Counted from the first letter of the stretch, positions 1-64,000 are shown. The stretch: DNA of 64,000 bases from an uncultured Finegoldia sp. (GCF_900766215.1 NZ_CAAFUQ010000095.1:8545-72544); one strand, 5' to 3'. The notes: generated by a model not told the origin, from the sequence alone. Made by a program: numbers and translations.

Positions 1-1
1 T

Positions 2-313
2 TTGGAAGATTGCATGGTAGAATTTTCTAATCATAAATGGAAATGTGTTGATAAAGGATTTGCAAAAAATGAAAATGTCCAAGTCGTTATAAGGCCTGAA
101 GATGTGGAGATAGTTGCCCCAGAAAAAGGACAAATCAAAGGTACAGTTATAAGCGACAGATTTAAAGGAATTCACTACGAAATGTTCGTTGACACTGGAG
201 ATTTCAAATATAAAGCCCAATCAACTATCAACAAACCTCAAGGAAGTATGGTAGGAATTAACATTGATCCAGATAATATTCATATTATGAAGAGGTGCGG
301 CAATGAAGCTTAA
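2..313 (+). CDS. potA: Spermidine/putrescine ABC transporter ATP-binding subunit, C-terminal regulatory (TOBE-like) part; 5' end is outside the window
   Basis: ORF truncated at the window start. It lies immediately upstream of two permease genes and a PotD-like binding protein, and the C-terminal sequence is typical of PotA/MalK-type regulatory domains. Confidence 0.7.
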   Translation: MEDCMVEFSNHKWKCVDKGFAKNENVQVVIRPEDVEIVAPEKGQIKGTVISDRFKGIHYEMFVDTGDFKYKAQSTINKPQGSMVGINIDPDNIHIMKRCGNEA

Positions 314-1112
314 GAAATTATCCATTCCTTACGCTATTTGGATATTATTTTTCATTGTATTTCCGTTGTTTCTTATAGTATACTATTCAGTTACAACTGG
401 ATCATTGAGAGATTTTTCCAATCCACAATTTTCGCTTGAATACTTTCACAGATTTTTCACATCAAAATATGTAAAAGTGCTTTTGAATTCAATAAGATTG
501 GCTTTTATTAGTACAGTAATTTGTTTGCTGATAGGTTATCCAACAGCTTATTTTATAAGTAAAGTAGACAAAAAATACAAGGCTGTGTTGATGCTTATGA
601 TAGTTATTCCTATGTGGATGAACTTTTTGTTGAGAACTTATGCGTGGATTATTTTAACTGGTAAAAACGGGATAATCAACAGTATGTTGATACATTTTGG
701 TTTTTCTCCAATTAAAATGCTTTACACTGAAGGAGCTATTTTAATGGGGATGGTTTACAATTTCTTACCTTTTATGATACTTCCTATTTTCTCAATATTA
801 GACAAATCAGATTATTCACTAGTAGAAGCAAGTTACGATTTGGGAGCATCTAAGTTGCAAACTTTTTTAAGAGTAGTGTTTCCGATGAGTTTGCCTGGAG
901 TTATTACGGGAATTACAATGGTGTTTATTCCTGCTATATCTACATTTGAAATATCTGCGTTACTTGGTGGTAACAAATACAATTTGATTGGTAATATAAT
1001 TGAGCATCAATTCAGAATAGCAGGAAACTGGCATTACGGTAGTGCAATTTCTGTAGTGCTTATCATTATGATTTTAATTTCATTAGCTTTTACGAATGAG
1101 AAGGGAGAATAA
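303..1112 (+). CDS. potB: Spermidine/putrescine ABC transporter permease
   Basis: 269 aa with six predicted transmembrane segments and an ABC-permease EAS-type loop (EASYDLGAS...FxxVxxP). It overlaps the potA stop. Confidence 0.8.
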   Translation: MKLKKLSIPYAIWILFFIVFPLFLIVYYSVTTGSLRDFSNPQFSLEYFHRFFTSKYVKVLLNSIRLAFISTVICLLIGYPTAYFISKVDKKYKAVLMLMIVIPMWMNFLLRTYAWIILTGKNGIINSMLIHFGFSPIKMLYTEGAILMGMVYNFLPFMILPIFSILDKSDYSLVEASYDLGASKLQTFLRVVFPMSLPGVITGITMVFIPAISTFEISALLGGNKYNLIGNIIEHQFRIAGNWHYGSAISVVLIIMILISLAFTNEKGE

Positions 1113-1113
1113 A

Positions 1114-1887
1114 ATGAAAGAATTTTTCAAGAAATTTTACTTAGCATTGGTGTTTTTGTTTCTTTACGGACCAATTGCTGTATTAATGGTATTTTCATTT
1201 AACGATTCTCGTTTGAAGGGAAGCTGGGTTGGATTTACGTTCAAATGGTACAAGGAATTATTGCACAACGAAGAAATCTTGTCTTCTTTTAAAACCACAA
1301 TATTAATTGCAATATTAGCTACAATAATTGCAACAATTTTAGGAACAATAGCAGCAATAGGAATTTATTATTTGAGAGGATACAAGAAAACTTTGCTTTT
1401 AAATATGAATTATCTTCCAGTTTTAAATCCTGATATAGTGACGGCAGTAAGTTTGATGGTAATATTTAACTTGATGAATTTTCCATTCGGATTTTTCACG
1501 ATGTTATTATCACACATAACATTTACAACTCCATATGTAATACTTGCAGTGTTGCCGAAATTATCGCAGATGAATAAGTTCTTGCCAGAGGCTGCTATGG
1601 ATATGGGAGCGACACCTTTTTATACTTTGAGAAAAGTTGTACTTCCTGAAATAAAAACGGGCGTATTTTCAGGAAGCTTGTTGGCATTTACACTTAGTAT
1701 TGATGATTTTGTAATAAGCTTCTTCACGACAGGTCATGGCGTGTCAAACTTATCAGTTACTGTGTATTCTATGGCAAAGAAAGGCGTAAATCCAGCAATT
1801 AATGCGTTGAGTACAATCATGTTTTTAGTAATGGTTATTCTGTTGTTGATTCTTCACAAGAGAACAAATCTATTGGAGGAATTGTAA
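1114..1887 (+). CDS. potC: Spermidine/putrescine ABC transporter permease
   Basis: Second ABC permease with an EAA-like loop (EAAMDMGATPFYTLRKVVLP). The ATG at 1114 is preferred over the listed 1096 because a GGGAG sequence sits 6 nt upstream. Confidence 0.8.
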   Translation: MKEFFKKFYLALVFLFLYGPIAVLMVFSFNDSRLKGSWVGFTFKWYKELLHNEEILSSFKTTILIAILATIIATILGTIAAIGIYYLRGYKKTLLLNMNYLPVLNPDIVTAVSLMVIFNLMNFPFGFFTMLLSHITFTTPYVILAVLPKLSQMNKFLPEAAMDMGATPFYTLRKVVLPEIKTGVFSGSLLAFTLSIDDFVISFFTTGHGVSNLSVTVYSMAKKGVNPAINALSTIMFLVMVILLLILHKRTNLLEEL

Positions 1888-1888
1888 G

Positions 1889-2914
1889 ATGAGAAAATTT
1901 TTATTATTTTTATTAACTATATTGGTTTTAACTTCTTGCTCCAAAGATGATTCAAATGTTTTGTATGTCTACAATTGGGGAGAATACATCGAGCCAGCTT
2001 TGATAGAAAAGTTTGAAAAAGAAACGGGAATTAAAGTAATATATGATACTTTTGAGCAAAATGAAGATATGTATATGAAAGTAAAAGAAGGTGGAAATAA
2101 CTATGATGTTGTCGTTCCTTCAGATTATATGGCTGAAAAGATGATAAAACAAGGAATGCTTGAAAAAATTGATTACAGCAAAATTCCTAATTTTAAATAC
2201 ATCGACGAAAAATTTAGAAATTTGGATTACGACCCAAAAAACGAATACACAGTACCGTATATGTGGGGAACTGTTGGAATTCTTTACAATAAAAACAAAG
2301 TAAAAGAAAAAGTGGATAGCTGGAATATTTTGTGGGACGAAAAGTACAAGGACAACATTATTATGATGAACTCCACACGAGATACACTTGGTGTAGCTTT
2401 GAAAAGACTGGGATATTCAATGAATTCTAGAAATGAAGCTGAATTAGAAAAAGCAAAAGAATCATTGATTAAACAAAAAGACATTGTACTCGCTTATCTT
2501 GTAGATGAAACGAAAAATCAAATGGCAAATGAAGAAGCAGACCTTGCTGTGATGTATTCTGGCGATGCGATTGTCGCAAAGGGTGAGAATGAAAACTTGG
2601 AATATGTAATTCCAAAAGAAGGTTCAAATTTGTGGTTTGACACATTAGCTATTTTGAAAAATGCAAAACACAAAGAAAATGCCGAAAAATTTATAAATTT
2701 TTTGACAGAGCCTGAGAATGCAAAAGTTAATGCCGATTATATTGGTTATTCTCTTCCATCTACAGAAGCAAAAAAACTTTTGGATAAGGAAGTTCAAGAA
2801 GATAAGACAGCTTATCCAGATTTATCAAAACATAAGAATATGGAAATATTTAAAGATCCATCAGATTTTGTAGAAAAATACGATGATATTTGGGCTGATA
2901 TAAAAGCAAATTAA
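1889..2914 (+). CDS. potD: Spermidine/putrescine-binding periplasmic lipoprotein
   Basis: Signal peptide followed by an LTSC lipobox; PotD/PotF family fold signature; last gene of the pot operon. Confidence 0.8.
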   Translation: MRKFLLFLLTILVLTSCSKDDSNVLYVYNWGEYIEPALIEKFEKETGIKVIYDTFEQNEDMYMKVKEGGNNYDVVVPSDYMAEKMIKQGMLEKIDYSKIPNFKYIDEKFRNLDYDPKNEYTVPYMWGTVGILYNKNKVKEKVDSWNILWDEKYKDNIIMMNSTRDTLGVALKRLGYSMNSRNEAELEKAKESLIKQKDIVLAYLVDETKNQMANEEADLAVMYSGDAIVAKGENENLEYVIPKEGSNLWFDTLAILKNAKHKENAEKFINFLTEPENAKVNADYIGYSLPSTEAKKLLDKEVQEDKTAYPDLSKHKNMEIFKDPSDFVEKYDDIWADIKAN

Positions 2915-2920
2915 ATTGAT

Positions 2921-2953
2921 AAAGTGCGAGAGAAATTCTTTTGCACTTTTTTC
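2921..2953 (+). terminator. Rho-independent terminator after potD
   Basis: Hairpin aaagtgc...gcacttt followed by a T-run. Confidence 0.6.
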
Positions 2954-3017
2954 ATTTGAGATTGAATAATAAACGGATTTTTCATATAATATGAGTAGTT
3001 AAGAAATTGGAGGAAAT

Positions 3018-3851
3018 ATGTTTATAGAAATATTAAAAGTTATTCTTTTAGGAATTATTGAAGGAATAACAGAATGGTTGCCAGTTAGTTCAACTGGTCA
3101 TATTTTATTATTGGACGAATTTATCAAATTGAACATGTCAGATGCTTTCAAATCAATGTTTACCGTTGTAATTCAATTGGGGGCAATCTTGGCAGTCGTA
3201 GTAATTTACTGGAACAAAGTGTGGCCATTTAAGAAAGGTCAAACTCATTTGATATCAATTAGTAAAAGCAAAATGATAATGTGGGCAAAAATAATTGTTG
3301 CGTGCATTCCAGCGGCTATTATTGGTATAAAATTTGATGATTTTATCGAAGAACACTTTTATAATTATTTTGTAATTTCATTAGCACTAATAATTTTCGG
3401 TATTTTGTTTATTATAATTGAAAATAAAAACAAAGAATCACACAAAAAATTAGTCGATAGTATCGATAAAATTACTTACAAACAAGCTTTTATAGTAGGA
3501 TTATTCCAAGTAATTGCAGCGATATTCCCAGGTACATCACGTTCGGGAGCTACGATTTTGGGAGGTATTGCCATAGGATTATCCAGAACAGTTGCAGCTG
3601 AATTTACATTTTTCTTGGCAATTCCAACAATGTTTGGAGCAAGTTTACTAAAACTTGTGAAATTTGGATTTAGTTTTACAGCAATGGAAGCATTCGTTTT
3701 ATTATTGGGAACTGCAGTTAGCTTTGTTGTATCTGTAATTACAATTAAATTCTTAATGAATTACATCAAAAACAATGATTTCAAAGTGTTTGGTTATTAC
3801 AGAATAGCTCTTGGCGTATTGGTTCTAATTTATTTCGGACTAATCAGATAG
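3018..3851 (+). CDS. uppP: Undecaprenyl-diphosphatase (BacA/UppP)
   Basis: N-terminal EGITEWLPVSSTGH motif and the PGTSRSG motif, with 8 predicted TM helices. RBS GGAGG upstream. Confidence 0.9.
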   Translation: MFIEILKVILLGIIEGITEWLPVSSTGHILLLDEFIKLNMSDAFKSMFTVVIQLGAILAVVVIYWNKVWPFKKGQTHLISISKSKMIMWAKIIVACIPAAIIGIKFDDFIEEHFYNYFVISLALIIFGILFIIIENKNKESHKKLVDSIDKITYKQAFIVGLFQVIAAIFPGTSRSGATILGGIAIGLSRTVAAEFTFFLAIPTMFGASLLKLVKFGFSFTAMEAFVLLLGTAVSFVVSVITIKFLMNYIKNNDFKVFGYYRIALGVLVLIYFGLIR

Positions 3852-3977
3852 TTGTGATATAATAATTAGAAGGAATAGTTGCAATTATTCCTAAATGAAC
3901 ATTAGAAAACATAGACGAATATATATTTGAAAAAATAAGTTGTAGCGACTTATTTTTTTATTGATACATAAGGAGTT

Positions 3978-6155
3978 ATGATGAATTTAGATAATTTAAA
4001 TGACAGACAAAGAGAAGCAGTCGAAAACACAGATGGTCCTATGTTGATATTGGCAGGAGCAGGAAGTGGGAAGACAAAAGTTTTGACTACGAAAATTGCA
4101 TATTGTTTAGAGAAAGGATTGTGTTCAAAATACGAAATTTTGGCAATTACCTTTACAAACAAAGCTGCCAAAGAAATGAAAGAAAGGGTCGAAAATATCC
4201 TGCAAGAAGACGTAGACAGCATGTGGATAGGAACTTTTCATGCCATTTGTTCTAGAATACTGAGAGTAGAAATAGAGAGAATTGGCTTCGAAAGAAACTT
4301 TACAGTTTATGACAGAGCAGATCAAATATCTCTTGTAAAAGAATGTTTAAAGGATATGGGAGTAGATCCTAAAAATGTCGAAATCAAAAACGAAATCAAT
4401 ACAATTTCTAGATTAAAAAATGCAGGTGCTACAGAAAAAAATATCGACAAAGAAGATTTTGATATAAGTTTAAGCACTTTTACTATGGAATTATTCCAAA
4501 AATACGAACACAAATTAAAAAGATACAATTCGTTAGACTTTGATGATTTGATTGTGAAGACTAATTTGTTGTTCGAAGAAAATCCCGACTTGAGAGAAAA
4601 ATATTCTGAAAGATTTAAGTACGTGTTTGTCGATGAATACCAAGATACAAACGATACACAATACGAGCTTATCAAAAATTTGGTTTCTAAAAACGATAAT
4701 ATTTGCTGTGTAGGAGATTCTGATCAATCAATTTACGGCTGGAGAGGAGCAAACATACAAAACATTCAAAACTTTGAAAAAGATTTTAAGAATGCAAAAG
4801 TTATTTTATTGGAACAAAATTATCGTTCAACACAACCTATTTTGGATTTGGCAAACACGGTGATTAAAAACAATTCACTTAGAAAAGATAAGAATTTATG
4901 GACTGCCAAAAACGAAGGGGATATGCCTATATATAGAAGAATGTATTCTGATATAGATGAGGCAGAACAAGTGGTTCAATGGATCGAGCAAGAAAGATAC
5001 AGACAAAACCCATACGAAGAAATGGCGATTTTATACAGAACCAATGCACAATCTAGACTTTTTGAAGAAAGATTGAATAGACTAGGAATTCCTAATAGAG
5101 TTGTAGGTGGATTGAAATTCTACGATAGAAAAGAAATCAAAGATTGCGTTAGCTATCTTAGAATTGTTGAAAATTTGAATGACAATATGGCATTAAATAG
5201 AATTATCAATGAGCCGAAAAGAGGAATTGGTAAAACAACTATGGATAAGTTGTTGCAATGTTCGCAATCAAGAGGAATTAGTATGATGGAATACATCAAA
5301 AATACAGATCTTCCTGATTTTTCAAATGCTACAGCTAAAAAGCTTCAAGAGTTTTATTATTTAATTAAAAGCTTTCCGAAAGATGAGATGAATGTTGCAG
5401 AACTTATGGAATATATTCTGGACAAAACAGGATACAGAGCTAATCTTGAAAAATCAAATAATAGAGATGATAAGACGAGGTTGGAAAATATTGACGAATA
5501 CATTTCATCCTTATATCAATTTGTTCAAGATAATCCTGATAAAAACTTGAGAGAATATTTGGAAACTTCATCACTTATGACCGATTTAGATAAAACTGAT
5601 GATAATACAAAAGGTGTATCGATGATGACAATCCACGCGGCAAAAGGATTGGAGTTTGATGTTGTATTTTTCACTGGTCTAGAAGAAGGTACTATTCCAT
5701 CAAGAATTGATGAAGATGTAGAAGAAGAGAGAAGATTGTGCTACGTTGCAATCACAAGGGCAAGAAAAAAATTGTACATTACAAGTGTGCAATCGAGAAG
5801 AAGATTTAACGAATTTCAAACAAAAGCTGAATCGAGGTTTATAGAGGAAATGGAAAACAAATACAAAGACGAATCTCCTAATAAAGAGGTTAGTTTTAGA
5901 GAATCGTTCAACACAAAAGTAGTTGACGATTACAGGACAGAAGCATCAGCTTCAATCACTAAGAAACAAAATGCTGTTACTAAAAACAATGAAAAGTACA
6001 GAGCTGGAGATAAGGTTTCACACAAGAAGTTCGGAACTGGTGTAATCGTTGGAATTGTAGAAAAAGACAATGGAGATGAGTTGACGATTAATTTCGACAA
6101 AAAAGGATTGAAGAAGCTAAATTCCTCACTAGCACCACTAACAAGGGTTGAATAA
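3978..6155 (+). CDS. pcrA: ATP-dependent DNA helicase PcrA (UvrD family)
   Basis: Walker A GAGSGKTKVLT; DEYQDTN (motif II); GDSDQSIYGWRGA (motif III); helicase motifs V/VI; C-terminal Tudor-like tail. The alternative start at 3981 has better RBS spacing. Confidence 0.9.
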   Translation: MMNLDNLNDRQREAVENTDGPMLILAGAGSGKTKVLTTKIAYCLEKGLCSKYEILAITFTNKAAKEMKERVENILQEDVDSMWIGTFHAICSRILRVEIERIGFERNFTVYDRADQISLVKECLKDMGVDPKNVEIKNEINTISRLKNAGATEKNIDKEDFDISLSTFTMELFQKYEHKLKRYNSLDFDDLIVKTNLLFEENPDLREKYSERFKYVFVDEYQDTNDTQYELIKNLVSKNDNICCVGDSDQSIYGWRGANIQNIQNFEKDFKNAKVILLEQNYRSTQPILDLANTVIKNNSLRKDKNLWTAKNEGDMPIYRRMYSDIDEAEQVVQWIEQERYRQNPYEEMAILYRTNAQSRLFEERLNRLGIPNRVVGGLKFYDRKEIKDCVSYLRIVENLNDNMALNRIINEPKRGIGKTTMDKLLQCSQSRGISMMEYIKNTDLPDFSNATAKKLQEFYYLIKSFPKDEMNVAELMEYILDKTGYRANLEKSNNRDDKTRLENIDEYISSLYQFVQDNPDKNLREYLETSSLMTDLDKTDDNTKGVSMMTIHAAKGLEFDVVFFTGLEEGTIPSRIDEDVEEERRLCYVAITRARKKLYITSVQSRRRFNEFQTKAESRFIEEMENKYKDESPNKEVSFRESFNTKVVDDYRTEASASITKKQNAVTKNNEKYRAGDKVSHKKFGTGVIVGIVEKDNGDELTINFDKKGLKKLNSSLAPLTRVE

Positions 6156-8143
6156 TGGAAAAGGAAGACAGAATAAAATATTTAGTAGACATACTAAATA
6201 AATACGCTTTTCATTATTATACTTTGGATGATCCTTTGATTGAGGACTCAGAGTATGATGTGTTGTATGATGAGCTTGTGAATCTTGAAAAAGAAACTGG
6301 AGTTGTTCTGCCAAATTCTCCGACAAATAGGATTGGTGGAGAAGTTTTATCGGGATTTGAAAAGCATGTGCACTTGAATTCGTTGTACAGTTTAGGAAAA
6401 GCACAAAGCAAAGAAGAAGTAAGAAATTGGGTCAATAAAACCATTGAATTTGTAGAAAATTACAATAAAAATCACGTGAACAAATTACCTCAAGTTGAAT
6501 TTTATGTTGAATTTAAGTTTGACGGTTTGACAGTAAATTTGACATATGATGGCGGATATTTGGTGATGGCGACTACAAGAGGTAACGGTACTATCGGAGA
6601 AGTTATTACAAACCAAGTGAGAACTATCAATTCAATTCCATTGAAAATAAATGACACGAGATTGATGGAAATTCAGGGTGAAGGAGTAATGCCACTTTCT
6701 TCATTAGAAAAATACAACCAAACTCATGAACCAAAACTCAAAAATGCGAGAAATGCAGCAGCAGGAGCTCTTAGAAATTTAGACCCAGCTGTTACAAGAG
6801 AAAGAAACTTGGATGCTTATTTCTACAATGTAAATTATTTGGAAGAAAACGGGCTTGAAACTCAAGAACAAATGATGAAGTTTTTGGGAGATAATTATTT
6901 CAAATTGTATCCATACGAAAAACACGCAACATCATTCGAAGAAATTTCAGAATTTATTGATGAGATTTTTGAATTAAGAAATGAAATCGACGTTTTAACA
7001 GATGGTGTGGTAATTAAAGTAAATGATTTTAAAACAAGAGAAAAATTAGGCTACACTAACAAATTTCCAAGATGGGCAATAGCTTACAAGTTTGAACCTG
7101 AAAGATTTACAACAATTGTAAAAGAAGTTGAATGGAATGTTGGAAGGACTGGAAAAGTAACGCCGACGGCTTTGCTGGAGCCTGTAGAAATTGGAAATGT
7201 AACTGTAAAAAGAGCTACACTTAATAATATTGACGACATTGAAAGAAAACAAGTAAGATTGAATTCAGAAGTTTTCGTTAGAAGGTCAAACGATGTAATC
7301 CCAGAAATAATGGGAGTTGTAAATCCTGACCAAGAAGATACGGAAGAAATTGAAATTCCACATTACTGTCCATATTGTCACAGTGAATTATTTAGAGATG
7401 GAGTTCATATTTTCTGTCCAAATTCAATGAGTTGTACTCCACAATTGGTTAAGAGAATGGTTCATTTTGCAAGTAGAAATGCAATGAATATCGATGGATT
7501 GAGCGAAAAAACATTGGAAGTTTTACTAGAAAAACTCAATATAAAATCAATTGAAGAAATCTACGATGTAAAAAAAGAACAGTTGTTGCAATTAGAAGGA
7601 TTTAAAGAAAAGAAGAGCCAAAATCTGATAAATGCAATTGAAAAGAGTAAAAATGTTGATTTGGCAAACTTTATTTTTGCACTTGGAATTCCTGAAATCG
7701 GAGAGAAGACAAGCTTTGAATTAGCACAAAAATATAAGAGTTTTGATAATTTGAGAGAAGCGAAGTTTGACGAATTAATTCAAATCGAAGATATTGGAAA
7801 TGTTATTGCAGAAGAAATCGTAGAATTTTTCCATGACGAAACTATTTCTCATTCTATAGATTCACTTCTATCAAAAGGAATTAAAATTAAAAACCCTGAA
7901 AATATTGAAAAGAAATTGGATAATTTAACTTTTGTTTTGACAGGAAGTTTGGTAAATTATTCTAGAAAAGAACTTACAGACAAGTTATCGAATTTGGGAG
8001 CAAAAGTTTCATCTTCTGTTTCTAAAAACACTGATTACGTGGTATATGGAGAAAAAGCTGGATCCAAACTTACAAAAGCGAAGGATTTGGGTGTAAAATT
8101 AATGACAGAAGATGAATTGAATTCATTCTTAGACAACTTATAA
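6155..8143 (+). CDS. ligA: NAD-dependent DNA ligase LigA
   Basis: KxDG adenylation motif (EFKFDGLTVNL), four-Cys Zn finger (CPYCHS...CPN..C), HhH and C-terminal BRCT domains. The start overlaps the pcrA stop, giving the conserved pcrA-ligA synteny. Confidence 0.92.
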   Translation: MEKEDRIKYLVDILNKYAFHYYTLDDPLIEDSEYDVLYDELVNLEKETGVVLPNSPTNRIGGEVLSGFEKHVHLNSLYSLGKAQSKEEVRNWVNKTIEFVENYNKNHVNKLPQVEFYVEFKFDGLTVNLTYDGGYLVMATTRGNGTIGEVITNQVRTINSIPLKINDTRLMEIQGEGVMPLSSLEKYNQTHEPKLKNARNAAAGALRNLDPAVTRERNLDAYFYNVNYLEENGLETQEQMMKFLGDNYFKLYPYEKHATSFEEISEFIDEIFELRNEIDVLTDGVVIKVNDFKTREKLGYTNKFPRWAIAYKFEPERFTTIVKEVEWNVGRTGKVTPTALLEPVEIGNVTVKRATLNNIDDIERKQVRLNSEVFVRRSNDVIPEIMGVVNPDQEDTEEIEIPHYCPYCHSELFRDGVHIFCPNSMSCTPQLVKRMVHFASRNAMNIDGLSEKTLEVLLEKLNIKSIEEIYDVKKEQLLQLEGFKEKKSQNLINAIEKSKNVDLANFIFALGIPEIGEKTSFELAQKYKSFDNLREAKFDELIQIEDIGNVIAEEIVEFFHDETISHSIDSLLSKGIKIKNPENIEKKLDNLTFVLTGSLVNYSRKELTDKLSNLGAKVSSSVSKNTDYVVYGEKAGSKLTKAKDLGVKLMTEDELNSFLDNL

Positions 8144-8193
8144 ATTTAATTTATTTATGATAAAATTTAATCATGAATTAAAAAGGAGTTAGT

Positions 8194-8475
8194 ATGATTA
8201 ATCGAGATGAAGTAATAAAAATCTATGATTTGGCTAACCTTGAGTTAACTGAAAACGTGGATGATTTATATGAAAAATACAATACTGTATTGGATTTTGC
8301 AAGTATGATTATGGAATGTGACACTGAAGGTGTGGAATACATGGAATTCTTGCCACAATATCACAGCATACTTAGAGAAGATACACCAAAAGAATCAATT
8401 GCAAGAGAAGTTGCGTTGAAGAATGCAAAATCTCGTGAGTATGGTTATTTTAAATTGAAGAAAGTGGTGGAATAA
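8194..8475 (+). CDS. gatC: Asp-tRNA(Asn)/Glu-tRNA(Gln) amidotransferase subunit C
   Basis: 93-aa protein directly upstream of gatA and gatB; RBS AAAGGAG. Confidence 0.8.
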   Translation: MINRDEVIKIYDLANLELTENVDDLYEKYNTVLDFASMIMECDTEGVEYMEFLPQYHSILREDTPKESIAREVALKNAKSREYGYFKLKKVVE

Positions 8476-9866
8476 TGATAGAAAATCTTAGAAATAAATT
8501 TGTAGAAAATCCTGAAAGTTTAAGGGACTACTACAATGATTTGGATAAATTAATAGAATCAAAAAAAGATTTGAATGTATTCATAACTTACGACAAATCA
8601 TTCGTTGACCAACAAGTTGAAAAGCTAATTGAAAAAGCAAACAACAACGAAAATTTGGGAAAAATGTTTGGTATTGCAGTTAGTGTTAAGGACAACATTA
8701 ATGTAAAAGATTTGAAGATGACTTGTGGATCAAAAATGTTAGAAGATTATGTTTCAATTTACGATGCTACTGTAATCAAAAAATTAAAAGAAGAAGACTG
8801 CGTTATAGTTGGAAAAGTTAATATGGATGAATTTGCAATGGGTTCTTCTTCTGAAACAAGTTATTTTGGACCTACTAAAAATCCTGTGGACACAAAATTA
8901 ATCCCAGGCGGTTCATCATCAGGATCAGCTGCTAGTGTCAAAGCTGAGATGGCTGTTGTAAGTTTGGGAACTGACACAGGTGGATCTAGTAGACAACCAG
9001 CATCTTGTTGTAATGTCGTTGGATTTATGCCAACTTATGGTTCGATTTCTAGATTCGGAGTTCAATCTATGGCAAATACTTTGGACGAAGTTGGGATATT
9101 ATCAAATTCTGTTGAAGATATAATGGATACTTACAATGTAATTGCAGGTCACGATGACAATGATATGACTACAATCCAATCTGAAGTAAATGTTCAAAAG
9201 AAAGATTATGATTTTAAAGGCAAAAAAATTGCCGTTGTTGATTTGAAAAAATACAGCAATGATGAAACAGTTATCAACGAATACAAAGAAATATTGGAAA
9301 TTCTAAAAAATATGGGAGCAGATTTAGTAGAAATCGACTTCGAATATTTAAAATACGCAAATGCTTTATACAACGTAATCGTAACTAGTGAAGTATCATC
9401 TAATATGTCAAGATTTGATGGAATTAGATATGGATATTTGACAGATGATTATGAAAATACAAGAGATTTGTTCGTTAAAGTAAGAAGCGAAGGATTTGGC
9501 GAAGAAGTTAAGAGAAGAATAGCGATGGGAACTTTTTATCTAGCAAGTTCCAATGACCAAAAAATTTACAAACAAGGTTTAAAAGTTAGAAATCTACTTT
9601 CACAAGAGTTCAAAAATATCTTCAAAGATTTTGATTTGATTGCTACACCTACAATGACAAGCTTACCTTATGAATTAGACAGCAGAAAAGACGATCCATT
9701 GGCTGTGTACGATTCAGGTATTTTCAATGTAATTGTAAACTTGAGTGGATTGTGTGCTATTTCAATTCCTTACAAATCAGGAATATCAACTAGTTTGCAA
9801 CTAATTGCAAATAGTCACGACGAAGAAAATTTATTGAATGCAGCTTTAGCGTTTGAAAGGAGATAG
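8475..9866 (+). CDS. gatA: Glu-tRNA(Gln) amidotransferase subunit A (amidase)
   Basis: Amidase signature GGSSSGSAASV with the catalytic Ser-cisSer-Lys context. Confidence 0.9.
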   Translation: MIENLRNKFVENPESLRDYYNDLDKLIESKKDLNVFITYDKSFVDQQVEKLIEKANNNENLGKMFGIAVSVKDNINVKDLKMTCGSKMLEDYVSIYDATVIKKLKEEDCVIVGKVNMDEFAMGSSSETSYFGPTKNPVDTKLIPGGSSSGSAASVKAEMAVVSLGTDTGGSSRQPASCCNVVGFMPTYGSISRFGVQSMANTLDEVGILSNSVEDIMDTYNVIAGHDDNDMTTIQSEVNVQKKDYDFKGKKIAVVDLKKYSNDETVINEYKEILEILKNMGADLVEIDFEYLKYANALYNVIVTSEVSSNMSRFDGIRYGYLTDDYENTRDLFVKVRSEGFGEEVKRRIAMGTFYLASSNDQKIYKQGLKVRNLLSQEFKNIFKDFDLIATPTMTSLPYELDSRKDDPLAVYDSGIFNVIVNLSGLCAISIPYKSGISTSLQLIANSHDEENLLNAALAFERR

Positions 9867-9867
9867 C

Positions 9868-11289
9868 ATGAACTTAAAAACACTTATAGGATTGGAAATT
9901 CACGTTGAATTATCAACTAAAACTAAAATGTTTTGTGGTTGTAAGAATGAATTTGGACAAGTTCCAAACACAAATGTCTGCCCAATTTGTTTAGGTCATC
10001 CTGGAGCACTTCCTCACATGAACAAAGAAGCTTTAAGATACGCTATTATGGCTGGACTTGCTTTTGATTGTGACATTGCTAATGAATTTAAGATGGACAG
10101 AAAAAAATACTTCTACCCAGATTTGGTTAAAGGATATCAAATCACACAAGAAGATCAACCACTTTGTAAAAATGGATATATAGAATTAAAATCATCAACT
10201 AAAGGTAAAAAAGTTAGAATTAGAAGAATTCACATAGAAGAAGATACAGGTAAATCAATTCACAACGAAAGTGGAAACACTTTAATGGATTATAACAGAG
10301 CGGGAGTTCCACTAATTGAAATAGTTAGTGAACCAGATATGAGCACTCCTGATGAAGCCAGAGAATTCTTAGAAACTTTAAGAGAAAGAATCAAATATTT
10401 GAAAATATCAGATGTTAAGATGAGCGAAGGATCATTGAGATGCGATGTTAATATCAATGTCTACGATGAAGATTCTGATTTTAAAACTAAAATTTCTGAA
10501 ATTAAGAACTTAAACTCATTCAAATCAGTTTCAAAAGCTTTGGTTTACGAACAAGAAAGACACATCCAATTGGCAAAAGAAAATAAAATCGGCGAAAAAG
10601 AAACTAGAAGATGGGATGAGGACACTCAAACTACAATAGTAATGAGACACAAAGAAGAAGGAAATGATTACAGATTCTCAGTTGAAGGAGATATTCCTAA
10701 AACTTTTGTGGAACAATCTTATATCGAAGAAATCAAAAAGAATTTGCCAGAACTTCCACAAATGCGTAAAGAAAGATTCATGAAAGAATACAAGATTGAT
10801 GAATACGACGCAGATATTTTAACTAGAAACGGATATTTGGCTGACTACTATGAAAAAGTTGTAGAAATTTCAAACGATCCTGTTCAATCTTCAAATTGGT
10901 TATTGGGAGATGTTCTTCGTCAAGTAAACGAAAATGAAATTGAAGTAGAAGAAATGAATATGTCTGCTGAAAATTTGGCAAAATTGATTAAACTTTCTTC
11001 TGCTAAGAAAATAAATAATCAAACTGCAAAAAAAGTTTTGAGAGAAATGTTCAACGAAAACTTTGACCCAGAGGTTTATGTAAAAGAAAAAGGATTATTA
11101 CAAGTTGATGACGATAATTTACTACAACAAATAGTGGATGAAGTCGTAGCAGAAAATCCAGAATCTATCGAAAGTATTAGAAATGGTAAGGATCGTGCGA
11201 TTGGTTTCTTAGTTGGCCAATGTATGAAGAAGTCAAAAGGCAAAGGAAATCCTCAAAAGTTCAACGAATTAATTAAAGAGAAAATCTAA
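9868..11289 (+). CDS. gatB: Asp-tRNA(Asn)/Glu-tRNA(Gln) amidotransferase subunit B
   Basis: Opens MNLKTLIGLEIHVEL, the typical GatB N-terminus, and carries the GatB/YqeY C-terminal domain. Start set at ATG 9868 with RBS AAAGGAG rather than the listed 9853. Confidence 0.9.
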   Translation: MNLKTLIGLEIHVELSTKTKMFCGCKNEFGQVPNTNVCPICLGHPGALPHMNKEALRYAIMAGLAFDCDIANEFKMDRKKYFYPDLVKGYQITQEDQPLCKNGYIELKSSTKGKKVRIRRIHIEEDTGKSIHNESGNTLMDYNRAGVPLIEIVSEPDMSTPDEAREFLETLRERIKYLKISDVKMSEGSLRCDVNINVYDEDSDFKTKISEIKNLNSFKSVSKALVYEQERHIQLAKENKIGEKETRRWDEDTQTTIVMRHKEEGNDYRFSVEGDIPKTFVEQSYIEEIKKNLPELPQMRKERFMKEYKIDEYDADILTRNGYLADYYEKVVEISNDPVQSSNWLLGDVLRQVNENEIEVEEMNMSAENLAKLIKLSSAKKINNQTAKKVLREMFNENFDPEVYVKEKGLLQVDDDNLLQQIVDEVVAENPESIESIRNGKDRAIGFLVGQCMKKSKGKGNPQKFNELIKEKI

Positions 11290-11891
11290 TGAAAAAAATA
11301 TATTTATCTACAGGAAATAAAGGAAAAATTTCTGAAATAAAAGAAATACTTTCTGATTTGAATTATGATGTGTATTCCAAATCTGAATTGGGTATAAATG
11401 AAGATGCAGTAGAAGATGCAGAAACATTGGAAAGCAATTCACTTATCAAAGCTAAATTTCTAAAAAAATATACAGACGATATTGTAATGAGTGATGACAC
11501 AGGACTATTTGTAAATTCTTTAGCTGGAAGACCTGGAGTATATTCTGCAAGATTTGCAGGCGATGAATGTGACGATAGTAAAAATCGTCAAAAACTTTTA
11601 TCTGAATTGAAAGATAAAGAAGATAGAAGTGCTTATTTTGAAACTGTAATCACAATTATAGATTCAAATGATGAAATTCATCAAGCTAAAGGCAGAGTAA
11701 ATGGCAAGATTTTACTAGAAGAGTGTGGAGAACATGGTTTCGGATACGATAGTATTTTTGTTCCAGATGGTTACGATAAAAGTTTTGCACAAATGGAAGA
11801 CAGTGAGAAAAACAAGATTAGTCACAGAAAAAGAGCTTTGGAAAATGCCAAAATCATTTTGAAAGGTTTAAATGAAAGTAGCAATAATTAG
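11289..11891 (+). CDS. rdgB: Non-canonical purine NTP pyrophosphatase (RdgB/HAM1 family)
   Basis: Ham1 motifs, including the SHR motif (KISHRKRAL); start overlaps the gatB stop. Confidence 0.85.
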   Translation: MKKIYLSTGNKGKISEIKEILSDLNYDVYSKSELGINEDAVEDAETLESNSLIKAKFLKKYTDDIVMSDDTGLFVNSLAGRPGVYSARFAGDECDDSKNRQKLLSELKDKEDRSAYFETVITIIDSNDEIHQAKGRVNGKILLEECGEHGFGYDSIFVPDGYDKSFAQMEDSEKNKISHRKRALENAKIILKGLNESSNN

Positions 11892-12336
11892 TGATACACA
11901 TAACAAAATCGCAAAAGTTTATGACTATTTATTTGACAAAGAAATTGACATCATCGTTCACTTAGGAGATGTGTGCGATGATGCAATTTTACTTGAAGAA
12001 TTATTAAAAGTAGAAGTCATTTATGTAAAAGGAAATAACGATTTTTATGTTGCTGGTGGTGAATATGACAAGGTTATTAGGATTCCTAATAAAAATATTT
12101 TCATAACACACGGCCACAAGTACAATGTATCTTCAGGAGTGACAAGATTAGTCGAAAAAAGCAAATCATTAAATTGCCAAATGTGTTTGTATGGACATAC
12201 GCATAGGTATTTTAATGAAAAAATTGATGGCGTTTGGGTTATCAATCCAGGATCTGTAACTTATCCAAGAGATGGACAAGCTGGATTTGTAATATACGAT
12301 ACAAATAATGAACAAATAGAAAGGATACTTTTATGA
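11872..12336 (+). CDS. YfcE/YsnB-type metallophosphoesterase
   Basis: Metallophosphoesterase motifs DxH (ISDTHN), GD, GNxD and GHTH. The rdgB-phosphoesterase pairing matches the B. subtilis ysnA-ysnB synteny. Confidence 0.8.
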   Translation: MKVAIISDTHNKIAKVYDYLFDKEIDIIVHLGDVCDDAILLEELLKVEVIYVKGNNDFYVAGGEYDKVIRIPNKNIFITHGHKYNVSSGVTRLVEKSKSLNCQMCLYGHTHRYFNEKIDGVWVINPGSVTYPRDGQAGFVIYDTNNEQIERILL

Positions 12337-13136
12337 ACGTATTAGATATTAAAGAACTTAGAGAAGATTTAGGTAAAAGAATTATCGATGGTGTAGAAAA
12401 ATTAGGCAGAGAAGTTAAGGTTGCAACTGTAAGAGTTGGCGAAAACGCAGGAGATATTTCTTACGAAAAAGCTGTAAAAAACAACTGCGCTAAGTTGAAC
12501 ATAACTTGTGATCAAATAGTTTTAGAAGAAGGAGAAAATGAAAAATTAATCCAAACTATTAAAGAACTAAATGAAACACACGACGGTATATTGATGTTTA
12601 GACCATTAAAAGATAAAAAATTGGAAAAAGAAATTCAATATATAATTGCACCAGAAAAAGATATTGATGCGATGGGAATGGTTAACTTAGGAAAAGTTTT
12701 GGCAGCAGAAGAAGACGCTTATTATCCAGCTACAGCAAGAGCTGTTGTTGAAATAGTTAAATACTACAACTTCGATGTTAAAAACGTGGTAATCGTAAAC
12801 AGATCACTTGTTTTAGGTAAACCACTTTTCAATATGCTTATAAAAGAAAACAAAACTGTTACAATGTGCCACTCTAGAACAGAAGACATCAAATCATTTA
12901 CTAAAAATGCTGATTTGGTTGTAACTGCAGTTGGAAAAGCTAAAATGTTTGATGATTCTTACTTTACTGAAAATTCTTATGTAGTAGATGTTGGAGTTAG
13001 CTTGGATGAAAACGGAAAATTATCAGGCGATGTTAATCCAGAAGTTAACGTAAAAGTATTGGCAAATAGCGTTGGAAAAATCACAACAAGAGTATTGTTG
13101 TTGCAAATGGTTGAAGGCGCTTTGAATAGACAATAA
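12333..13136 (+). CDS. folD: Bifunctional methylenetetrahydrofolate dehydrogenase/methenyl-THF cyclohydrolase
   Basis: FolD-length protein with Rossmann region VIVNRSLVLGKPL and a conserved catalytic-domain N-terminus. Confidence 0.85.
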   Translation: MNVLDIKELREDLGKRIIDGVEKLGREVKVATVRVGENAGDISYEKAVKNNCAKLNITCDQIVLEEGENEKLIQTIKELNETHDGILMFRPLKDKKLEKEIQYIIAPEKDIDAMGMVNLGKVLAAEEDAYYPATARAVVEIVKYYNFDVKNVVIVNRSLVLGKPLFNMLIKENKTVTMCHSRTEDIKSFTKNADLVVTAVGKAKMFDDSYFTENSYVVDVGVSLDENGKLSGDVNPEVNVKVLANSVGKITTRVLLLQMVEGALNRQ

Positions 13137-13148
13137 TTTTTATTTCAG

Positions 13149-13185
13149 AAACCTCTTTATCTTAATTGATGAAGAGGTTTTTTGA
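13149..13185 (+). terminator. Rho-independent terminator after folD
   Basis: aaacctctt...aagaggttt hairpin followed by a TTTT run. Confidence 0.55.
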
Positions 13186-13226
13186 TTGCAATAAACTAAA
13201 AGTGTATAATAGATTAGGTGATAATT

Positions 13227-13811
13227 TTGAAAATAGGCGCAGTAATAATGGCAAGTGGTTTGTCGAAGAGAATGAAAACTGACAAATTAATGCTACAATA
13301 TAATGATAAATTTGTTTTTGAATATATTATTGATTTGGTAGCAAAATCAAACTTTTATGATAGAATTGTGATTACAAACAATTCTACGATAATAGAATAT
13401 TGTAACAAGATAGGGATCAAAACGCTTAATAATCCTAAAAATGAAAATGGACAAAGCGAATCAATCAAATTAGGGGTCAAATATTTTAAAGAAATGGATG
13501 GTATTTGTTTCCTAGTTTCTGACCAGCCGTTATTAACAGAAATTTCAATAGAAAAATTAATTAATTCATTTGAGAAAGATAAAATTTGTCAACTGAAGTT
13601 CAAGGACAAAGTAGGAAATCCCGTAATTTTCTCAAATAAATTTTTCAATCAATTATTATCACTTAAATACGACGAAAAAGGTTCTGTAGTTAAGAACAAG
13701 AATTTTAATGATGTAAAATATGTAGATGTTGATTTCGAAAGAGAATTAATGGATATAGATACAAACGATGATTATGAAAGGATTTTAAATGCAGAAAATT
13801 TGTTTGATTAG
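13227..13811 (+). CDS. MobA-like NTP transferase (MocA-type molybdenum cofactor cytidylyltransferase)
   Basis: N-terminal AVIMASGLSKRM nucleotidyltransferase motif (LAAGxSxRMG type). The TTG start at 13227, with AGGTGA 7 nt upstream, is preferred over the listed GTG at 13218. Confidence 0.65.
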   Translation: MKIGAVIMASGLSKRMKTDKLMLQYNDKFVFEYIIDLVAKSNFYDRIVITNNSTIIEYCNKIGIKTLNNPKNENGQSESIKLGVKYFKEMDGICFLVSDQPLLTEISIEKLINSFEKDKICQLKFKDKVGNPVIFSNKFFNQLLSLKYDEKGSVVKNKNFNDVKYVDVDFERELMDIDTNDDYERILNAENLFD

Positions 13812-14601
13812 AGGCGCAGGTGATATCGCAACTGGTACAATTCAAAAACTTGTTCACGCTGGGTTCAAATGCGTTGTTACTGAAGTTTCAAATCCAAGTA
13901 GTATCAGAAGAAAAGTATCACTTTCTGAGGCAGTTTACGATAAAAAAACAACTGTTGAAGATATAGAAGCTGTTTTGTGTGAAAACTTGGATGAAATTGA
14001 CGAATACATAGAACAATACAATCCTGTGATAATAGTTGACCCAAAACTTACGATATTGGATAAGAAGAAATTCGATGTCGTGGTGGATGCTATATTAGCG
14101 AAGAAAAATACTGGACTTAAAAAAGGTATGGCAGACATTACCATAGCTTTGGGCCCTGGTTTTGAAGCAGGCGTTGATTGCGATATTGTGATTGAAACGA
14201 TGAGAGGTCATGATTTGGCAAGGATTATCGAACAAGGCTTTGCAAAGAAAAATACAAAAGTTCCAGGAATTATCAATGGATATTCAAGTGAAAGAGTAAT
14301 ATACTCTGATTGTAATGGACAATTTACACATATTAAAAGTATTTCAGATATTGTTAATAAGGAAGAGATTATAGCAAAAGTCGGAGATAATTATATAAAA
14401 GCGACTTTAGATGGCGTTATACGCGGAATGATTAGAGATAATTTTGAGGTCAAAAAAGGACATAAAATAATCGATATTGATCCAAGATATGAAGAAGTAG
14501 AAAATTGCTTTACAATTAGCGATAAAGCAAGAGCAATTGGTGGGGCAGTTTTGGAAGCGATTATGATGTTAGAAAACAGGAGAGAAAAGAATGCAAAATG
14601 A
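13789..14601 (+). CDS. yqeB: YqeB-family protein of the selenium-dependent molybdenum hydroxylase system
   Basis: About 270 aa opening with a Rossmann-like ICLIRGAGDIATG segment. Its size and position between MocA-like and XdhC-like genes match the YqeB family; this is inferred, not searched. Confidence 0.55.
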   Translation: MQKICLIRGAGDIATGTIQKLVHAGFKCVVTEVSNPSSIRRKVSLSEAVYDKKTTVEDIEAVLCENLDEIDEYIEQYNPVIIVDPKLTILDKKKFDVVVDAILAKKNTGLKKGMADITIALGPGFEAGVDCDIVIETMRGHDLARIIEQGFAKKNTKVPGIINGYSSERVIYSDCNGQFTHIKSISDIVNKEEIIAKVGDNYIKATLDGVIRGMIRDNFEVKKGHKIIDIDPRYEEVENCFTISDKARAIGGAVLEAIMMLENRREKNAK

Positions 14602-15361
14602 TGTTTTGTTAGAAATGTACAAGTCTTTAGAAGATGGATATAAATGTATGATGGTGACATTGTTTAAAAATAGAGGATCAGTTCCTGGTAAACAAGGAAA
14701 CATTATGGCTGTTCGTGAAGACGGAAAAACTTTTGGAACTGTAGGAGGTGGTGCTATCGAACACCAAGTAATCAAAGATTCTATCGAAAACTTAAAAAAA
14801 GATAGTGACTTCGAATTTGATTATGTTCTTAATGAGGGAGAAAAAGTAAGTATGAGTTGTGGAGGTAGGGCTAGTGGATTTGGTAAAGTGTTTTTTCCTA
14901 AACCAACTTTGATTATTTTTGGAGCTGGTCACTGTTCTCAAAAACTAGCCAGAATTGCAACTTTAACAAATTTTGAAGTTATAGTTGTTGATGATAGGGA
15001 CGATTTCATATACAATGAAGATTTTTCAAATATTAAACAGTACATTAACAAAGAAATAGCAGATTCTATTAAAGAATTGAGATTTACTCCAGATACTTTT
15101 ATAATTTCTGCAACAAGAGATCATAAACACGATGAGGAGGTAGCATTTAATATATTGGACAAACCTCACAAGTATTTCGGAATGCTTGGTTCTAGAAAAA
15201 AGGCAGAAACTTTAAAACACAATTTGATTGAGAGAAATGTCGACAAAAATCTTGTGGAGAGTATAAATGTTCCTGTAGGATTGGATATTGACGATGGCTC
15301 TGTTGAAGAGATAGCTATTTCAATAATATCTCAGATTTTAAAAGTTAAAAATAATAAATAA
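14591..15361 (+). CDS. XdhC/CoxI-family molybdenum hydroxylase maturation protein
   Basis: XdhC_CoxI N-terminal domain (GSVPGKQG...GTVGGG) and C-terminal Rossmann part (LIIFGAGHCSQ...VVDDR). Confidence 0.75.
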   Translation: MQNDVLLEMYKSLEDGYKCMMVTLFKNRGSVPGKQGNIMAVREDGKTFGTVGGGAIEHQVIKDSIENLKKDSDFEFDYVLNEGEKVSMSCGGRASGFGKVFFPKPTLIIFGAGHCSQKLARIATLTNFEVIVVDDRDDFIYNEDFSNIKQYINKEIADSIKELRFTPDTFIISATRDHKHDEEVAFNILDKPHKYFGMLGSRKKAETLKHNLIERNVDKNLVESINVPVGLDIDDGSVEEIAISIISQILKVKNNK

Positions 15362-15364
15362 ACT

Positions 15365-15411
15365 ACAACAAGAATGAACTTTGACTATAGTTCATTCTTG
15401 TTGTTTTTTTG
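15365..15411. terminator. Strong bidirectional rho-independent terminator
   Basis: Perfect 16-bp inverted repeat acaacaagaatgaact / agttcattcttgttgt around an 8-nt loop, followed by T7. The fur stop codon lies in the loop. Confidence 0.75.
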
Positions 15412-15825
15412 TGTTTTATTTTTCTTTTGACAATCAGGACACATCCCCCTAAATTCAAGAGAATGGGAATCTATAACAAAGCCTGTTTTGTCCTCTAAAT
15501 CAATTTCAATTTTTTCGATTGGACAGTTGTCAATTGGAATGATTTTTCCGCAAGATTCACAAATTATACTGTGTTTATGTTTTTTGCCTTTTAATCTGTA
15601 ATATGAAATGCCGTCGATTTCACAAACAACTTCAACTATTTCTTTATTTTTTAATATTTTTAAATTTCTGTAAATCGTAGACAGATTGGAGTCTTCTTTT
15701 TTCTTGAAAATCTCATACAAATCTTCTGCAGAGATAGGATGCTCAGATTTTTCTAAAATCGATATTATAAGCTTTCTTGCTTTTGTGACTTTCAAACCAT
15801 TTTGTAATAAGATTTCGTTTTTCAT
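15385..15825 (-). CDS. Fur-family metal-dependent transcriptional regulator (Fur/Zur/PerR type)
   Basis: Winged-helix N-terminus; HxH metal site; two CxxC pairs (CESCG, CPDCQ) forming a structural Zn site. Confidence 0.8.
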   Translation of the reverse strand: MKNEILLQNGLKVTKARKLIISILEKSEHPISAEDLYEIFKKKEDSNLSTIYRNLKILKNKEIVEVVCEIDGISYYRLKGKKHKHSIICESCGKIIPIDNCPIEKIEIDLEDKTGFVIDSHSLEFRGMCPDCQKKNKTQKNNKNEL

Positions 15826-15952
15826 ATTATCACCTATAATTATTATATCATTTTATTATGAAATATTTTAGAACTATTTAAAATTTGAAATCGAAAGAAT
15901 GCTACAATTTGTCAACTTTTTCGTCATTTATATCTAAAAATTCGAAAATTAG

Positions 15953-15961
15953 TGGTATAAT
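15953..15961 (+). promoter_or_regulatory. Extended -10 element (TGgTATAAT) of the glycan-operon promoter
   Basis: TGGTATAAT lies 30 nt upstream of the AAGGAG RBS; the -35 region is weak. Confidence 0.45.
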
Positions 15962-15991
15962 ATATAGTTAGTGAAATAAGGAGAGTTGTTT

Positions 15992-17185
15992 ATGAATATT
16001 TTATTTTCACCACCTGATATTTCTGATAAAGAAATAGAAGAAGTGGTAGACGCATTGAAATCTGGTTGGATTACAACTGGACCGAAAACTAAACTATTAG
16101 AAAAAAATTTACAAGAATATACACAATCAAAAAAGACTTGTTGTTTTAATTCAGCAACGGCAGCATTAGAATGTGCACTTAGAATTTTAGGTGTAAATGG
16201 CAAAAAGGATGAATGTATTACATCAGCCTACACTTATACAGCAAGTTGTTCTGTAATAGATCATTTGGACGCTACTATCAAATTGGTAGATGTTCAAAAA
16301 GATTCATATTTTATGGATTATGACAGATTATACGATTCAATAAATGAAAATACAAAGGCGATAATTCCTGTTGATATTGCAGGAGTTCCTGTCGATTACG
16401 ATAAAATTTACGAAATAATTGAAGCAAAAAAATCAATATTCAAACCTTCAAATGAAATCCAAGAATCTTTGGGAAGAGTTGCTTTGATTTCTGACAGTGC
16501 TCACGCATTGGGTTCAACTTACAAGGGCAAAAAAATTGGTTCTTTCCAAGATATTGCATCATTTTCATTCCACGCTGTTAAAAACTTTACGACAGCAGAA
16601 GGTGGAATGCTTGCCATCAATATTGGTGATGTAGACAAGATATACAATGATTTGCAATTGTTCTCTTTACATGGTCAAAACAAAGATGCATTAGCTAAAA
16701 CAAAATTAGGTGCATGGGAATACGACATTAAAGGACTTTACTACAAGTACAATATGCCTGATATTTTGGCTGCTATCGGACTTGCACAATTAGAAAGATA
16801 CGATGATTTGTTAGCAAGAAGAAAAGAAATAATCAAAATGTATAACGATGGTTTTGATAATACATCAATTAGTTATTTGAATCATTTTGGAAAAGATTAT
16901 ACAAGTAATGGTCATTTGTATTTAACAAGAGTTGAAGGTATCGACGAAGAAAAACGTAACGATATAATCGTTAAGATGGCAGAAAAAGGTATTGCTACGA
17001 ACGTTCACTACAAGCCAATCGCGATGATGACTGGATACAAAAATTTAGGATTTGACATAAAAGATTATCCTAATACTTTTAAACAATACAAAAACGAAAT
17101 AACATTGCCTCTACACACATTGCTATCAGATGATGAAGTAGCTTATGTTATCGAAACTTACAAGGATATAGTTAGTGGTAAATAA
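15992..17185 (+). CDS. DegT/DnrJ/EryC1/StrS-family sugar aminotransferase (PLP-dependent)
   Basis: AAT_I fold signatures, including an active-site Lys region (SFHAVKNFTTAEGG). ATG 15992 with RBS AAGGAGAG. Confidence 0.8.
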   Translation: MNILFSPPDISDKEIEEVVDALKSGWITTGPKTKLLEKNLQEYTQSKKTCCFNSATAALECALRILGVNGKKDECITSAYTYTASCSVIDHLDATIKLVDVQKDSYFMDYDRLYDSINENTKAIIPVDIAGVPVDYDKIYEIIEAKKSIFKPSNEIQESLGRVALISDSAHALGSTYKGKKIGSFQDIASFSFHAVKNFTTAEGGMLAINIGDVDKIYNDLQLFSLHGQNKDALAKTKLGAWEYDIKGLYYKYNMPDILAAIGLAQLERYDDLLARRKEIIKMYNDGFDNTSISYLNHFGKDYTSNGHLYLTRVEGIDEEKRNDIIVKMAEKGIATNVHYKPIAMMTGYKNLGFDIKDYPNTFKQYKNEITLPLHTLLSDDEVAYVIETYKDIVSGK

Positions 17186-17819
17186 TATGGACAATCGAGT
17201 AGATGAAATCCTTAAAAATAGCAAATTTAATCTTTTCATCAAAAGATTATTTGATATTTTAGCATCTTTATTTGGAATTTTGGTTATGGCGATTCCAATG
17301 ATTATAATTTCTATAGCTATAAAGTTAGATTCAAAGGGTCCTGTGTTTTTCAAACAAAAAAGAGTTAAGAAAAATAATAAGGATTTTACGATTTTGAAAT
17401 TTAGGACGATGGTTGTGGATGCTCCAAAATTGGGAATGGCAATAACAGTTGGAGACGATCCTAGAATAACAAAAGTGGGAAAGTTTTTGAGGAAAACTAA
17501 ATTAGATGAGTTTCCACAATTGTTCAATGTATTAGTCGGAGATATGAGTTTTGTTGGACCAAGACCAGAAGTTAGAAAATACGTCGATATGTATTCGGAT
17601 TCGGACAGAGATATTTTGAAGATTAGACCAGGAATTACGGATTTGGCAAGTATAAAATACAGAGATGAATCAGAAATTTTGGATAAGTCCGACAATCCTG
17701 AAAAAACTTATGTGGAAGAAATTATGCCGAATAAAATCGAACTAAACAAACAATACATTGAAAATATTAATTTATTAAATGATATTAAAATAATTCTTCA
17801 AACATTGAAGATTTTATAG
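17175..17819 (+). CDS. Small monotopic phosphoglycosyl transferase (PglC/WbaP C-terminal-domain family; initiating sugar-phosphate transferase)
   Basis: Bac_transf motifs: KRLFDI, single N-terminal TM, KFRTM, and the catalytic-region PRPE of the bacterial sugar transferase family. GTG start with AAGGA upstream. Confidence 0.8.
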   Translation: MVNNMDNRVDEILKNSKFNLFIKRLFDILASLFGILVMAIPMIIISIAIKLDSKGPVFFKQKRVKKNNKDFTILKFRTMVVDAPKLGMAITVGDDPRITKVGKFLRKTKLDEFPQLFNVLVGDMSFVGPRPEVRKYVDMYSDSDRDILKIRPGITDLASIKYRDESEILDKSDNPEKTYVEEIMPNKIELNKQYIENINLLNDIKIILQTLKIL

Positions 17820-17826
17820 GAGTTTT

Positions 17827-19053
17827 ATGAATATTTGGATTATAAATCATTATATTGATGTTCCAGGGAAGGGTAGATATTTAAGGCATTATAATTTTGC
17901 AAAAGAATTACAAAAAAGAGGACATAATGTTACTTTATTTACAGCATCTACTACACATGGAACAGATTTAAATGTGATTAATGATGAAAAAAAATATAAA
18001 GAAGAAATAATTGATTCCTTGAAATTTGTATATATTAAGGCAAAAAATTACACTGGGAATGGTAAAGACCGTGTAATTAATATGATACAATTCTATAAAA
18101 ATCTATTGTCAGTATCTAAAAAATACTCTGGGGTTGATGTTGTTTATTGTTCTGCACCTCATAGTTTAACTTGGTTAGCTTCAAGGAAAATAGCCAAAAA
18201 CAATCACGCTAAGTTAATTTGTGAAACAAGAGATTTATGGCCAGAAACTTTTATAGAAATGGGTAAGTTCAGTAAAAATCATCCTGTGGCAAAAATCCTA
18301 TATGCTATTGAGAAATCTGTGTATAAGTCTTCAGATGCTTTAATATTCACAATGGAGGGCGGAAAAGACTATCTGAAATCAAGAGGAATTAATAGAGATA
18401 ATGTATTTCACATAAATAATGGGGTTGTACTAGAAGATTTCAATGAATCAATAAATAAATATCATTTGGAAGATGTAGATTTAGATGATAAAAATATCTT
18501 TAAAGTTGTTTATACAGGGGCTTTAGGACGAGCAAATCAAGTTGATACTTTGATTGATGCAATGAATAAACTTTCTGATTATGAAGATATAAAACTTATT
18601 GTTTATGGGAAAGGTGAATTTGAAGCAAGTCTTATAAAAAAAGTTAGAGAAAATTCACAAAAAAATGTTGTTTTTAAAGGTTCTGTTGACAAAAGATATG
18701 TACCTTCTATAGTTACAAGATCAGATTTGAATGTAATTACTGGACAAGATATTAATTTATATAAATATGGAATGAGTTTTAACAAGCTATTTGAGTATTT
18801 AGCTGCAAACAAACCTATATTATCTAATTTAAAATGTAATTATGATATTATTGAAAAATTTAACTGTGGTAAGACAGTAAAAAGTGGTTCTGCAGATGCT
18901 TTAAAGGAAGGAATATTGTACTTTTATAATTTAAAAGATATTGATTATAAACAATTTTGTGAAAATTCTAAAGAAGCAGCAGCAAATTATGATTACAAAA
19001 TTTTAACTGATAAATTGGAAGATATATTTAAAACTTTAAATGGGGGATTTTAA
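17827..19053 (+). CDS. GT4-family glycosyltransferase (WbuB/WbpH-like)
   Basis: Glyco_trans_4-like N-terminal domain and GT1/GT4 C-terminal domain with an E-x7-E-like region (FNKLFEYLAANKPIL). Confidence 0.75.
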   Translation: MNIWIINHYIDVPGKGRYLRHYNFAKELQKRGHNVTLFTASTTHGTDLNVINDEKKYKEEIIDSLKFVYIKAKNYTGNGKDRVINMIQFYKNLLSVSKKYSGVDVVYCSAPHSLTWLASRKIAKNNHAKLICETRDLWPETFIEMGKFSKNHPVAKILYAIEKSVYKSSDALIFTMEGGKDYLKSRGINRDNVFHINNGVVLEDFNESINKYHLEDVDLDDKNIFKVVYTGALGRANQVDTLIDAMNKLSDYEDIKLIVYGKGEFEASLIKKVRENSQKNVVFKGSVDKRYVPSIVTRSDLNVITGQDINLYKYGMSFNKLFEYLAANKPILSNLKCNYDIIEKFNCGKTVKSGSADALKEGILYFYNLKDIDYKQFCENSKEAAANYDYKILTDKLEDIFKTLNGGF

Positions 19054-20240
19054 TGAATATACCATTGTTGAATTTGAAAAGACAATATAAAGACATTGAA
19101 GAAGAAGTAAACTCAAATGTATTAGAGTGTTTCAAGAATGCACAATATATAATGGGTGAAAATGTTAAACAATTTGAAAAAGAAATAGCTGAAAAAATTG
19201 GTGTTAAACATGCGATTACTGTTGGAAATGGAACTGATGCTTTGATTATAGCTTTGAAGTCTTTGGGAATCAAAGAAGGAGATGAAGTTATAACCACTGA
19301 TTACACTTTCTTTGCAACAGCTGAAGCTATAAGATTTGTCGGAGCTACACCTGTGTTTTGTGATGTTGAATTGGATACTTATAATATCGATCCTTCTCAA
19401 ATAGAAGAAAAGATTACAGACAAAACAAAGGCAATTATTTGTGTTCATTTATTTGGAAATGCATGTAAAATGGATGAAATAAATGATATTGCCAAGAGAC
19501 ATAATTTGTATGTTGTTGAAGATGCAGCACAAGCAATTAATTCACAATATAAGGGCAAAAATGTTGGTAATTTAGGGGATATAGCTTGTTTCTCATTCTT
19601 CCCTACAAAAAATTTGGGATGCTTTGGTGATGGTGGAATGATCACAACTAATGATGATGATTTGGCAACTATTATAAGAGCTTTGAAGGTTCACGGTAGT
19701 GGCGAAAATGGAATGAAAGCTTATGCTATATTAAATGATGAAGAAGTTGAAGTTGTGGAACAAAATTCAGGAGATAATACAGTTTACAATCCATTGAAAT
19801 ACTACAACTATTTAATCGGTCACAATTCAAGATTAGACGAAATCCAAGCTGCTATTTTGAGAATTAAATTGAAACACTTAGATGAATATACAGAAAACAG
19901 AAGAAGTATTTCACACGGATACATCGAAGCTTTGAAGGATACTTCATTGGTAATGCCAACTGAAACTGAGGGCGGAAAGCACGTTTTCCACTTATTTATT
20001 TTACAATCTGAAAATAGAGAGGAAATAGAATCAAAATTAAAAGAAAAAGGCATTGCTACTGGAACTTATTACAAAGTCCCAATGCATTTACAAAAAGCTT
20101 TTAATGATTTAGGATATAAAAAGGGAGATTTTCCTAATGCGGAATATCTTTCAGAAAGGACTTTTGCAATTCCATTGTTCCCAGAAATGAACGATGAAGA
20201 AAGAGAATATATTATTAATTCTATAAAGGAGATAGTATAA
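19053..20240 (+). CDS. DegT-family aminotransferase; by context a WbpE-like UDP-2-acetamido-2-deoxy-3-oxo-glucuronate aminotransferase
   Basis: DegT motifs and an active-site Lys region ([15 protein letters not shown]). It sits immediately upstream of WbpD-, WbpA- and WbpB-like genes. Confidence 0.7.
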
Positions 20241-20818
20241 TGGACTTTTTTGCTCATGAGTCTTGCTATATAGATGAAGAGACAAAGATTGGTAAAGGTA
20301 CTAAAATTTGGCATTTTAGTCATGTGATGTCAGGTAGCACTATTGGAGAAAATTGTAACATTGGTCAAAATGTCGTTATTTCTCCAGATGTTACGCTTGG
20401 TAATAATTGTAAAGTTCAAAATAATGTTAGTGTGTATACTGGTGTTGTTTGTGAAGATGGTGTGTTCTTAGGACCTTCTTGTGTGTTTACAAATGTTATT
20501 AATCCAAGGGCTTTTATTGAGAAAAAAGATGAATATCGAAAAACAACTATTAAAGAAGGCGCGTCTATTGGCGCCAATGCGACTATTGTTTGTGGAAACA
20601 CAATTGGCAAATATGCTATAATTGGAGCAGGAGCAGTTGTTACAAAAGATGTCGGGGATTACGAAATTGTAGTAGGTAATCCAGCTAGACATCATGGATA
20701 TGCATGTTCATGTGGAGAAAACCTAAAAAGAGTTTCCCTCACAGATTATATATGTGAAAAATGTGACAAGAAATATTTATTAAATGATTATAAATTGAGT
20801 GAGGTATCAAATGAGTAA
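20240..20818 (+). CDS. Hexapeptide-repeat N-acetyltransferase (WbpD-like UDP-sugar 3-N-acetyltransferase)
   Basis: Left-handed beta-helix hexapeptide repeats ([13 protein letters not shown]...); 192 aa; same operon position as WbpD. Confidence 0.7.
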
Positions 20819-22142
20819 TTTAAAAGAAGAATTATTGGGCAAAATTGAAGATAAATCTCTAGTTGTAGGGGTTGTAGGATTAGGTTATGTAGGATTGCCA
20901 TTAGCAGTTGAAAAAGCTAAAGCAGGTTATACTGTTATTGGTTTTGATGTTCAACCTGAAAAAGTTCAAATGGTTAACGATGGAGTTAATTACATAGGTG
21001 ATGTTGTTGATTCTGAATTAAAAGCAATTGTAGAATCTGGAAAATTGAGAGCTACAAGTGATTTTGAATCAGTTGCAAGTTGTGATTTCATAGCTATTGC
21101 CGTTCCTACACCTTTGGATATTTATCAACAACCAGATATTTCCTATGTTGAAAAATCAACTACAGATGTTTCAAAACATTTGAAAAAAGGATCTATAGTT
21201 GTTTTGGAATCTACAACTTACCCAGGAACTACTGAAGAATTAATGAGACCTATTTTGGAAAATGGATCAGGATTAAAATGTGAAGAAGATTTCTACTTGG
21301 CATTCTCTCCAGAAAGAGTAGATCCAGGTAACAAACAATATAAAACTAAAAACACTCCAAAAGTTGTTGGAGGAATTGGTTCAGAATCTACTGAAGTTGC
21401 AGCAGCATTGTACAGAAATGTATTAGAAGGAGAAGTTATGACTGTATCTTCACCTAGAGTTGCTGAAATGGAAAAAATTCTTGAAAACACATACAGAAAT
21501 GTAAACATTGGTTTGGTAAATGAATTTGCCAAATTAGCGAATAAAATGGACATTAACATGTGGGAAGTAGTAGACGCTGCAAAGACAAAACCTTATGGAT
21601 ATCAAGCATTCTATCCAGGCCCTGGTGTTGGTGGACACTGTATACCATTAGATCCATTCTATTTGACTTGGAAAGCTAGAGAATATGATGTACACATGCC
21701 AATAATAGAAGCAAGTGGTACTGTTAATGATAGCATGCCTGAATGGGTTGTAGATAGATCAATGAAAATCTTATCTAGAAAATTCAAAAAACCATTAAAT
21801 GGTTCAAAAGTTTTAATTTTAGGTATTGCATACAAAAAAGACATTGACGATTTAAGAGATTCCCCAGCATTTGTTGTAATGGATAAGTTCAGGGAAGAAG
21901 GAGCTATCATTGATTACTACGATGGATTTAATCCTTCATACTTCAACCCAGATGGATCTAAGACTTACTCATTAAAAGAAATTAATCCAGATGTAGTTAA
22001 GGGTTATGATTTAGTTGTTATAACTGCTGATCATACAAATGTTGATTATCAAATGGTAGTAGACAATGCACCATTCGTATTTGATACAAAGTACGCTACA
22101 AGAAATGTAGAAAATAACAGAGAAAAAATAGAATTATTATAA
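20811..22142 (+). CDS. UDP-N-acetyl-D-glucosamine/mannosamine 6-dehydrogenase (WbpA/WecC family)
   Basis: UDP-glucose/GDP-mannose dehydrogenase family with an N-terminal Rossmann GxGxxG ([11 protein letters not shown]) and a catalytic Cys region ([11 protein letters not shown]). ATG 20811 with GAGGT upstream. Confidence 0.8.
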
Positions 22143-22150
22143 GAGGTAAT

Positions 22151-23170
22151 ATGCAAAAAATTAAATGTGCGATTATTGGTTGTGGTAGAATTTCTTACAA
22201 ACACGTTGAAGGAATTGCAAACAATGATTCAGAAATGGAATTAGTTGCAGTATGCGATATTATTGAAGAAAGAGCTATTGAAAAGAAAAATGAATATTTA
22301 GAAAGATTTCCTGACAGAGATGTAAAAGTATATACTGATTACAAGAAAATGTTAGATGAAGTCGATATTGATATGTGTTCAATTTCAACAGAAAGTGGTT
22401 ATCATGGTGAAATAGCACTTTACTGCTTAGAAAAATCAAAACACGTTCTAATTGAAAAGCCAATGGCTATGAGTTTGGAAGAAATCGATAAAATCAATGA
22501 TTTAGCAGATAAAAAAGGATTAAAAGTTGGAGTATGCCACCAAAATAGATTTAATCCTCCAATCCAAAAATTGAAAAAAACAATTAATGCTAATAAATTT
22601 GGAAAGATGACTAACATTACAGCTAGAGTTTTATGGAATAGAAATCAAAATTACTATAATTTGGCTCCATGGAGAGGAACAAAGGCTTTAGACGGTGGGA
22701 CATTGATGAATCAATGTATTCACGCATTAGACTTGTTGTTATGGATGATGGATGATGAATTAGTAAGTGTAAAAGCTGAGACTGAAACATTCCTAAGAGA
22801 TATAGAAATGGAAGATTACGGCGTAATATTGATGAGATTTAAGAGTGGTAGAATTGGACTATTGGAAGGTAGTGCCGATGTATATCCTAAAAATCTTGAA
22901 GAAACTATTTCGGTATTTGGTTCTACAGGAACAGCTGTTATCGGAGGATTAGCAGTTAATGAAATAAAAACATGGGTTTTCGAAGATGAATCTGAAACAG
23001 CAGAATTAGAAGATGATAAATCAATCGATAACGTGTATGGAAACGGACACACTCCACTATACAAAGATTTTATTCACGCAATAAATACTGATACACAACC
23101 TTTGATAAACGGACACGAAGGAAGAAAACCAGTAGAAGTTTTAATGAAAGCTTACGGTTGGATTGATTAA
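22151..23170 (+). CDS. Gfo/Idh/MocA-family oxidoreductase (WbpB-like UDP-GlcNAcA 3-dehydrogenase)
   Basis: N-terminal Rossmann (IIGCGRIS) and a GFO_IDH_MocA C-terminal domain, in operon with the WbpA/E/D-like genes. Confidence 0.7.
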   Translation: MQKIKCAIIGCGRISYKHVEGIANNDSEMELVAVCDIIEERAIEKKNEYLERFPDRDVKVYTDYKKMLDEVDIDMCSISTESGYHGEIALYCLEKSKHVLIEKPMAMSLEEIDKINDLADKKGLKVGVCHQNRFNPPIQKLKKTINANKFGKMTNITARVLWNRNQNYYNLAPWRGTKALDGGTLMNQCIHALDLLLWMMDDELVSVKAETETFLRDIEMEDYGVILMRFKSGRIGLLEGSADVYPKNLEETISVFGSTGTAVIGGLAVNEIKTWVFEDESETAELEDDKSIDNVYGNGHTPLYKDFIHAINTDTQPLINGHEGRKPVEVLMKAYGWID

Positions 23171-23193
23171 AGAATAATAAAAAATTTTAAAAT

Positions 23194-23230
23194 AAACAAG
23201 CTCTTGATTTTAATCAAGAGCTTGTTTTAC
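23194..23230. terminator. Bidirectional rho-independent terminator
   Basis: aaacaagctcttgatt...aatcaagagcttgttt hairpin with A-rich and T-rich runs on both sides. Confidence 0.7.
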
Positions 23231-23235
23231 TTTAT

Positions 23236-24192
23236 TTAATATTTGTAGAATTCTTCTTTTGTTCCTCTACCTAATTTGTTCTCCTCTATATACTTCTTTA
23301 GCATTTGAGCTATATGATAGCTTATTGAGTTTTCATCATTAACATCTGGTTTATTTAAAGTGATATAATATGCTGTTTTTAACTCTACTACATCAAGTAT
23401 TTGGAATGGTCCAAAAGGAGCGCCTGTTCCATATCTCCATGCATTATCAATATCATCTATGTCAGCTATATCCAAAGCTTTTAGAGTTATTGCAGCATCT
23501 AATAATGGTACTAATAGTGAGTTTAGAAGATATCCAGGTTGTTCTTTTTTCAATTTTAATGGAATCATTCCTATATCTTTTGCGAAGTTAACTACTTCAT
23601 CGTATACTTCATGAGAAGTTTCGCTGTGTCCCATAATTTCTGCTGTATTATTGTTCCAAATTTCATTTGCAAAGTGAAGAGTAAGATATTTTTCTGGATG
23701 AGGAAGTAAATCCTTAAACGAACTTGGTAATAATGTTGATGAATTTGTTGCAACTATAGTATTATCATTTAATACTTTTGCCAAATTCTTATAAAAATCT
23801 GATTTTTGTTCTGGGTTTTCAGAAACAGCTTCAATCAATAAATCACAATTTTTAACTGATTTTTCTAAGTCTGTTAAAAGATGAATTCTATTGAATCCTT
23901 CTTCTACATCTTTTTTTAAATTTTCAATATCATCAAGTGCCAATTGATCTGAAGAAATACCTCTAGGTATAATTACTGAGTTAACAGTGTTTTCATCAGA
24001 TAAACCAACTTTAATTCTATCTAGTATACTTAGATATGTTTCTTTTAATGCATCAAAACGTGGCTTAGCTCTATCTACAGAACCTTCACTTCTTAACCAC
24101 ATGTTGACATCAAAGCCTTTAAATGCAGTTTGAAATGCTATTTGAGATCCCAAAACGCCTCCACCAGCTACTGTTACATTTTTAATTTTCAT
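23236..24192 (-). CDS. 3-hydroxyacyl-CoA dehydrogenase-family NAD-binding protein
   Basis: N-terminal VTVAGGGVLGSQIA Rossmann, and 3HCDH N- and C-domain-like organisation. Monocistronic between two terminators. Confidence 0.6.
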   Translation of the reverse strand: MKIKNVTVAGGGVLGSQIAFQTAFKGFDVNMWLRSEGSVDRAKPRFDALKETYLSILDRIKVGLSDENTVNSVIIPRGISSDQLALDDIENLKKDVEEGFNRIHLLTDLEKSVKNCDLLIEAVSENPEQKSDFYKNLAKVLNDNTIVATNSSTLLPSSFKDLLPHPEKYLTLHFANEIWNNNTAEIMGHSETSHEVYDEVVNFAKDIGMIPLKLKKEQPGYLLNSLLVPLLDAAITLKALDIADIDDIDNAWRYGTGAPFGPFQILDVVELKTAYYITLNKPDVNDENSISYHIAQMLKKYIEENKLGRGTKEEFYKY

Positions 24193-24317
24193 AAATTTGC
24201 CTCCTTTAAATTAACCTATATTGTAAGTTTATTCAATATTTATATACCACTTAAATAATTTTACAAATCGTAATTGAACAAATTGTGTAATTTTTTGTGT
24301 TTTTTAATTTTTAAAAT

Positions 24318-24345
24318 GTTTAGAAATTTATAAGAAGGGTATAAT
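24318..24345 (+). promoter_or_regulatory. Promoter motif upstream of the amaP-asp23 operon: GTTTAG-N13-GGGTAT (sigma-B-like) overlapping a perfect TATAAT
   Basis: GTTTAG at 24318-24323, a 13-nt spacer, GGGTAT at 24337-24342 and TATAAT at 24340-24345, about 150 nt upstream of the ATG at 24494. Confidence 0.45.
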
Positions 24346-24493
24346 TAAATTAAGGCGCTAGAGGTTAAAACCATTTTTAAAATAATTAATAAAGAGTAAA
24401 TTTTTATAATTTAACAAATTATTGTTTAGGATTTATTAAAAAGTGGTATATATATCTTGTAACAAATATATCAATAATTTATAAGGAGGTTAT

Positions 24494-25039
24494 ATGAGTG
24501 GATTTAAAAAATTTGTCCACATACTGTTTTCAATATTAATAATTCTATTTTCATTAGCATTGTTCTTTACAGTATTTAGTTTTGGACAAATTAGTTATAA
24601 TCTCAGAGAACTCATGATGAATGAGGTATGCTTTTATATAGTATCTGTTGTTGGAGCATTGGTTCTATTAGGAGCTCTAATAATTATGTTTAAAGCGATT
24701 TTCTCTGATAATTTGAGCGATTTCTTGATTTCAAAAGACAAGGATGGAGAAGTAATGATATCCACAGAAGCACTGGAAAATACAGTTAAAAGCACTGTGA
24801 ACAAATATAATGATGTTAGGACTTCCCAAGTTAATGTTAGGGTTAACAATTCTAAAGAACCATATATGAATTGTGATGTAGAAGTTGGAGTAAGGGATAT
24901 GTCAAATGTAGGTGGTCTTGGAGAAAACATCAAAAATGATATCAAGACTAATTTGGAAACTTTATCTGGTTACAAAGTAAAAGATATAACTGTAAAGTTT
25001 TTAGATTTGGCAAAATCTACTAATAAAAGAGTAGTATAG
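24494..25039 (+). CDS. amaP: Membrane-anchored Asp23-related protein (AmaP-like alkaline shock response membrane anchor)
   Basis: Two N-terminal TM helices followed by a soluble Asp23-like domain. It is the first gene of a three-gene block that ends in asp23. Confidence 0.55.
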   Translation: MSGFKKFVHILFSILIILFSLALFFTVFSFGQISYNLRELMMNEVCFYIVSVVGALVLLGALIIMFKAIFSDNLSDFLISKDKDGEVMISTEALENTVKSTVNKYNDVRTSQVNVRVNNSKEPYMNCDVEVGVRDMSNVGGLGENIKNDIKTNLETLSGYKVKDITVKFLDLAKSTNKRVV

Positions 25040-25048
25040 GGGGTAAAA

Positions 25049-25345
25049 ATGAACAATAATTTATTGGACAATATTAATTCCCCAGATGAAGAAAAAAGGA
25101 TAGTATTTGTAAAAGAAGATTCAAAAGATAAGTTTGATGAAAGACTAATAAAAAATTTCTCAGATTTGAGAAAACCAACTAAGTATGGAATATTAGGTGT
25201 AATAATAGCACTTTTATTTTTGAAAGCTGGATTTTGGGCAACAATATTAATACTTTTACTTTTTGGTATTGGTTATGGTTATGGGTTGTACAAAGAGGGT
25301 AATCCTAAATTTATCAGATTTTTGATGAATTTATTTAGGAAATAA
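25049..25345 (+). CDS. Small integral membrane protein (DUF2273-like)
   Basis: 98 aa with two TM helices and a GIGYGYGLY motif; occupies the middle position as in Staphylococcus-type asp23 operons. Confidence 0.55.
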   Translation: MNNNLLDNINSPDEEKRIVFVKEDSKDKFDERLIKNFSDLRKPTKYGILGVIIALLFLKAGFWATILILLLFGIGYGYGLYKEGNPKFIRFLMNLFRK

Positions 25346-25371
25346 TATAGTTATAAAAGGAGATTAGAAAG

Positions 25372-25827
25372 ATGGACGAAAGAAAATACAATGAAGTAAA
25401 CAAAGTAAACGAAGAAAAGGCTGAAAGAGAACAAGAAAAGAAACATGAATCAAAATTAACTTTTGATAACTCAGTAGTTCAAAAAATAGCTGCAATAGCT
25501 GTTAGAGAAGTTCCTGGAGTTTTAGATATGGAAGGTGGATTCTTCTCAGGAATTCAAGAAACTTTTGGTGGATATGATGCTACAAAAGGTATTGAAGCAG
25601 AAGTTGGAGAAAAAGAAGCTGCAATTGATGTTTCAGTTATTTTAGAATATGGTGTATCAGCTGTTAAAGTATTCAATCAATTACAAGAAGTAGTAAAACA
25701 AAGCGTAAACAAGATGACAGGATTAAATGTTGTTGAAGTTAACTGTAAAGTAGTTGACGTAATGACAAGAAAAGAATTTAACTTAAAAAATAAAAAAGAA
25801 GAAGAAAATAAAAGTGGTTTGAAATAA
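25372..25827 (+). CDS. asp23: Asp23/Gls24-family general stress protein
   Basis: Asp23 (DUF322) core IAAIAVREVPGV...GVSAVKVFNQLQE with a Lys/Glu-rich C-terminal tail. Confidence 0.8.
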   Translation: MDERKYNEVNKVNEEKAEREQEKKHESKLTFDNSVVQKIAAIAVREVPGVLDMEGGFFSGIQETFGGYDATKGIEAEVGEKEAAIDVSVILEYGVSAVKVFNQLQEVVKQSVNKMTGLNVVEVNCKVVDVMTRKEFNLKNKKEEENKSGLK

Positions 25828-25838
25828 ACTAATTTAAA

Positions 25839-25868
25839 ATAAGGAAGGCATTGTCCTTCCTTATTTTA
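25839..25868. terminator. Bidirectional terminator between asp23 and degV
   Basis: ataaggaagg...ccttccttat hairpin followed by a T-run. Confidence 0.7.
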
Positions 25869-26715
25869 ATGTTACAACAGCTCCGTATATGTGAGGGCCT
25901 GTATGAACAACAAAAAGACTTGAAATAGGTCTTTTATAGATTTCCACATTAGGATAGTGTTCTTTTATTACTTTTTCTAATTCATCTGCATTTTCTTGAA
26001 GATTTGAATGCATTATATAAATTTTATCAATTTTATCATTATCTGCAAAATCAATAATATAATTTAAAATTTGTTGATTTACTTTTTTTCTGCCCCTCAC
26101 AGCATCTATTACCTCTAAATTACCTGTGTTTTTGATACAAGTTATAATAGGTTTAATGCTTAGAAGATTTCCTACTACCTTACTAGAACGTTTAATTCGT
26201 CCACTTGTATATAGGTAGTCTAGTTTATCTACAGTGAAGAAAAAGTCCTCTTTATTTTTTAAGACTTCTAATTCTTTGACAATATCTTCAAAACTATTAT
26301 GATTTTCAATCATATTCACAGCTTTTTCAATTAAAAAACCCATTCCCATTGAACATGATCTGCAATCAATTAAATGATATGTTAGCTTATCAGAATATAA
26401 ACTTAATACTTGCTTAAATAAATTATAAGTTCCACTTATACCACAACTCATACAAGTTGCAATAACATGAGTGTATCCATTTGATAAAATGTATTCTATT
26501 TTGTCAATCAAATCACTTGCTAAGGGAAGAGAACTACTAATAGTGTTACTATTTATATCATCAATAATGTCGTAAATAGTTTTTTCATACTTATCCTTAT
26601 ATGTAACTTCCGAATTATAAATGATTTGAAGAGGGACTTCTAAAATATTGTATTCTTTAATAATTGATGCATCAACATCAGATGTTGTGTCAGTTAGAAT
26701 AGCAATTTTTTGCAT
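25861..26715 (-). CDS. DegV-family fatty-acid-binding protein
   Basis: N-terminal IAILTDTTSD DegV signature; about 280 aa. Confidence 0.85.
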   Translation of the reverse strand: MQKIAILTDTTSDVDASIIKEYNILEVPLQIIYNSEVTYKDKYEKTIYDIIDDINSNTISSSLPLASDLIDKIEYILSNGYTHVIATCMSCGISGTYNLFKQVLSLYSDKLTYHLIDCRSCSMGMGFLIEKAVNMIENHNSFEDIVKELEVLKNKEDFFFTVDKLDYLYTSGRIKRSSKVVGNLLSIKPIITCIKNTGNLEVIDAVRGRKKVNQQILNYIIDFADNDKIDKIYIMHSNLQENADELEKVIKEHYPNVEIYKRPISSLFVVHTGPHIYGAVVTLK

Positions 26716-26781
26716 TTTTTATTCCTTTCTAATCGATTGATTTTTTATTTTTAGTTAACATATTTATTATATCATTACAAC

Positions 26782-26811
26782 GAAAAAAATACGACAACTA
26801 AGTTGCCGTAT
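26782..26811 (-). terminator. Rho-independent terminator of the pst-pho operon
   Basis: 10-bp stem atacgacaac/gttgccgtat with one mismatch, directly after the phoR stop. An A7 run on the + strand gives a U-tract on the - strand. Confidence 0.6.
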
Positions 26812-28515
26812 TTAAATAGTTATTGTAATTTTAGTTCCGACATCTAGCTTAGACTCAAGTTCAATTGAACCGTTGTGGATATCAACGATATGTTTAATAA
26901 TCGATAAGCCGAGTCCCGTAGATTCTTGAGAAGAGCGTGATTTGTCGACAACGAAAAATCTTTCAAAAACTCTTTTTTGATATTTTTCAGCTATACCAAT
27001 TCCAGTATCTTCACAGATAATCTTAGTTTTATCATTTTCTTTGAATATTGAAATCTTGATTTTTCCAGATATTTTATTGTATTTAATAGCATTGGTAACC
27101 AAGTTTTCAATCATTTCTTTAATTAAATTTTCGTTTCCATATATTAGACAATTTTCCTGAATATCTGTAATTATTTCTATTTGTTTGTTATCGAATTTAT
27201 TTTGATTAGAATTAATAATTTCACTTACTATTTTTTCAGGATTGAATAAACTTTTTTCGATATCATCACCAGATTCATCTAATTTTGAGAGTTTGATGAT
27301 ATTATCAATTAGTTCCAATAATCTTAATCCTTCTTGATGGATTATAGAAGCAAATTTACCGACGTTTTCCGGGCTAACCATATTATTTTCAATCATTTCT
27401 GCATAACCATTGATAGAAGTTAGGGGAGATTTCAATTCGTGACTTACATTTGCTGAAAATTCTCTTCTTCTTTTTTCAGCTTTTATTTTGTCACTTTCAT
27501 CTACTAAGAATAGTAGAACTCCATTAATCTTATCTTCATCTAATACTGGTGCAATATACAATGATAATAACATTCCTTGCATTTCAATGTTTATATGATG
27601 TGCTGTTTTTGTAGATATAACGTTCTTAATTGCAGAATGGATTTTCAAATCTCTATTCAATGAAATAAAAGGTCTTCCCTCATATTTAGAATCAGAAGCT
27701 CCAAATAGAAATTCAGCTGACTTGTTAACAGAAAGTACATTCATGTTTTTATCTAGTAAAATAAGACCTTCTCTCATATTATCCGTAATAGTTTTAATAG
27801 TAGCAGATCTTTCTTCTAATTCATCAACATATTTTTTTATAGTATCATTTTTTCGTCTAATAATATTAACAAATGGTATTAGTTCATCGTAAACTGGTTT
27901 TTCTATTAATTTTGATTCCTTATCATTTACAATATTATCATCTAACTCATTAGCAATAGTTTCAATAGGATCTAGAATTTGTCTAATTTGTCTTCTATTA
28001 ATGTCTATTAACAAAATTAATGACAATGCTAAAATCAATAGGGTATAGGGTAATAAATCTAGAATTGTTTTGAAAAAATTTGCCGATTCACAGCTAACTC
28101 TAAGCACATCTGAATTTTCTTGTAGAATAGCTACATAATACATATCGGCTCCAAAACTATTAGATTTACGAGTTATTGATCCTACATTAGTTTCCCTTGC
28201 ATCTTTAACTTCTTCTCTATTAGAGTGATTATCCAAAGAATCTACATTCGTATCGGTGTCATAGACTACATTTCCACTTTTATCAATAATAGTGAATCTA
28301 TTCGTAGGATTTATTTTCTTAATCTTTTTTACATTGACAATAGTTTGTTCACGATTATTGTCACTGATAGAATCAATATATTGGATTTGGCGAAGTAGGG
28401 AAGTTTCTTGCTTTGATTTGTTGTAATTATAAAATATAAATGTTTGCAAACTAAGTCCGACAGCCAAAGCTAATATAATAACAAAAGAAATTCTAGTGTA
28501 TATTTTCCTTTTCAT
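26812..28515 (-). CDS. phoR: Phosphate-regulon sensor histidine kinase (PhoR-like)
   Basis: N-terminal TM, extracytoplasmic domain, second TM, PAS region, HisKA H-box (VSHELKSPLTSI) and HATPase_c N/G boxes. Located downstream of phoP and phoU. Confidence 0.85.
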   Translation of the reverse strand: MKRKIYTRISFVIILALAVGLSLQTFIFYNYNKSKQETSLLRQIQYIDSISDNNREQTIVNVKKIKKINPTNRFTIIDKSGNVVYDTDTNVDSLDNHSNREEVKDARETNVGSITRKSNSFGADMYYVAILQENSDVLRVSCESANFFKTILDLLPYTLLILALSLILLIDINRRQIRQILDPIETIANELDDNIVNDKESKLIEKPVYDELIPFVNIIRRKNDTIKKYVDELEERSATIKTITDNMREGLILLDKNMNVLSVNKSAEFLFGASDSKYEGRPFISLNRDLKIHSAIKNVISTKTAHHINIEMQGMLLSLYIAPVLDEDKINGVLLFLVDESDKIKAEKRRREFSANVSHELKSPLTSINGYAEMIENNMVSPENVGKFASIIHQEGLRLLELIDNIIKLSKLDESGDDIEKSLFNPEKIVSEIINSNQNKFDNKQIEIITDIQENCLIYGNENLIKEMIENLVTNAIKYNKISGKIKISIFKENDKTKIICEDTGIGIAEKYQKRVFERFFVVDKSRSSQESTGLGLSIIKHIVDIHNGSIELESKLDVGTKITITI

Positions 28516-29183
28516 TACTCACCAGCTTTATATCCCAGATTTCTTATAGTTTTTATGATGCCTGAAGCATTTTTCAATTTTTGTCTTAGTGTAGCAATAT
28601 GAACATCTACTGTACGAGATTCGCCTTCAAAATCAAATCCCCAAATTTTTGTCATTATATTTTCTCTCGTTAATACTTTTCCAATATTTGATAGGAGATA
28701 ATACAATAATTCAAATTCTTTATAAGTCAAGTCAATATTTTGTCCATCGACACTTACAGTTCTTTTATCGTAGTCTAGTTCAACATTTTTATAAATAATC
28801 TTTGATTTTGTTTTACTCAATGACGATCTTCTGAGTAAAGCTCTAACTCTTGCTAATAGCTCCATGATGCTAAACGGTTTTATCATATAATCATCAGCAC
28901 CACTATCTAGTCCAACGATTTTATCGTATTCTGTAGTCTTTGCAGTAAGCATCATAACAGGGATGCTTTTCGTTTTCTCATTATTTCGTATTTCTTTTAA
29001 AATTTCAAGTCCACTTTTTCCTGGAAGCATAATATCTAATATAATTAAATCTATGCTAGAAGAATACAATGAGGATTTGAATTCACCGTAATCTCCAAAT
29101 CCCATTGCATCATAACCTTCATTATTTAGTGCGTAGATAATTAGTTCTCTTATGCTTTTATCATCTTCAACACAGCAAATCAT
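28515..29183 (-). CDS. phoP: OmpR/PhoB-family response regulator (PhoP-like)
   Basis: Receiver domain (DIMLPGKSG, phospho-acceptor Asp) and a winged-helix trans_reg_C domain. Confidence 0.85.
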   Translation of the reverse strand: MICCVEDDKSIRELIIYALNNEGYDAMGFGDYGEFKSSLYSSSIDLIILDIMLPGKSGLEILKEIRNNEKTKSIPVMMLTAKTTEYDKIVGLDSGADDYMIKPFSIMELLARVRALLRRSSLSKTKSKIIYKNVELDYDKRTVSVDGQNIDLTYKEFELLYYLLSNIGKVLTRENIMTKIWGFDFEGESRTVDVHIATLRQKLKNASGIIKTIRNLGYKAGE

Positions 29184-29836
29184 TGTGCATTTTCCTCATA
29201 TCTTTCTCCAGTAACAGAGAAGATTACCCATGTTGCAATTCTTTCTGCATTATCGCCAATTCTTTCTAGGTATTTTGCAACTTGAATTAAATCGATAATT
29301 TGTTCAGGATTATCACAACCTGATTTGATTAGTTCAATTGACTCATCCATGAAATGCCTAAAAAGTTCATCAACTTCATCATCCTTTTTAATTACAGAAT
29401 AAGCAAGTTCAACATCATCATCTGTAAAGGCATTAATACTTTCAACTAGCATTTTTTGGGCAGATTTACCCATACATCTTATCATCGACAAGTCTTTTGG
29501 AAGTCTAGTTTTTCCAATTAACATAACAAGTTCAGAAATTTCTTGTGCATGGTTTCCAATTTTACTCATACAAGAAAGAATTCTTAGTGCTGATGAAATG
29601 AATCTTAAGTCTTTTGCAACAGGAGATTGTGTAGTTAAAAGTCTCAAACAAGTATCCTCAACCTCTTTTGACATTTCATATATAGTTTCTTGAGAATCGT
29701 AAACTTTTTGAGCTATTTCTAAATCTTGAGTTTCTAAAGCGTATGTGCTTTGTTCTATTTGTCTTTCGACATTTGCTCCAAGAAAAATTAAATTATGTTT
29801 TAATTCTTCTAATTGATGTGTAAAATATTTTCTCAT
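29180..29836 (-). CDS. phoU: Phosphate signalling complex protein PhoU
   Basis: Two PhoU repeats; 218 aa; between pstB and phoP. Confidence 0.85.
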   Translation of the reverse strand: MRKYFTHQLEELKHNLIFLGANVERQIEQSTYALETQDLEIAQKVYDSQETIYEMSKEVEDTCLRLLTTQSPVAKDLRFISSALRILSCMSKIGNHAQEISELVMLIGKTRLPKDLSMIRCMGKSAQKMLVESINAFTDDDVELAYSVIKKDDEVDELFRHFMDESIELIKSGCDNPEQIIDLIQVAKYLERIGDNAERIATWVIFSVTGERYEENAQ

Positions 29837-29850
29837 AAAACCACCTCTTT

Positions 29851-30603
29851 TTAACCGAATCTACCAGTAATATAATCCTCTGTTCTTTTATCCTCAGGTT
29901 TTGAGAACAGTATATCAGTATTATTAAATTCTATAACTTCACCTGTTAAGAAAAATGCTGTTTTGTCTGAAATACGAGCAGCTTGTTGCATATTGTGAGT
30001 TACCATTATTATAGTATATTTTGACTTCAAATCTTGGCATAAATCTTCAATTTTATTAGTAGAAATAGGGTCAAGAGCTGAAGTTGGTTCATCCATTAGC
30101 AATACTTCAGGTTCCACAGCTAGTGCTCTAGCAATACAAATTCTTTGTTGTTGACCACCAGAGATTGAAAGTGCATTTTTCTTTAAATTGTCTTTTACTT
30201 CATCCCAAATTGCTGCACCTTTCAAAGATTTTTCTACGATTTCATCTAATTTAGCTTTGTTTTTTTCCCCGTGTAATCTTGGGCCATAGGCAATATTATC
30301 GTAAATTGACATAGGGAATGGGTTAGGCTTTTGAAAAACCATACCTACTCTTTTTCTTAATAAGTTTACATCATAATTTTTATCATATATGTCTTTACCA
30401 TCTAAAGTTATTAATCCTTCGATACGACATCCGTCAATAAGATCATTCATTCTATTAAGACACTTAAGCATTGTAGACTTACCACAGCCTGAAGGTCCAA
30501 TAAAAGCCGTAATCTCATTGGATTTCATTTCCATGTTGATTTTCTTTAAAGCATGAAAATCATCATAATATAAATCAACATCTTTTATGCTTATCTTAGA
30601 CAT
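29851..30603 (-). CDS. pstB: Phosphate ABC transporter ATP-binding protein
   Basis: Walker [10 protein letters not shown], signature LSGGQQQR, Walker [12 protein letters not shown]. Confidence 0.92.
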
Positions 30604-31478
30604 TATTTACTTCCTTTCGTTAATTTTTTTCCTATTAAATTTGAAACTATATTTATTATTAAAACTAAAATTACTAATACAACCCCAGTTGCATAAGATT
30701 CTTCTACATGGAATCCTTCAGAAGATAAAACATACATGTGTAAAGCCAAACTTCTTCCGGATTGCATTAAACTTGTTGGAACACGCGGATCAGTTCCTAA
30801 AGTAAACATCAATGCAGCAGTTTCACCGATAACTCTACCTATAGAAAGGATAATACCAGCCATGATACCAGGCATAGCAACAGGAAGTAATACCTTTCTT
30901 ATAGTATACAACTTTCCAGCTCCTAATGCATAACTTCCAGCTCTTAATTCGTCATCTATTGATAGCAAAGCTTGTTCACTAGCTCTTATGATTAAAGGAA
31001 GTACCATTATAAACATTGTAAGAACACCAGATATTAATGAATATCTAAATTTTAATCTCATTACAAACAACAACATACCGAATAAACCATATACTATTGA
31101 TGGAATACCAGATAATGTTTCAGTTGCAAGTCTAATAAGTGTAACTACTTTTGAATTTTTCTTTGAATATTCTGATAAGTAAATTGCAGTAAATATTCCG
31201 ATAGGACTAGCAATTAATAATGTTAACAATACTAAAATAATAGTAGTCTTGATTGATGGCATCATTGAAACATTCTTTGAAGTATAGTGATTCGAAAACA
31301 TACTTGGTTTCAAATGAGGAATACCATTAACTAGCATGTAAATAATTAAATAAAACAAAACAGCTAATGTAATGAAAGCCATTAAATAAATAAAGCCTTT
31401 AATAACTTTACTCTTGGTTTTGTTTTTGCGTAAATTTCTCAAACTGTTATTGGAAATATCGATAGAATTATTTTCCAT
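30603..31478 (-). CDS. pstA: Phosphate ABC transporter permease PstA
   Basis: BPD_transp_1 permease with an EAA-like loop, overlapping pstB. Confidence 0.85.
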
Positions 31479-32337
31479 TATTTACACCTCTTTTAACTAA
31501 ATTAAACGCTAAATTTATTAGTAGTATAAATACGAATAGTACCATTGCAGTAGCGATTAAAGCATCTCTGTGTGCGCCAGAAGCATAAGCCATGTCCAAT
31601 ACAATGTTAGTAGTCATTGTACGTGTTCCTGAAAAAATGCTTTTTGCAATAACAGGTTGATTTCCAGCAACTAAATATACAGCCATTGTTTCACCAATAG
31701 CACGTCCAATTCCAAGTATAACTGATGATAATATACCTGATTTTGCAGCGGGAACAACAACTCCCATAACGGCTAATTCGTGGCTAGCACCTAGAGCAAT
31801 ACTTCCTTCGTAGTAAGAATCAACAACAGTATTAATTGCACTTTCAGACAATGTGATTATTGTTGGTAAAATCATGATTCCTAAAAGAATAGATGCAGTA
31901 ACTATATTCATACCAGTTCCTCCAAATGCTTTTCTAATCATTGGAACAATAACTACCAAAGCAAAGAAACCATAAACTATAGATGGTATACCAGCCATTA
32001 AATCTATACAAGGTCTCAAAAAGCTATATAATTTTTTAGGACAAAACTTTGCAAGATAAATTGCAGTAAAAATTCCAATTGGAACTCCGATAATTATAGA
32101 ACCAATCGTTACATAGATACTACCTATAATCATAGGTAATATTCCAAATTGAGCAGGTACATCTACAGGAGACCAGTCCTTACCAAATATAAAATTAGTT
32201 AAACCAACTTTTTTTATAAAAGGCATTGATTCACCAAAAATGAAAAAACATATTAAAACTATTGCGAAAATAGAAGTTAGTGCTGAAACTAAAAACACGT
32301 ATTTCATTATTGATTCAGATAAATATTTCTTTTTCAT
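31468..32337 (-). CDS. pstC: Phosphate ABC transporter permease PstC
   Basis: Permease with an EGSIALGAS... loop. Confidence 0.85.
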   Translation of the reverse strand: MKKKYLSESIMKYVFLVSALTSIFAIVLICFFIFGESMPFIKKVGLTNFIFGKDWSPVDVPAQFGILPMIIGSIYVTIGSIIIGVPIGIFTAIYLAKFCPKKLYSFLRPCIDLMAGIPSIVYGFFALVVIVPMIRKAFGGTGMNIVTASILLGIMILPTIITLSESAINTVVDSYYEGSIALGASHELAVMGVVVPAAKSGILSSVILGIGRAIGETMAVYLVAGNQPVIAKSIFSGTRTMTTNIVLDMAYASGAHRDALIATAMVLFVFILLINLAFNLVKRGVNNGK

Positions 32338-32502
32338 ATTAAATCCTTTCTATATTTTTATCACCTTAATATTATCAAGTGCTTGTAAAATAAATGCGAT
32401 AATAATGTTAATTTAATGTAAAGTTTTCTAACTTATCTCACAAAAATCGTATAGAATAGAGAAATAGTATGATTTTATAAATGTAAAATATATATTTGGA
32501 AA

Positions 32503-32535
32503 TTAAAAAACAGACCTCGTGTGAGATCTGTTTTT
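32503..32535. terminator. Hairpin between pstS and pstC (partial terminator or processing site), with A/T runs on both sides
   Basis: aacagacctc...gagatctgtt is a 10-bp stem with one mismatch, flanked by A6 upstream and T5 downstream on the + strand. Confidence 0.55.
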
Positions 32536-32544
32536 AGAGAGGAA

Positions 32545-33489
32545 TTATTTAGAAATTTCAGACCAAGATTTAACTTTTCCAGTGAAAATATCTTTTACTT
32601 GTTCTAATGTTAAATCAGTTGCCTTAGTATTTTCTTTGTTTACTATAACTGCTATACCGTCAATTGCGATTGGTTGAGCCTTTAATTGTTCTTTTTCTTT
32701 ATCTTTTAATTCTCTTGAAGCCATTCCAATGTCACATACTCCTTCAATAGCTGAGTTCATACCAGCTGAAGAACCAGTAGATTGAATTTCAATTTCTACT
32801 TCTGGGTACATTCCTTTGTAAGCTTCTGCCAATTTTTCCATTAATGGGGAAACGGATGTTGAACCTGCAACTACAATTTTACCTTTTTGTGAATTTTTGT
32901 TGTAAGCTTTAGCTTCTTGAGGAAGTTGTTCATAACCTTCTTTTTTAACAATTTCTTGTCCTTCTTTAGATAAAATGAAATCTAAGAAATCTTTTGGAAG
33001 TGGTTTTAATTCTCCTTTGTAAGCGATGTTAAAAGGTCTTGAGATTTTATAGTCACCTTTTTGAACATTTTCAGAAGTTGCTTCAACGCCGTTGATTTTA
33101 ATTGCATTAACTTTGTCATTTAAAGAACCTAATGAAATGTATCCAATAGCATCTTTGTCTTGACCAACAGTCATCATTACTGCGTTAGTACTGTTTTGAA
33201 CAATGGCTGAAGCTGCTGTTTTGTCTTGTTCTTTTCCGTCAGCACCTTTTTCTAGAATTTTAGTAATTTCTGTAAATGCTCCTCTAGTACCTGAACCATT
33301 TTCTCTTGATACTACGTGGATTTCTTCTCCAGCACTTTCGTTTGATTTAGAATCATTAGAAGTAGTTTCTGTTTTGTTTGAGTTTTCTGATGTTTTTCCA
33401 TCATCTTGTTTTGCACATGCTACCATGAATACTCCGAATACAAGCATCATAGCAACTAACATTAATTTTTTGATTTTCAAATAAATCAT
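32545..33489 (-). CDS. pstS: Phosphate-binding lipoprotein PstS
   Basis: Signal peptide with a VACAK lipobox, Ser/Thr-rich linker and a PBP-superfamily domain. Confidence 0.85.
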   Translation of the reverse strand: MIYLKIKKLMLVAMMLVFGVFMVACAKQDDGKTSENSNKTETTSNDSKSNESAGEEIHVVSRENGSGTRGAFTEITKILEKGADGKEQDKTAASAIVQNSTNAVMMTVGQDKDAIGYISLGSLNDKVNAIKINGVEATSENVQKGDYKISRPFNIAYKGELKPLPKDFLDFILSKEGQEIVKKEGYEQLPQEAKAYNKNSQKGKIVVAGSTSVSPLMEKLAEAYKGMYPEVEIEIQSTGSSAGMNSAIEGVCDIGMASRELKDKEKEQLKAQPIAIDGIAVIVNKENTKATDLTLEQVKDIFTGKVKSWSEISK

Positions 33490-33622
33490 CCTTTCATATT
33501 TAATTCACTAATAGAATACATGTAATGTTTAAAATTCATATAATATTATTGTAAATTGTATGTAAAATTAATTATTAACATATTTTTAAAATAAAGTGTT
33601 ATACTATTTCTAGGGGGAATAT

Positions 33623-34621
33623 ATGAAGAAACTATTATTGATTACAACAGGAGGAACTATAGCATCTGTAGCTACAGATAAGGGATTAGCTCCAGGTCTT
33701 CAAGCAAAAGATATATTAGAATATGTAAAATTTAAAAAATTTGACTTTGAATTAGATACTTTAAGTTTATTTAGTATTGATTCGACGGACATAAGACCAG
33801 AACATTGGTTACTTATCAAACAAACTATAAAAGAAAACTACGATGAATACGATGGTTTTGTAATAACACATGGGACTGATACATTGGCATATACAGCATC
33901 TGCTTTGGGGTATTTAATACAAAAAAGCCCAAAGCCTATTGTAATTACAGGAGCACAAAAATCAATTTCGAATGATATTACTGATGCAAAGAATAACCTG
34001 ATAGATGCTTTAATATATGCTAGCAAAGATAAATCGCATGGAGTTAATATAGTTTTTAATGGAAAAGTTATTTGTGGTAATAGAGCTAGAAAAGTCAGAA
34101 CAAAAAGCTTTGATGCTTTTGATTCTATAAATTATCCATTAATTGCAATAATCCACGATGGCAAAGTTTTAAGATATATAGATGATAAATCAAATGCTCC
34201 AGTAGAATTTTATGATCAATTAGATGATAGTGTATATCTGTTAAAGTTAATTCCTTCTATGAGAGGAGATATTCTTGAAGATATTTTCAAAAAATACGAT
34301 TGTATTATAGTAGAAAGCTATGGAGTAGGTGGAATGCCAGCTGGAATATCTGAAGAATTCCTTAGATTGATGGATCGTTATACAGACAATAAAATTATTG
34401 TGATGACAACACAAGTTCCACAAGAAGGATCAGATATTGGAGTTTATCAAGTAGGAATGCGAATTAGAGAAAAACTAGATGTTTTGGAATCTAAAGATAT
34501 GACACTAGAATCAGTAGTATGTAAAATGATGTATGTAATGGGTAAACACAATAGAGATATCGATAAAATTCAAGAAGAATTTTATTCGATAATAAATCAT
34601 GATATTTCAATAATAGAATAA
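33623..34621 (+). CDS. ansA: Type I L-asparaginase
   Basis: N-terminal TTGGTIAS catalytic Thr motif; HGTDTL; 332 aa. Confidence 0.85.
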   Translation: MKKLLLITTGGTIASVATDKGLAPGLQAKDILEYVKFKKFDFELDTLSLFSIDSTDIRPEHWLLIKQTIKENYDEYDGFVITHGTDTLAYTASALGYLIQKSPKPIVITGAQKSISNDITDAKNNLIDALIYASKDKSHGVNIVFNGKVICGNRARKVRTKSFDAFDSINYPLIAIIHDGKVLRYIDDKSNAPVEFYDQLDDSVYLLKLIPSMRGDILEDIFKKYDCIIVESYGVGGMPAGISEEFLRLMDRYTDNKIIVMTTQVPQEGSDIGVYQVGMRIREKLDVLESKDMTLESVVCKMMYVMGKHNRDIDKIQEEFYSIINHDISIIE

Positions 34622-34631
34622 TATAACGAGT

Positions 34632-34675
34632 GATAAAATAATATTTAGAGAGTATTATTTTATCGCTTTTTTATT
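34632..34675 (+). terminator. Rho-independent terminator after ansA
   Basis: Perfect 12-bp stem gataaaataata/tattattttatc followed by gcTTTTTTaTTT. Confidence 0.75.
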
Positions 34676-34728
34676 TCTAAATTTTGAAAAGTTAAGGATA
34701 TGAATTATAATCTAGGTAGAGGATTATT

Positions 34729-35259
34729 ATGAAAAGAAATGTAGATTTTTATGTAAAACAAAGAAATGAGTTAATTGATTTATTAGATGATGGCAAAATT
34801 ACGAAACAGGAATTTATTTCAAGAAACAATGTATTAATTGATAGTTTTAATCTTAGACCATTTATCAATATTAAAACTGTAAATGAGGGGATTTTTAACT
34901 ACCAATACTATAATTCAAAAGCTAAAGAATACAATACTATCGCAAACAAATATAAAAACAAGAAACCGAAAAAATACATTGCATCATTAAATAAATGCAG
35001 AAACTATTACTTGGAAAAAGATAATACGATTTTAAAAATCTTGGAATTGATAGAATACAAAAATGTTGAGGCATATTACATAGATATTTTATCATACAGA
35101 ATGAGAGATAATCTTTTTGAAATTGTGCTTAAAGATTATGAGAAGATGATTTTTCATACAATAAATGAAAACATAAAAAAACATTTAAATGATAACAATG
35201 TTTTCGAACCAATAAAGAAAAAATCCCTTATCGATTCTTATGTCAATAAGGGATATTGA
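34729..35259 (+). CDS. Hypothetical protein, 176 aa, Lys/Asn-rich, with no recognisable motif
   Basis: Intact ORF with an RBS (GGTAGAGGA); no TM segment and no motif recognised. Confidence 0.5.
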   Translation: MKRNVDFYVKQRNELIDLLDDGKITKQEFISRNNVLIDSFNLRPFINIKTVNEGIFNYQYYNSKAKEYNTIANKYKNKKPKKYIASLNKCRNYYLEKDNTILKILELIEYKNVEAYYIDILSYRMRDNLFEIVLKDYEKMIFHTINENIKKHLNDNNVFEPIKKKSLIDSYVNKGY

Positions 35260-35649
35260 TTATTTCTTGATTTTGGCAACTATTTGTTCAGTAGTCATAT
35301 TTTTATTTAGTTTGTAGTTGCCATCTTTGAATGCAGTAACATTGTTTTGCTTTAAGTAGTTTAAGAATTCTTGTTCATTAGTAATTATGTTTCCGCTTAT
35401 CAAAATCTTGGATACATCCAAATCTTTTGCTTCGGGTGGAATTGTGATTTCAATGTCTTTAACTTCTTCTGTGACTTGTTTGATTTTTAAATCTTTTGAA
35501 TAGGTTTGAGAACTTGTGTAATTTTTTGAAAACATTGAATCAATTGTTTTATACACATAAAGTGTTGTGATTACTAGAATTAGTAACAATAATAAAAGCT
35601 TTGCAAATTTATAAATAAAATCTACTATAGTATCAATAAAATTTTTCAT
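35260..35649 (-). CDS. Hypothetical single-pass membrane protein, 129 aa; weak resemblance to the N-terminal TM plus YceG-like region of MltG
   Basis: N-terminal TM followed by a small domain (ITIPPEA...TTEQIVAKIKK). It is convergent with the preceding gene, with no spacer. Confidence 0.45.
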   Translation of the reverse strand: MKNFIDTIVDFIYKFAKLLLLLLILVITTLYVYKTIDSMFSKNYTSSQTYSKDLKIKQVTEEVKDIEITIPPEAKDLDVSKILISGNIITNEQEFLNYLKQNNVTAFKDGNYKLNKNMTTEQIVAKIKK

Positions 35650-35709
35650 TTTTCACCTTCCTTATTAAATTATAATGATTTATTAAGAATTTTTCAAATA
35701 GGAGTAGCA

Positions 35710-36675
35710 ATGAGACATATAAATATAGATGATTCAAATAGCAATCAAAGAGTAGATAGGTTCATAATGAAACTAATGCCGAAAATGAGCAAAAATCATA
35801 TTCAAAAACTTATCCGAACTAAAAAAATAAAAGTAAATAAAAAAAGGACAGAGCCTGATTATAATTTGAAAATAGACGATATTGTCAATATTTATTTGTA
35901 TGATGAGGTAATTGAAAAATATCAAGATAATAAAGTCTACACTGCTGAAGATTTTAACCTAGATATTATTTTTGAAGATGAGGATTTAATATTGATTAAC
36001 AAAAAAACAGGAGTATTATCTCATGCTGCAAATCCTAGTGATTATGGGAAAAATATTGTGGATATGATGGTAAGTTATTTGATAAAAACTAATCAATATC
36101 AACCAACTCAAAACTCAACATTTACACCAGCATTGGTTAATAGATTGGACAGGAACACATCTGGAATTGTTGTCGGTGCAAAAACTTATGATAGTCTAAA
36201 ATTCTTTAATAATTTATTCAAAAAGCACGACATTACGAAAATTTATGAAACAATTGTAGTTGGGAATTTACAAGATCAAATGATTGATTTGGGACTGGAA
36301 AAAGATAGCGAAAAAAATAAATCCATTATTAATTCAGAAGGAAAGAAAAGTTTAACTAAGGTATGGAATGTAAAAAATTATGGTAGATACTCATTAGTAA
36401 ATGTGGATTTGTTGACAGGAAGAACTCATCAAATAAGAGCTCATTTAGCACACATCAATCATCCAATTATTGGAGATATTAAATATGGAAATAAAGAAGT
36501 AAACAAATATTTTAAGAATAAATACGATTTGAATTTTCAATTATTGCATTCTTATAAGTTAGAATTCCCAGAAAAAATGGAAAAGTATCAAAAATACGAA
36601 TCAATGGTTTTTGAAAGCAAGAGAGATGACATATTTGAAAAAGTATTGAATGATTTGGAGAACAAATATGATTAG
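35710..36675 (+). CDS. RluA-family pseudouridine synthase
   Basis: S4 domain N-terminus, catalytic-region HRLDRNTSG and RTHQIRAH motifs. Confidence 0.85.
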   Translation: MRHINIDDSNSNQRVDRFIMKLMPKMSKNHIQKLIRTKKIKVNKKRTEPDYNLKIDDIVNIYLYDEVIEKYQDNKVYTAEDFNLDIIFEDEDLILINKKTGVLSHAANPSDYGKNIVDMMVSYLIKTNQYQPTQNSTFTPALVNRLDRNTSGIVVGAKTYDSLKFFNNLFKKHDITKIYETIVVGNLQDQMIDLGLEKDSEKNKSIINSEGKKSLTKVWNVKNYGRYSLVNVDLLTGRTHQIRAHLAHINHPIIGDIKYGNKEVNKYFKNKYDLNFQLLHSYKLEFPEKMEKYQKYESMVFESKRDDIFEKVLNDLENKYD

Positions 36676-38287
36676 GATAGTTAATAATAATAAAACTTGT
36701 AATTACGAAAATAAAACAATATATGATTATGCGCTTGATTATGGATTTGAAGATAGTATTGTTGCATTAAAAAACAACAAAATTGTAGATATTATGAGTA
36801 GTGTCGATGATGGCGATTTTATAGAATTTCTGGATGAAAGCAACGTTTACTCACAAGATACATTGATGAAAACAGGAATTTTATTATTGTTATTAGCATT
36901 TAAAATTAAATTTCCAAAAGAACAATTAGTCGTTGAATACACTATAGGAGATTATATGTATCTTGAATTCGAAAATAACAATGAAATCCACTTTAAAGAC
37001 TTGGAAGAAATAAGAGAGTTAATGGATGATTTGATAAGTCAAAATCTCAGAATAGAGAGAGTAAAAGTTTCTAGAAAAGAAGCTTTTGATATTTTTGAAA
37101 AAGAAGGATACATTCAAAAATCAAGACTACTAAAAAGCCTGGATAAAGAAGAGGTGTACTTATATAAATGTCATGAACATTATTTTGGAATTGAAGGATT
37201 TGTTGCGCCATTCACTAGATTTTTAAAACATTACAAACTTATCAATTATTTTCCTGGAGTTGTATTAAGTGTAAGCAGTTCAGGTGAGTTTAGCAAATTC
37301 AAAGAAGAAAAAGCTCTTGCGAAAATATTTGTAAAATCTAAAAAATGGACTGAAATGTTGGATATAGGATATGTCGGAAGTTTGAACGAAAAAATAATAG
37401 ATGACAACATGGATTTTTTAGTTAGTGTTAATGAAGCTTATTTTGAAAATCAAATTTCTTATATTGCAGATAAGATTATTTATAATAACGCAAGATTAAT
37501 CCAAATATCGGGACCATCTTCATCCGGAAAAACAACTATGGCAAAAAGACTTTCTGTGCAATTAGCTGTTAGAGGGAAAAATCCTATTCCAATTTCTATG
37601 GACAATTATTTCGTAAACAGAATTGATACTCCCTTGGATAAAGACGGAAACAGAGATTATGAATCGATTAACGCCCTTGATTTGAAAACATTTAACAAGG
37701 ATTTAATGAGTTTATTAGAAGGCGATTATGTTAATTTGCCGATTTATAACTTTATAACAGGAGAGAGAGAATACGGCAATACTTATACAAAACTGGATAA
37801 AAATGGAATTATAATCGTAGAAGGAATTCATGGACTTAATCCAAAACTTACAAGTTTAGTTCCTGATAAAGACAAATACAAAATTTATGTGTCTGCTTTG
37901 ACACAACTAAGTATTGATTGCCATAACAGAATTTCAACAACAGATATGAGACTTATGAGAAGAATGGTAAGAGATTTTGTTCAAAGAGATAAAAGCATTG
38001 ATGATACATTATCTGAATGGCCAAGAGTTCATGCTGCTGAATACATCAATGTATTTCCTTATCAAAATGAAGCGGATAGTATAATAGACTCTTCGTTAAT
38101 TTATGAAATCAATATTTTGAAAAAATACGTTTTAAAACTTGTAGAAAATTACGACAAAAAAGGATTAAATTTTACAGAGATTGAAAGATTAAAATCAATT
38201 CTAAATTATTTTATCGAAATAAATGACGATTCAATAGTTCCGAAAAACTCAATTTTGCAAGAATTCATAGGAGATTACAATGAATAA
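36668..38287 (+). CDS. Fusion protein: ThrRS-like TGS and second-additional-domain N-terminus plus a uridine/cytidine kinase (PRK) domain; nucleoside kinase family
   Basis: C-terminal Walker A ISGPSSSGKTT, then PISMDNYF and IIVEGIHGL (Udk/PRK motifs), with an N-terminal TGS-like region. ATG 36668 with GGAG upstream is preferred to the listed 36650. Confidence 0.75.
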   Translation: MIRIVNNNKTCNYENKTIYDYALDYGFEDSIVALKNNKIVDIMSSVDDGDFIEFLDESNVYSQDTLMKTGILLLLLAFKIKFPKEQLVVEYTIGDYMYLEFENNNEIHFKDLEEIRELMDDLISQNLRIERVKVSRKEAFDIFEKEGYIQKSRLLKSLDKEEVYLYKCHEHYFGIEGFVAPFTRFLKHYKLINYFPGVVLSVSSSGEFSKFKEEKALAKIFVKSKKWTEMLDIGYVGSLNEKIIDDNMDFLVSVNEAYFENQISYIADKIIYNNARLIQISGPSSSGKTTMAKRLSVQLAVRGKNPIPISMDNYFVNRIDTPLDKDGNRDYESINALDLKTFNKDLMSLLEGDYVNLPIYNFITGEREYGNTYTKLDKNGIIIVEGIHGLNPKLTSLVPDKDKYKIYVSALTQLSIDCHNRISTTDMRLMRRMVRDFVQRDKSIDDTLSEWPRVHAAEYINVFPYQNEADSIIDSSLIYEINILKKYVLKLVENYDKKGLNFTEIERLKSILNYFIEINDDSIVPKNSILQEFIGDYNE

Positions 38288-40958
38288 AAGAGTTGTTTAT
38301 ACTAATTCAAATTCTTCAAAGCTATTTGATGAAAATATATCTTTTTTAGAAAATCAAATAATTAAAGGCAACACTGATTTTATTTTGATTTTACCGAATA
38401 GAAAACTTATCAAAAATATTAGAAACAAATTTTTAAAAGAACAATCAGTGTTGTGTGATGTTAAAATTTGGACGATAGATGACTTGGCGAATGCTTCTGA
38501 TATTTCGACATATTTAACAGATCTTATTGTGCGATTAGCTATTCAAGATCTAATTGACGAAGGTGAGTTTGATGATAATAAGTTTTTTAATTCAAAAGGT
38601 ATTATTAATTCATCAAAAAAATTCATATCATCTTGTAAGTATTCAAATAAAAACTTAAATGATTTAGATATCATTTCTGACAAAGATGTAAGTTTGAGTA
38701 TTTTAAGCAAAGTTTATGAGAAGTATCAAAATATTATGAAACAATATAATTTATTGGATAAATTTGATGCTTATGAAATCAAAAACCTCAATATACAAAA
38801 AAATAAAGACATCTATATTCATGGGTTTAGTGAATTTAGACCAATTGAATTAGAGGTTATAAAACAATTAAAAAATTATGATGTAAATGTTTATATTTAC
38901 GTTGATTATTACAATGAATATAAAAGTAAATTAGTTAATCAATTGGAAGACATCGGATTTGAAGTAATTGAAAGTGCGGAAAATTTCGAAACTAATAATT
39001 TTATAGAGAAGAAAATTGTCAAATTAACTAACGAAATATTAGAAAAAGATAGGCTAATTGATGAGATTTGCAAAGATTCTTATGAGTATGATTATAACAA
39101 GATGGCTATTTTAATTGAAAGAGATTCATCGAAAAGAGAAATCTTAAATTCTCTGAAATCACATGATATTCCAGTTTTTGGAGATGATTATATTTCGTAT
39201 CAGAATTATAAAATCTTCTCTGACATAATTAATATTCTAGATAAAAGCAAAGCTTTTAAACAATATGTGTTTTCCATATTAGATAGTTGTTTTGTAGAAT
39301 TTGATTTGAAAGACAAAATTAGTTTCAGAAGTATATTAGTAGATTTTGAATTTGATAATTGGGAAAGTCTGGATAAAATATTGAAATCAAATCTAAATTA
39401 TGAAAACAACCTTCAAATATTAAACAAAATAAAATTCTTGTATTCATCATTTATTGAAACTGATATAGACGTGATTAAAAATCTCATATCGCTTTTAGAG
39501 AAAAAAGAAAGTGATGAGATAGAATTCAATTTGTTTACAGAAAAACTTTTATTAATATTAGAGGACTTGGATAAAACTTATTGTGAACTTGTTAAAAAAT
39601 CGAAAAACTTAAACGAATATTTGATAGACTTGATTAAAAATTTAAGGGTTGATTCTACAAATTATTTAGTGGATGGAATTAGAATTTACAGTCTGACAGA
39701 TATCAGACTTTCTAACTACGATGTTTTATACATTGTTAATATGAATGATGATGTAATTCCTGGAAAAGTTAATTACGATTTCTTTTACAATGAAGAAAAC
39801 ATTAAGTTTCTTCAAAATTGCGGAGTTGATATTTTATCAGATGCAGATAATAGAAAGCGAAATATTGATAGATTTGTAGATGCGATTAATAGAGCGAATA
39901 AAAAAGTATATATGTCCTATAATACAGAAAACAGTATTAAATCAAGGTTGATTTTGGATAAAAACATCACATCAAATCAAAAAATCAAAAAACTTAAGAA
40001 CAAAAACATAAGAAAAATTGATACCAAAAAACTTCACAGCGTATCATCTTATGAAAAATATTCTTTAAAACAACATTTAAATAGATTAGAAACAAGAATA
40101 ATGTCAAAGGATATCTCTGATTTTGAAGTTGACGATAAGACAACTCAATATATATTAAACAAAGAATTATCTCCAACACAACTTGAAACATATTTTGAAT
40201 GTCCAATGAAATTTTATTTTAGATATTATTTGAAACTTAAACCACAAGTCAAATCTAGGCAATTGGATATTGGAACTATATTGCACAATACATTGGAGGA
40301 ATTTTACGGGATTAATATATCTCAAATTAAAGATGCAATTGATGGTAAGTGTGAACTAGACTTATCCAGCTTGGATAGTTTACTAAAGAATTCATTTGAA
40401 AAATTCGGATTAAATACGGATATTAAGGAAAATGAATTTGACTACGATAAATATTTATTTAAACTCAAAGATTTTATTAAAGAAGACATTTACAATAACA
40501 GACAAGAAGCTGAAAAGTTTTATCCTTACAAGTTAGAAGAAGATTTTATTGTGAGTTTAGATGAAAATACAAAATTTATTGGGAGAATTGACAGGGTGGA
40601 CAAAACAGATTCCGGTAAAATCAGATTAATTGATTACAAATTATCCCAAAATAGTTTTAGAAAAGCAAAGGATTTGGCTAAGAATAAGGGATTTCAATTT
40701 GCGATATATTCATCTTATGGGAATGTAGTAAGTTGCAAATACAAAAGCATAAAGGATAATGAGGAATATGAATATCTTCAATCTATTAATAAAGATGAAC
40801 TAGATGAAATTATGATTGAAAAGGTAAAAGAATTTCGAGAAAACATTAGAAATAAAAGATTATTCATAAAAGCAAATGATTACAATTCCTGTAATTATTG
40901 CGATTATAATAAAATTTGTAAGTTGAAAAACACTGAAGGAGAAGCTATCGATGATTAA
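38280..40958 (+). CDS. addB: AddB/RexB-like helicase-nuclease subunit B, compact at 892 aa; C-terminal PD-(D/E)XK nuclease with a Fe-S cluster; no Walker A motif
   Basis: Nuclease motifs GRIDRVDKTD...IRLIDYK. The four-Cys pattern CPMKFYF ... CNYCDYNKIC (C-x2-C-x5-C) is typical of the AddB/Cas4 Fe-S nuclease domain. No GxxGxGK(S/T) is found at the N-terminus. Confidence 0.7.
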   Translation: MNKRVVYTNSNSSKLFDENISFLENQIIKGNTDFILILPNRKLIKNIRNKFLKEQSVLCDVKIWTIDDLANASDISTYLTDLIVRLAIQDLIDEGEFDDNKFFNSKGIINSSKKFISSCKYSNKNLNDLDIISDKDVSLSILSKVYEKYQNIMKQYNLLDKFDAYEIKNLNIQKNKDIYIHGFSEFRPIELEVIKQLKNYDVNVYIYVDYYNEYKSKLVNQLEDIGFEVIESAENFETNNFIEKKIVKLTNEILEKDRLIDEICKDSYEYDYNKMAILIERDSSKREILNSLKSHDIPVFGDDYISYQNYKIFSDIINILDKSKAFKQYVFSILDSCFVEFDLKDKISFRSILVDFEFDNWESLDKILKSNLNYENNLQILNKIKFLYSSFIETDIDVIKNLISLLEKKESDEIEFNLFTEKLLLILEDLDKTYCELVKKSKNLNEYLIDLIKNLRVDSTNYLVDGIRIYSLTDIRLSNYDVLYIVNMNDDVIPGKVNYDFFYNEENIKFLQNCGVDILSDADNRKRNIDRFVDAINRANKKVYMSYNTENSIKSRLILDKNITSNQKIKKLKNKNIRKIDTKKLHSVSSYEKYSLKQHLNRLETRIMSKDISDFEVDDKTTQYILNKELSPTQLETYFECPMKFYFRYYLKLKPQVKSRQLDIGTILHNTLEEFYGINISQIKDAIDGKCELDLSSLDSLLKNSFEKFGLNTDIKENEFDYDKYLFKLKDFIKEDIYNNRQEAEKFYPYKLEEDFIVSLDENTKFIGRIDRVDKTDSGKIRLIDYKLSQNSFRKAKDLAKNKGFQFAIYSSYGNVVSCKYKSIKDNEEYEYLQSINKDELDEIMIEKVKEFRENIRNKRLFIKANDYNSCNYCDYNKICKLKNTEGEAIDD

Positions 40959-43854
40959 ATTTAGCGAAAATCAAAAATTAGCTTATTCGACATTAAATCA
41001 AAATGTTTGTATAAATGCTGGTGCAGGAACTGGTAAAACTGAAGTAGTGTCTGAAAGATTCAGATATATGTATGAGAATGGATTTGATATCAAAAAAATT
41101 GTATGCATAACTTTTACGAACAAAGCTGCAGATGAAATGAAAGACAGAATTATTCAAAAGTTAAATAATCCTAAATTAATTGACGATATTAATGTATCAA
41201 CAATTTCGTCTTTCTGCAAAAAAATCGTATCAGATTATTCTTATTATTTATCGATAGATCCTAGCTTTAAAATCATAGAAGATGACGAATCCAATAGAAT
41301 GCTCAATGGAATTTTTGACAATATATTAGAAAATAGAATTGATTATATTAAAAGTTTAGGAAGTACATTTGACATTTCTTATGTTGATACACTCAAAATA
41401 ATAAGGGATTCTTTTTATAAAATAAGAACGAACAACGTTGATATTTACGAATTAAAAAAAGATACTACAGAATACTTGAAAAGTTTGAGAAATATCGAAA
41501 AAGAAGATGTTATCGGTTTAAAAAGTTATTTATTTGATTTAAAAGGAGAATCAGACAATATCAAAGGACTTACTAAGAATAGTAGATTTTACAAATTCTT
41601 ACATGATGATAATCAAAACTTAAAAGATGATGAGTTTATACAATTTTTGTTAAAAAGCTTTGATAATTTAGGTGAAAGTAAGAAGGAAAATGTTCAAGAA
41701 ATAATAGATGAAGTAAACCTCAAAATCGATATAATACTTTCAAATAAAGAAAAAGAATACCTGAGTTTGTACGAAGGATTTTTCGATATTTTGATAGAAA
41801 TAAACAAAGAATATTCAGATAAAAAACTCGAAAAAAGCGTTCTGGATTTCAATGATATAGAAATAATGTGCAAAAAAGCTTTAAAAAATAATGAAATTCT
41901 TAAATCATGTAAAGAAAGATACCAATATTTCATGATAGACGAGTATCAAGACACTTCTAATTTGCAACGAGATATTTTTTATATGCTATGCAGCGATGAA
42001 AAAAAATTGGATAGGAATAATCTTTTTGTTGTAGGAGATCCAAAACAAGCTATATACAGCTTTAGAGGAGCAAATATAAAAGTTTTTGAGAAAACAAGAG
42101 AAGACATACTAAAAAGCGGTGGAAAAGATATCACTTTTTATGAAAATCACAGAACTCACCCTAATATTATGGAACCTATTAACTATATTTATTCGAATAA
42201 AATGAAAGAAAGATATGATAGCTTAATCGCTGTTAATAAAATTGGAGATGTTATCGGTCGAGATGAGTTCAAGCTTAACAATAAAGACACTAAGACAAAA
42301 GATGATTCATGTGATGTTTTGATATCTTATATAAATGAGGATAATTTCAGGGATACTGCAATTCTTGCAAGAACGAAAAATGACTTTTCATCTTATGAAA
42401 AAAGTCTTAATAATAGAAACATTCCTTATTATATATTCGACAAACAAGGGTTAGAAGATTGCAGAGAAATATTAAATCTGATTCAATTTATAAAATATGC
42501 AAGATACGGTGATGAGATAAGCAAAGTAGGAATACTTTCTAATGTCTACGATGTTGATTACAATGAGATATTAAACAAAAACGATAATTACAAATCGACA
42601 ATTAAAAAGATCGATAATCAAGTTGAAGTATTTACAGAAAATTTGATTAAATACAGTATCTACGATTCAATTTCATATTATATAGAACAGATAAATTACT
42701 TGGAATTGGTGGGTAATCTTCAAGCTAAAGCTAATGTGATTAAGTTTTTGGAAATTGCTAAGCAATTTGATTCAAACAATTTTAATATAGAAGATTTTGT
42801 TGATTATTTTGAGAATAACACTAACTTATATCAAATGTCTTATGAAGACGAACACAGCGACTTAGTAAAGCTGATGACAATTCACAAATCTAAAGGTTTA
42901 GGATTTGGTAAAGTTATAGTGGATAATCTATCCAAGCCATCAGTAAACAAAGACAAATTCTTATTATTTATTGACAATGAAACAATGAAAAATCAATTCG
43001 TATTGAATATTCCATTTTCAAAATTTAGAATGTCAAAAGTAAAAAAATTAATAGACAAGGAAGAAGATTACGAAGTTGATAACGTGTACTACACGGCATT
43101 TACTCGTGCAAAAAGGGAATTATCATTTTCAAATTCAAAAAAATCAGGACATTTCAAACAAATCAGCCCATATATTGAGGAGTTGCAACAAAGAGGAAGG
43201 ATTAAATATTTAGAATTGAATGAAAAGCCTTTTAAATCAGAATCTATTAAAACGAGTTATTTTAGTTTAAAACCAAAATTAGTGGATATCGAGAAGCTTA
43301 TTCCTATTGGCATTACTACTATCTTAAATTCTGATGAGGAAATTTTTGAAAGTAATGTACAGAAATCTGAGATAAATTATATAAGGCTGGGTAATTTGGT
43401 TCACCTTTATGCAAAACTATCTAATGGTGAAAATTCACCTTCTATTAGAGAAGTTGATTTTTTAAATGATGATGAAAAGAAAATTTTTGATGTTGCAACA
43501 AAAAACTTTAATAAGTTTATTACAGATTTTTCAAACTACAAAAACGAAATGGATTTTAATTTATTGTATGAAAATATGATGATATCTGGATTTATGGATA
43601 GAGTTGAATTTTCGGACAAAGAAATCAGAGTTTATGATTACAAAATAAGTTCACAATCACAAGAATATTTGTACGAAAAATATCATATTCAATTGAAGTT
43701 CTATTCTTATGTTTTAAGAAAAAAATACAATAAAAATATTAAAATGATACTTTTGAATTTGAGAAGGGGATATATTATCGAAAAAGTTTACGATAAAAAT
43801 TGTGAACGAGAAGTTGAAGTTTTTCTCGACAATTATTTAAATCAATTGAAATAG
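40951..43854 (+). CDS. addA: AddA-like UvrD-family helicase/nuclease subunit A, compact at 967 aa
   Basis: GAGTGKT (I), TFTNKAA (Ia), DEYQDTS (II), GDPKQAIYSFRGA (III), MTIHKSKGLGFG (V), YTAFTRAKRE (VI). C-terminal RecB-type nuclease: GFMDRVEF...VYDYKIS...QLKFYSYVL. Confidence 0.8.
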   Translation: MIKFSENQKLAYSTLNQNVCINAGAGTGKTEVVSERFRYMYENGFDIKKIVCITFTNKAADEMKDRIIQKLNNPKLIDDINVSTISSFCKKIVSDYSYYLSIDPSFKIIEDDESNRMLNGIFDNILENRIDYIKSLGSTFDISYVDTLKIIRDSFYKIRTNNVDIYELKKDTTEYLKSLRNIEKEDVIGLKSYLFDLKGESDNIKGLTKNSRFYKFLHDDNQNLKDDEFIQFLLKSFDNLGESKKENVQEIIDEVNLKIDIILSNKEKEYLSLYEGFFDILIEINKEYSDKKLEKSVLDFNDIEIMCKKALKNNEILKSCKERYQYFMIDEYQDTSNLQRDIFYMLCSDEKKLDRNNLFVVGDPKQAIYSFRGANIKVFEKTREDILKSGGKDITFYENHRTHPNIMEPINYIYSNKMKERYDSLIAVNKIGDVIGRDEFKLNNKDTKTKDDSCDVLISYINEDNFRDTAILARTKNDFSSYEKSLNNRNIPYYIFDKQGLEDCREILNLIQFIKYARYGDEISKVGILSNVYDVDYNEILNKNDNYKSTIKKIDNQVEVFTENLIKYSIYDSISYYIEQINYLELVGNLQAKANVIKFLEIAKQFDSNNFNIEDFVDYFENNTNLYQMSYEDEHSDLVKLMTIHKSKGLGFGKVIVDNLSKPSVNKDKFLLFIDNETMKNQFVLNIPFSKFRMSKVKKLIDKEEDYEVDNVYYTAFTRAKRELSFSNSKKSGHFKQISPYIEELQQRGRIKYLELNEKPFKSESIKTSYFSLKPKLVDIEKLIPIGITTILNSDEEIFESNVQKSEINYIRLGNLVHLYAKLSNGENSPSIREVDFLNDDEKKIFDVATKNFNKFITDFSNYKNEMDFNLLYENMMISGFMDRVEFSDKEIRVYDYKISSQSQEYLYEKYHIQLKFYSYVLRKKYNKNIKMILLNLRRGYIIEKVYDKNCEREVEVFLDNYLNQLK

Positions 43855-43890
43855 CTAAATTATGGGTTATAATAATACATGAGGTGTAAT

Positions 43891-44580
43891 ATGAGTATTA
43901 AAGTTCTTTTAGTTGAAGATGAAGATAATATAAGACAATTTACAAAAATAAATTTAGCAAGAGAAGGCTTTGAGATTCTGGAAGCTGAGTCTGGAGAAAA
44001 AGGGGTAGAATTAGCAGAATTAAATAAACCAGATGTTGCTGTGTTGGATATAATGCTACCTGGAATTGACGGATTTGAAGTTTGTAAAATTTTAAGAAAT
44101 AAATTTCCAAATATGATTATTATTATGTTGACAGCAAAAACTCAAGATAATGATAAAATTGAAGGACTTGAAAGGGGAGCAGACGATTATTTGACGAAAC
44201 CTTTCAATCCTCGTGAGTTGATTCTTAGAATTAAATCTGTTTTGAGAAGGAGTCCTCAAAAACAAAATAATAGTCAAATTATTGAAGATGATACATTCAA
44301 GCTAGATATGTATTCTAGAACTTTTTATAAAAACGGAAAAGAAATTACATTGACTCCAACAGAGCTTAATATTATAAAACTTTTAATGAAAAATCCTGGT
44401 AAAGCTATAACTAGAGATGAATTGATGGATAAAGCATGGGGTGAAGATTTCATAGGCGACGCTAAAATTGTTGATGTTAATATGAGAAGATTGAGAAGCA
44501 AAATTGAAGAAGATTCAACTCACCCAAAATACATTGTAACAGTGTGGGGAGTTGGTTACAGATGGGAAAATAAAAAATAA
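43891..44580 (+). CDS. OmpR-family response regulator
   Basis: Receiver domain (LVEDE...DIMLPGIDG...TAK) plus a trans_reg_C winged helix. ATG 43891 is preferred to the listed 43879. Confidence 0.85.
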   Translation: MSIKVLLVEDEDNIRQFTKINLAREGFEILEAESGEKGVELAELNKPDVAVLDIMLPGIDGFEVCKILRNKFPNMIIIMLTAKTQDNDKIEGLERGADDYLTKPFNPRELILRIKSVLRRSPQKQNNSQIIEDDTFKLDMYSRTFYKNGKEITLTPTELNIIKLLMKNPGKAITRDELMDKAWGEDFIGDAKIVDVNMRRLRSKIEEDSTHPKYIVTVWGVGYRWENKK

Positions 44581-45986
44581 TGAGTATTAAAAACAAAATA
44601 ATGTATTCCTTTGTATTTTTAACAAGTATTACCGCGATAATACTTGTTATATTTTCTATTTATGCTACTAAGTTTTATTATTATTCTACAATGGAAGGCG
44701 TTTTGAACAACGAAATAAGATATTCTACAAATTTGTATAGCTCTTATATGGCAGATTATGAACTAGATGAAGTAATTGCCGAAGATAAAAACCAGTTTTA
44801 CAGACAAACTGACTGCCAAGTGCAAATTTTGGACAATAATCAAGTTGTTGTATTTGACTCAATTGCAAGTCCAAATTTGGGCGAAAAAATAGAAACATCA
44901 GATGTAGTAAGTGCAATAAATGGTCAAAGTGGAAGATACACAGGAAAAGTTAGTTATTCTGATTCAAATATTATTTCTGTTTCTGTTCCACTTGAATCCA
45001 GGGGAAAACAAGTCGGAGTTTTAAGATATATTTCAAGTTTAAAGGAAATAGACAGGGCAATAAGAGTGAAGTCAGTATCTTTTGCTTTGTTCGGATTTTT
45101 AGTAATATTATTCAGTATTTTATTGAGCAAAATTTTAACTAAAAGCATAATCAAACCGATAAATAGTCTTGCTAAAACTGCCGAAAAAATGGCTAAGGGT
45201 GATATGGAAGTAAGAGCAAAAGAAAATGATACAGATGAAATTGGAAGACTTGGAATGACTTTGAATTTATTGACGGACAATATTAACAAGAAAGAACAAT
45301 TGAAAAACGAATTTATTTCAAGCGTATCACATGAATTGAGAACACCGTTAACTTCTATAAAAGGATGGGCACAAACATTAAAATATGATCCTTCAGATTT
45401 AGAAACAACAACTATGGGAATTGATATAATCGATAGCGAATGCGACAGACTTACAAATATGGTTGAGGAGTTACTTGATTTTTCAAGATTTACTTCCGGA
45501 AGAATTTCAATAGTTAAGAGAAAACAAAATTTAATTGAATTAGCAGAACATATCAAAAACCAATTGCTTCCTAAAGTTCGTTCTAAAGGAATTGATTTGA
45601 TATTAAATTATGAAAGTCCAGAACTCATCGTTACATTTGACGAAGATAGAATTAAGCAAGTTTTCATTAATATTTTAGATAATGCTATAAAATTTACTCC
45701 GGAAAAAGGAACGATAATTATTAATATTGAAAAAACGGAAAAATTTGCAGAAGTATCTATAATAGATACAGGGATTGGAATTTCATTTGAAGAAATAGAA
45801 CTCGTAACTGGAAAATTTTACAAAGGCTCTAATTCGAATTCTCATGTAGGTTTGGGGCTTTCTATTTGCGAAGAAATAGTAAAACTTCACAAGGGAGAAT
45901 TGATGATTAAATCCAAATTAGATGAAGGAACTACAGTTTCGTTTACATTGCCATTAGGAGATGATGAAAATGAAAAAGACAACTAG
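44580..45986 (+). CDS. Sensor histidine kinase (TM - extracytoplasmic domain - TM - HAMP - HisKA - HATPase_c)
   Basis: H-box SVSHELRTPLTSI; N box NILDNAIKFT; G boxes DTGIGI and GLGLSI. Confidence 0.85.
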   Translation: MSIKNKIMYSFVFLTSITAIILVIFSIYATKFYYYSTMEGVLNNEIRYSTNLYSSYMADYELDEVIAEDKNQFYRQTDCQVQILDNNQVVVFDSIASPNLGEKIETSDVVSAINGQSGRYTGKVSYSDSNIISVSVPLESRGKQVGVLRYISSLKEIDRAIRVKSVSFALFGFLVILFSILLSKILTKSIIKPINSLAKTAEKMAKGDMEVRAKENDTDEIGRLGMTLNLLTDNINKKEQLKNEFISSVSHELRTPLTSIKGWAQTLKYDPSDLETTTMGIDIIDSECDRLTNMVEELLDFSRFTSGRISIVKRKQNLIELAEHIKNQLLPKVRSKGIDLILNYESPELIVTFDEDRIKQVFINILDNAIKFTPEKGTIIINIEKTEKFAEVSIIDTGIGISFEEIELVTGKFYKGSNSNSHVGLGLSICEEIVKLHKGELMIKSKLDEGTTVSFTLPLGDDENEKDN

Positions 45987-47442
45987 TATTTTGGTAGGTA
46001 CGATAGTTTTAATTTTGTTGATTGTTTTCATACTGTTCAGAAATAAAGAACAATCTGCAGTTGAAAATATTAAAGTTCCTGAAAATAATTTATTGGTCGC
46101 AGCAGGTGTGTGGCAAATTGATAAGAAAGAAAGCTTTTCTGATTCTAAATCCAAAGTTTCAGATGAAATAGGTAAACTTTACGTCGATGAATCTATAGTT
46201 GTTTTTGGAAAAAGATTTACTATAAACCCTAAATTTTCGTCTAAATTTGTCAGTTTACAAAATTATCTAAGTAAAAAAACAAGCGATGAAAATATAAGTA
46301 AGAAATTTTCTAAAGATAAGAAAATGGTCATTACAATTTCTGATGGCAGCAAGTTTTATCAAGATGTTGTTGTAATGGATAAAAACAATATAATTTTACC
46401 ATACAACGGAGTACTTTATTATATGAAGAAAACAGAAAATAAAGTAAGTAGAACTTTTATTGAGAATTATCAGTCAACCTATGAAAGTAAATATTATGAA
46501 AATAAAGGAAACAATTTAAAAGACAAAGAAAATATTGCTCTTTTAATTGGAATCAAAAATAAAGTTGTAAGAAATGATGAAAGTGATATATCTTATATGA
46601 CTATTTTATTGGATATCGACAAGAAAAATCGCGCACAGATTTATCAAACATCTGCATTGTTTTTCCCTAGAAAAAATGGGTTCTGGACTATGGAATACAA
46701 AAAGAATGAATTTGATAATAACTATGTAGAGCAATTCTTAGCTAAGCCAGTTTATTCAGGAGATAATTCTAAAGAAAATAAAAAATTGGAATTTGACACA
46801 TCTGCAGAAATAACATACCTAGGTCCAGAATATATCTCAATCATGCGAAATAAGAATCAATTTGAATATTATTCTATATATGGTATAGATAAAATGAGCA
46901 ATAATAATGAACTTAATATTGATCAAATCGGTGGTAAAGAGGCTGTAAATGTATTAAAGAATTCTATAGCAGAAGAATCAACAGATTCAAATTCCGAAAT
47001 TTCTTTAAATGATAAAAATGAAGATTACAAAAATATTGGAATTGTAAGAAATTCTGGTAAATGGAATTATCAAACACAATATACATTCAAAGAAAATAAT
47101 GAGATTAAGTTGAAAAATGTAATCCTCAACATCGTTTCACATTTGAATTTATCACCAGATGAATTATCTATGAATTGGCAATCTATAAAAAATTTAAAGA
47201 GCAGTGCGATAGATGCATATTCTTCTCCTGATAAGAGAATATTAATAGTTCAAACGACAGACGAAATATTAATTTACGATTATTCTAATGATAATAAATT
47301 AATAGGAAGTATTCCAATTACGAAAGATGATTCAATTATAATGAGTGAATGGGCAATAGGAAATTATGCCGAAATGTGGAAAAAAGAATTTCAAAACAAC
47401 GACAAAATTCCATCATCATTTATTACTAACCTAAGACAATAA
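45970..47442 (+). CDS. Hypothetical exported/membrane-anchored protein, about 490 aa, overlapping the end of the kinase gene
   Basis: MKKTTSILVGTIVLILLIVFILF signal-anchor followed by a large Asn/Lys-rich hydrophilic domain. There are three in-frame ATGs at 45961, 45964 and 45970; AGGAG at 45956-60 favours 45970. Confidence 0.55.
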   Translation: MKKTTSILVGTIVLILLIVFILFRNKEQSAVENIKVPENNLLVAAGVWQIDKKESFSDSKSKVSDEIGKLYVDESIVVFGKRFTINPKFSSKFVSLQNYLSKKTSDENISKKFSKDKKMVITISDGSKFYQDVVVMDKNNIILPYNGVLYYMKKTENKVSRTFIENYQSTYESKYYENKGNNLKDKENIALLIGIKNKVVRNDESDISYMTILLDIDKKNRAQIYQTSALFFPRKNGFWTMEYKKNEFDNNYVEQFLAKPVYSGDNSKENKKLEFDTSAEITYLGPEYISIMRNKNQFEYYSIYGIDKMSNNNELNIDQIGGKEAVNVLKNSIAEESTDSNSEISLNDKNEDYKNIGIVRNSGKWNYQTQYTFKENNEIKLKNVILNIVSHLNLSPDELSMNWQSIKNLKSSAIDAYSSPDKRILIVQTTDEILIYDYSNDNKLIGSIPITKDDSIIMSEWAIGNYAEMWKKEFQNNDKIPSSFITNLRQ

Positions 47443-47457
47443 AATTAATCGGAACTA

Positions 47458-47495
47458 AGAAGTGGATAATCCAGAAAATTATCTACTTCTTTTTA
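47458..47495 (+). terminator. Rho-independent terminator
   Basis: 13-bp stem agaagtggataat/attatctacttct with one mismatch, followed by TTTTT. Confidence 0.7.
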
Positions 47496-47537
47496 GATTA
47501 TTTCAATAAATTGAATTTTAAAAACATTTAAAACTCT

Positions 47538-47564
47538 TTACAAATTCTTAAAATAGTGTATAAT
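47538..47564 (+). promoter_or_regulatory. Putative sigma-A promoter of the tRNA-Lys gene (TTTACA ... TGTATAAT)
   Basis: -35-like TTTACA at 47538 and TGTATAAT ending at 47564, about 22 nt upstream of the tRNA 5' end. Confidence 0.45.
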
Positions 47565-47586
47565 AATATTGTTGTGGTAAAGATAT

Positions 47587-47662
47587 GCGCCTTTAGCTCA
47601 GTTGGTAGAGCAACTGACTCTTAATCAGTGGGCCCAGGGTTCGAGTCCCTGAAGGCGCACCA
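47587..47662 (+). tRNA. tRNA-Lys (anticodon CTT)
   Basis: Manual fold. Acceptor gcgcctt/aaggcgc; D arm gctc-agttggta-gagc; anticodon stem actga/tcagt with loop cTCTTaa (U33, anticodon CTT, A37); T arm caggg-ttcgagt-ccctg; discriminator A; encoded CCA. Confidence 0.85.
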
Positions 47663-47665
47663 TCT

Positions 47666-47693
47666 AATCCGAGATTGACTCGGATTTTTTTAT
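47666..47693 (+). terminator. Rho-independent terminator after the tRNA
   Basis: aatccgag-attga-ctcggatt hairpin followed by T7. Confidence 0.75.
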
Positions 47694-47757
47694 TTTAGAA
47701 AATTAAATTATCTTAAAAGTTCAATATATATGATATAATAAAAAAAGGAGGATTAAC

Positions 47758-48141
47758 ATGAAATCAATTTTATCTGTAGTATGGAAATACAAAGGTTTTA
47801 CTTTTTTGTTTTTCATATTTGTAGCTATACTAATGATTATAGTGCATTTTTTACATAATAAATTACACAATAAACAAAAAAAATATATATTCACAACTGC
47901 TATTTTTATTTTATCAGCTGTTCTTTTTGTAATGTCGATGTTGTCAATTTTAAATAAATTTGGACTTACATTGTTAATGATGTTTACTTTTACATTTGCA
48001 TCGGCTGTAATTTGCTTAGCGTATTCTTTTATTTTGGATATCGTAAATCCAATTCCTCAGAAGAAAAAAAGCTTAGAATTTCGCAATATAATTGAAAAAT
48101 TTGACAGATTAGTTGAAGAATCTAGGAGTACCAAACAATGA
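47758..48141 (+). CDS. Hypothetical small polytopic membrane protein (127 aa)
   Basis: Three to four hydrophobic helices; RBS AAAGGAGG; overlaps the start of the next gene. Confidence 0.5.
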   Translation: MKSILSVVWKYKGFTFLFFIFVAILMIIVHFLHNKLHNKQKKYIFTTAIFILSAVLFVMSMLSILNKFGLTLLMMFTFTFASAVICLAYSFILDIVNPIPQKKKSLEFRNIIEKFDRLVEESRSTKQ

Positions 48142-48863
48142 AAATAGGCGCTTTTTTTGATATTGATGGAACAATAGCTAGAGATTCACTAATGATTGAG
48201 CATTTCAAAAAATTAGTAAATTTTGAAATAATAGATCAAAAATTATACTACGAAAAAGTTTATCCAGCATACCAAAAATACGAAAAAAGAAAAATCGACT
48301 ATGATGAGTATCTCGATCAATTGGTTGATGTTTATAAGTACAAGCTTAAAGGGTTTAGTAGCGAGTTTAATGAATTTATATCCAATCAAGTAATCAGCCA
48401 AGTTAAAGAGAAAGTTTACAGATATACCCGTGAGATGATAGAATTTCACAAAGAAAATAATCATCTTATATTTTTTATTTCAGGAAGCCCTGACTTTTTG
48501 GTAAAAGAAATGGCTGAGAGTTATGGCGTAACAGAATACAGAGCATCCTTGTATTTGAAAAAATCGGGAATGTACACTGGAGAAGTGGTGCCAATGTGGG
48601 ATAAAAATAGTAAAAAGGCTGTAATCGATGAAATAGTTGAACGTTATGATATGGATGTCGATAATTCATACTGTTACGGTGATACTTCTGGTGATTTTTC
48701 TATGATTAATATGATGGGAAAACCAACAGCGATTAATCCTACAAAAGAGCTATTTGAACTTATCAGAGCAAACGAAAAAATAAATGAAAAAACCAAAATA
48801 ATCATTGAAAGAAAAGATGTAATATACGATTTTCCTAAAAATGGTAAAATTTTAGATATTTAA
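48138..48863 (+). CDS. HAD-superfamily subfamily IB hydrolase (phosphoserine-phosphatase-like)
   Basis: Motif I FFDIDGTI at the N-terminus; motif IV GDTSGD; HAD-IB length. Confidence 0.75.
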   Translation: MKIGAFFDIDGTIARDSLMIEHFKKLVNFEIIDQKLYYEKVYPAYQKYEKRKIDYDEYLDQLVDVYKYKLKGFSSEFNEFISNQVISQVKEKVYRYTREMIEFHKENNHLIFFISGSPDFLVKEMAESYGVTEYRASLYLKKSGMYTGEVVPMWDKNSKKAVIDEIVERYDMDVDNSYCYGDTSGDFSMINMMGKPTAINPTKELFELIRANEKINEKTKIIIERKDVIYDFPKNGKILDI

Positions 48864-48876
48864 GAAGCGTAACAGA

Positions 48877-48907
48877 CTCTCTTCACAGTTGTGAGGAGAG
48901 TTTTTTA
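48877..48907 (+). terminator. Rho-independent terminator after the HAD hydrolase gene; a second hairpin (48916-48949) follows
   Basis: ctctcttcac-agtt-gtgaggagag followed by T6. A second inverted repeat, gaccacaga...tctgtggtc, lies between this point and the sortase 3' end. Confidence 0.65.
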
Positions 48908-48961
48908 TATGCAAAGACCACAGAAGAATTTTGAAGTTCATCTGTGGTCTAAATTTTTGTT

Positions 48962-49639
48962 CTAATTTTGTTTGAAATAATTTTTGTCGTATTTAAAAGA
49001 TCTAACAAGTTTTCCTATTTGGAATACTCTGTTATTAGGATCATTTGGCATATCACATGTCATCAAAGAAAGAATAGGTTTATTATCATAATTTTCAATT
49101 CTATCGTCTTCTAACATGTAAAACGCATACGAGTCAGTAACTTTTCTATCTACGATTTCATATTCGTAGATGTTCTTCTTATCTGTAATGTAAACTTTGG
49201 TACCTTTAGTTAAATCATACACTTTACTAAACAAAGAGCCATTTCTTTTCATGTAGTGACCTGTTAGTGTGTAATTTTTTTCTCCCATTTTTTGATTTTC
49301 TTTCATTGTGGCTGCACCACTTAATAAGTGTTCATCAGTTACTCCACGATGAATAGGTAAACTCAAATTATAATCAGGGATAATAATTTGTCCAATAACA
49401 TTTTCTCCGCTTATAGCTGTAAAATTAAACAACGATGTAGTTGTGCTAATGGAGTTTACAGCGTCAAAGTCGTTTTTGAATTCCTTTTTGTTGTTTTGTT
49501 CCATTTCTGTGGATGATATATCTTTACTTATATCATTTTCACTATAATAGGTAGGTATTAATCTGGCTGCGAAATATAAAGCAAATAGCAGAATACCTAT
49601 CGTCATTAAAAAAATTCCAAATTTCTTTCTCATATTCAT
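48962..49639 (-). CDS. Sortase-family transpeptidase
   Basis: N-terminal signal-anchor, catalytic His region, and the TLxTC-type motif LSLMTC with a downstream Arg. Confidence 0.75.
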   Translation of the reverse strand: MNMRKKFGIFLMTIGILLFALYFAARLIPTYYSENDISKDISSTEMEQNNKKEFKNDFDAVNSISTTTSLFNFTAISGENVIGQIIIPDYNLSLPIHRGVTDEHLLSGAATMKENQKMGEKNYTLTGHYMKRNGSLFSKVYDLTKGTKVYITDKKNIYEYEIVDRKVTDSYAFYMLEDDRIENYDNKPILSLMTCDMPNDPNNRVFQIGKLVRSFKYDKNYFKQN

Positions 49640-49767
49640 CCTCTTTAATTTTTATTACGTAGAGTATTTTAACATATATTTAAATTTTAGTAAATATCAA
49701 TAAGAACGTATATTCAGAACGTATAAAAACATTGAAAGCATCATATATAAAAGATATTATTAATGTA

Positions 49768-49796
49768 GTGGAATGAAAGTGGAACAAAGTGGAGGG
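49768..49796 (+). promoter_or_regulatory. MraZ operator: three direct GTGG repeats at roughly 10-11 bp spacing in the mraZ leader
   Basis: GTGGaatgaaaGTGGaacaaaGTGGaggg with repeat starts at 49768, 49779 and 49789. The third repeat overlaps the GGAGGG RBS of mraZ. Confidence 0.6.
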
Positions 49797-49800
49797 AAAA

Positions 49801-50232
49801 ATGTTTATTAATGAATATTTTCATAGTATTGACTCAAAAGGTCGCGTTATTATGCCCTCAAAGTTTAGGGATGAAATAGGAGAAGAATTCTACATTACAA
49901 AAGGTATGGATGAATGTCTTTTCGTATATCCTGTATCTGCTTTTATCCAAATGACTGAAAAGCTTAATAAATTGTCATTAACTAGAAGACAAGCAAGAGC
50001 GTTTTCAAGGGTGTTTTTTGCTGGTGCTAGTAACCAGGAAATTGATAAACAAGGAAGGTTTTTGATTCCGCAATCCTTGAGAAACTATGCAGATATCAAA
50101 AAAGAAGTTGCCATTATTGGAGTATCCAATCGTATCGAAATATGGGATAAGGAAAAATGGGAACAATACTCTAATGATTCTTCATTAAACTATGACGATT
50201 TAGCTGATGATTTAAATGATCTTGATTTGTAG
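49801..50232 (+). CDS. mraZ: Transcriptional regulator MraZ
   Basis: MFINEYFHSIDSKGRV... gives two SpoVT/AbrB-like MraZ repeats. ATG 49801 is preferred over the listed GTG 49789. Confidence 0.9.
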   Translation: MFINEYFHSIDSKGRVIMPSKFRDEIGEEFYITKGMDECLFVYPVSAFIQMTEKLNKLSLTRRQARAFSRVFFAGASNQEIDKQGRFLIPQSLRNYADIKKEVAIIGVSNRIEIWDKEKWEQYSNDSSLNYDDLADDLNDLDL

Positions 50233-50239
50233 GTGAATT

Positions 50240-51178
50240 ATGGAATTCAAACATGTGCCAATTTTATTAAATGAATGCATCGAAAATTTGAATATTAGAG
50301 ACGGTAAAATTTATGTGGATTGCACTGTTGGAGGCGCTGGACATTCCAGAGAAATTGCAAAAAGAATTGGGAACGGAAAGCTAATTTGCTTTGACCAAGA
50401 TGAAGACGCATTAACAGTGGCGAAAGAACGCTTAAAAGAACATGGAGATAAGGTTATCTTTATAAAGGATAATTTTAAAAATATAAAAAGTGATTTACAA
50501 AATATAGGAATTGGAAAAGTTGATGGAATATTAATGGATATAGGTGTTAGTTCTTATCAAATCGATGTAGATAGTAGAGGATTTTCTTATATGCACGATG
50601 CTGTTTTGGATATGAGAATGGATCAATCTAATCCGATTAGTGCCAAGGATATTGTCAACACGTATTCACAAGAAGATTTGGAAAATATTATTTTCAAATA
50701 TTCAGAAGAAAAATGGGCTAAAAGAATTGCTGAATTTATATGCAATGAAAGAGAAGTCAAACCTATTAATACTACTTTTGAATTAGTAGAAGTCATTGAA
50801 AAAGCGATTCCTAAAAAAGTAAGAATGAATCAAAAAGGCCACAGCGCAAAGAAAACTTTTCAAGCAATTAGAATTGAAGTTAATAAAGAATTAGACGTTT
50901 TAGAACAAGCAGTTGGAGATTGTATAGATTTATTGAATCCTGAAGGTAGAATTTGCATAATAACGTTTCATTCTTTGGAGGATAAAATTTGCAAAGATAT
51001 TTTCAAACAAAGACAAAAAGGTTGTATATGTCCTCCAGAAATTCCAGTATGTGTTTGCAATCATAAGCCTGAAATTAAGATTATTACTAGAAAGCCAATA
51101 GAGCCTTCAACAGAAGAATTAAAACAAAATTCTAGGGCTAGAAGTGCAAAGTTAAGAGTAGCTGAAAAGATTATTTGA
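50240..51178 (+). CDS. rsmH: 16S rRNA (cytosine1402-N4)-methyltransferase RsmH (MraW)
   Basis: SAM-binding DCTVGGAGHS and the MraW family signature. Confidence 0.9.
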   Translation: MEFKHVPILLNECIENLNIRDGKIYVDCTVGGAGHSREIAKRIGNGKLICFDQDEDALTVAKERLKEHGDKVIFIKDNFKNIKSDLQNIGIGKVDGILMDIGVSSYQIDVDSRGFSYMHDAVLDMRMDQSNPISAKDIVNTYSQEDLENIIFKYSEEKWAKRIAEFICNEREVKPINTTFELVEVIEKAIPKKVRMNQKGHSAKKTFQAIRIEVNKELDVLEQAVGDCIDLLNPEGRICIITFHSLEDKICKDIFKQRQKGCICPPEIPVCVCNHKPEIKIITRKPIEPSTEELKQNSRARSAKLRVAEKII

Positions 51179-51213
51179 TAATTATATGATTTGATTAATA
51201 AATGGAGACAAAA

Positions 51214-51603
51214 ATGGGTAATGCACAAAGAAAAATTGAAGTTTTTCCACAGTATGTAGAAAAAAAAGAATTTGAAGTAAAAAAAATTGAACAAACAAAA
51301 AAATTAAATAGACCTAGTAGAAAAACAAATCTTTTTTCTACTTTTAATAAAGTGATGATATGCGTGGTTATTTGTTTATCCATTTTGGTGATGAATCGTT
51401 ATTCTAAGATTCAAAGCATGTCCAGTGAATTAAAAGAAGTAAAAAATCAAGTAATGCTTACAGAAGGCAACCGAGATGTGATAAAATCTAATATAGAAAG
51501 TAAATTAACTAATAAAAATATTGAAGAAATAGCAAAAAATAATTTGGGTATGCAATTTCCTGAAAATGCTCAAATTATGTACTTAAAATTAGAGGAAAAA
51601 TAA
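51214..51603 (+). CDS. ftsL: Cell division protein FtsL-like (bitopic, coiled coil)
   Basis: Small protein with one TM and a coiled-coil region, sitting between rsmH and the PBP gene. ATG 51214 with GGAGA upstream is preferred to the listed 51202. Confidence 0.65.
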   Translation: MGNAQRKIEVFPQYVEKKEFEVKKIEQTKKLNRPSRKTNLFSTFNKVMICVVICLSILVMNRYSKIQSMSSELKEVKNQVMLTEGNRDVIKSNIESKLTNKNIEEIAKNNLGMQFPENAQIMYLKLEEK

Positions 51604-53840
51604 TGAGAAGGCGCAATTTAAGCAAAGAAAAAATCAATAAAAATTTCAATAAAAACTACAATTCTCGTATTGTAGTTTTATTTTGTATACTGACAATTAT
51701 TGTATTGTTAATAGTTGGCAAACTGATTTATTTACAATTGACCCCTGCTGGAGATAAATATCGAAAACTTTCAGCAAAACAAAGTACCAATACTATTAAT
51801 ATTGATGCTGAAAGAGGAAAAATATTAGATACAAATGGTGAGACATTGGCAGATAATGTGGTATCTAATAATTTGTATGTAAATGCTACTTATTTAAACG
51901 ATCAATCGAAATCAAACTTAATTGATTCGTTAGGAAAAACTTTAAGTATGAAACCTGAAGAACTAAGAAAAGTTTTAGATAAAAAGAAAACAGTTCTAGT
52001 TAAACCTTCACTATCAAAAACAGAAATAGAAAACATAAAAAAACTACCTATTAGTAATCAGAAATTTATTAGCATCGTTTCTGAGAAAAAGAGATATTAT
52101 CCAAATAAAGAAATGTTAGCACAAGTTTTAGGATTTACAAATGTAAATAATGATGGTGTTGTCGGACTGGAGAGCTTTTATAATGCTAAATTAAAAGGTA
52201 AACCAGGAAAAAGAATTCTGAACAGTTCAGTTAATCGATCGATTGATTTATCAGATGATAGTTCTGTGATTATTAATCCAGAAAATGGATATGATTTAAA
52301 AACAACTATAGATAGTACTATCCAAGGCTTTGTAGAAGATAGTTTAAAAGACATAGAAAATAATTTTAAACCAAAATCTGCGACGATAATCGTTATGAAC
52401 CCAAATAATGGAGATGTTTTGGGTATGGGATCTTTCCCTAATTTTAATCCCAATGATCCTAAAACTCCGCTTTTAAAAGATCAAATAAATGAATTAAATG
52501 ATTTGAAAAAAGAGAATGATGAAGATAAAATCAGTAAATTTTATTTTAATATGTGGGAAAACAAAGCAACTTCATGGACTTATGAGCCTGGAAGTGTATT
52601 TAAAACTATAACTAGTGCAGCTGCAACTGAAGAACACACCGCAACACAAGAATCACATTATTTCTGTAATGGATTTATTAGAGATATTCCAGGTGTTGTC
52701 ATAAGATGTGAAAGATATTGGAATCCTCATGGTGACGAAACATTCCAAGAAGCTTTTAACAATTCTTGCAATATTGCATATGTAAATATTGGAAGGGATT
52801 TGGGAAAAGCTAATATGCAAAAATACGTAAATGGATTTGGCTTTAATCAAAAAACAGATATTGATTTACCTGCTGAAGAATTGGGAATAGCACCCAAGAA
52901 TGTGAAAGATATCGATGCAGCAAGACTTGCTACTCTTTCTTATGGTCACGGTATTTCAGCAACGCCGATTCAAATGTTAACTGCTTTAAACTCAATAGTG
53001 AACGGTGGAATGTTGATAGAACCGCATGTTGCAAAGGAATTTATTTCAAAGGATACAAAAAAGATAGAAAAAGTTCAGCCAAAAGTAAAAAGACAAATAA
53101 TTTCAGCACAATCCTCAAAGCAAATTAATAAAATGCTGCAGGGAGTTGTAGATGATGGAAGTGGTAAAAAAGCTGCAATTCAAGGATTTGGAATCGGTGG
53201 TAAAACGGGAACAAGTATAAAAATCGAAGACGGCAAATACACTGACAGTAAAACAACTGCATCATTTTTTGGGTCTTTTCCAACAGATCATCCAGAGTAC
53301 ACAGTTCTAATCGTTGTAGATGAGCCTCAAAGAAAAAACGGCGGAAGTGCTGTATGCGCACCTTCTGCAGGAAAGATTTTTTCTAGAATTATCGAATATA
53401 AGAGAATAAATAAAACCAGACTGGATGCTGACGATTCAGATAAGGTTACTGTTCCAGAATTAGAAGGGCTTACATTGAAGTTAGCAGTTGATAAATTAAA
53501 TTCGTTGGGATTAAAGTCTAAGGTTACAAATTCAAATTCGAATTCAAATTCAATTGTAAATTCTCAAGAAACAGCTGCATATTCTAAGGTAAATAAGGGA
53601 GATATAATTGAACTTACGACGGAAAGTGTTGAGGACTCAATGATTAGAATTCCTGAAATAGTAGGATTCACAGTTGAAGATGCTGTAGATACTTTAGAAA
53701 AATACGGTATTAAAAATATCGAAATCAAAAATGGTAAAAAAGGTAAAGTAGTAAAAACTGATCCTGAAGAAAACAAATTGATGGATCCAAAATCTTACAT
53801 TAAAATTTATACTGAACAAGAGAAAAATACTGAAGAATAA
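51603..53840 (+). CDS. Class B penicillin-binding protein (PBP2B/FtsI-type) with C-terminal PASTA domains
   Basis: PBP dimerisation domain, transpeptidase motifs (SxxK within EPGSVFKTIT, SxN, KTGT), then two PASTA-like repeats separated by a Ser/Asn low-complexity linker. Confidence 0.85.
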   Translation: MRRRNLSKEKINKNFNKNYNSRIVVLFCILTIIVLLIVGKLIYLQLTPAGDKYRKLSAKQSTNTINIDAERGKILDTNGETLADNVVSNNLYVNATYLNDQSKSNLIDSLGKTLSMKPEELRKVLDKKKTVLVKPSLSKTEIENIKKLPISNQKFISIVSEKKRYYPNKEMLAQVLGFTNVNNDGVVGLESFYNAKLKGKPGKRILNSSVNRSIDLSDDSSVIINPENGYDLKTTIDSTIQGFVEDSLKDIENNFKPKSATIIVMNPNNGDVLGMGSFPNFNPNDPKTPLLKDQINELNDLKKENDEDKISKFYFNMWENKATSWTYEPGSVFKTITSAAATEEHTATQESHYFCNGFIRDIPGVVIRCERYWNPHGDETFQEAFNNSCNIAYVNIGRDLGKANMQKYVNGFGFNQKTDIDLPAEELGIAPKNVKDIDAARLATLSYGHGISATPIQMLTALNSIVNGGMLIEPHVAKEFISKDTKKIEKVQPKVKRQIISAQSSKQINKMLQGVVDDGSGKKAAIQGFGIGGKTGTSIKIEDGKYTDSKTTASFFGSFPTDHPEYTVLIVVDEPQRKNGGSAVCAPSAGKIFSRIIEYKRINKTRLDADDSDKVTVPELEGLTLKLAVDKLNSLGLKSKVTNSNSNSNSIVNSQETAAYSKVNKGDIIELTTESVEDSMIRIPEIVGFTVEDAVDTLEKYGIKNIEIKNGKKGKVVKTDPEENKLMDPKSYIKIYTEQEKNTEE

Positions 53841-53918
53841 TTTTTTCGTGTGGTATAATAAATACTTATGAGGTATAAAATTGGACATAATTTGTGTTCA
53901 TTATTTAAGGAGATAAAT

Positions 53919-54881
53919 ATGAATTTTAAAAGTGAAATTTTAATGTCGATGTTATTATCAATTGTAATTTCATTGATATTAGGAAAGTTTATAATCAAGA
54001 TTTTAAGACAAAAACATATTGGTCAAGAAATCAGAGATGACGGCCCGAAATCACACTATTCGAAAGCTGGTACACCAACTATGGGAGGTATTATATTTAT
54101 AATATCTACATTGATTACTGTGATTGTATTTAGATTATTTAATAGTGAAGTTTTGTTGGCGATTTATGGAATGCTTGCATTTGGAGCGATAGGTTTTATA
54201 GATGATTTCATGAAGTTAGTAATGAAACGTTCATTGGGATTAAATGAAAAACAAAAACTTGTGTTACAACTTTTGTTTTCCATCATAGCTTGTTTTTTGA
54301 TTAAACAAGTAAATCCGAATTTCACAAAACAAGTTATTCCTTTCTTCCATAAAACAGTAGATTTTGGAATAATAACTTATCCATTTTTGATTTTCGTAAT
54401 GATGGGAACATCTAATGCTACTAATCTTACTGATGGATTAGACGGACTTGCAACTTCTGTATCAATTCCTGTGTTTATTGCTACAAGTATTATTTTATAT
54501 AACTTAAATTCAACAGCTAGTATATTCAGTATTATATTTGCAGGTAGCCTTTTGGGATTTTTGGTGTACAATTCAAATCCAGCCAAAGTTTTTATGGGTG
54601 ATACAGGTTCGATGGCTATAGGTGGCGCTTTGGTTATGATTATGGCTATGTACGGCTTGAGTTTGTACTTAATCATTTTAGGATTTGTGTACATGATTGA
54701 AGTATTATCTGTAATAATTCAAATGACTAGCTACAAATTGAGAAACAAAAAAAGAGTATTTTTGATGAGCCCTATTCATCATCATTATGAATTAAAAGGC
54801 TATAAAGAACAAAAAATAGTATCAACTTTTATGGTTGTATCAGTGATTACAAGTTTAATTACACTAATAGATATATTGTAG
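53919..54881 (+). CDS. mraY: Phospho-N-acetylmuramoyl-pentapeptide transferase
   Basis: MraY motifs (GTPTMGG, NATNLTDGLDGLA, VFMGDTGS); 10 TM helices. ATG 53919 with AAGGAG upstream is preferred to the listed 53868. Confidence 0.9.
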   Translation: MNFKSEILMSMLLSIVISLILGKFIIKILRQKHIGQEIRDDGPKSHYSKAGTPTMGGIIFIISTLITVIVFRLFNSEVLLAIYGMLAFGAIGFIDDFMKLVMKRSLGLNEKQKLVLQLLFSIIACFLIKQVNPNFTKQVIPFFHKTVDFGIITYPFLIFVMMGTSNATNLTDGLDGLATSVSIPVFIATSIILYNLNSTASIFSIIFAGSLLGFLVYNSNPAKVFMGDTGSMAIGGALVMIMAMYGLSLYLIILGFVYMIEVLSVIIQMTSYKLRNKKRVFLMSPIHHHYELKGYKEQKIVSTFMVVSVITSLITLIDIL

Positions 54882-54888
54882 GTGAATT

Positions 54889-56214
54889 ATGGAAAAAATA
54901 TTAGTATTTGGATTAGCTAGAACAGGAATATCAGCTCTAAAAACATTAAAATTAAAAGGATATGATTTGGGAGCTATCGATGATAATATAGACGAAGAAA
55001 AAACAAAAATATTAAATGAATTAGACGTTAAAATAGAGACTATAGATACTATTGATAAATACGATATTATTTTAAAAAGTCCTGGTATTAGAATGGATAA
55101 TCCAGTGATATTAAAGGCGAATGAATTAAATATCGAAGTTGTTAGTGATTTGGAATTGGCACAAAGAATTTTTGAAGATATTAAAATTGTTGCTATTACT
55201 GGAACTAATGGCAAAACAACAACTACATCATTAATGACTAAAATGTTAAATGATTCGGGAAGAAAAGCTATTTCGATAGGGAATATTGGAGTAGGAATGT
55301 TGTGGGAAATCTATAACAACGACAAAGATACTTATTTTGTAATTGAGTGTTCAAGCTTTCAATTGGAAAGTACTAAAAAGTTTAAGCCTCAGTATTCTTG
55401 TATAATTAACATTACTCCTGATCACATAGACTGGCATGGAAGTATGCAAAATTATGTGAATGCTAAGAAGAACATACTAAGAAATCAAGATGAAAAATGC
55501 TATACAGTTTTGAATGTCGATGATGAATACTACGATGATTGTAAAAAATTTACAAATGCTAATGTATATGATATTTCAACATCAACAAAAGTCGATAAAG
55601 GTACATTCATAAAAGATAATTCAATTTATTTTTTAGGCTCAACTTGCGAAAAGATTATAGATTTAAAAGATGTCAAATTAATAGGCTATCATAATTATCA
55701 AAATGTTCTATTTTGCGTTACTTTAGCGAAATTAATAGGCATAACAAATGAAGACATAAAAGATACTTTAATGACATTTGCGGGAGTTGAACACAGACTT
55801 GAATTCGTAAGAGAGTTGTCTGGTGTAAAATACTACAATGATTCTAAAGGAACAAATGTAGATGCAAGTGTTAAAGCGATAGAATCTTTTGATAAGAATG
55901 TTATTATACTAGCTGGAGGATATGACAAGAAAGTAAGTTTGGATAATTTTTTCATAGCTGGTAAGGATAAATTTAAGGCTTTAATATTGATGGGACAAAC
56001 TAGAGATTTGTTTAATCAAAAGGCAAAAGAATTCGAATTTGAAAATATATTTTTAGTAGACAATATGCAACAAGCTGTTAGTCAAGCTAACAAAATAGCT
56101 CAAAGTGGTGATGTAGTATTGCTTTCACCTGCAAGTGCAAGTTGGGGAATGTATAATAACTACGAAGAAAGAGGAAATGAATTTAAAGAATTAGTAAATA
56201 ATTTGCGAGGATAG
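54889..56214 (+). CDS. murD: UDP-N-acetylmuramoylalanine--D-glutamate ligase
   Basis: Mur ligase ATP site GTNGKTTT; MurD N-terminal Rossmann; position in the dcw cluster. Confidence 0.9.
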   Translation: MEKILVFGLARTGISALKTLKLKGYDLGAIDDNIDEEKTKILNELDVKIETIDTIDKYDIILKSPGIRMDNPVILKANELNIEVVSDLELAQRIFEDIKIVAITGTNGKTTTTSLMTKMLNDSGRKAISIGNIGVGMLWEIYNNDKDTYFVIECSSFQLESTKKFKPQYSCIINITPDHIDWHGSMQNYVNAKKNILRNQDEKCYTVLNVDDEYYDDCKKFTNANVYDISTSTKVDKGTFIKDNSIYFLGSTCEKIIDLKDVKLIGYHNYQNVLFCVTLAKLIGITNEDIKDTLMTFAGVEHRLEFVRELSGVKYYNDSKGTNVDASVKAIESFDKNVIILAGGYDKKVSLDNFFIAGKDKFKALILMGQTRDLFNQKAKEFEFENIFLVDNMQQAVSQANKIAQSGDVVLLSPASASWGMYNNYEERGNEFKELVNNLRG

Positions 56215-56218
56215 AAAC

Positions 56219-57328
56219 ATGAAACTTTCAAAAGATGGAAAAGGTGTATTCTATATATCAATTTTCCTGACAATTTTTGGAATAATCATGGTACTTAGTT
56301 CCAGTTGGCCGACAGCAGTCAGTGAACATAGGGCTTGGTACTATTATGGACTACGACAAGGCGTTTTTGCCATTCTTGGGTTTATTGTAATGCTATTTAC
56401 TAGTAAATTTGATAACGAAAATTACAAAAAGAATGCTATTTGGATATTTTTGATAGCTGTTGTGCTTTGTGGGTTAGTATTTACTCCTTTAGGAAAAGAA
56501 ATAAACTACGCAAAACGTTGGATCAAGATAAAATCATTTAGCTTTATGCCATCAGATGTACTTAAATTCGCATCTGTAAATTTGGCGGCAGCTATTGTTT
56601 CTCAAAATATTAATAAGATAAAAACTTTTAAAGAAGGTTTTTTGAGGATGATTGTCTTGGCTGGATTTTCAGGAGGCATTGTATTTTTGCAACCGGATTT
56701 GTCTACAGCAATAGTAATAATTGGAAGTGTTTTTTGCGTTTTCATGGTAAGTGGATTAAATGCAAAATACATTGTTTCTACTTTGATAGCAGCAGTAGTT
56801 TTCGGATATGTGGCTATCTTTAAGGTTAAAATTGGATACAGTAGAATTGATAGGATTATCGCTTTTATAGATCCACTAGGAAACTTAGAAGACGAAGGTT
56901 GGCAATTATCTCAATCATTGGCGGCTGTTTCTAATGGCAGTTTTCTAGGTAGTGGACTTGGCATGAGCAAACAGAAATTTTTGTATTTATCCCAAGCTCA
57001 CAATGACTTTATATTTGCAATTATTTGCGAGGAATTTGGATTTTTGGGAGCTTTAATTCTAATTATAGCTTACTTTGCTTTTCTAGTTTTTGGGATAAGA
57101 ATTGCAATGAAGTCAAAATTAATTTATTCAAGGTTACTTGTTTCTGGGATACTTTTTGTAATAGGAATACAAGCATATGTTAATATGACAGTGGTTACTG
57201 GATTGATTCCTCCAACAGGATTAACTTTACCATTCATATCATATGGTGGTACGTCTTTGATGATTATGTTGGGGTTAGTAGGAATAATACTAAATGTAGA
57301 CAGGAACAATGAAGAGGAGAGAAAATGA
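56219..57328 (+). CDS. ftsW: SEDS-family peptidoglycan glycosyltransferase FtsW
   Basis: FtsW/RodA family with 10 TM helices; dcw cluster context. Confidence 0.85.
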   Translation: MKLSKDGKGVFYISIFLTIFGIIMVLSSSWPTAVSEHRAWYYYGLRQGVFAILGFIVMLFTSKFDNENYKKNAIWIFLIAVVLCGLVFTPLGKEINYAKRWIKIKSFSFMPSDVLKFASVNLAAAIVSQNINKIKTFKEGFLRMIVLAGFSGGIVFLQPDLSTAIVIIGSVFCVFMVSGLNAKYIVSTLIAAVVFGYVAIFKVKIGYSRIDRIIAFIDPLGNLEDEGWQLSQSLAAVSNGSFLGSGLGMSKQKFLYLSQAHNDFIFAIICEEFGFLGALILIIAYFAFLVFGIRIAMKSKLIYSRLLVSGILFVIGIQAYVNMTVVTGLIPPTGLTLPFISYGGTSLMIMLGLVGIILNVDRNNEEERK

Positions 57329-58437
57329 ATATAATAGTATCTGGTGGTGGAACAGGTGGACATATTTATCCCGCCATTTCACTAATTGAAGAATTAAAAA
57401 AAAGAGACGAAAACAATAAAATCCTTTATGTAGGGACAGAAAAAGGGTTGGAAAGTAGCATTGTTCCAAATCTAGGAATAGATTTTAAAACTATACATGT
57501 GAAGGGCATTCCTAGAAAAATCAATGCTGATTCATTCAAAGCATTGAAAGAGTTATTTAGAGGACTAAAAGAAGCGAATAAAATACTTAAAGAGTTCAAG
57601 CCTGATCTAGTAATTGGAACAGGTGGATATGTTAGTGGGCCTATTTTATACAAAGCAACTAAAACTAAAGCTAAAGTGGCTTTTCATGAACAAAACAGCT
57701 TTCCGGGAATAACAAATAGGATACTATCAAGATATGTGGATAGATATTTTGTCACATTTGAAGAATCCATAAAATACTTCAAAAACCAAGATAAAGCCAT
57801 AGTTACAGGTAATCCAATTAGAAATAGATTTACAGATATTGAGAAAAACAAAAAAGCAGCATTTGAACAATTTAATATACCAGAAAACAAAAAGGTTGTA
57901 TTAATATTTGGAGGATCAAACGGATCAGAAATATTAAACAAAGCAACATTAGATATGATTGATAAAATATCAAACCAAGATAGCTTCGAAGTAATTTTAG
58001 CTACTGGTAAATTGAATTATGACGAATTTATTGAAAAATCTGGAAAAGAAATCAAGAATTTGCACGTATATCCATATCTTGAAGATATCGATAAGGCATA
58101 CTGTGTGTCTGATTTGATAGTAACAAGTAGTGGAGCTATTACATTAGCGGAATTATCTTTCTTGGGAAAAGCTTCGATACTTGTTCCAAAAGCTTATACT
58201 ACAGAAAATCACCAAGAACACAATGCTAGAGCATTTGAAAAAGTAGGAGCTAGTAAAGTTATTTTGGAAAAAGATTTGAATTCTACAACATTATTTGAAC
58301 AAATAAACGAAATAATTAAAGACGATAACTTATTACAAGAACTTTCAGAAAACTCAAAAAAAATGTCATATCCAACAGCTTGTAAAGATATTGTAGATGA
58401 ACTTTACAGATTGGTAGAAAAAGATGAAAAAGCATAA
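57325..58437 (+). CDS. murG: UDP-GlcNAc:undecaprenyl-PP-MurNAc-pentapeptide GlcNAc transferase
   Basis: N-terminal GGTGGH signature and GT28 N- and C-domains. Confidence 0.9.
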   Translation: MNIIVSGGGTGGHIYPAISLIEELKKRDENNKILYVGTEKGLESSIVPNLGIDFKTIHVKGIPRKINADSFKALKELFRGLKEANKILKEFKPDLVIGTGGYVSGPILYKATKTKAKVAFHEQNSFPGITNRILSRYVDRYFVTFEESIKYFKNQDKAIVTGNPIRNRFTDIEKNKKAAFEQFNIPENKKVVLIFGGSNGSEILNKATLDMIDKISNQDSFEVILATGKLNYDEFIEKSGKEIKNLHVYPYLEDIDKAYCVSDLIVTSSGAITLAELSFLGKASILVPKAYTTENHQEHNARAFEKVGASKVILEKDLNSTTLFEQINEIIKDDNLLQELSENSKKMSYPTACKDIVDELYRLVEKDEKA

Positions 58438-59125
58438 AGTAGTAATTATTGTAGCAATATCACTTTTAATAGGATTGATAGTGTACTTATTTGCTACACT
58501 TGACTATTTTTCGATAAAAAAAATAACAGTAAAAAACAATAAGATTGTAAAAACAACTGAAATAAAAAATTACTCAAATTACTCATTGGGAGAAAATATC
58601 TTTAGATTTAATAAAAATAACTTAAGAAAAAAATTAAGCAAGGACATATACATTAGAGATGCAAATGTAAAGAAAAAATATCCTGATACTATAGAAATAA
58701 CGATAGAAGAAACAAAAGATATATGTTATTTTCAATTAGGCAAGGATAGATTTTTTGTGGATTCTGATTATAATGTAGTAAAAAATAAAAATAGAATTGA
58801 TTACACCAAAATTGTAAAGATAGATGGAGCGAATGAAAATTTATCAAAAATAAACAATCTGCAATCAGATGAGAAATTTTATGAGTTCATAAAAAATCTT
58901 TATACTAATAAAATTTTAGATCAACTAGTTGGAATTGATATTTATAATGCTAACGATATAACTTTACTTACAAAAAACGAAATTAAAGTGTTTTTTGGGG
59001 ATTTAAACGAGTCAGAAAAGAAATCTAATAATCTTTTCAAGATTTTAAAAGAAATTAGTACTAAAAGTATAAACACGAAAACCGTAGATATAAAAGATCC
59101 TAAAAAGTCGTTTTTTATAAAATAA
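58424..59125 (+). CDS. divIB: Cell division protein DivIB/FtsQ
   Basis: Single N-terminal TM plus POTRA and FtsQ beta-domain organisation, following murG. Confidence 0.7.
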   Translation: MKKHKVVIIVAISLLIGLIVYLFATLDYFSIKKITVKNNKIVKTTEIKNYSNYSLGENIFRFNKNNLRKKLSKDIYIRDANVKKKYPDTIEITIEETKDICYFQLGKDRFFVDSDYNVVKNKNRIDYTKIVKIDGANENLSKINNLQSDEKFYEFIKNLYTNKILDQLVGIDIYNANDITLLTKNEIKVFFGDLNESEKKSNNLFKILKEISTKSINTKTVDIKDPKKSFFIK

Positions 59126-59477
59126 AATGCAGAACAAACAGAGTAAATACGGTTTTTGTAATAATTCAAAAAACAAATTAAACTAAACGTGTTAAAACGT
59201 TAGTGTATTTATGATACATTAATATGTTTTAATAATTTTATTTTGGATTTCACAAAAGAACTAAGAAATTATTTAGGCTTGACAAAACAACGTAAAGTAC
59301 AAAATAAAATAGCTAATAACACGCAAATAGAATAATAAATTTAATAAACTATACTAATAGTACAAGAGTTATTAGCGGCTTGTAATTATAATTTTGGACA
59401 GGAATTAATATTGAACTTGTAGTATAATTAGATTAAAGAGATTAAAAGGAATTTTAATTATAAATTAGGAGGATGTT

Positions 59478-60560
59478 ATGACTTTTGATATGGAATTAGA
59501 AGACAATGATTTAGCAAAAATCAAAGTAATCGGGGTTGGTGGTGGCGGAAACAACGCCGTAAAAAGAATGAAAGAAGAAGGCTTACAAGGCGTTGAATTT
59601 GTAGCTGTGAATACTGACAAACAAATTTTGAACAATTTAGATATTGATACTAAATTACAAATAGGAAGCAAGATTACAAAAGGTTTGGGAGCTGGCGCTA
59701 ATCCTGCTGTTGGTATGAAAGCTGCTGAAGAAAGTAGAAACGAAATTGAAGAAGCCCTTGACAAAACAGATATGGTATTTGTAACTGCTGGTATGGGTGG
59801 TGGTACCGGTACAGGTGCTGCTCCAATTGTTGCACAAATCGCTAAGGAAAAAGGAATACTTACTGTAGGTGTTGTTACAAAACCATTTACATTTGAAGGA
59901 AGAAAAAGACAAATGCAAGCTGAACAAGGTATTGAAGCTTTGAAAGGTAAAGTTGATACTTTGGTAATAATTCCAAATGATAAATTATTACAAATTTCAG
60001 ATAAGAGAACAACAATGTCAGAAGCTTTTATGATGGCTGATGAAGTACTTATGGATGGTATTCAAGGTATTTCAGATTTAATTGCTGTACCTAACTTAAT
60101 TAACTTGGATTTTGCCGATGTTAGATCTATTATGTTAAATCAAGGTATTGCTCACATGGGTATTGGTAAAGCTAATGGAGACAACAGAGCAATGGAAGCT
60201 GCAAAACTTGCAGTTAAATCTCCTCTATTAGAAACATCAATCGGAGGAGCAAAAGCTGTTTTAATTAACGTTACAGGAAAAGAATTGGGATTGTTTGAAG
60301 TTAACGAAGCAGCTGAATTAATTAGAGAAGAAGTTGATCCAGATGCTAACATTATTTTCGGTGCTGGAATTGATGAATCTTTAGGAGATGATATTAAAAT
60401 CACTGTTATTGCAACAGGATTTGATTCAGATAATCCAATGGCTAACAAATTAAAATCAAACAAAAAGCCAGAATCAGTATCTCAAAAATCAGAAGAAACT
60501 TCTGAAAGAGAACATGATGATATTGAAATACCTTCATTCTTGAAGAGAAGAGGATTCTAA
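59478..60560 (+). CDS. ftsZ: Cell division GTPase FtsZ
   Basis: Tubulin signature GGGTGTG, T7 loop, and the C-terminal conserved peptide [11 protein letters not shown]. Confidence 0.95.
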
Positions 60561-61012
60561 TGAAATGTCCGTTCTGTAATGCATCTGATACAAAAGTTGT
60601 AGATACTAGAGCATCCGAAGACGATAAAATAGTTAGGCGAAGAAGGGAGTGCATATCTTGTCACAAAAGATTTACTACTTATGAAAGATATGATTTTAAT
60701 AATCTTACGGTAGTAAAAAAGGATAAAAATCGAGAAGCTTTTGATAGAGATAAGGTGTATCGTGGAATGAAAAAGTCTTGTGAAAAAAGACCTGTTCCAG
60801 ATTCAGTGTTGCTTGAGGCTACAAAAGAGATAGAAGTTGAACTAACACATAGCAATAAAAGGGAGGTAGATTCATCTGAAATAGGTGAATTAATAATGAA
60901 AAAGCTTAAGAAAATTGATAAGGTAGCATACATTCGTTTTGCTTCTGTGTATAGAGAATTTACAGATATTAAATCTTTCAATGAAGAAATATCTAAATTA
61001 GATAATGAATAA
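60560..61012 (+). CDS. nrdR: Transcriptional repressor NrdR
   Basis: Zn ribbon MKCPFCN...CISC followed by an ATP-cone domain. The start overlaps the ftsZ stop (TAATG). Confidence 0.9.
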   Translation: MKCPFCNASDTKVVDTRASEDDKIVRRRRECISCHKRFTTYERYDFNNLTVVKKDKNREAFDRDKVYRGMKKSCEKRPVPDSVLLEATKEIEVELTHSNKREVDSSEIGELIMKKLKKIDKVAYIRFASVYREFTDIKSFNEEISKLDNE

Positions 61013-61046
61013 GGTCGGAGTTTTATCCGACCTTTAATTTTTATTT
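61011..61046 (+). terminator. Rho-independent terminator after nrdR
   Basis: aaggtcgga-gtttta-tccgacctt followed by a T-rich run. Confidence 0.75.
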
Positions 61047-61105
61047 AACGATATTTAGTTTTTGTGGTAAGATATAAATAAAATAAATGTTAAAGGGGAA
61101 ATATT

Positions 61106-62410
61106 TTGGATTTATTTGAATATAATTTACAATTGCAAAAAGAAAATAGTTCACCATTAGCAAATAGACTTAGACCTAAAAGTTTGGATAAATATTTTGG
61201 ACAATCACATGTTGTTGGAGAAGGAAAGCTTTTAAATAGATTAATAAAAGCTGATAAAATTCCCTCTATGATTTTTTATGGGCCACCAGGAACTGGGAAA
61301 ACAACATTGGCAGAAATAATTTCAAATCAAACAAACTCTCTGTTTGAACGATTATCAGCTATTTCGAGTGGTGTTAAAGATATTAGGGAAGTTATTTCTA
61401 CTGCCAAAAATAATTTAAGTATGTATAACAAAAAGACAGTCTTGTTTATCGATGAAATTCATAGATTTAATAAATCACAACAAGACGCATTGTTAGGGTA
61501 TGTTGAAGACGGAACCATCACTTTAATAGGCGCTACAACAGAAAATCCGTTTTTTGAAGTAAATAAAGCTCTTTTATCGAGATGTCAAATTATTGAGTTA
61601 AAACCATTGACTGATATTGATATAAAACATATTATAAAAAACGCACTTACAGAAGACAAGATACTTAAAGAAAAGAATATTAAAATGGATGAAAAAGCTA
61701 TTGATGTTCTTGTCAATTCTGCAAATGGAGATGCAAGAAGTGCCTTGAATGCATTGGAGATTGCGGTTGAAAGCACGGATGAGGTTAATGGATGGTTACT
61801 TATAGATGAAGATACTGTAAGAAACTCTGTCTTTAAGCCAGTTCTGAAGTATGACAAAGAGGAAGATCACTATAATGTGATATCAGCGTTCATTAAATCA
61901 ATGAGAGGATCCGATGTTGATGCAGCTTTATATTATTTGGCAAGGATGATTGAAAGCGGGGAAGATCCGAAATTCATAGCAAGAAGAATGGTTATTTTTG
62001 CTTCTGAAGATATTGGATTGGCAAATCCTGAAGCGTTAACTGCAGCTATTAATGTGTTCAATGCTGTTAATTTGATAGGGCTACCTGAGTGTAGAATAAA
62101 CTTATCTAATGGTGTAATATATTTAGCATCAAGTGATAAATCTAATACTTCGTATATAGCTATAGAGAAGGCATTGGAAGATATTCGACAAAATAAAATC
62201 TATGATGTGCCAAATCATTTAAAAGATTCACATTACAGTGGGGCGAAATCATTGGATAGAGGTGTAGGGTACAAATATCCTCATAATGACGATTCCTATC
62301 AACAATATTTACCAGACGAATTAAAAGATCAAAAGTATTACGATCCAAAAGACGTTGGATTTGAAAGCAAAATATATAAAAAACGAGGAGTAAATAATGA
62401 TACTAATTAG
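61106..62410 (+). CDS. rarA: Replication-associated recombination protein A (RarA/MgsA AAA+ ATPase)
   Basis: Walker [12 protein letters not shown], Walker [10 protein letters not shown], and the MgsA C-terminal domain. TTG start preceded by GGGGA. Confidence 0.85.
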
Positions 62411-63782
62411 AGATTTGATTAAAGATTATGAAAAGTATTCAGACAAAGAAGTAGAGGTTGGAGGCTGGATTAAAAACTCAAGATTCAGCAAAAATGTAGG
62501 TTTCATTGAATTAAACGACGGAACTTTCTTTAATCCTGTTCAAATAGTTGTAGGTAAAGAAAATGAAGATTTTGAAAAGGTAGAAAAACTGAAATTAAGT
62601 TCAGCAATTATTGTCGTTGGGAAATTGGTTTTGACTCCAAATTCAAAGCAACCATTTGAAATCCAAGCTAATAAAGTTATAGTAGAAGGAGACTCTACAG
62701 ACGACTATCCTTTGCAAAAGAAAAGACACACTTTTGAATTTTTGAGAACTATATTACATTTAAGACCAAGAACTAACACATTTAACGCTGTATTTAGAGT
62801 TAGAAGTAGATTGGCATTTGCTATTCATAAATTCTTTAATGAACGAGGATTCGTGTACGTTCACACTCCAATTATAACTGGCAGTGATGCTGAGGGTGCT
62901 GGAGAAATGTTCAGAGTTACTACATTGGATTTGGATAATGTGCCTAAAGATGATGAAGGAAATGTTGATTTTTCACAAGATTTCTTCTCGAAATCTACTA
63001 ACTTAACAGTAAGTGGTCAATTACAAGCTGAAGCTTATGCATTAGCTTTTAGAAATGTATATACTTTTGGACCAACTTTTAGAAGTGAACACTCTAACAC
63101 TCCTAGACATGCGGCAGAATTTTGGATGATGGAACCTGAAATTTGTTTTGCTGATTTGGATGATGTTTGTAATTTGGCAGAAGATATGGTTAAATATATC
63201 ATCAAAGATGTTATGGAAAATTGTGAAGAAGAGATTAAATTCTTCAATAATTTTGTAGACAAAAATTTAATTGAAAGATTGACTAAAGTTGCTAATAAAT
63301 CATTTAAGAAGTTAACTTACACTGAAGCAATTGAAATACTTCAAAAATCAGGTGAAAAATTTGAATACCCAGTAGAATGGGGAATGGATTTACAAACAGA
63401 ACACGAAAAGTATTTGAGCGAAAAAGTTGTAGATGGTCCAGTATTCGTTACTGATTATCCAAAAGAAATCAAGGCGTTCTACATGAGACTTAACGACGAC
63501 AACAAAACAGTTGCAGCAACAGACCTTTTAGTTCCAGGAATTGGTGAATTAATTGGTGGAAGCCAAAGGGAAGAAAGATACGAATTGTTATATAAGAAAA
63601 TGGATGAATTAGGATTCAACAAAGAAGAATACAAATGGTATCTTGATTTAAGAAAATACGGTGGAGTTAAGCACGGTGGATTTGGATTAGGTTTCGAAAG
63701 AATGGTAATGTATATGACAGGAATGTCAAACATAAGAGATGTCATTCCATTCCTAAGAACTGTTGGACATTGTGAATACTAA
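62397..63782 (+). CDS. asnS: Asparagine--tRNA ligase
   Basis: N-terminal OB fold; class II motifs ([24 protein letters not shown]); AsnS length. Confidence 0.9.
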
Positions 63783-63864
63783 TATTGAATTTAATTCTGT
63801 GATGTGATATCATAGTAATAAGTTTTTATAATAATATTTGAATAAAAGTAGTAAATAATTAAAA

Positions 63865-64000
63865 ATTTTCAGAGAATTGATGGTTGGTGTGAATCAATAT
63901 TTGAGATTATTGAACTTGTTTATTAATAGAATATTCGTATATCTGCGTTAAAGATTTGAGTGGGATTAACCAATAAGAGTGGTACCGCGGAATTTTATTT
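63865..64000 (+). ncRNA. Probable T-box riboswitch leader, truncated by the window end
   Basis: AGAGA at 63871. AGAGTGGTACCGCGG at 63976-63990 matches the conserved T-box sequence (GGGUGGUACCGCGG) at all but one position. No ORF starts in the 200 nt after asnS. Confidence 0.45.

What the first reader, a model, noticed from the sequence alone, without database searches (positions are those of the whole stretch)
35710..43854. Translationally coupled four-gene operon linking an RluA pseudouridine synthase and a TGS-nucleoside kinase to a compact, Walker-A-less AddB/AddA-like helicase-nuclease
The four genes at 35710-36675, 36668-38287, 38280-40958 and 40951-43854 overlap by 8 nt at every junction, and no terminator separates them. 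Gene 4 has every UvrD/AddA helicase motif (GAGTGKT, DEYQDTS, GDPKQAIYSFRGA, MTIHKSKGLGFG, YTAFTRAKRE) and a RecB-type nuclease with a D-Y-K core, but is 967 aa against roughly 1200 aa for canonical AddA. Gene 3 has the AddB nuclease core (GRIDRVD...IDYK) and the four-cysteine Fe-S pattern (CPxxF ... C-x2-C-x5-C), but is 892 aa against roughly 1150 aa and shows no Walker A motif in its N-terminal helicase-like domain. I do not recall from the well-studied Bacillus or Lactococcus systems an AddAB/RexAB pair miniaturised this way and co-transcribed with an RNA-modification enzyme and a nucleoside kinase. Two readings are possible. It may be a streamlined housekeeping AddAB in a reduced genome. 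Alternatively, a recombination/end-resection nuclease may be functionally tied to nucleotide salvage, or the pair may have a derived role.
Basis: partly seen in the sequence, partly recalled or inferred. Interest (0 to 1): 0.6.

Follow-up and report, generated by a model that had tools for sequence, protein, structure and literature searches.

The report
Ordinary compact AddAB DNA-repair operon
This is the normal double-strand-break repair enzyme AddAB of a Finegoldia bacterium, in the short form without the AddB ATP-binding (Walker A) motif that is usual for its relatives; it lies next to an rRNA-modifying gene and a nucleoside-kinase gene because the genes between them were lost, and nothing shows a shared function.

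Summary
Four same-strand ORFs (321, 539, 892 and 967 aa) overlap by 8 nt at every junction. Each start has a GGAG upstream, and no convincing terminator lies between the genes. All quoted motifs are present and AddB has no Walker A.

Profiles and AlphaFold models of genes 3 and 4 match B. subtilis AddB and AddA along their full length (profile E-values 1e-56 and 4e-134; best Foldseek hits 3U4Q_B and 4CEI_A). No domain is missing. The shortness comes from scattered loop and linker deletions.

The organism is a Finegoldia sp. Its relatives show a size gradient (AddB 867-1030 aa, AddA 964-1116 aa). Of 118 long relatives, 109 lack an N-terminal Walker A and 113 keep the Cys cluster. The literature already says that only a subset of AddB proteins has a Walker A, and that a shorter B. 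fragilis AddAB is functional.

Across 82 kinase-anchored genome loci, addBA follows the kinase in only six. In four of those six, unrelated genes (ROK kinase, glutaminase, GH3) lie between them. In Tissierella sp. Yu-01, addBA lies with no rluA or kinase called in the 8 kb shown upstream. A functional tie to nucleoside salvage is therefore not supported.

Verdict: housekeeping AddAB in a locally compacted operon; low interest.

The parts
35710..36675 (+). rluA-family 23S rRNA pseudouridine synthase gene (321 aa). S4 domain at residues 13-59 (nt 35746-35886); catalytic domain at residues 92-248 (nt 35983-36453).
   Evidence: Pfam PF00849 E 1.5e-28 and PF01479. TIGR00005 214 bits, above the cut-off of 192.7.
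36668..38287 (+). 'Nucleoside kinase' gene (539 aa). N-terminal ThrRS-like TGS+N2 module at about residues 1-192 (nt 36668-37243). Udk/PRK P-loop kinase domain at residues 274-493 (nt 37487-38146), with Walker A GPSSSGKT.
   Evidence: PF00485 E 3.5e-16. Family profile against ThrRS 1NYQ residues 3-199, E 7e-22, and against uridine kinase 3W8R, E 7e-16. More than 7900 homologues of ~540-555 aa; where a source gives a name it is mostly 'nucleoside kinase' or 'uridine kinase'.
38280..40958 (+). addB (892 aa). Inactivated SF1-helicase-like N-terminal region of about residues 1-560. Low-confidence linker at 560-610. RecB-type nuclease with Fe-S cysteines at residues 629-881.
   Evidence: Family profile against B. 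subtilis AddB 3U44_B, E 1e-56, collinear over 18-985 and 1067-1135. AF2 model pLDDT 84; best Foldseek hit 3U4Q_B, E 1.3e-26, TMq 0.51. PF21445 ADDB_N found in 12 of 24 family members.
38298..38321 (+). Position of the degenerate Walker A in AddB (residues 7-14, YTNSNSSK).
   Evidence: Translation. No GxxGxGK[ST] in any of the 24-30 aligned family members. The lysine is not conserved even in the 58%-identical relative P0017.
40164..40922 (+). AddB nuclease/Fe-S domain. C641 at nt 40200-40202. G768-R-I-D771-R-V-D ... D785-Y-K787 at nt 40581-40640. Q806/Y810. C871-x2-C874-x5-C880 at nt 40890-40919.
   Evidence: PF12705 E 7.5e-32. C641, G665, H669, E753, G768, D771, R772, D785, K787, Q806, Y810, C874 and C880 are invariant in 24-30 relatives.
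40951..43854 (+). addA (967 aa). Active SF1A helicase at residues 6-730 (nt 40966-43140), with Walker A GAGTGKT at residues 24-30 (nt 41020-41040). C-terminal RecB-type nuclease at about residues 810-946 (nt 43378-43788), with D883 ... D896-Y-K898.
   Evidence: PF00580 E 2e-56, PF13361 and PF12705. Family profile against AddA 3U44_A, E 4e-134. AF2 model pLDDT 83; best Foldseek hit 4CEI_A, E 6e-44, TMq 0.58. Helicase and nuclease residues invariant in 16 relatives.
36668..36675 (+). rluA/kinase junction: 8-nt overlap ATGATTAG, with GGAG upstream.
38280..38287 (+). kinase/addB junction: 8-nt overlap ATGAATAA, with GGAG upstream.
   Evidence: The same overlap is present in another Finegoldia species (L009).
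40951..40958 (+). addB/addA junction: 8-nt overlap ATGATTAA, with GGAG upstream.
   Evidence: Tight addB-addA junctions also occur in relatives: 1-nt overlap in Tissierella sp. Yu-01, 4-nt overlap in Lagierella, no gap in Miniphocaeibacter.

Best explanation
Genes 3 and 4 encode the housekeeping AddAB helicase-nuclease of a Finegoldia species (Peptoniphilaceae). It belongs to the short AddB class that lacks the Walker A motif but keeps the Fe-S cysteines, the class typical of this lineage.

By analogy with B. subtilis AddAB (inferred), the two proteins form a heterodimer that binds a broken duplex end. AddA's single SF1A motor unwinds the DNA 3'->5'. The AddA nuclease cuts the 3' strand and the AddB nuclease cuts the 5' strand. 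The AddB nuclease domain is held together by a 4Fe-4S cluster on C641, C871, C874 and C880. The dead helicase-like domain of AddB scans the 3' strand for a species-specific Chi sequence and then spares that strand, leaving it for RecA loading.

The shortness comes from many small loop and linker deletions, not from loss of a domain.

The four-gene overlapping arrangement arose in Finegoldia by loss of the metabolic genes (ROK kinase, glutaminase, GH3 hydrolase) that separate the rluA-kinase pair from addBA in related genera. The genes are probably co-transcribed and translationally coupled. This reflects genome compaction rather than a shared pathway.
For: Identity. The AddB family profile matches B. 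subtilis AddB end to end (E 1e-56). The AddB AF2 model (pLDDT 84) has AddB chains as its five best PDB matches, ahead of AdnA and RecC. The AddA profile hits AddA at E 4e-134, ahead of PcrA, UvrD and RecB. The AddA model's top four matches are AddA chains.

Catalytic and Fe-S residues are invariant across relatives.

Lineage trend. AddB is 889-892 aa in Finegoldia, 867-968 aa in the other close short relatives (source organisms not named; Miniphocaeibacter 913 aa) and 994-1030 aa in Tissierella-like relatives. AddA is 964-994 aa in Finegoldia, 1008 aa in Lagierella and 1088-1116 aa in Tissierellaceae-like relatives. The deletions are scattered: in AddB after residues 238, 406, 611 and 833; in AddA after residues 74, 548, 764 and 791-794 and at the C-terminus.

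Walker A. It is absent in 109 of 118 long relatives, and the Cys cluster is present in 113 of 118. Literature: only a subset of AddB proteins has a Walker A, and the K14A mutant keeps ATPase and helicase activity (PMC3064778). [quoted passage not shown]

Synteny. The order rluA-kinase-addB-addA is direct only in Finegoldia (window, L009) and Miniphocaeibacter (L007). A ROK gene is inserted in Mediannikoviicoccus and Lagierella, glutaminase plus ROK in L016, and GH3 in L012. Tissierella sp. Yu-01 has GH3-ROK-addB-addA with no rluA or kinase called in the 8 kb shown upstream. Tissierella MSJ-40 and Anaerococcus have rluA-kinase with no addBA within 9 kb downstream. In 59 of 82 loci the kinase has neither neighbour.

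Coupling. There are 8-nt overlaps with SD sequences and no convincing terminator.
Against: Both proteins score far below the NCBIfam equivalog cut-offs (addB_Gpos 37 against 904; addA_Gpos 215 against 708). Public annotation calls them only 'PD-(D/E)XK nuclease family protein' and 'UvrD-helicase domain-containing protein'.

Not tested here: heterodimer formation, Fe-S binding, nuclease polarity and Chi recognition.

I could not check whether the genome has a second addAB or a recBCD.

The adjacency of rluA-kinase and addBA recurs, with inserts, in several genera. Some selective value of the neighbourhood therefore cannot be fully excluded.
Confidence: 0.85

Rival explanations
1. Functional coupling. 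AddAB is deliberately co-expressed with the RluA pseudouridine synthase and the TGS-Udk nucleoside kinase. The purpose could be to recycle nucleosides released by end resection, or to match repair capacity to ribosome biogenesis and growth rate.
For: All three junctions are tight 8-nt overlaps with SD sequences and no terminator. The rluA-kinase block lies upstream of addBA in six kinase-anchored loci from at least five genera.
Against: In four of those six loci, unrelated genes (ROK kinase, glutaminase, GH3) lie between the kinase and addB. Tissierella sp. Yu-01 keeps GH3-ROK-addBA with no rluA or kinase in the 8 kb shown upstream. Tissierella MSJ-40 and Anaerococcus keep rluA-kinase with no addBA within 9 kb downstream. 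The kinase family occurs across Clostridia, Negativicutes, Thermotogae and Spirochaetes with no addBA neighbour. AddAB releases oligonucleotides, which are not substrates for a nucleoside kinase (background knowledge).
Confidence: 0.07
2. Derived role. The pair is not the cell's recombination enzyme but a diverged helicase-nuclease with another job, such as anti-phage DNA degradation in the manner of Gabija or Cas4-like systems. A canonical AddAB or RecBCD would then be encoded elsewhere.
For: The scores are far below the AddA/AddB equivalog cut-offs. PADLOC gives GajB hits for gene 4 (best 151 bits) and weak Cas4 hits for gene 3. The rest of the genome could not be searched.
Against: The GajB hits are generic UvrD-helicase similarity and score lower than the AddA model (215 bits). 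No GajA or other defence partner lies nearby. The locus lies in a conserved housekeeping neighbourhood shared with Miniphocaeibacter, with no mobile-element genes. The pair is present in all Finegoldia contigs retrieved. No long-form AddA or AddB labelled Finegoldia appears among the listed hits. The best sequence and fold matches are AddB and AddA themselves.
Confidence: 0.05
3. Decaying genes. The shortened proteins are relics losing function in a small genome.
For: They are shorter than the Bacillus enzymes, they have lost the AddB Walker A, and they diverge quickly (only 81% identity to F. magna orthologues).
Against: The reading frames are intact. Lengths are identical (892 and 967 aa) across many Finegoldia strains. 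All helicase, nuclease and Fe-S residues are invariant across relatives only 20-40% identical. The folds are predicted with confidence.
Confidence: 0.02

Closest known systems
Bacillus subtilis AddAB (PDB 3U44, 3U4Q, 4CEH, 4CEI, 4CEJ)
   Same: Gene order addB then addA. AddA is a complete SF1A helicase with a C-terminal RecB nuclease. AddB has a helicase-like N-terminal fold, a RecB nuclease and four Fe-S cysteines (C...CxxCx5C). These are the best sequence and fold matches for both subunits.
   Different: AddB is 274 aa shorter and AddA 265 aa shorter, through scattered loop and linker deletions. AddB has no Walker A. The motif Ia/Ib positions that read Chi in B. subtilis (D41, Q42, T44, F68, R70; PMC3321194) are occupied by family-specific LPN and T-x-DD motifs, so a different Chi is expected (inference). 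Identity is only about 14-19%.
Bacteroides fragilis AddAB (PMC2887965)
   Same: [quoted passage not shown] The enzyme is demonstrably functional: it rescues E. coli recBCD, is processive and runs on a single motor.
   Different: It comes from a different phylum and is only distantly related in sequence. No direct alignment was made here.
Epsilonproteobacterial AddA-type 'RecB-like helicase' (NCBIfam PRK13909 models, 909-945 positions)
   Same: A helicase-nuclease of similar compact size. Gene 4 aligns over residues 79-937 to positions 97-899 of the 909-position model NF010485 (E 1.8e-55).
   Different: The score (189 bits) is well below the cut-off of 650, so gene 4 is not a member of that equivalog. 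Gene 4 scores higher against the Gram-positive AddA model.
Mycobacterial AdnAB
   Same: A two-subunit helicase-nuclease with a RecB nuclease in each subunit. AdnA is the next-best fold match for gene 3 after the AddB chains.
   Different: AdnA retains Walker A and B motifs (PMC3321194). Gene 3 has no Walker A.
E. coli RecBCD
   Same: AddA resembles RecB and AddB resembles RecC in fold. The predicted function, Chi-regulated end resection, is the same.
   Different: There is no RecD-like second motor. AddB carries its own nuclease and Fe-S cluster.

Membership tests
AddA (helicase-nuclease subunit A) | Complete SF1A (UvrD/PcrA-type) helicase motifs, including Walker A GxGKT and DExQD | tested here: met
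   GAGTGKT (residues 24-30), DEYQDTS, GDPKQAIYSFRGA, TIHKSKG and YTAFTRAK are present. They are invariant in 16 relatives. PF00580 E 2e-56 and PF13361.
AddA (helicase-nuclease subunit A) | C-terminal RecB-type PD-(D/E)XK nuclease domain | tested here: met
   PF12705 at residues 836-939. G814, H818, E866, G880, D883, D896, K898, Q914 and Y918 are invariant.
AddA (helicase-nuclease subunit A) | Closest to characterised AddA rather than to PcrA, UvrD or RecB | tested here: met
   Profile against 3U44_A, E 4e-134, compared with PcrA 2e-101 and RecB 1e-67. The top four Foldseek hits are AddA chains.
AddA (helicase-nuclease subunit A) | Reaches the NCBIfam equivalog cut-off (TIGR02785 addA_Gpos, 707.65 bits) | tested here: not met
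   215 bits. The protein is a divergent subfamily not captured by the curated model.
AddB (helicase-nuclease subunit B) | N-terminal inactivated UvrD-like helicase fold (four subdomains) that lacks the motor motifs | tested here: met
   Profile collinear with AddB residues 18-985. The AF2 model matches AddB chains over about 1070 alignment columns. The family profile also hits Rep, PcrA and UvrD over positions ~250-536.
AddB (helicase-nuclease subunit B) | C-terminal RecB-type nuclease motif (GRIDRID ... DYK) | tested here: met
   GRIDRVD (768-774) and IDYK (784-787). D771, D785 and K787 are invariant.
AddB (helicase-nuclease subunit B) | Four cysteines flanking the nuclease domain (one N-terminal, then CxxCx5C) for a 4Fe-4S cluster | tested here: met
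   C641, C871, C874 and C880. The C-terminal Cys cluster is present in 113 of 118 long relatives. Actual cluster binding cannot be tested with these tools.
AddB (helicase-nuclease subunit B) | N-terminal Walker A. This is a feature of the Bacillus-type subset only, not of all AddB proteins (PMC3064778). | tested here: not met
   YTNSNSSK at the equivalent position. The motif is absent in all 24-30 aligned relatives and in 109 of 118 long relatives.
AddB (helicase-nuclease subunit B) | Reaches the NCBIfam equivalog cut-off (TIGR02773 addB_Gpos, 903.7 bits) | tested here: not met
   37 bits.
AddAB complex | addB and addA adjacent and co-oriented, encoding a heterodimer | tested here: met
   The pair is adjacent in the window and in L007, L009-L012, L016 and L090. 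Heterodimer formation itself was not tested, because no multimer prediction was available.
AddAB complex | ATP-dependent dsDNA-end exonuclease/helicase activity regulated by a Chi sequence | not testable with these tools
   A k-mer skew scan of the 64-kb window gave no clear Chi candidate and has too little power.
RluA-family pseudouridine synthase | PseudoU_synth_2 catalytic domain with an S4 RNA-binding domain, scoring above the TIGR00005 cut-off | tested here: met
   214.2 bits against 192.7. PF00849 and PF01479 both hit. The score is below every specific RluC, RluD and TruC equivalog cut-off, so the target uridine is unknown.
Uridine kinase (Udk) | PRK/Udk P-loop kinase domain | tested here: met
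   PF00485 E 3.5e-16. Profile against T. thermophilus uridine kinase 3W8R, E 7e-16.
Uridine kinase (Udk) | Reaches the Udk equivalog cut-off (TIGR00235 220 bits; NF004018 180 bits) | tested here: not met
   85-87 bits. This is a distinct ~540-aa family with a ThrRS-like N-terminal module. Its substrate is unknown.
Four-gene operon | Co-transcription of all four genes | not testable with these tools
   Only indirect support: overlaps, SD sequences and no convincing terminator.

The most novel reading that the evidence does not exclude
The fusion of rluA, the ThrRS-like/Udk kinase, addB and addA into one translationally coupled unit in Finegoldia could be adaptive rather than a by-product of gene loss. 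It would tie double-strand-break processing stoichiometrically to an RNA-modification and nucleoside-phosphorylation module, for example to re-use resection products or to act at stalled, transcription-conflicted forks. The minimal Walker-A-less AddB would then read Chi without the nucleotide-dependent lock described in B. subtilis.
Probability: 0.05. Interest if true: 0.5.

Novelty: new member of a known kind. Interest (0 to 1): 0.15.

Why it matters
The main value is for annotation. Finegoldia and its relatives do have an AddAB end-resection enzyme, yet public records label the two genes only as a 'PD-(D/E)XK nuclease family protein' and a 'UvrD-helicase domain-containing protein'. The curated AddA and AddB models miss them by a wide margin.

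The lineage offers a natural series of progressively trimmed AddAB enzymes, with AddB running from about 1030 aa down to 867 aa. That series marks which loops and linkers are dispensable, and it could supply a small enzyme for structural work.

It does not reveal a new system or a new link between recombination and nucleotide salvage.

Tried and rejected
- Single-sequence phmmer of gene 3 against the PDB found only a small PD-(D/E)XK protein (9IAB, E 0.0035). A family profile was needed to reach AddB.
- The word-indexed homologue search for gene 3 reached only Finegoldia and four distant proteins. The exhaustive search supplied the intermediate relatives.
It was repeated with alignment A2.
- The scan for a Chi-like, strand-skewed, over-represented 5-8-mer in the 64-kb window gave no stand-out candidate. 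Known Chi sequences are rare there: AGCGG 8 against 3 on the opposite strand, GAAGCGG 1 against 0. Power is too low.
- The defence-system reading was considered and rejected. PADLOC hits are generic GajB and Cas4 similarity, and no partner genes are present.
- Cromie 2009 (PMC2725590), the AddB classification paper, is not held. The C. jejuni AddAB paper has no size or motif data. The Finegoldia + AddAB literature search returned nothing relevant.
- A second addAB or recBCD in the genome could not be checked.

Full report

Yes. Four + strand ORFs lie at 35710-36675 (321 aa), 36668-38287 (539 aa), 38280-40958 (892 aa) and 40951-43854 (967 aa).

The mechanically longest ORF for gene 2 starts at 36650. 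The ATG at 36668 has a GGAG 8 nt upstream, and it is the start used in public gene calls for the identical contigs, where the product is also 539 aa.

The three junctions read ATGATTAG, ATGAATAA and ATGATTAA. Each is an 8-nt overlap, and each has a GGAG 5-9 nt upstream of the ATG. The consensus scan finds no convincing terminator between the genes. The only + strand candidates lie inside addA and have poor T tails.

Overlapping gene ends are common across the whole window (1, 4, 11, 14, 17 and 20 nt). Tight packing is therefore a genome habit. The thrice-repeated 8-nt spacing is particular to this cluster.

**2. What are the four genes?**

- Gene 1 is an RluA-subfamily pseudouridine synthase with an S4 domain. 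TIGR00005 scores 214 bits, above its cut-off of 192.7.
- Gene 2 carries a Udk/PRK kinase domain at residues 277-475. A profile of its family matches the N-terminal TGS+N2 region of S. aureus ThrRS (1NYQ residues 3-199, E 7e-22) and T. thermophilus uridine kinase (E 7e-16).
- Gene 2 belongs to a very large family of ~540-555-aa proteins with more than 7900 hits, mostly named 'nucleoside kinase' or 'uridine kinase' where a source gives a name. The family is found in Clostridia, Tissierellia, Negativicutes, Thermotogae and Spirochaetes.
- Gene 4 has UvrD N- and C-terminal domains and a PD-(D/E)XK domain.
- In gene 3, Pfam recognises only the PD-(D/E)XK domain.

The organism is a Finegoldia sp. 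P0001 is 100% identical and is named 'MAG... [Finegoldia sp.]'. F. magna orthologues are about 81% identical and have exactly the same lengths.

**3. Are genes 3 and 4 really AddB and AddA, and is anything missing?**

The exhaustive search gave a graded series of gene 3 relatives of 867-1030 aa.

AddB evidence:
- A profile of 24 relatives matches B. subtilis AddB (3U44_B) at E 1e-56. The match is collinear, with profile positions 18-864 aligned to AddB residues 18-985 and 891-956 aligned to 1067-1135.
- Pfam's ADDB_N model hits 12 of the 24 relatives.
- An AlphaFold model built on 30 relatives has mean pLDDT 84. Its five best PDB matches are AddB chains (3U4Q_B, E 1.3e-26, TMq 0.51 over about 1070 columns). 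AdnA and RecC follow.

AddA evidence:
- The family profile hits AddA 3U44_A at E 4e-134, ahead of PcrA, UvrD and RecB.
- The model (pLDDT 83) has AddA chains as its top four matches (4CEI_A, E 6e-44, TMq 0.58).

Residues invariant across relatives that are only 20-40% identical:
- In AddB: C641, G665, H669, E753, G768, D771, R772, D785, K787, Q806, Y810, C874 and C880. C871 is present in the short relatives.
- In AddA: the Walker A, DEYQD, GDPKQ-IY-FRG and TIHKSKG motifs, T718-R719-A720 of the YTAFTRAK motif, and the nuclease residues G814, H818, E866, D883, D896, K898, Q914 and Y918.

Both proteins therefore have the full canonical architecture.

Compared with the ~1000-1100-aa Tissierellaceae-like forms, the Finegoldia proteins lack only short segments:
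- AddB loses 13 aa after residue 238, 14 aa after 406, 55 aa after 611 (the low-confidence linker before the nuclease domain) and 17 aa after 833.
- AddA loses 11 aa after residue 74, 20 aa after 548, 16 aa after 764, about 20 aa at 791-794 and 27 aa at the C-terminus.

**4. How unusual are the compactness and the missing Walker A?**

They are not unusual.

- The AddB N-terminus reads YTNSNSSK at the position of the B. subtilis Walker A. No aligned relative has the motif.
- Among 118 long relatives from the searches, 109 lack an N-terminal Walker A while 113 keep the C-terminal cysteine cluster. The median length is 952 aa without the motif and 1080 aa with it.
[quoted passage not shown] The K14A mutation leaves ATPase, helicase rate and processivity intact and only destabilises the Chi complex about three-fold (PMC3064778).
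[quoted passage not shown] B. fragilis AddAB is fully functional (PMC2887965).
- NCBIfam holds curated 'RecB-like helicase' models of 909-945 positions. Gene 4 matches one of them nearly end to end, although below its cut-off.
- AddA sizes run 964-994 aa in Finegoldia, 1008 aa in Lagierella and 1088-1116 aa in Tissierellaceae-like relatives, against 1232 aa in Bacillus.

What is true is that both proteins are far below the equivalog cut-offs (37 against 904; 215 against 708). Public records accordingly do not name them AddAB.

**5. Is the link to RluA and the kinase meaningful?**

I anchored a genome-collection scan on the kinase. I then scanned the 82 resulting loci with HMMs for RluA, the kinase, AddB and AddA.

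- RluA lies immediately upstream of the kinase in 16 loci and within about 0.8 kb in 5 more. Most of the named ones are Tissierellia.
- In 59 loci RluA is absent upstream.
- AddB-AddA lie downstream within 9 kb in only six loci. They are directly adjacent only in another Finegoldia (L009, with the same 8-nt overlaps at the last two junctions) and in Miniphocaeibacter (L007).
- In Mediannikoviicoccus and Lagierella a ROK-family kinase gene lies between the kinase and addB. In L016 a glutaminase and a ROK gene lie there, and in L012 a GH3 hydrolase.
- Tissierella sp. Yu-01 has GH3-ROK-addB-addA, with no rluA or kinase called in the 8 kb shown upstream.
- Tissierella MSJ-40 has rluA-kinase followed by a glutaminase and other genes.
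- Anaerococcus has rluA-kinase with no addBA within 9 kb downstream.

The simplest history is an ancestral neighbourhood, rluA-kinase-(glsA)-(ROK/GH3)-addB-addA, from which Finegoldia lost the middle genes. That loss brought two unrelated units into contact. The one junction that is tight wherever the pair was found is addB/addA (0-, 1-, 4- or 8-nt spacing), as expected for subunits of one enzyme.

Functional coupling to nucleoside salvage is therefore not supported, though it is not strictly excluded.

**6. Mechanism (inferred from the B. subtilis enzyme; not tested here)**

- AddA and AddB form a heterodimer that loads on a duplex end.
- AddA's single SF1A motor drives 3'->5' unwinding.
- The AddA nuclease cuts the 3' strand and the AddB nuclease cuts the 5' strand.
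- The AddB Fe-S cluster (C641, C871, C874, C880) stabilises the nuclease and end-binding domain.
- The dead helicase domain of AddB scans for Chi.
- In B. subtilis, the Chi-reading residues are D41, Q42 and T44 (motif Ia), F68, R70 and W73 (motif Ib) and F210 (PMC3321194). The corresponding positions here carry family-conserved L38-P39-N40 and T65-x-D67-D68 motifs and F183/F186. The pocket framework is thus retained with different side chains, which fits a different, still unknown Chi.
- A k-mer scan of the 64-kb window was uninformative.
- Without a Walker A, any nucleotide-dependent locking onto Chi would be absent, as in most AddB proteins.

**7. Rivals**

- A defence or derived role is unlikely. 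PADLOC hits are generic, no partner genes are present, and the neighbourhood is conserved and housekeeping.
- Gene decay is contradicted by the conserved lengths and invariant catalytic residues.
- A second end-resection enzyme elsewhere in the genome could not be excluded.

**8. Verdict**

This is a new, poorly annotated member of a known kind. Interest is low, at about 0.15.

Noticed in passing
window 35710-38287; loci L007-L016, L032, L042, L046, L057, L063, L064, L073: The rluA-family gene and the ThrRS-N-terminal-like (TGS+N2)/Udk 'nucleoside kinase' form a pair. It is directly adjacent in 16 of 82 kinase-anchored loci, and 5 more have it within about 0.8 kb. The kinase family is very large (more than 7900 homologues) and has no solved full-length structure. 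Its N-terminal module also resembles mitoribosomal protein mL39. This pairing is more conserved than the addAB link. It may hint at an RNA-associated role for the kinase.
   Followed up: partly
L090 2745-11267; L010 10538-17122; L011; L016; L012: A ROK-family kinase, a GH3 hydrolase or both lie directly upstream of addB-addA in Tissierella sp. Yu-01 and several relatives. Upstream of addBA, ROK or GH3 is therefore seen without rluA-kinase (Tissierella sp. Yu-01) as well as together with it.
   Followed up: partly
L089 8001-10931 (Peptoniphilus porci); L091 8001-11270 (Schnuerera ultunensis): The AddA-like helicase-nuclease genes of these two genomes have no addB-like gene next to them. Their neighbours are IleRS/HTH genes and an allantoin-pathway cluster, respectively. 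Either addB lies elsewhere or these proteins act alone.
   Followed up: no
window 3978-8143: pcrA (725 aa: UvrD N- and C-terminal domains plus a PcrA tudor domain) overlaps by 1 nt with an NAD-dependent DNA ligase gene, ligA (662 aa). The genome therefore has a separate PcrA in addition to AddA.
   Followed up: yes
window 34729-35649; L007 6877-7959; L008 5417-7910: A DUF6648 gene lies upstream of rluA. Next to it is a divergently oriented, very short YceG-like ORF (129 aa; only the first ~60 positions of the 275-position YceG model, 26 bits, below the cut-off). This arrangement is conserved in Finegoldia, Miniphocaeibacter and Tissierella.
   Followed up: no
window 43846-47442: Downstream of addA lie an OmpR-type response regulator, a HAMP histidine kinase and a 493-aa protein with no Pfam family. 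A strong promoter-like site (TTGAAA-16-TATAAT, 11 of 12) at 43846-43873 overlaps the addA stop codon. The same trio follows addA in Miniphocaeibacter and lies a few kb downstream in Tissierella sp. Yu-01.
   Followed up: partly
window 26000-33500: The GC skew turns negative only across the minus-strand block 25861-33489, which holds the phosphate-transport (pst/phoU) genes and a two-component system. It is positive elsewhere. This looks like a gene-strand effect rather than a replication landmark.
   Followed up: no
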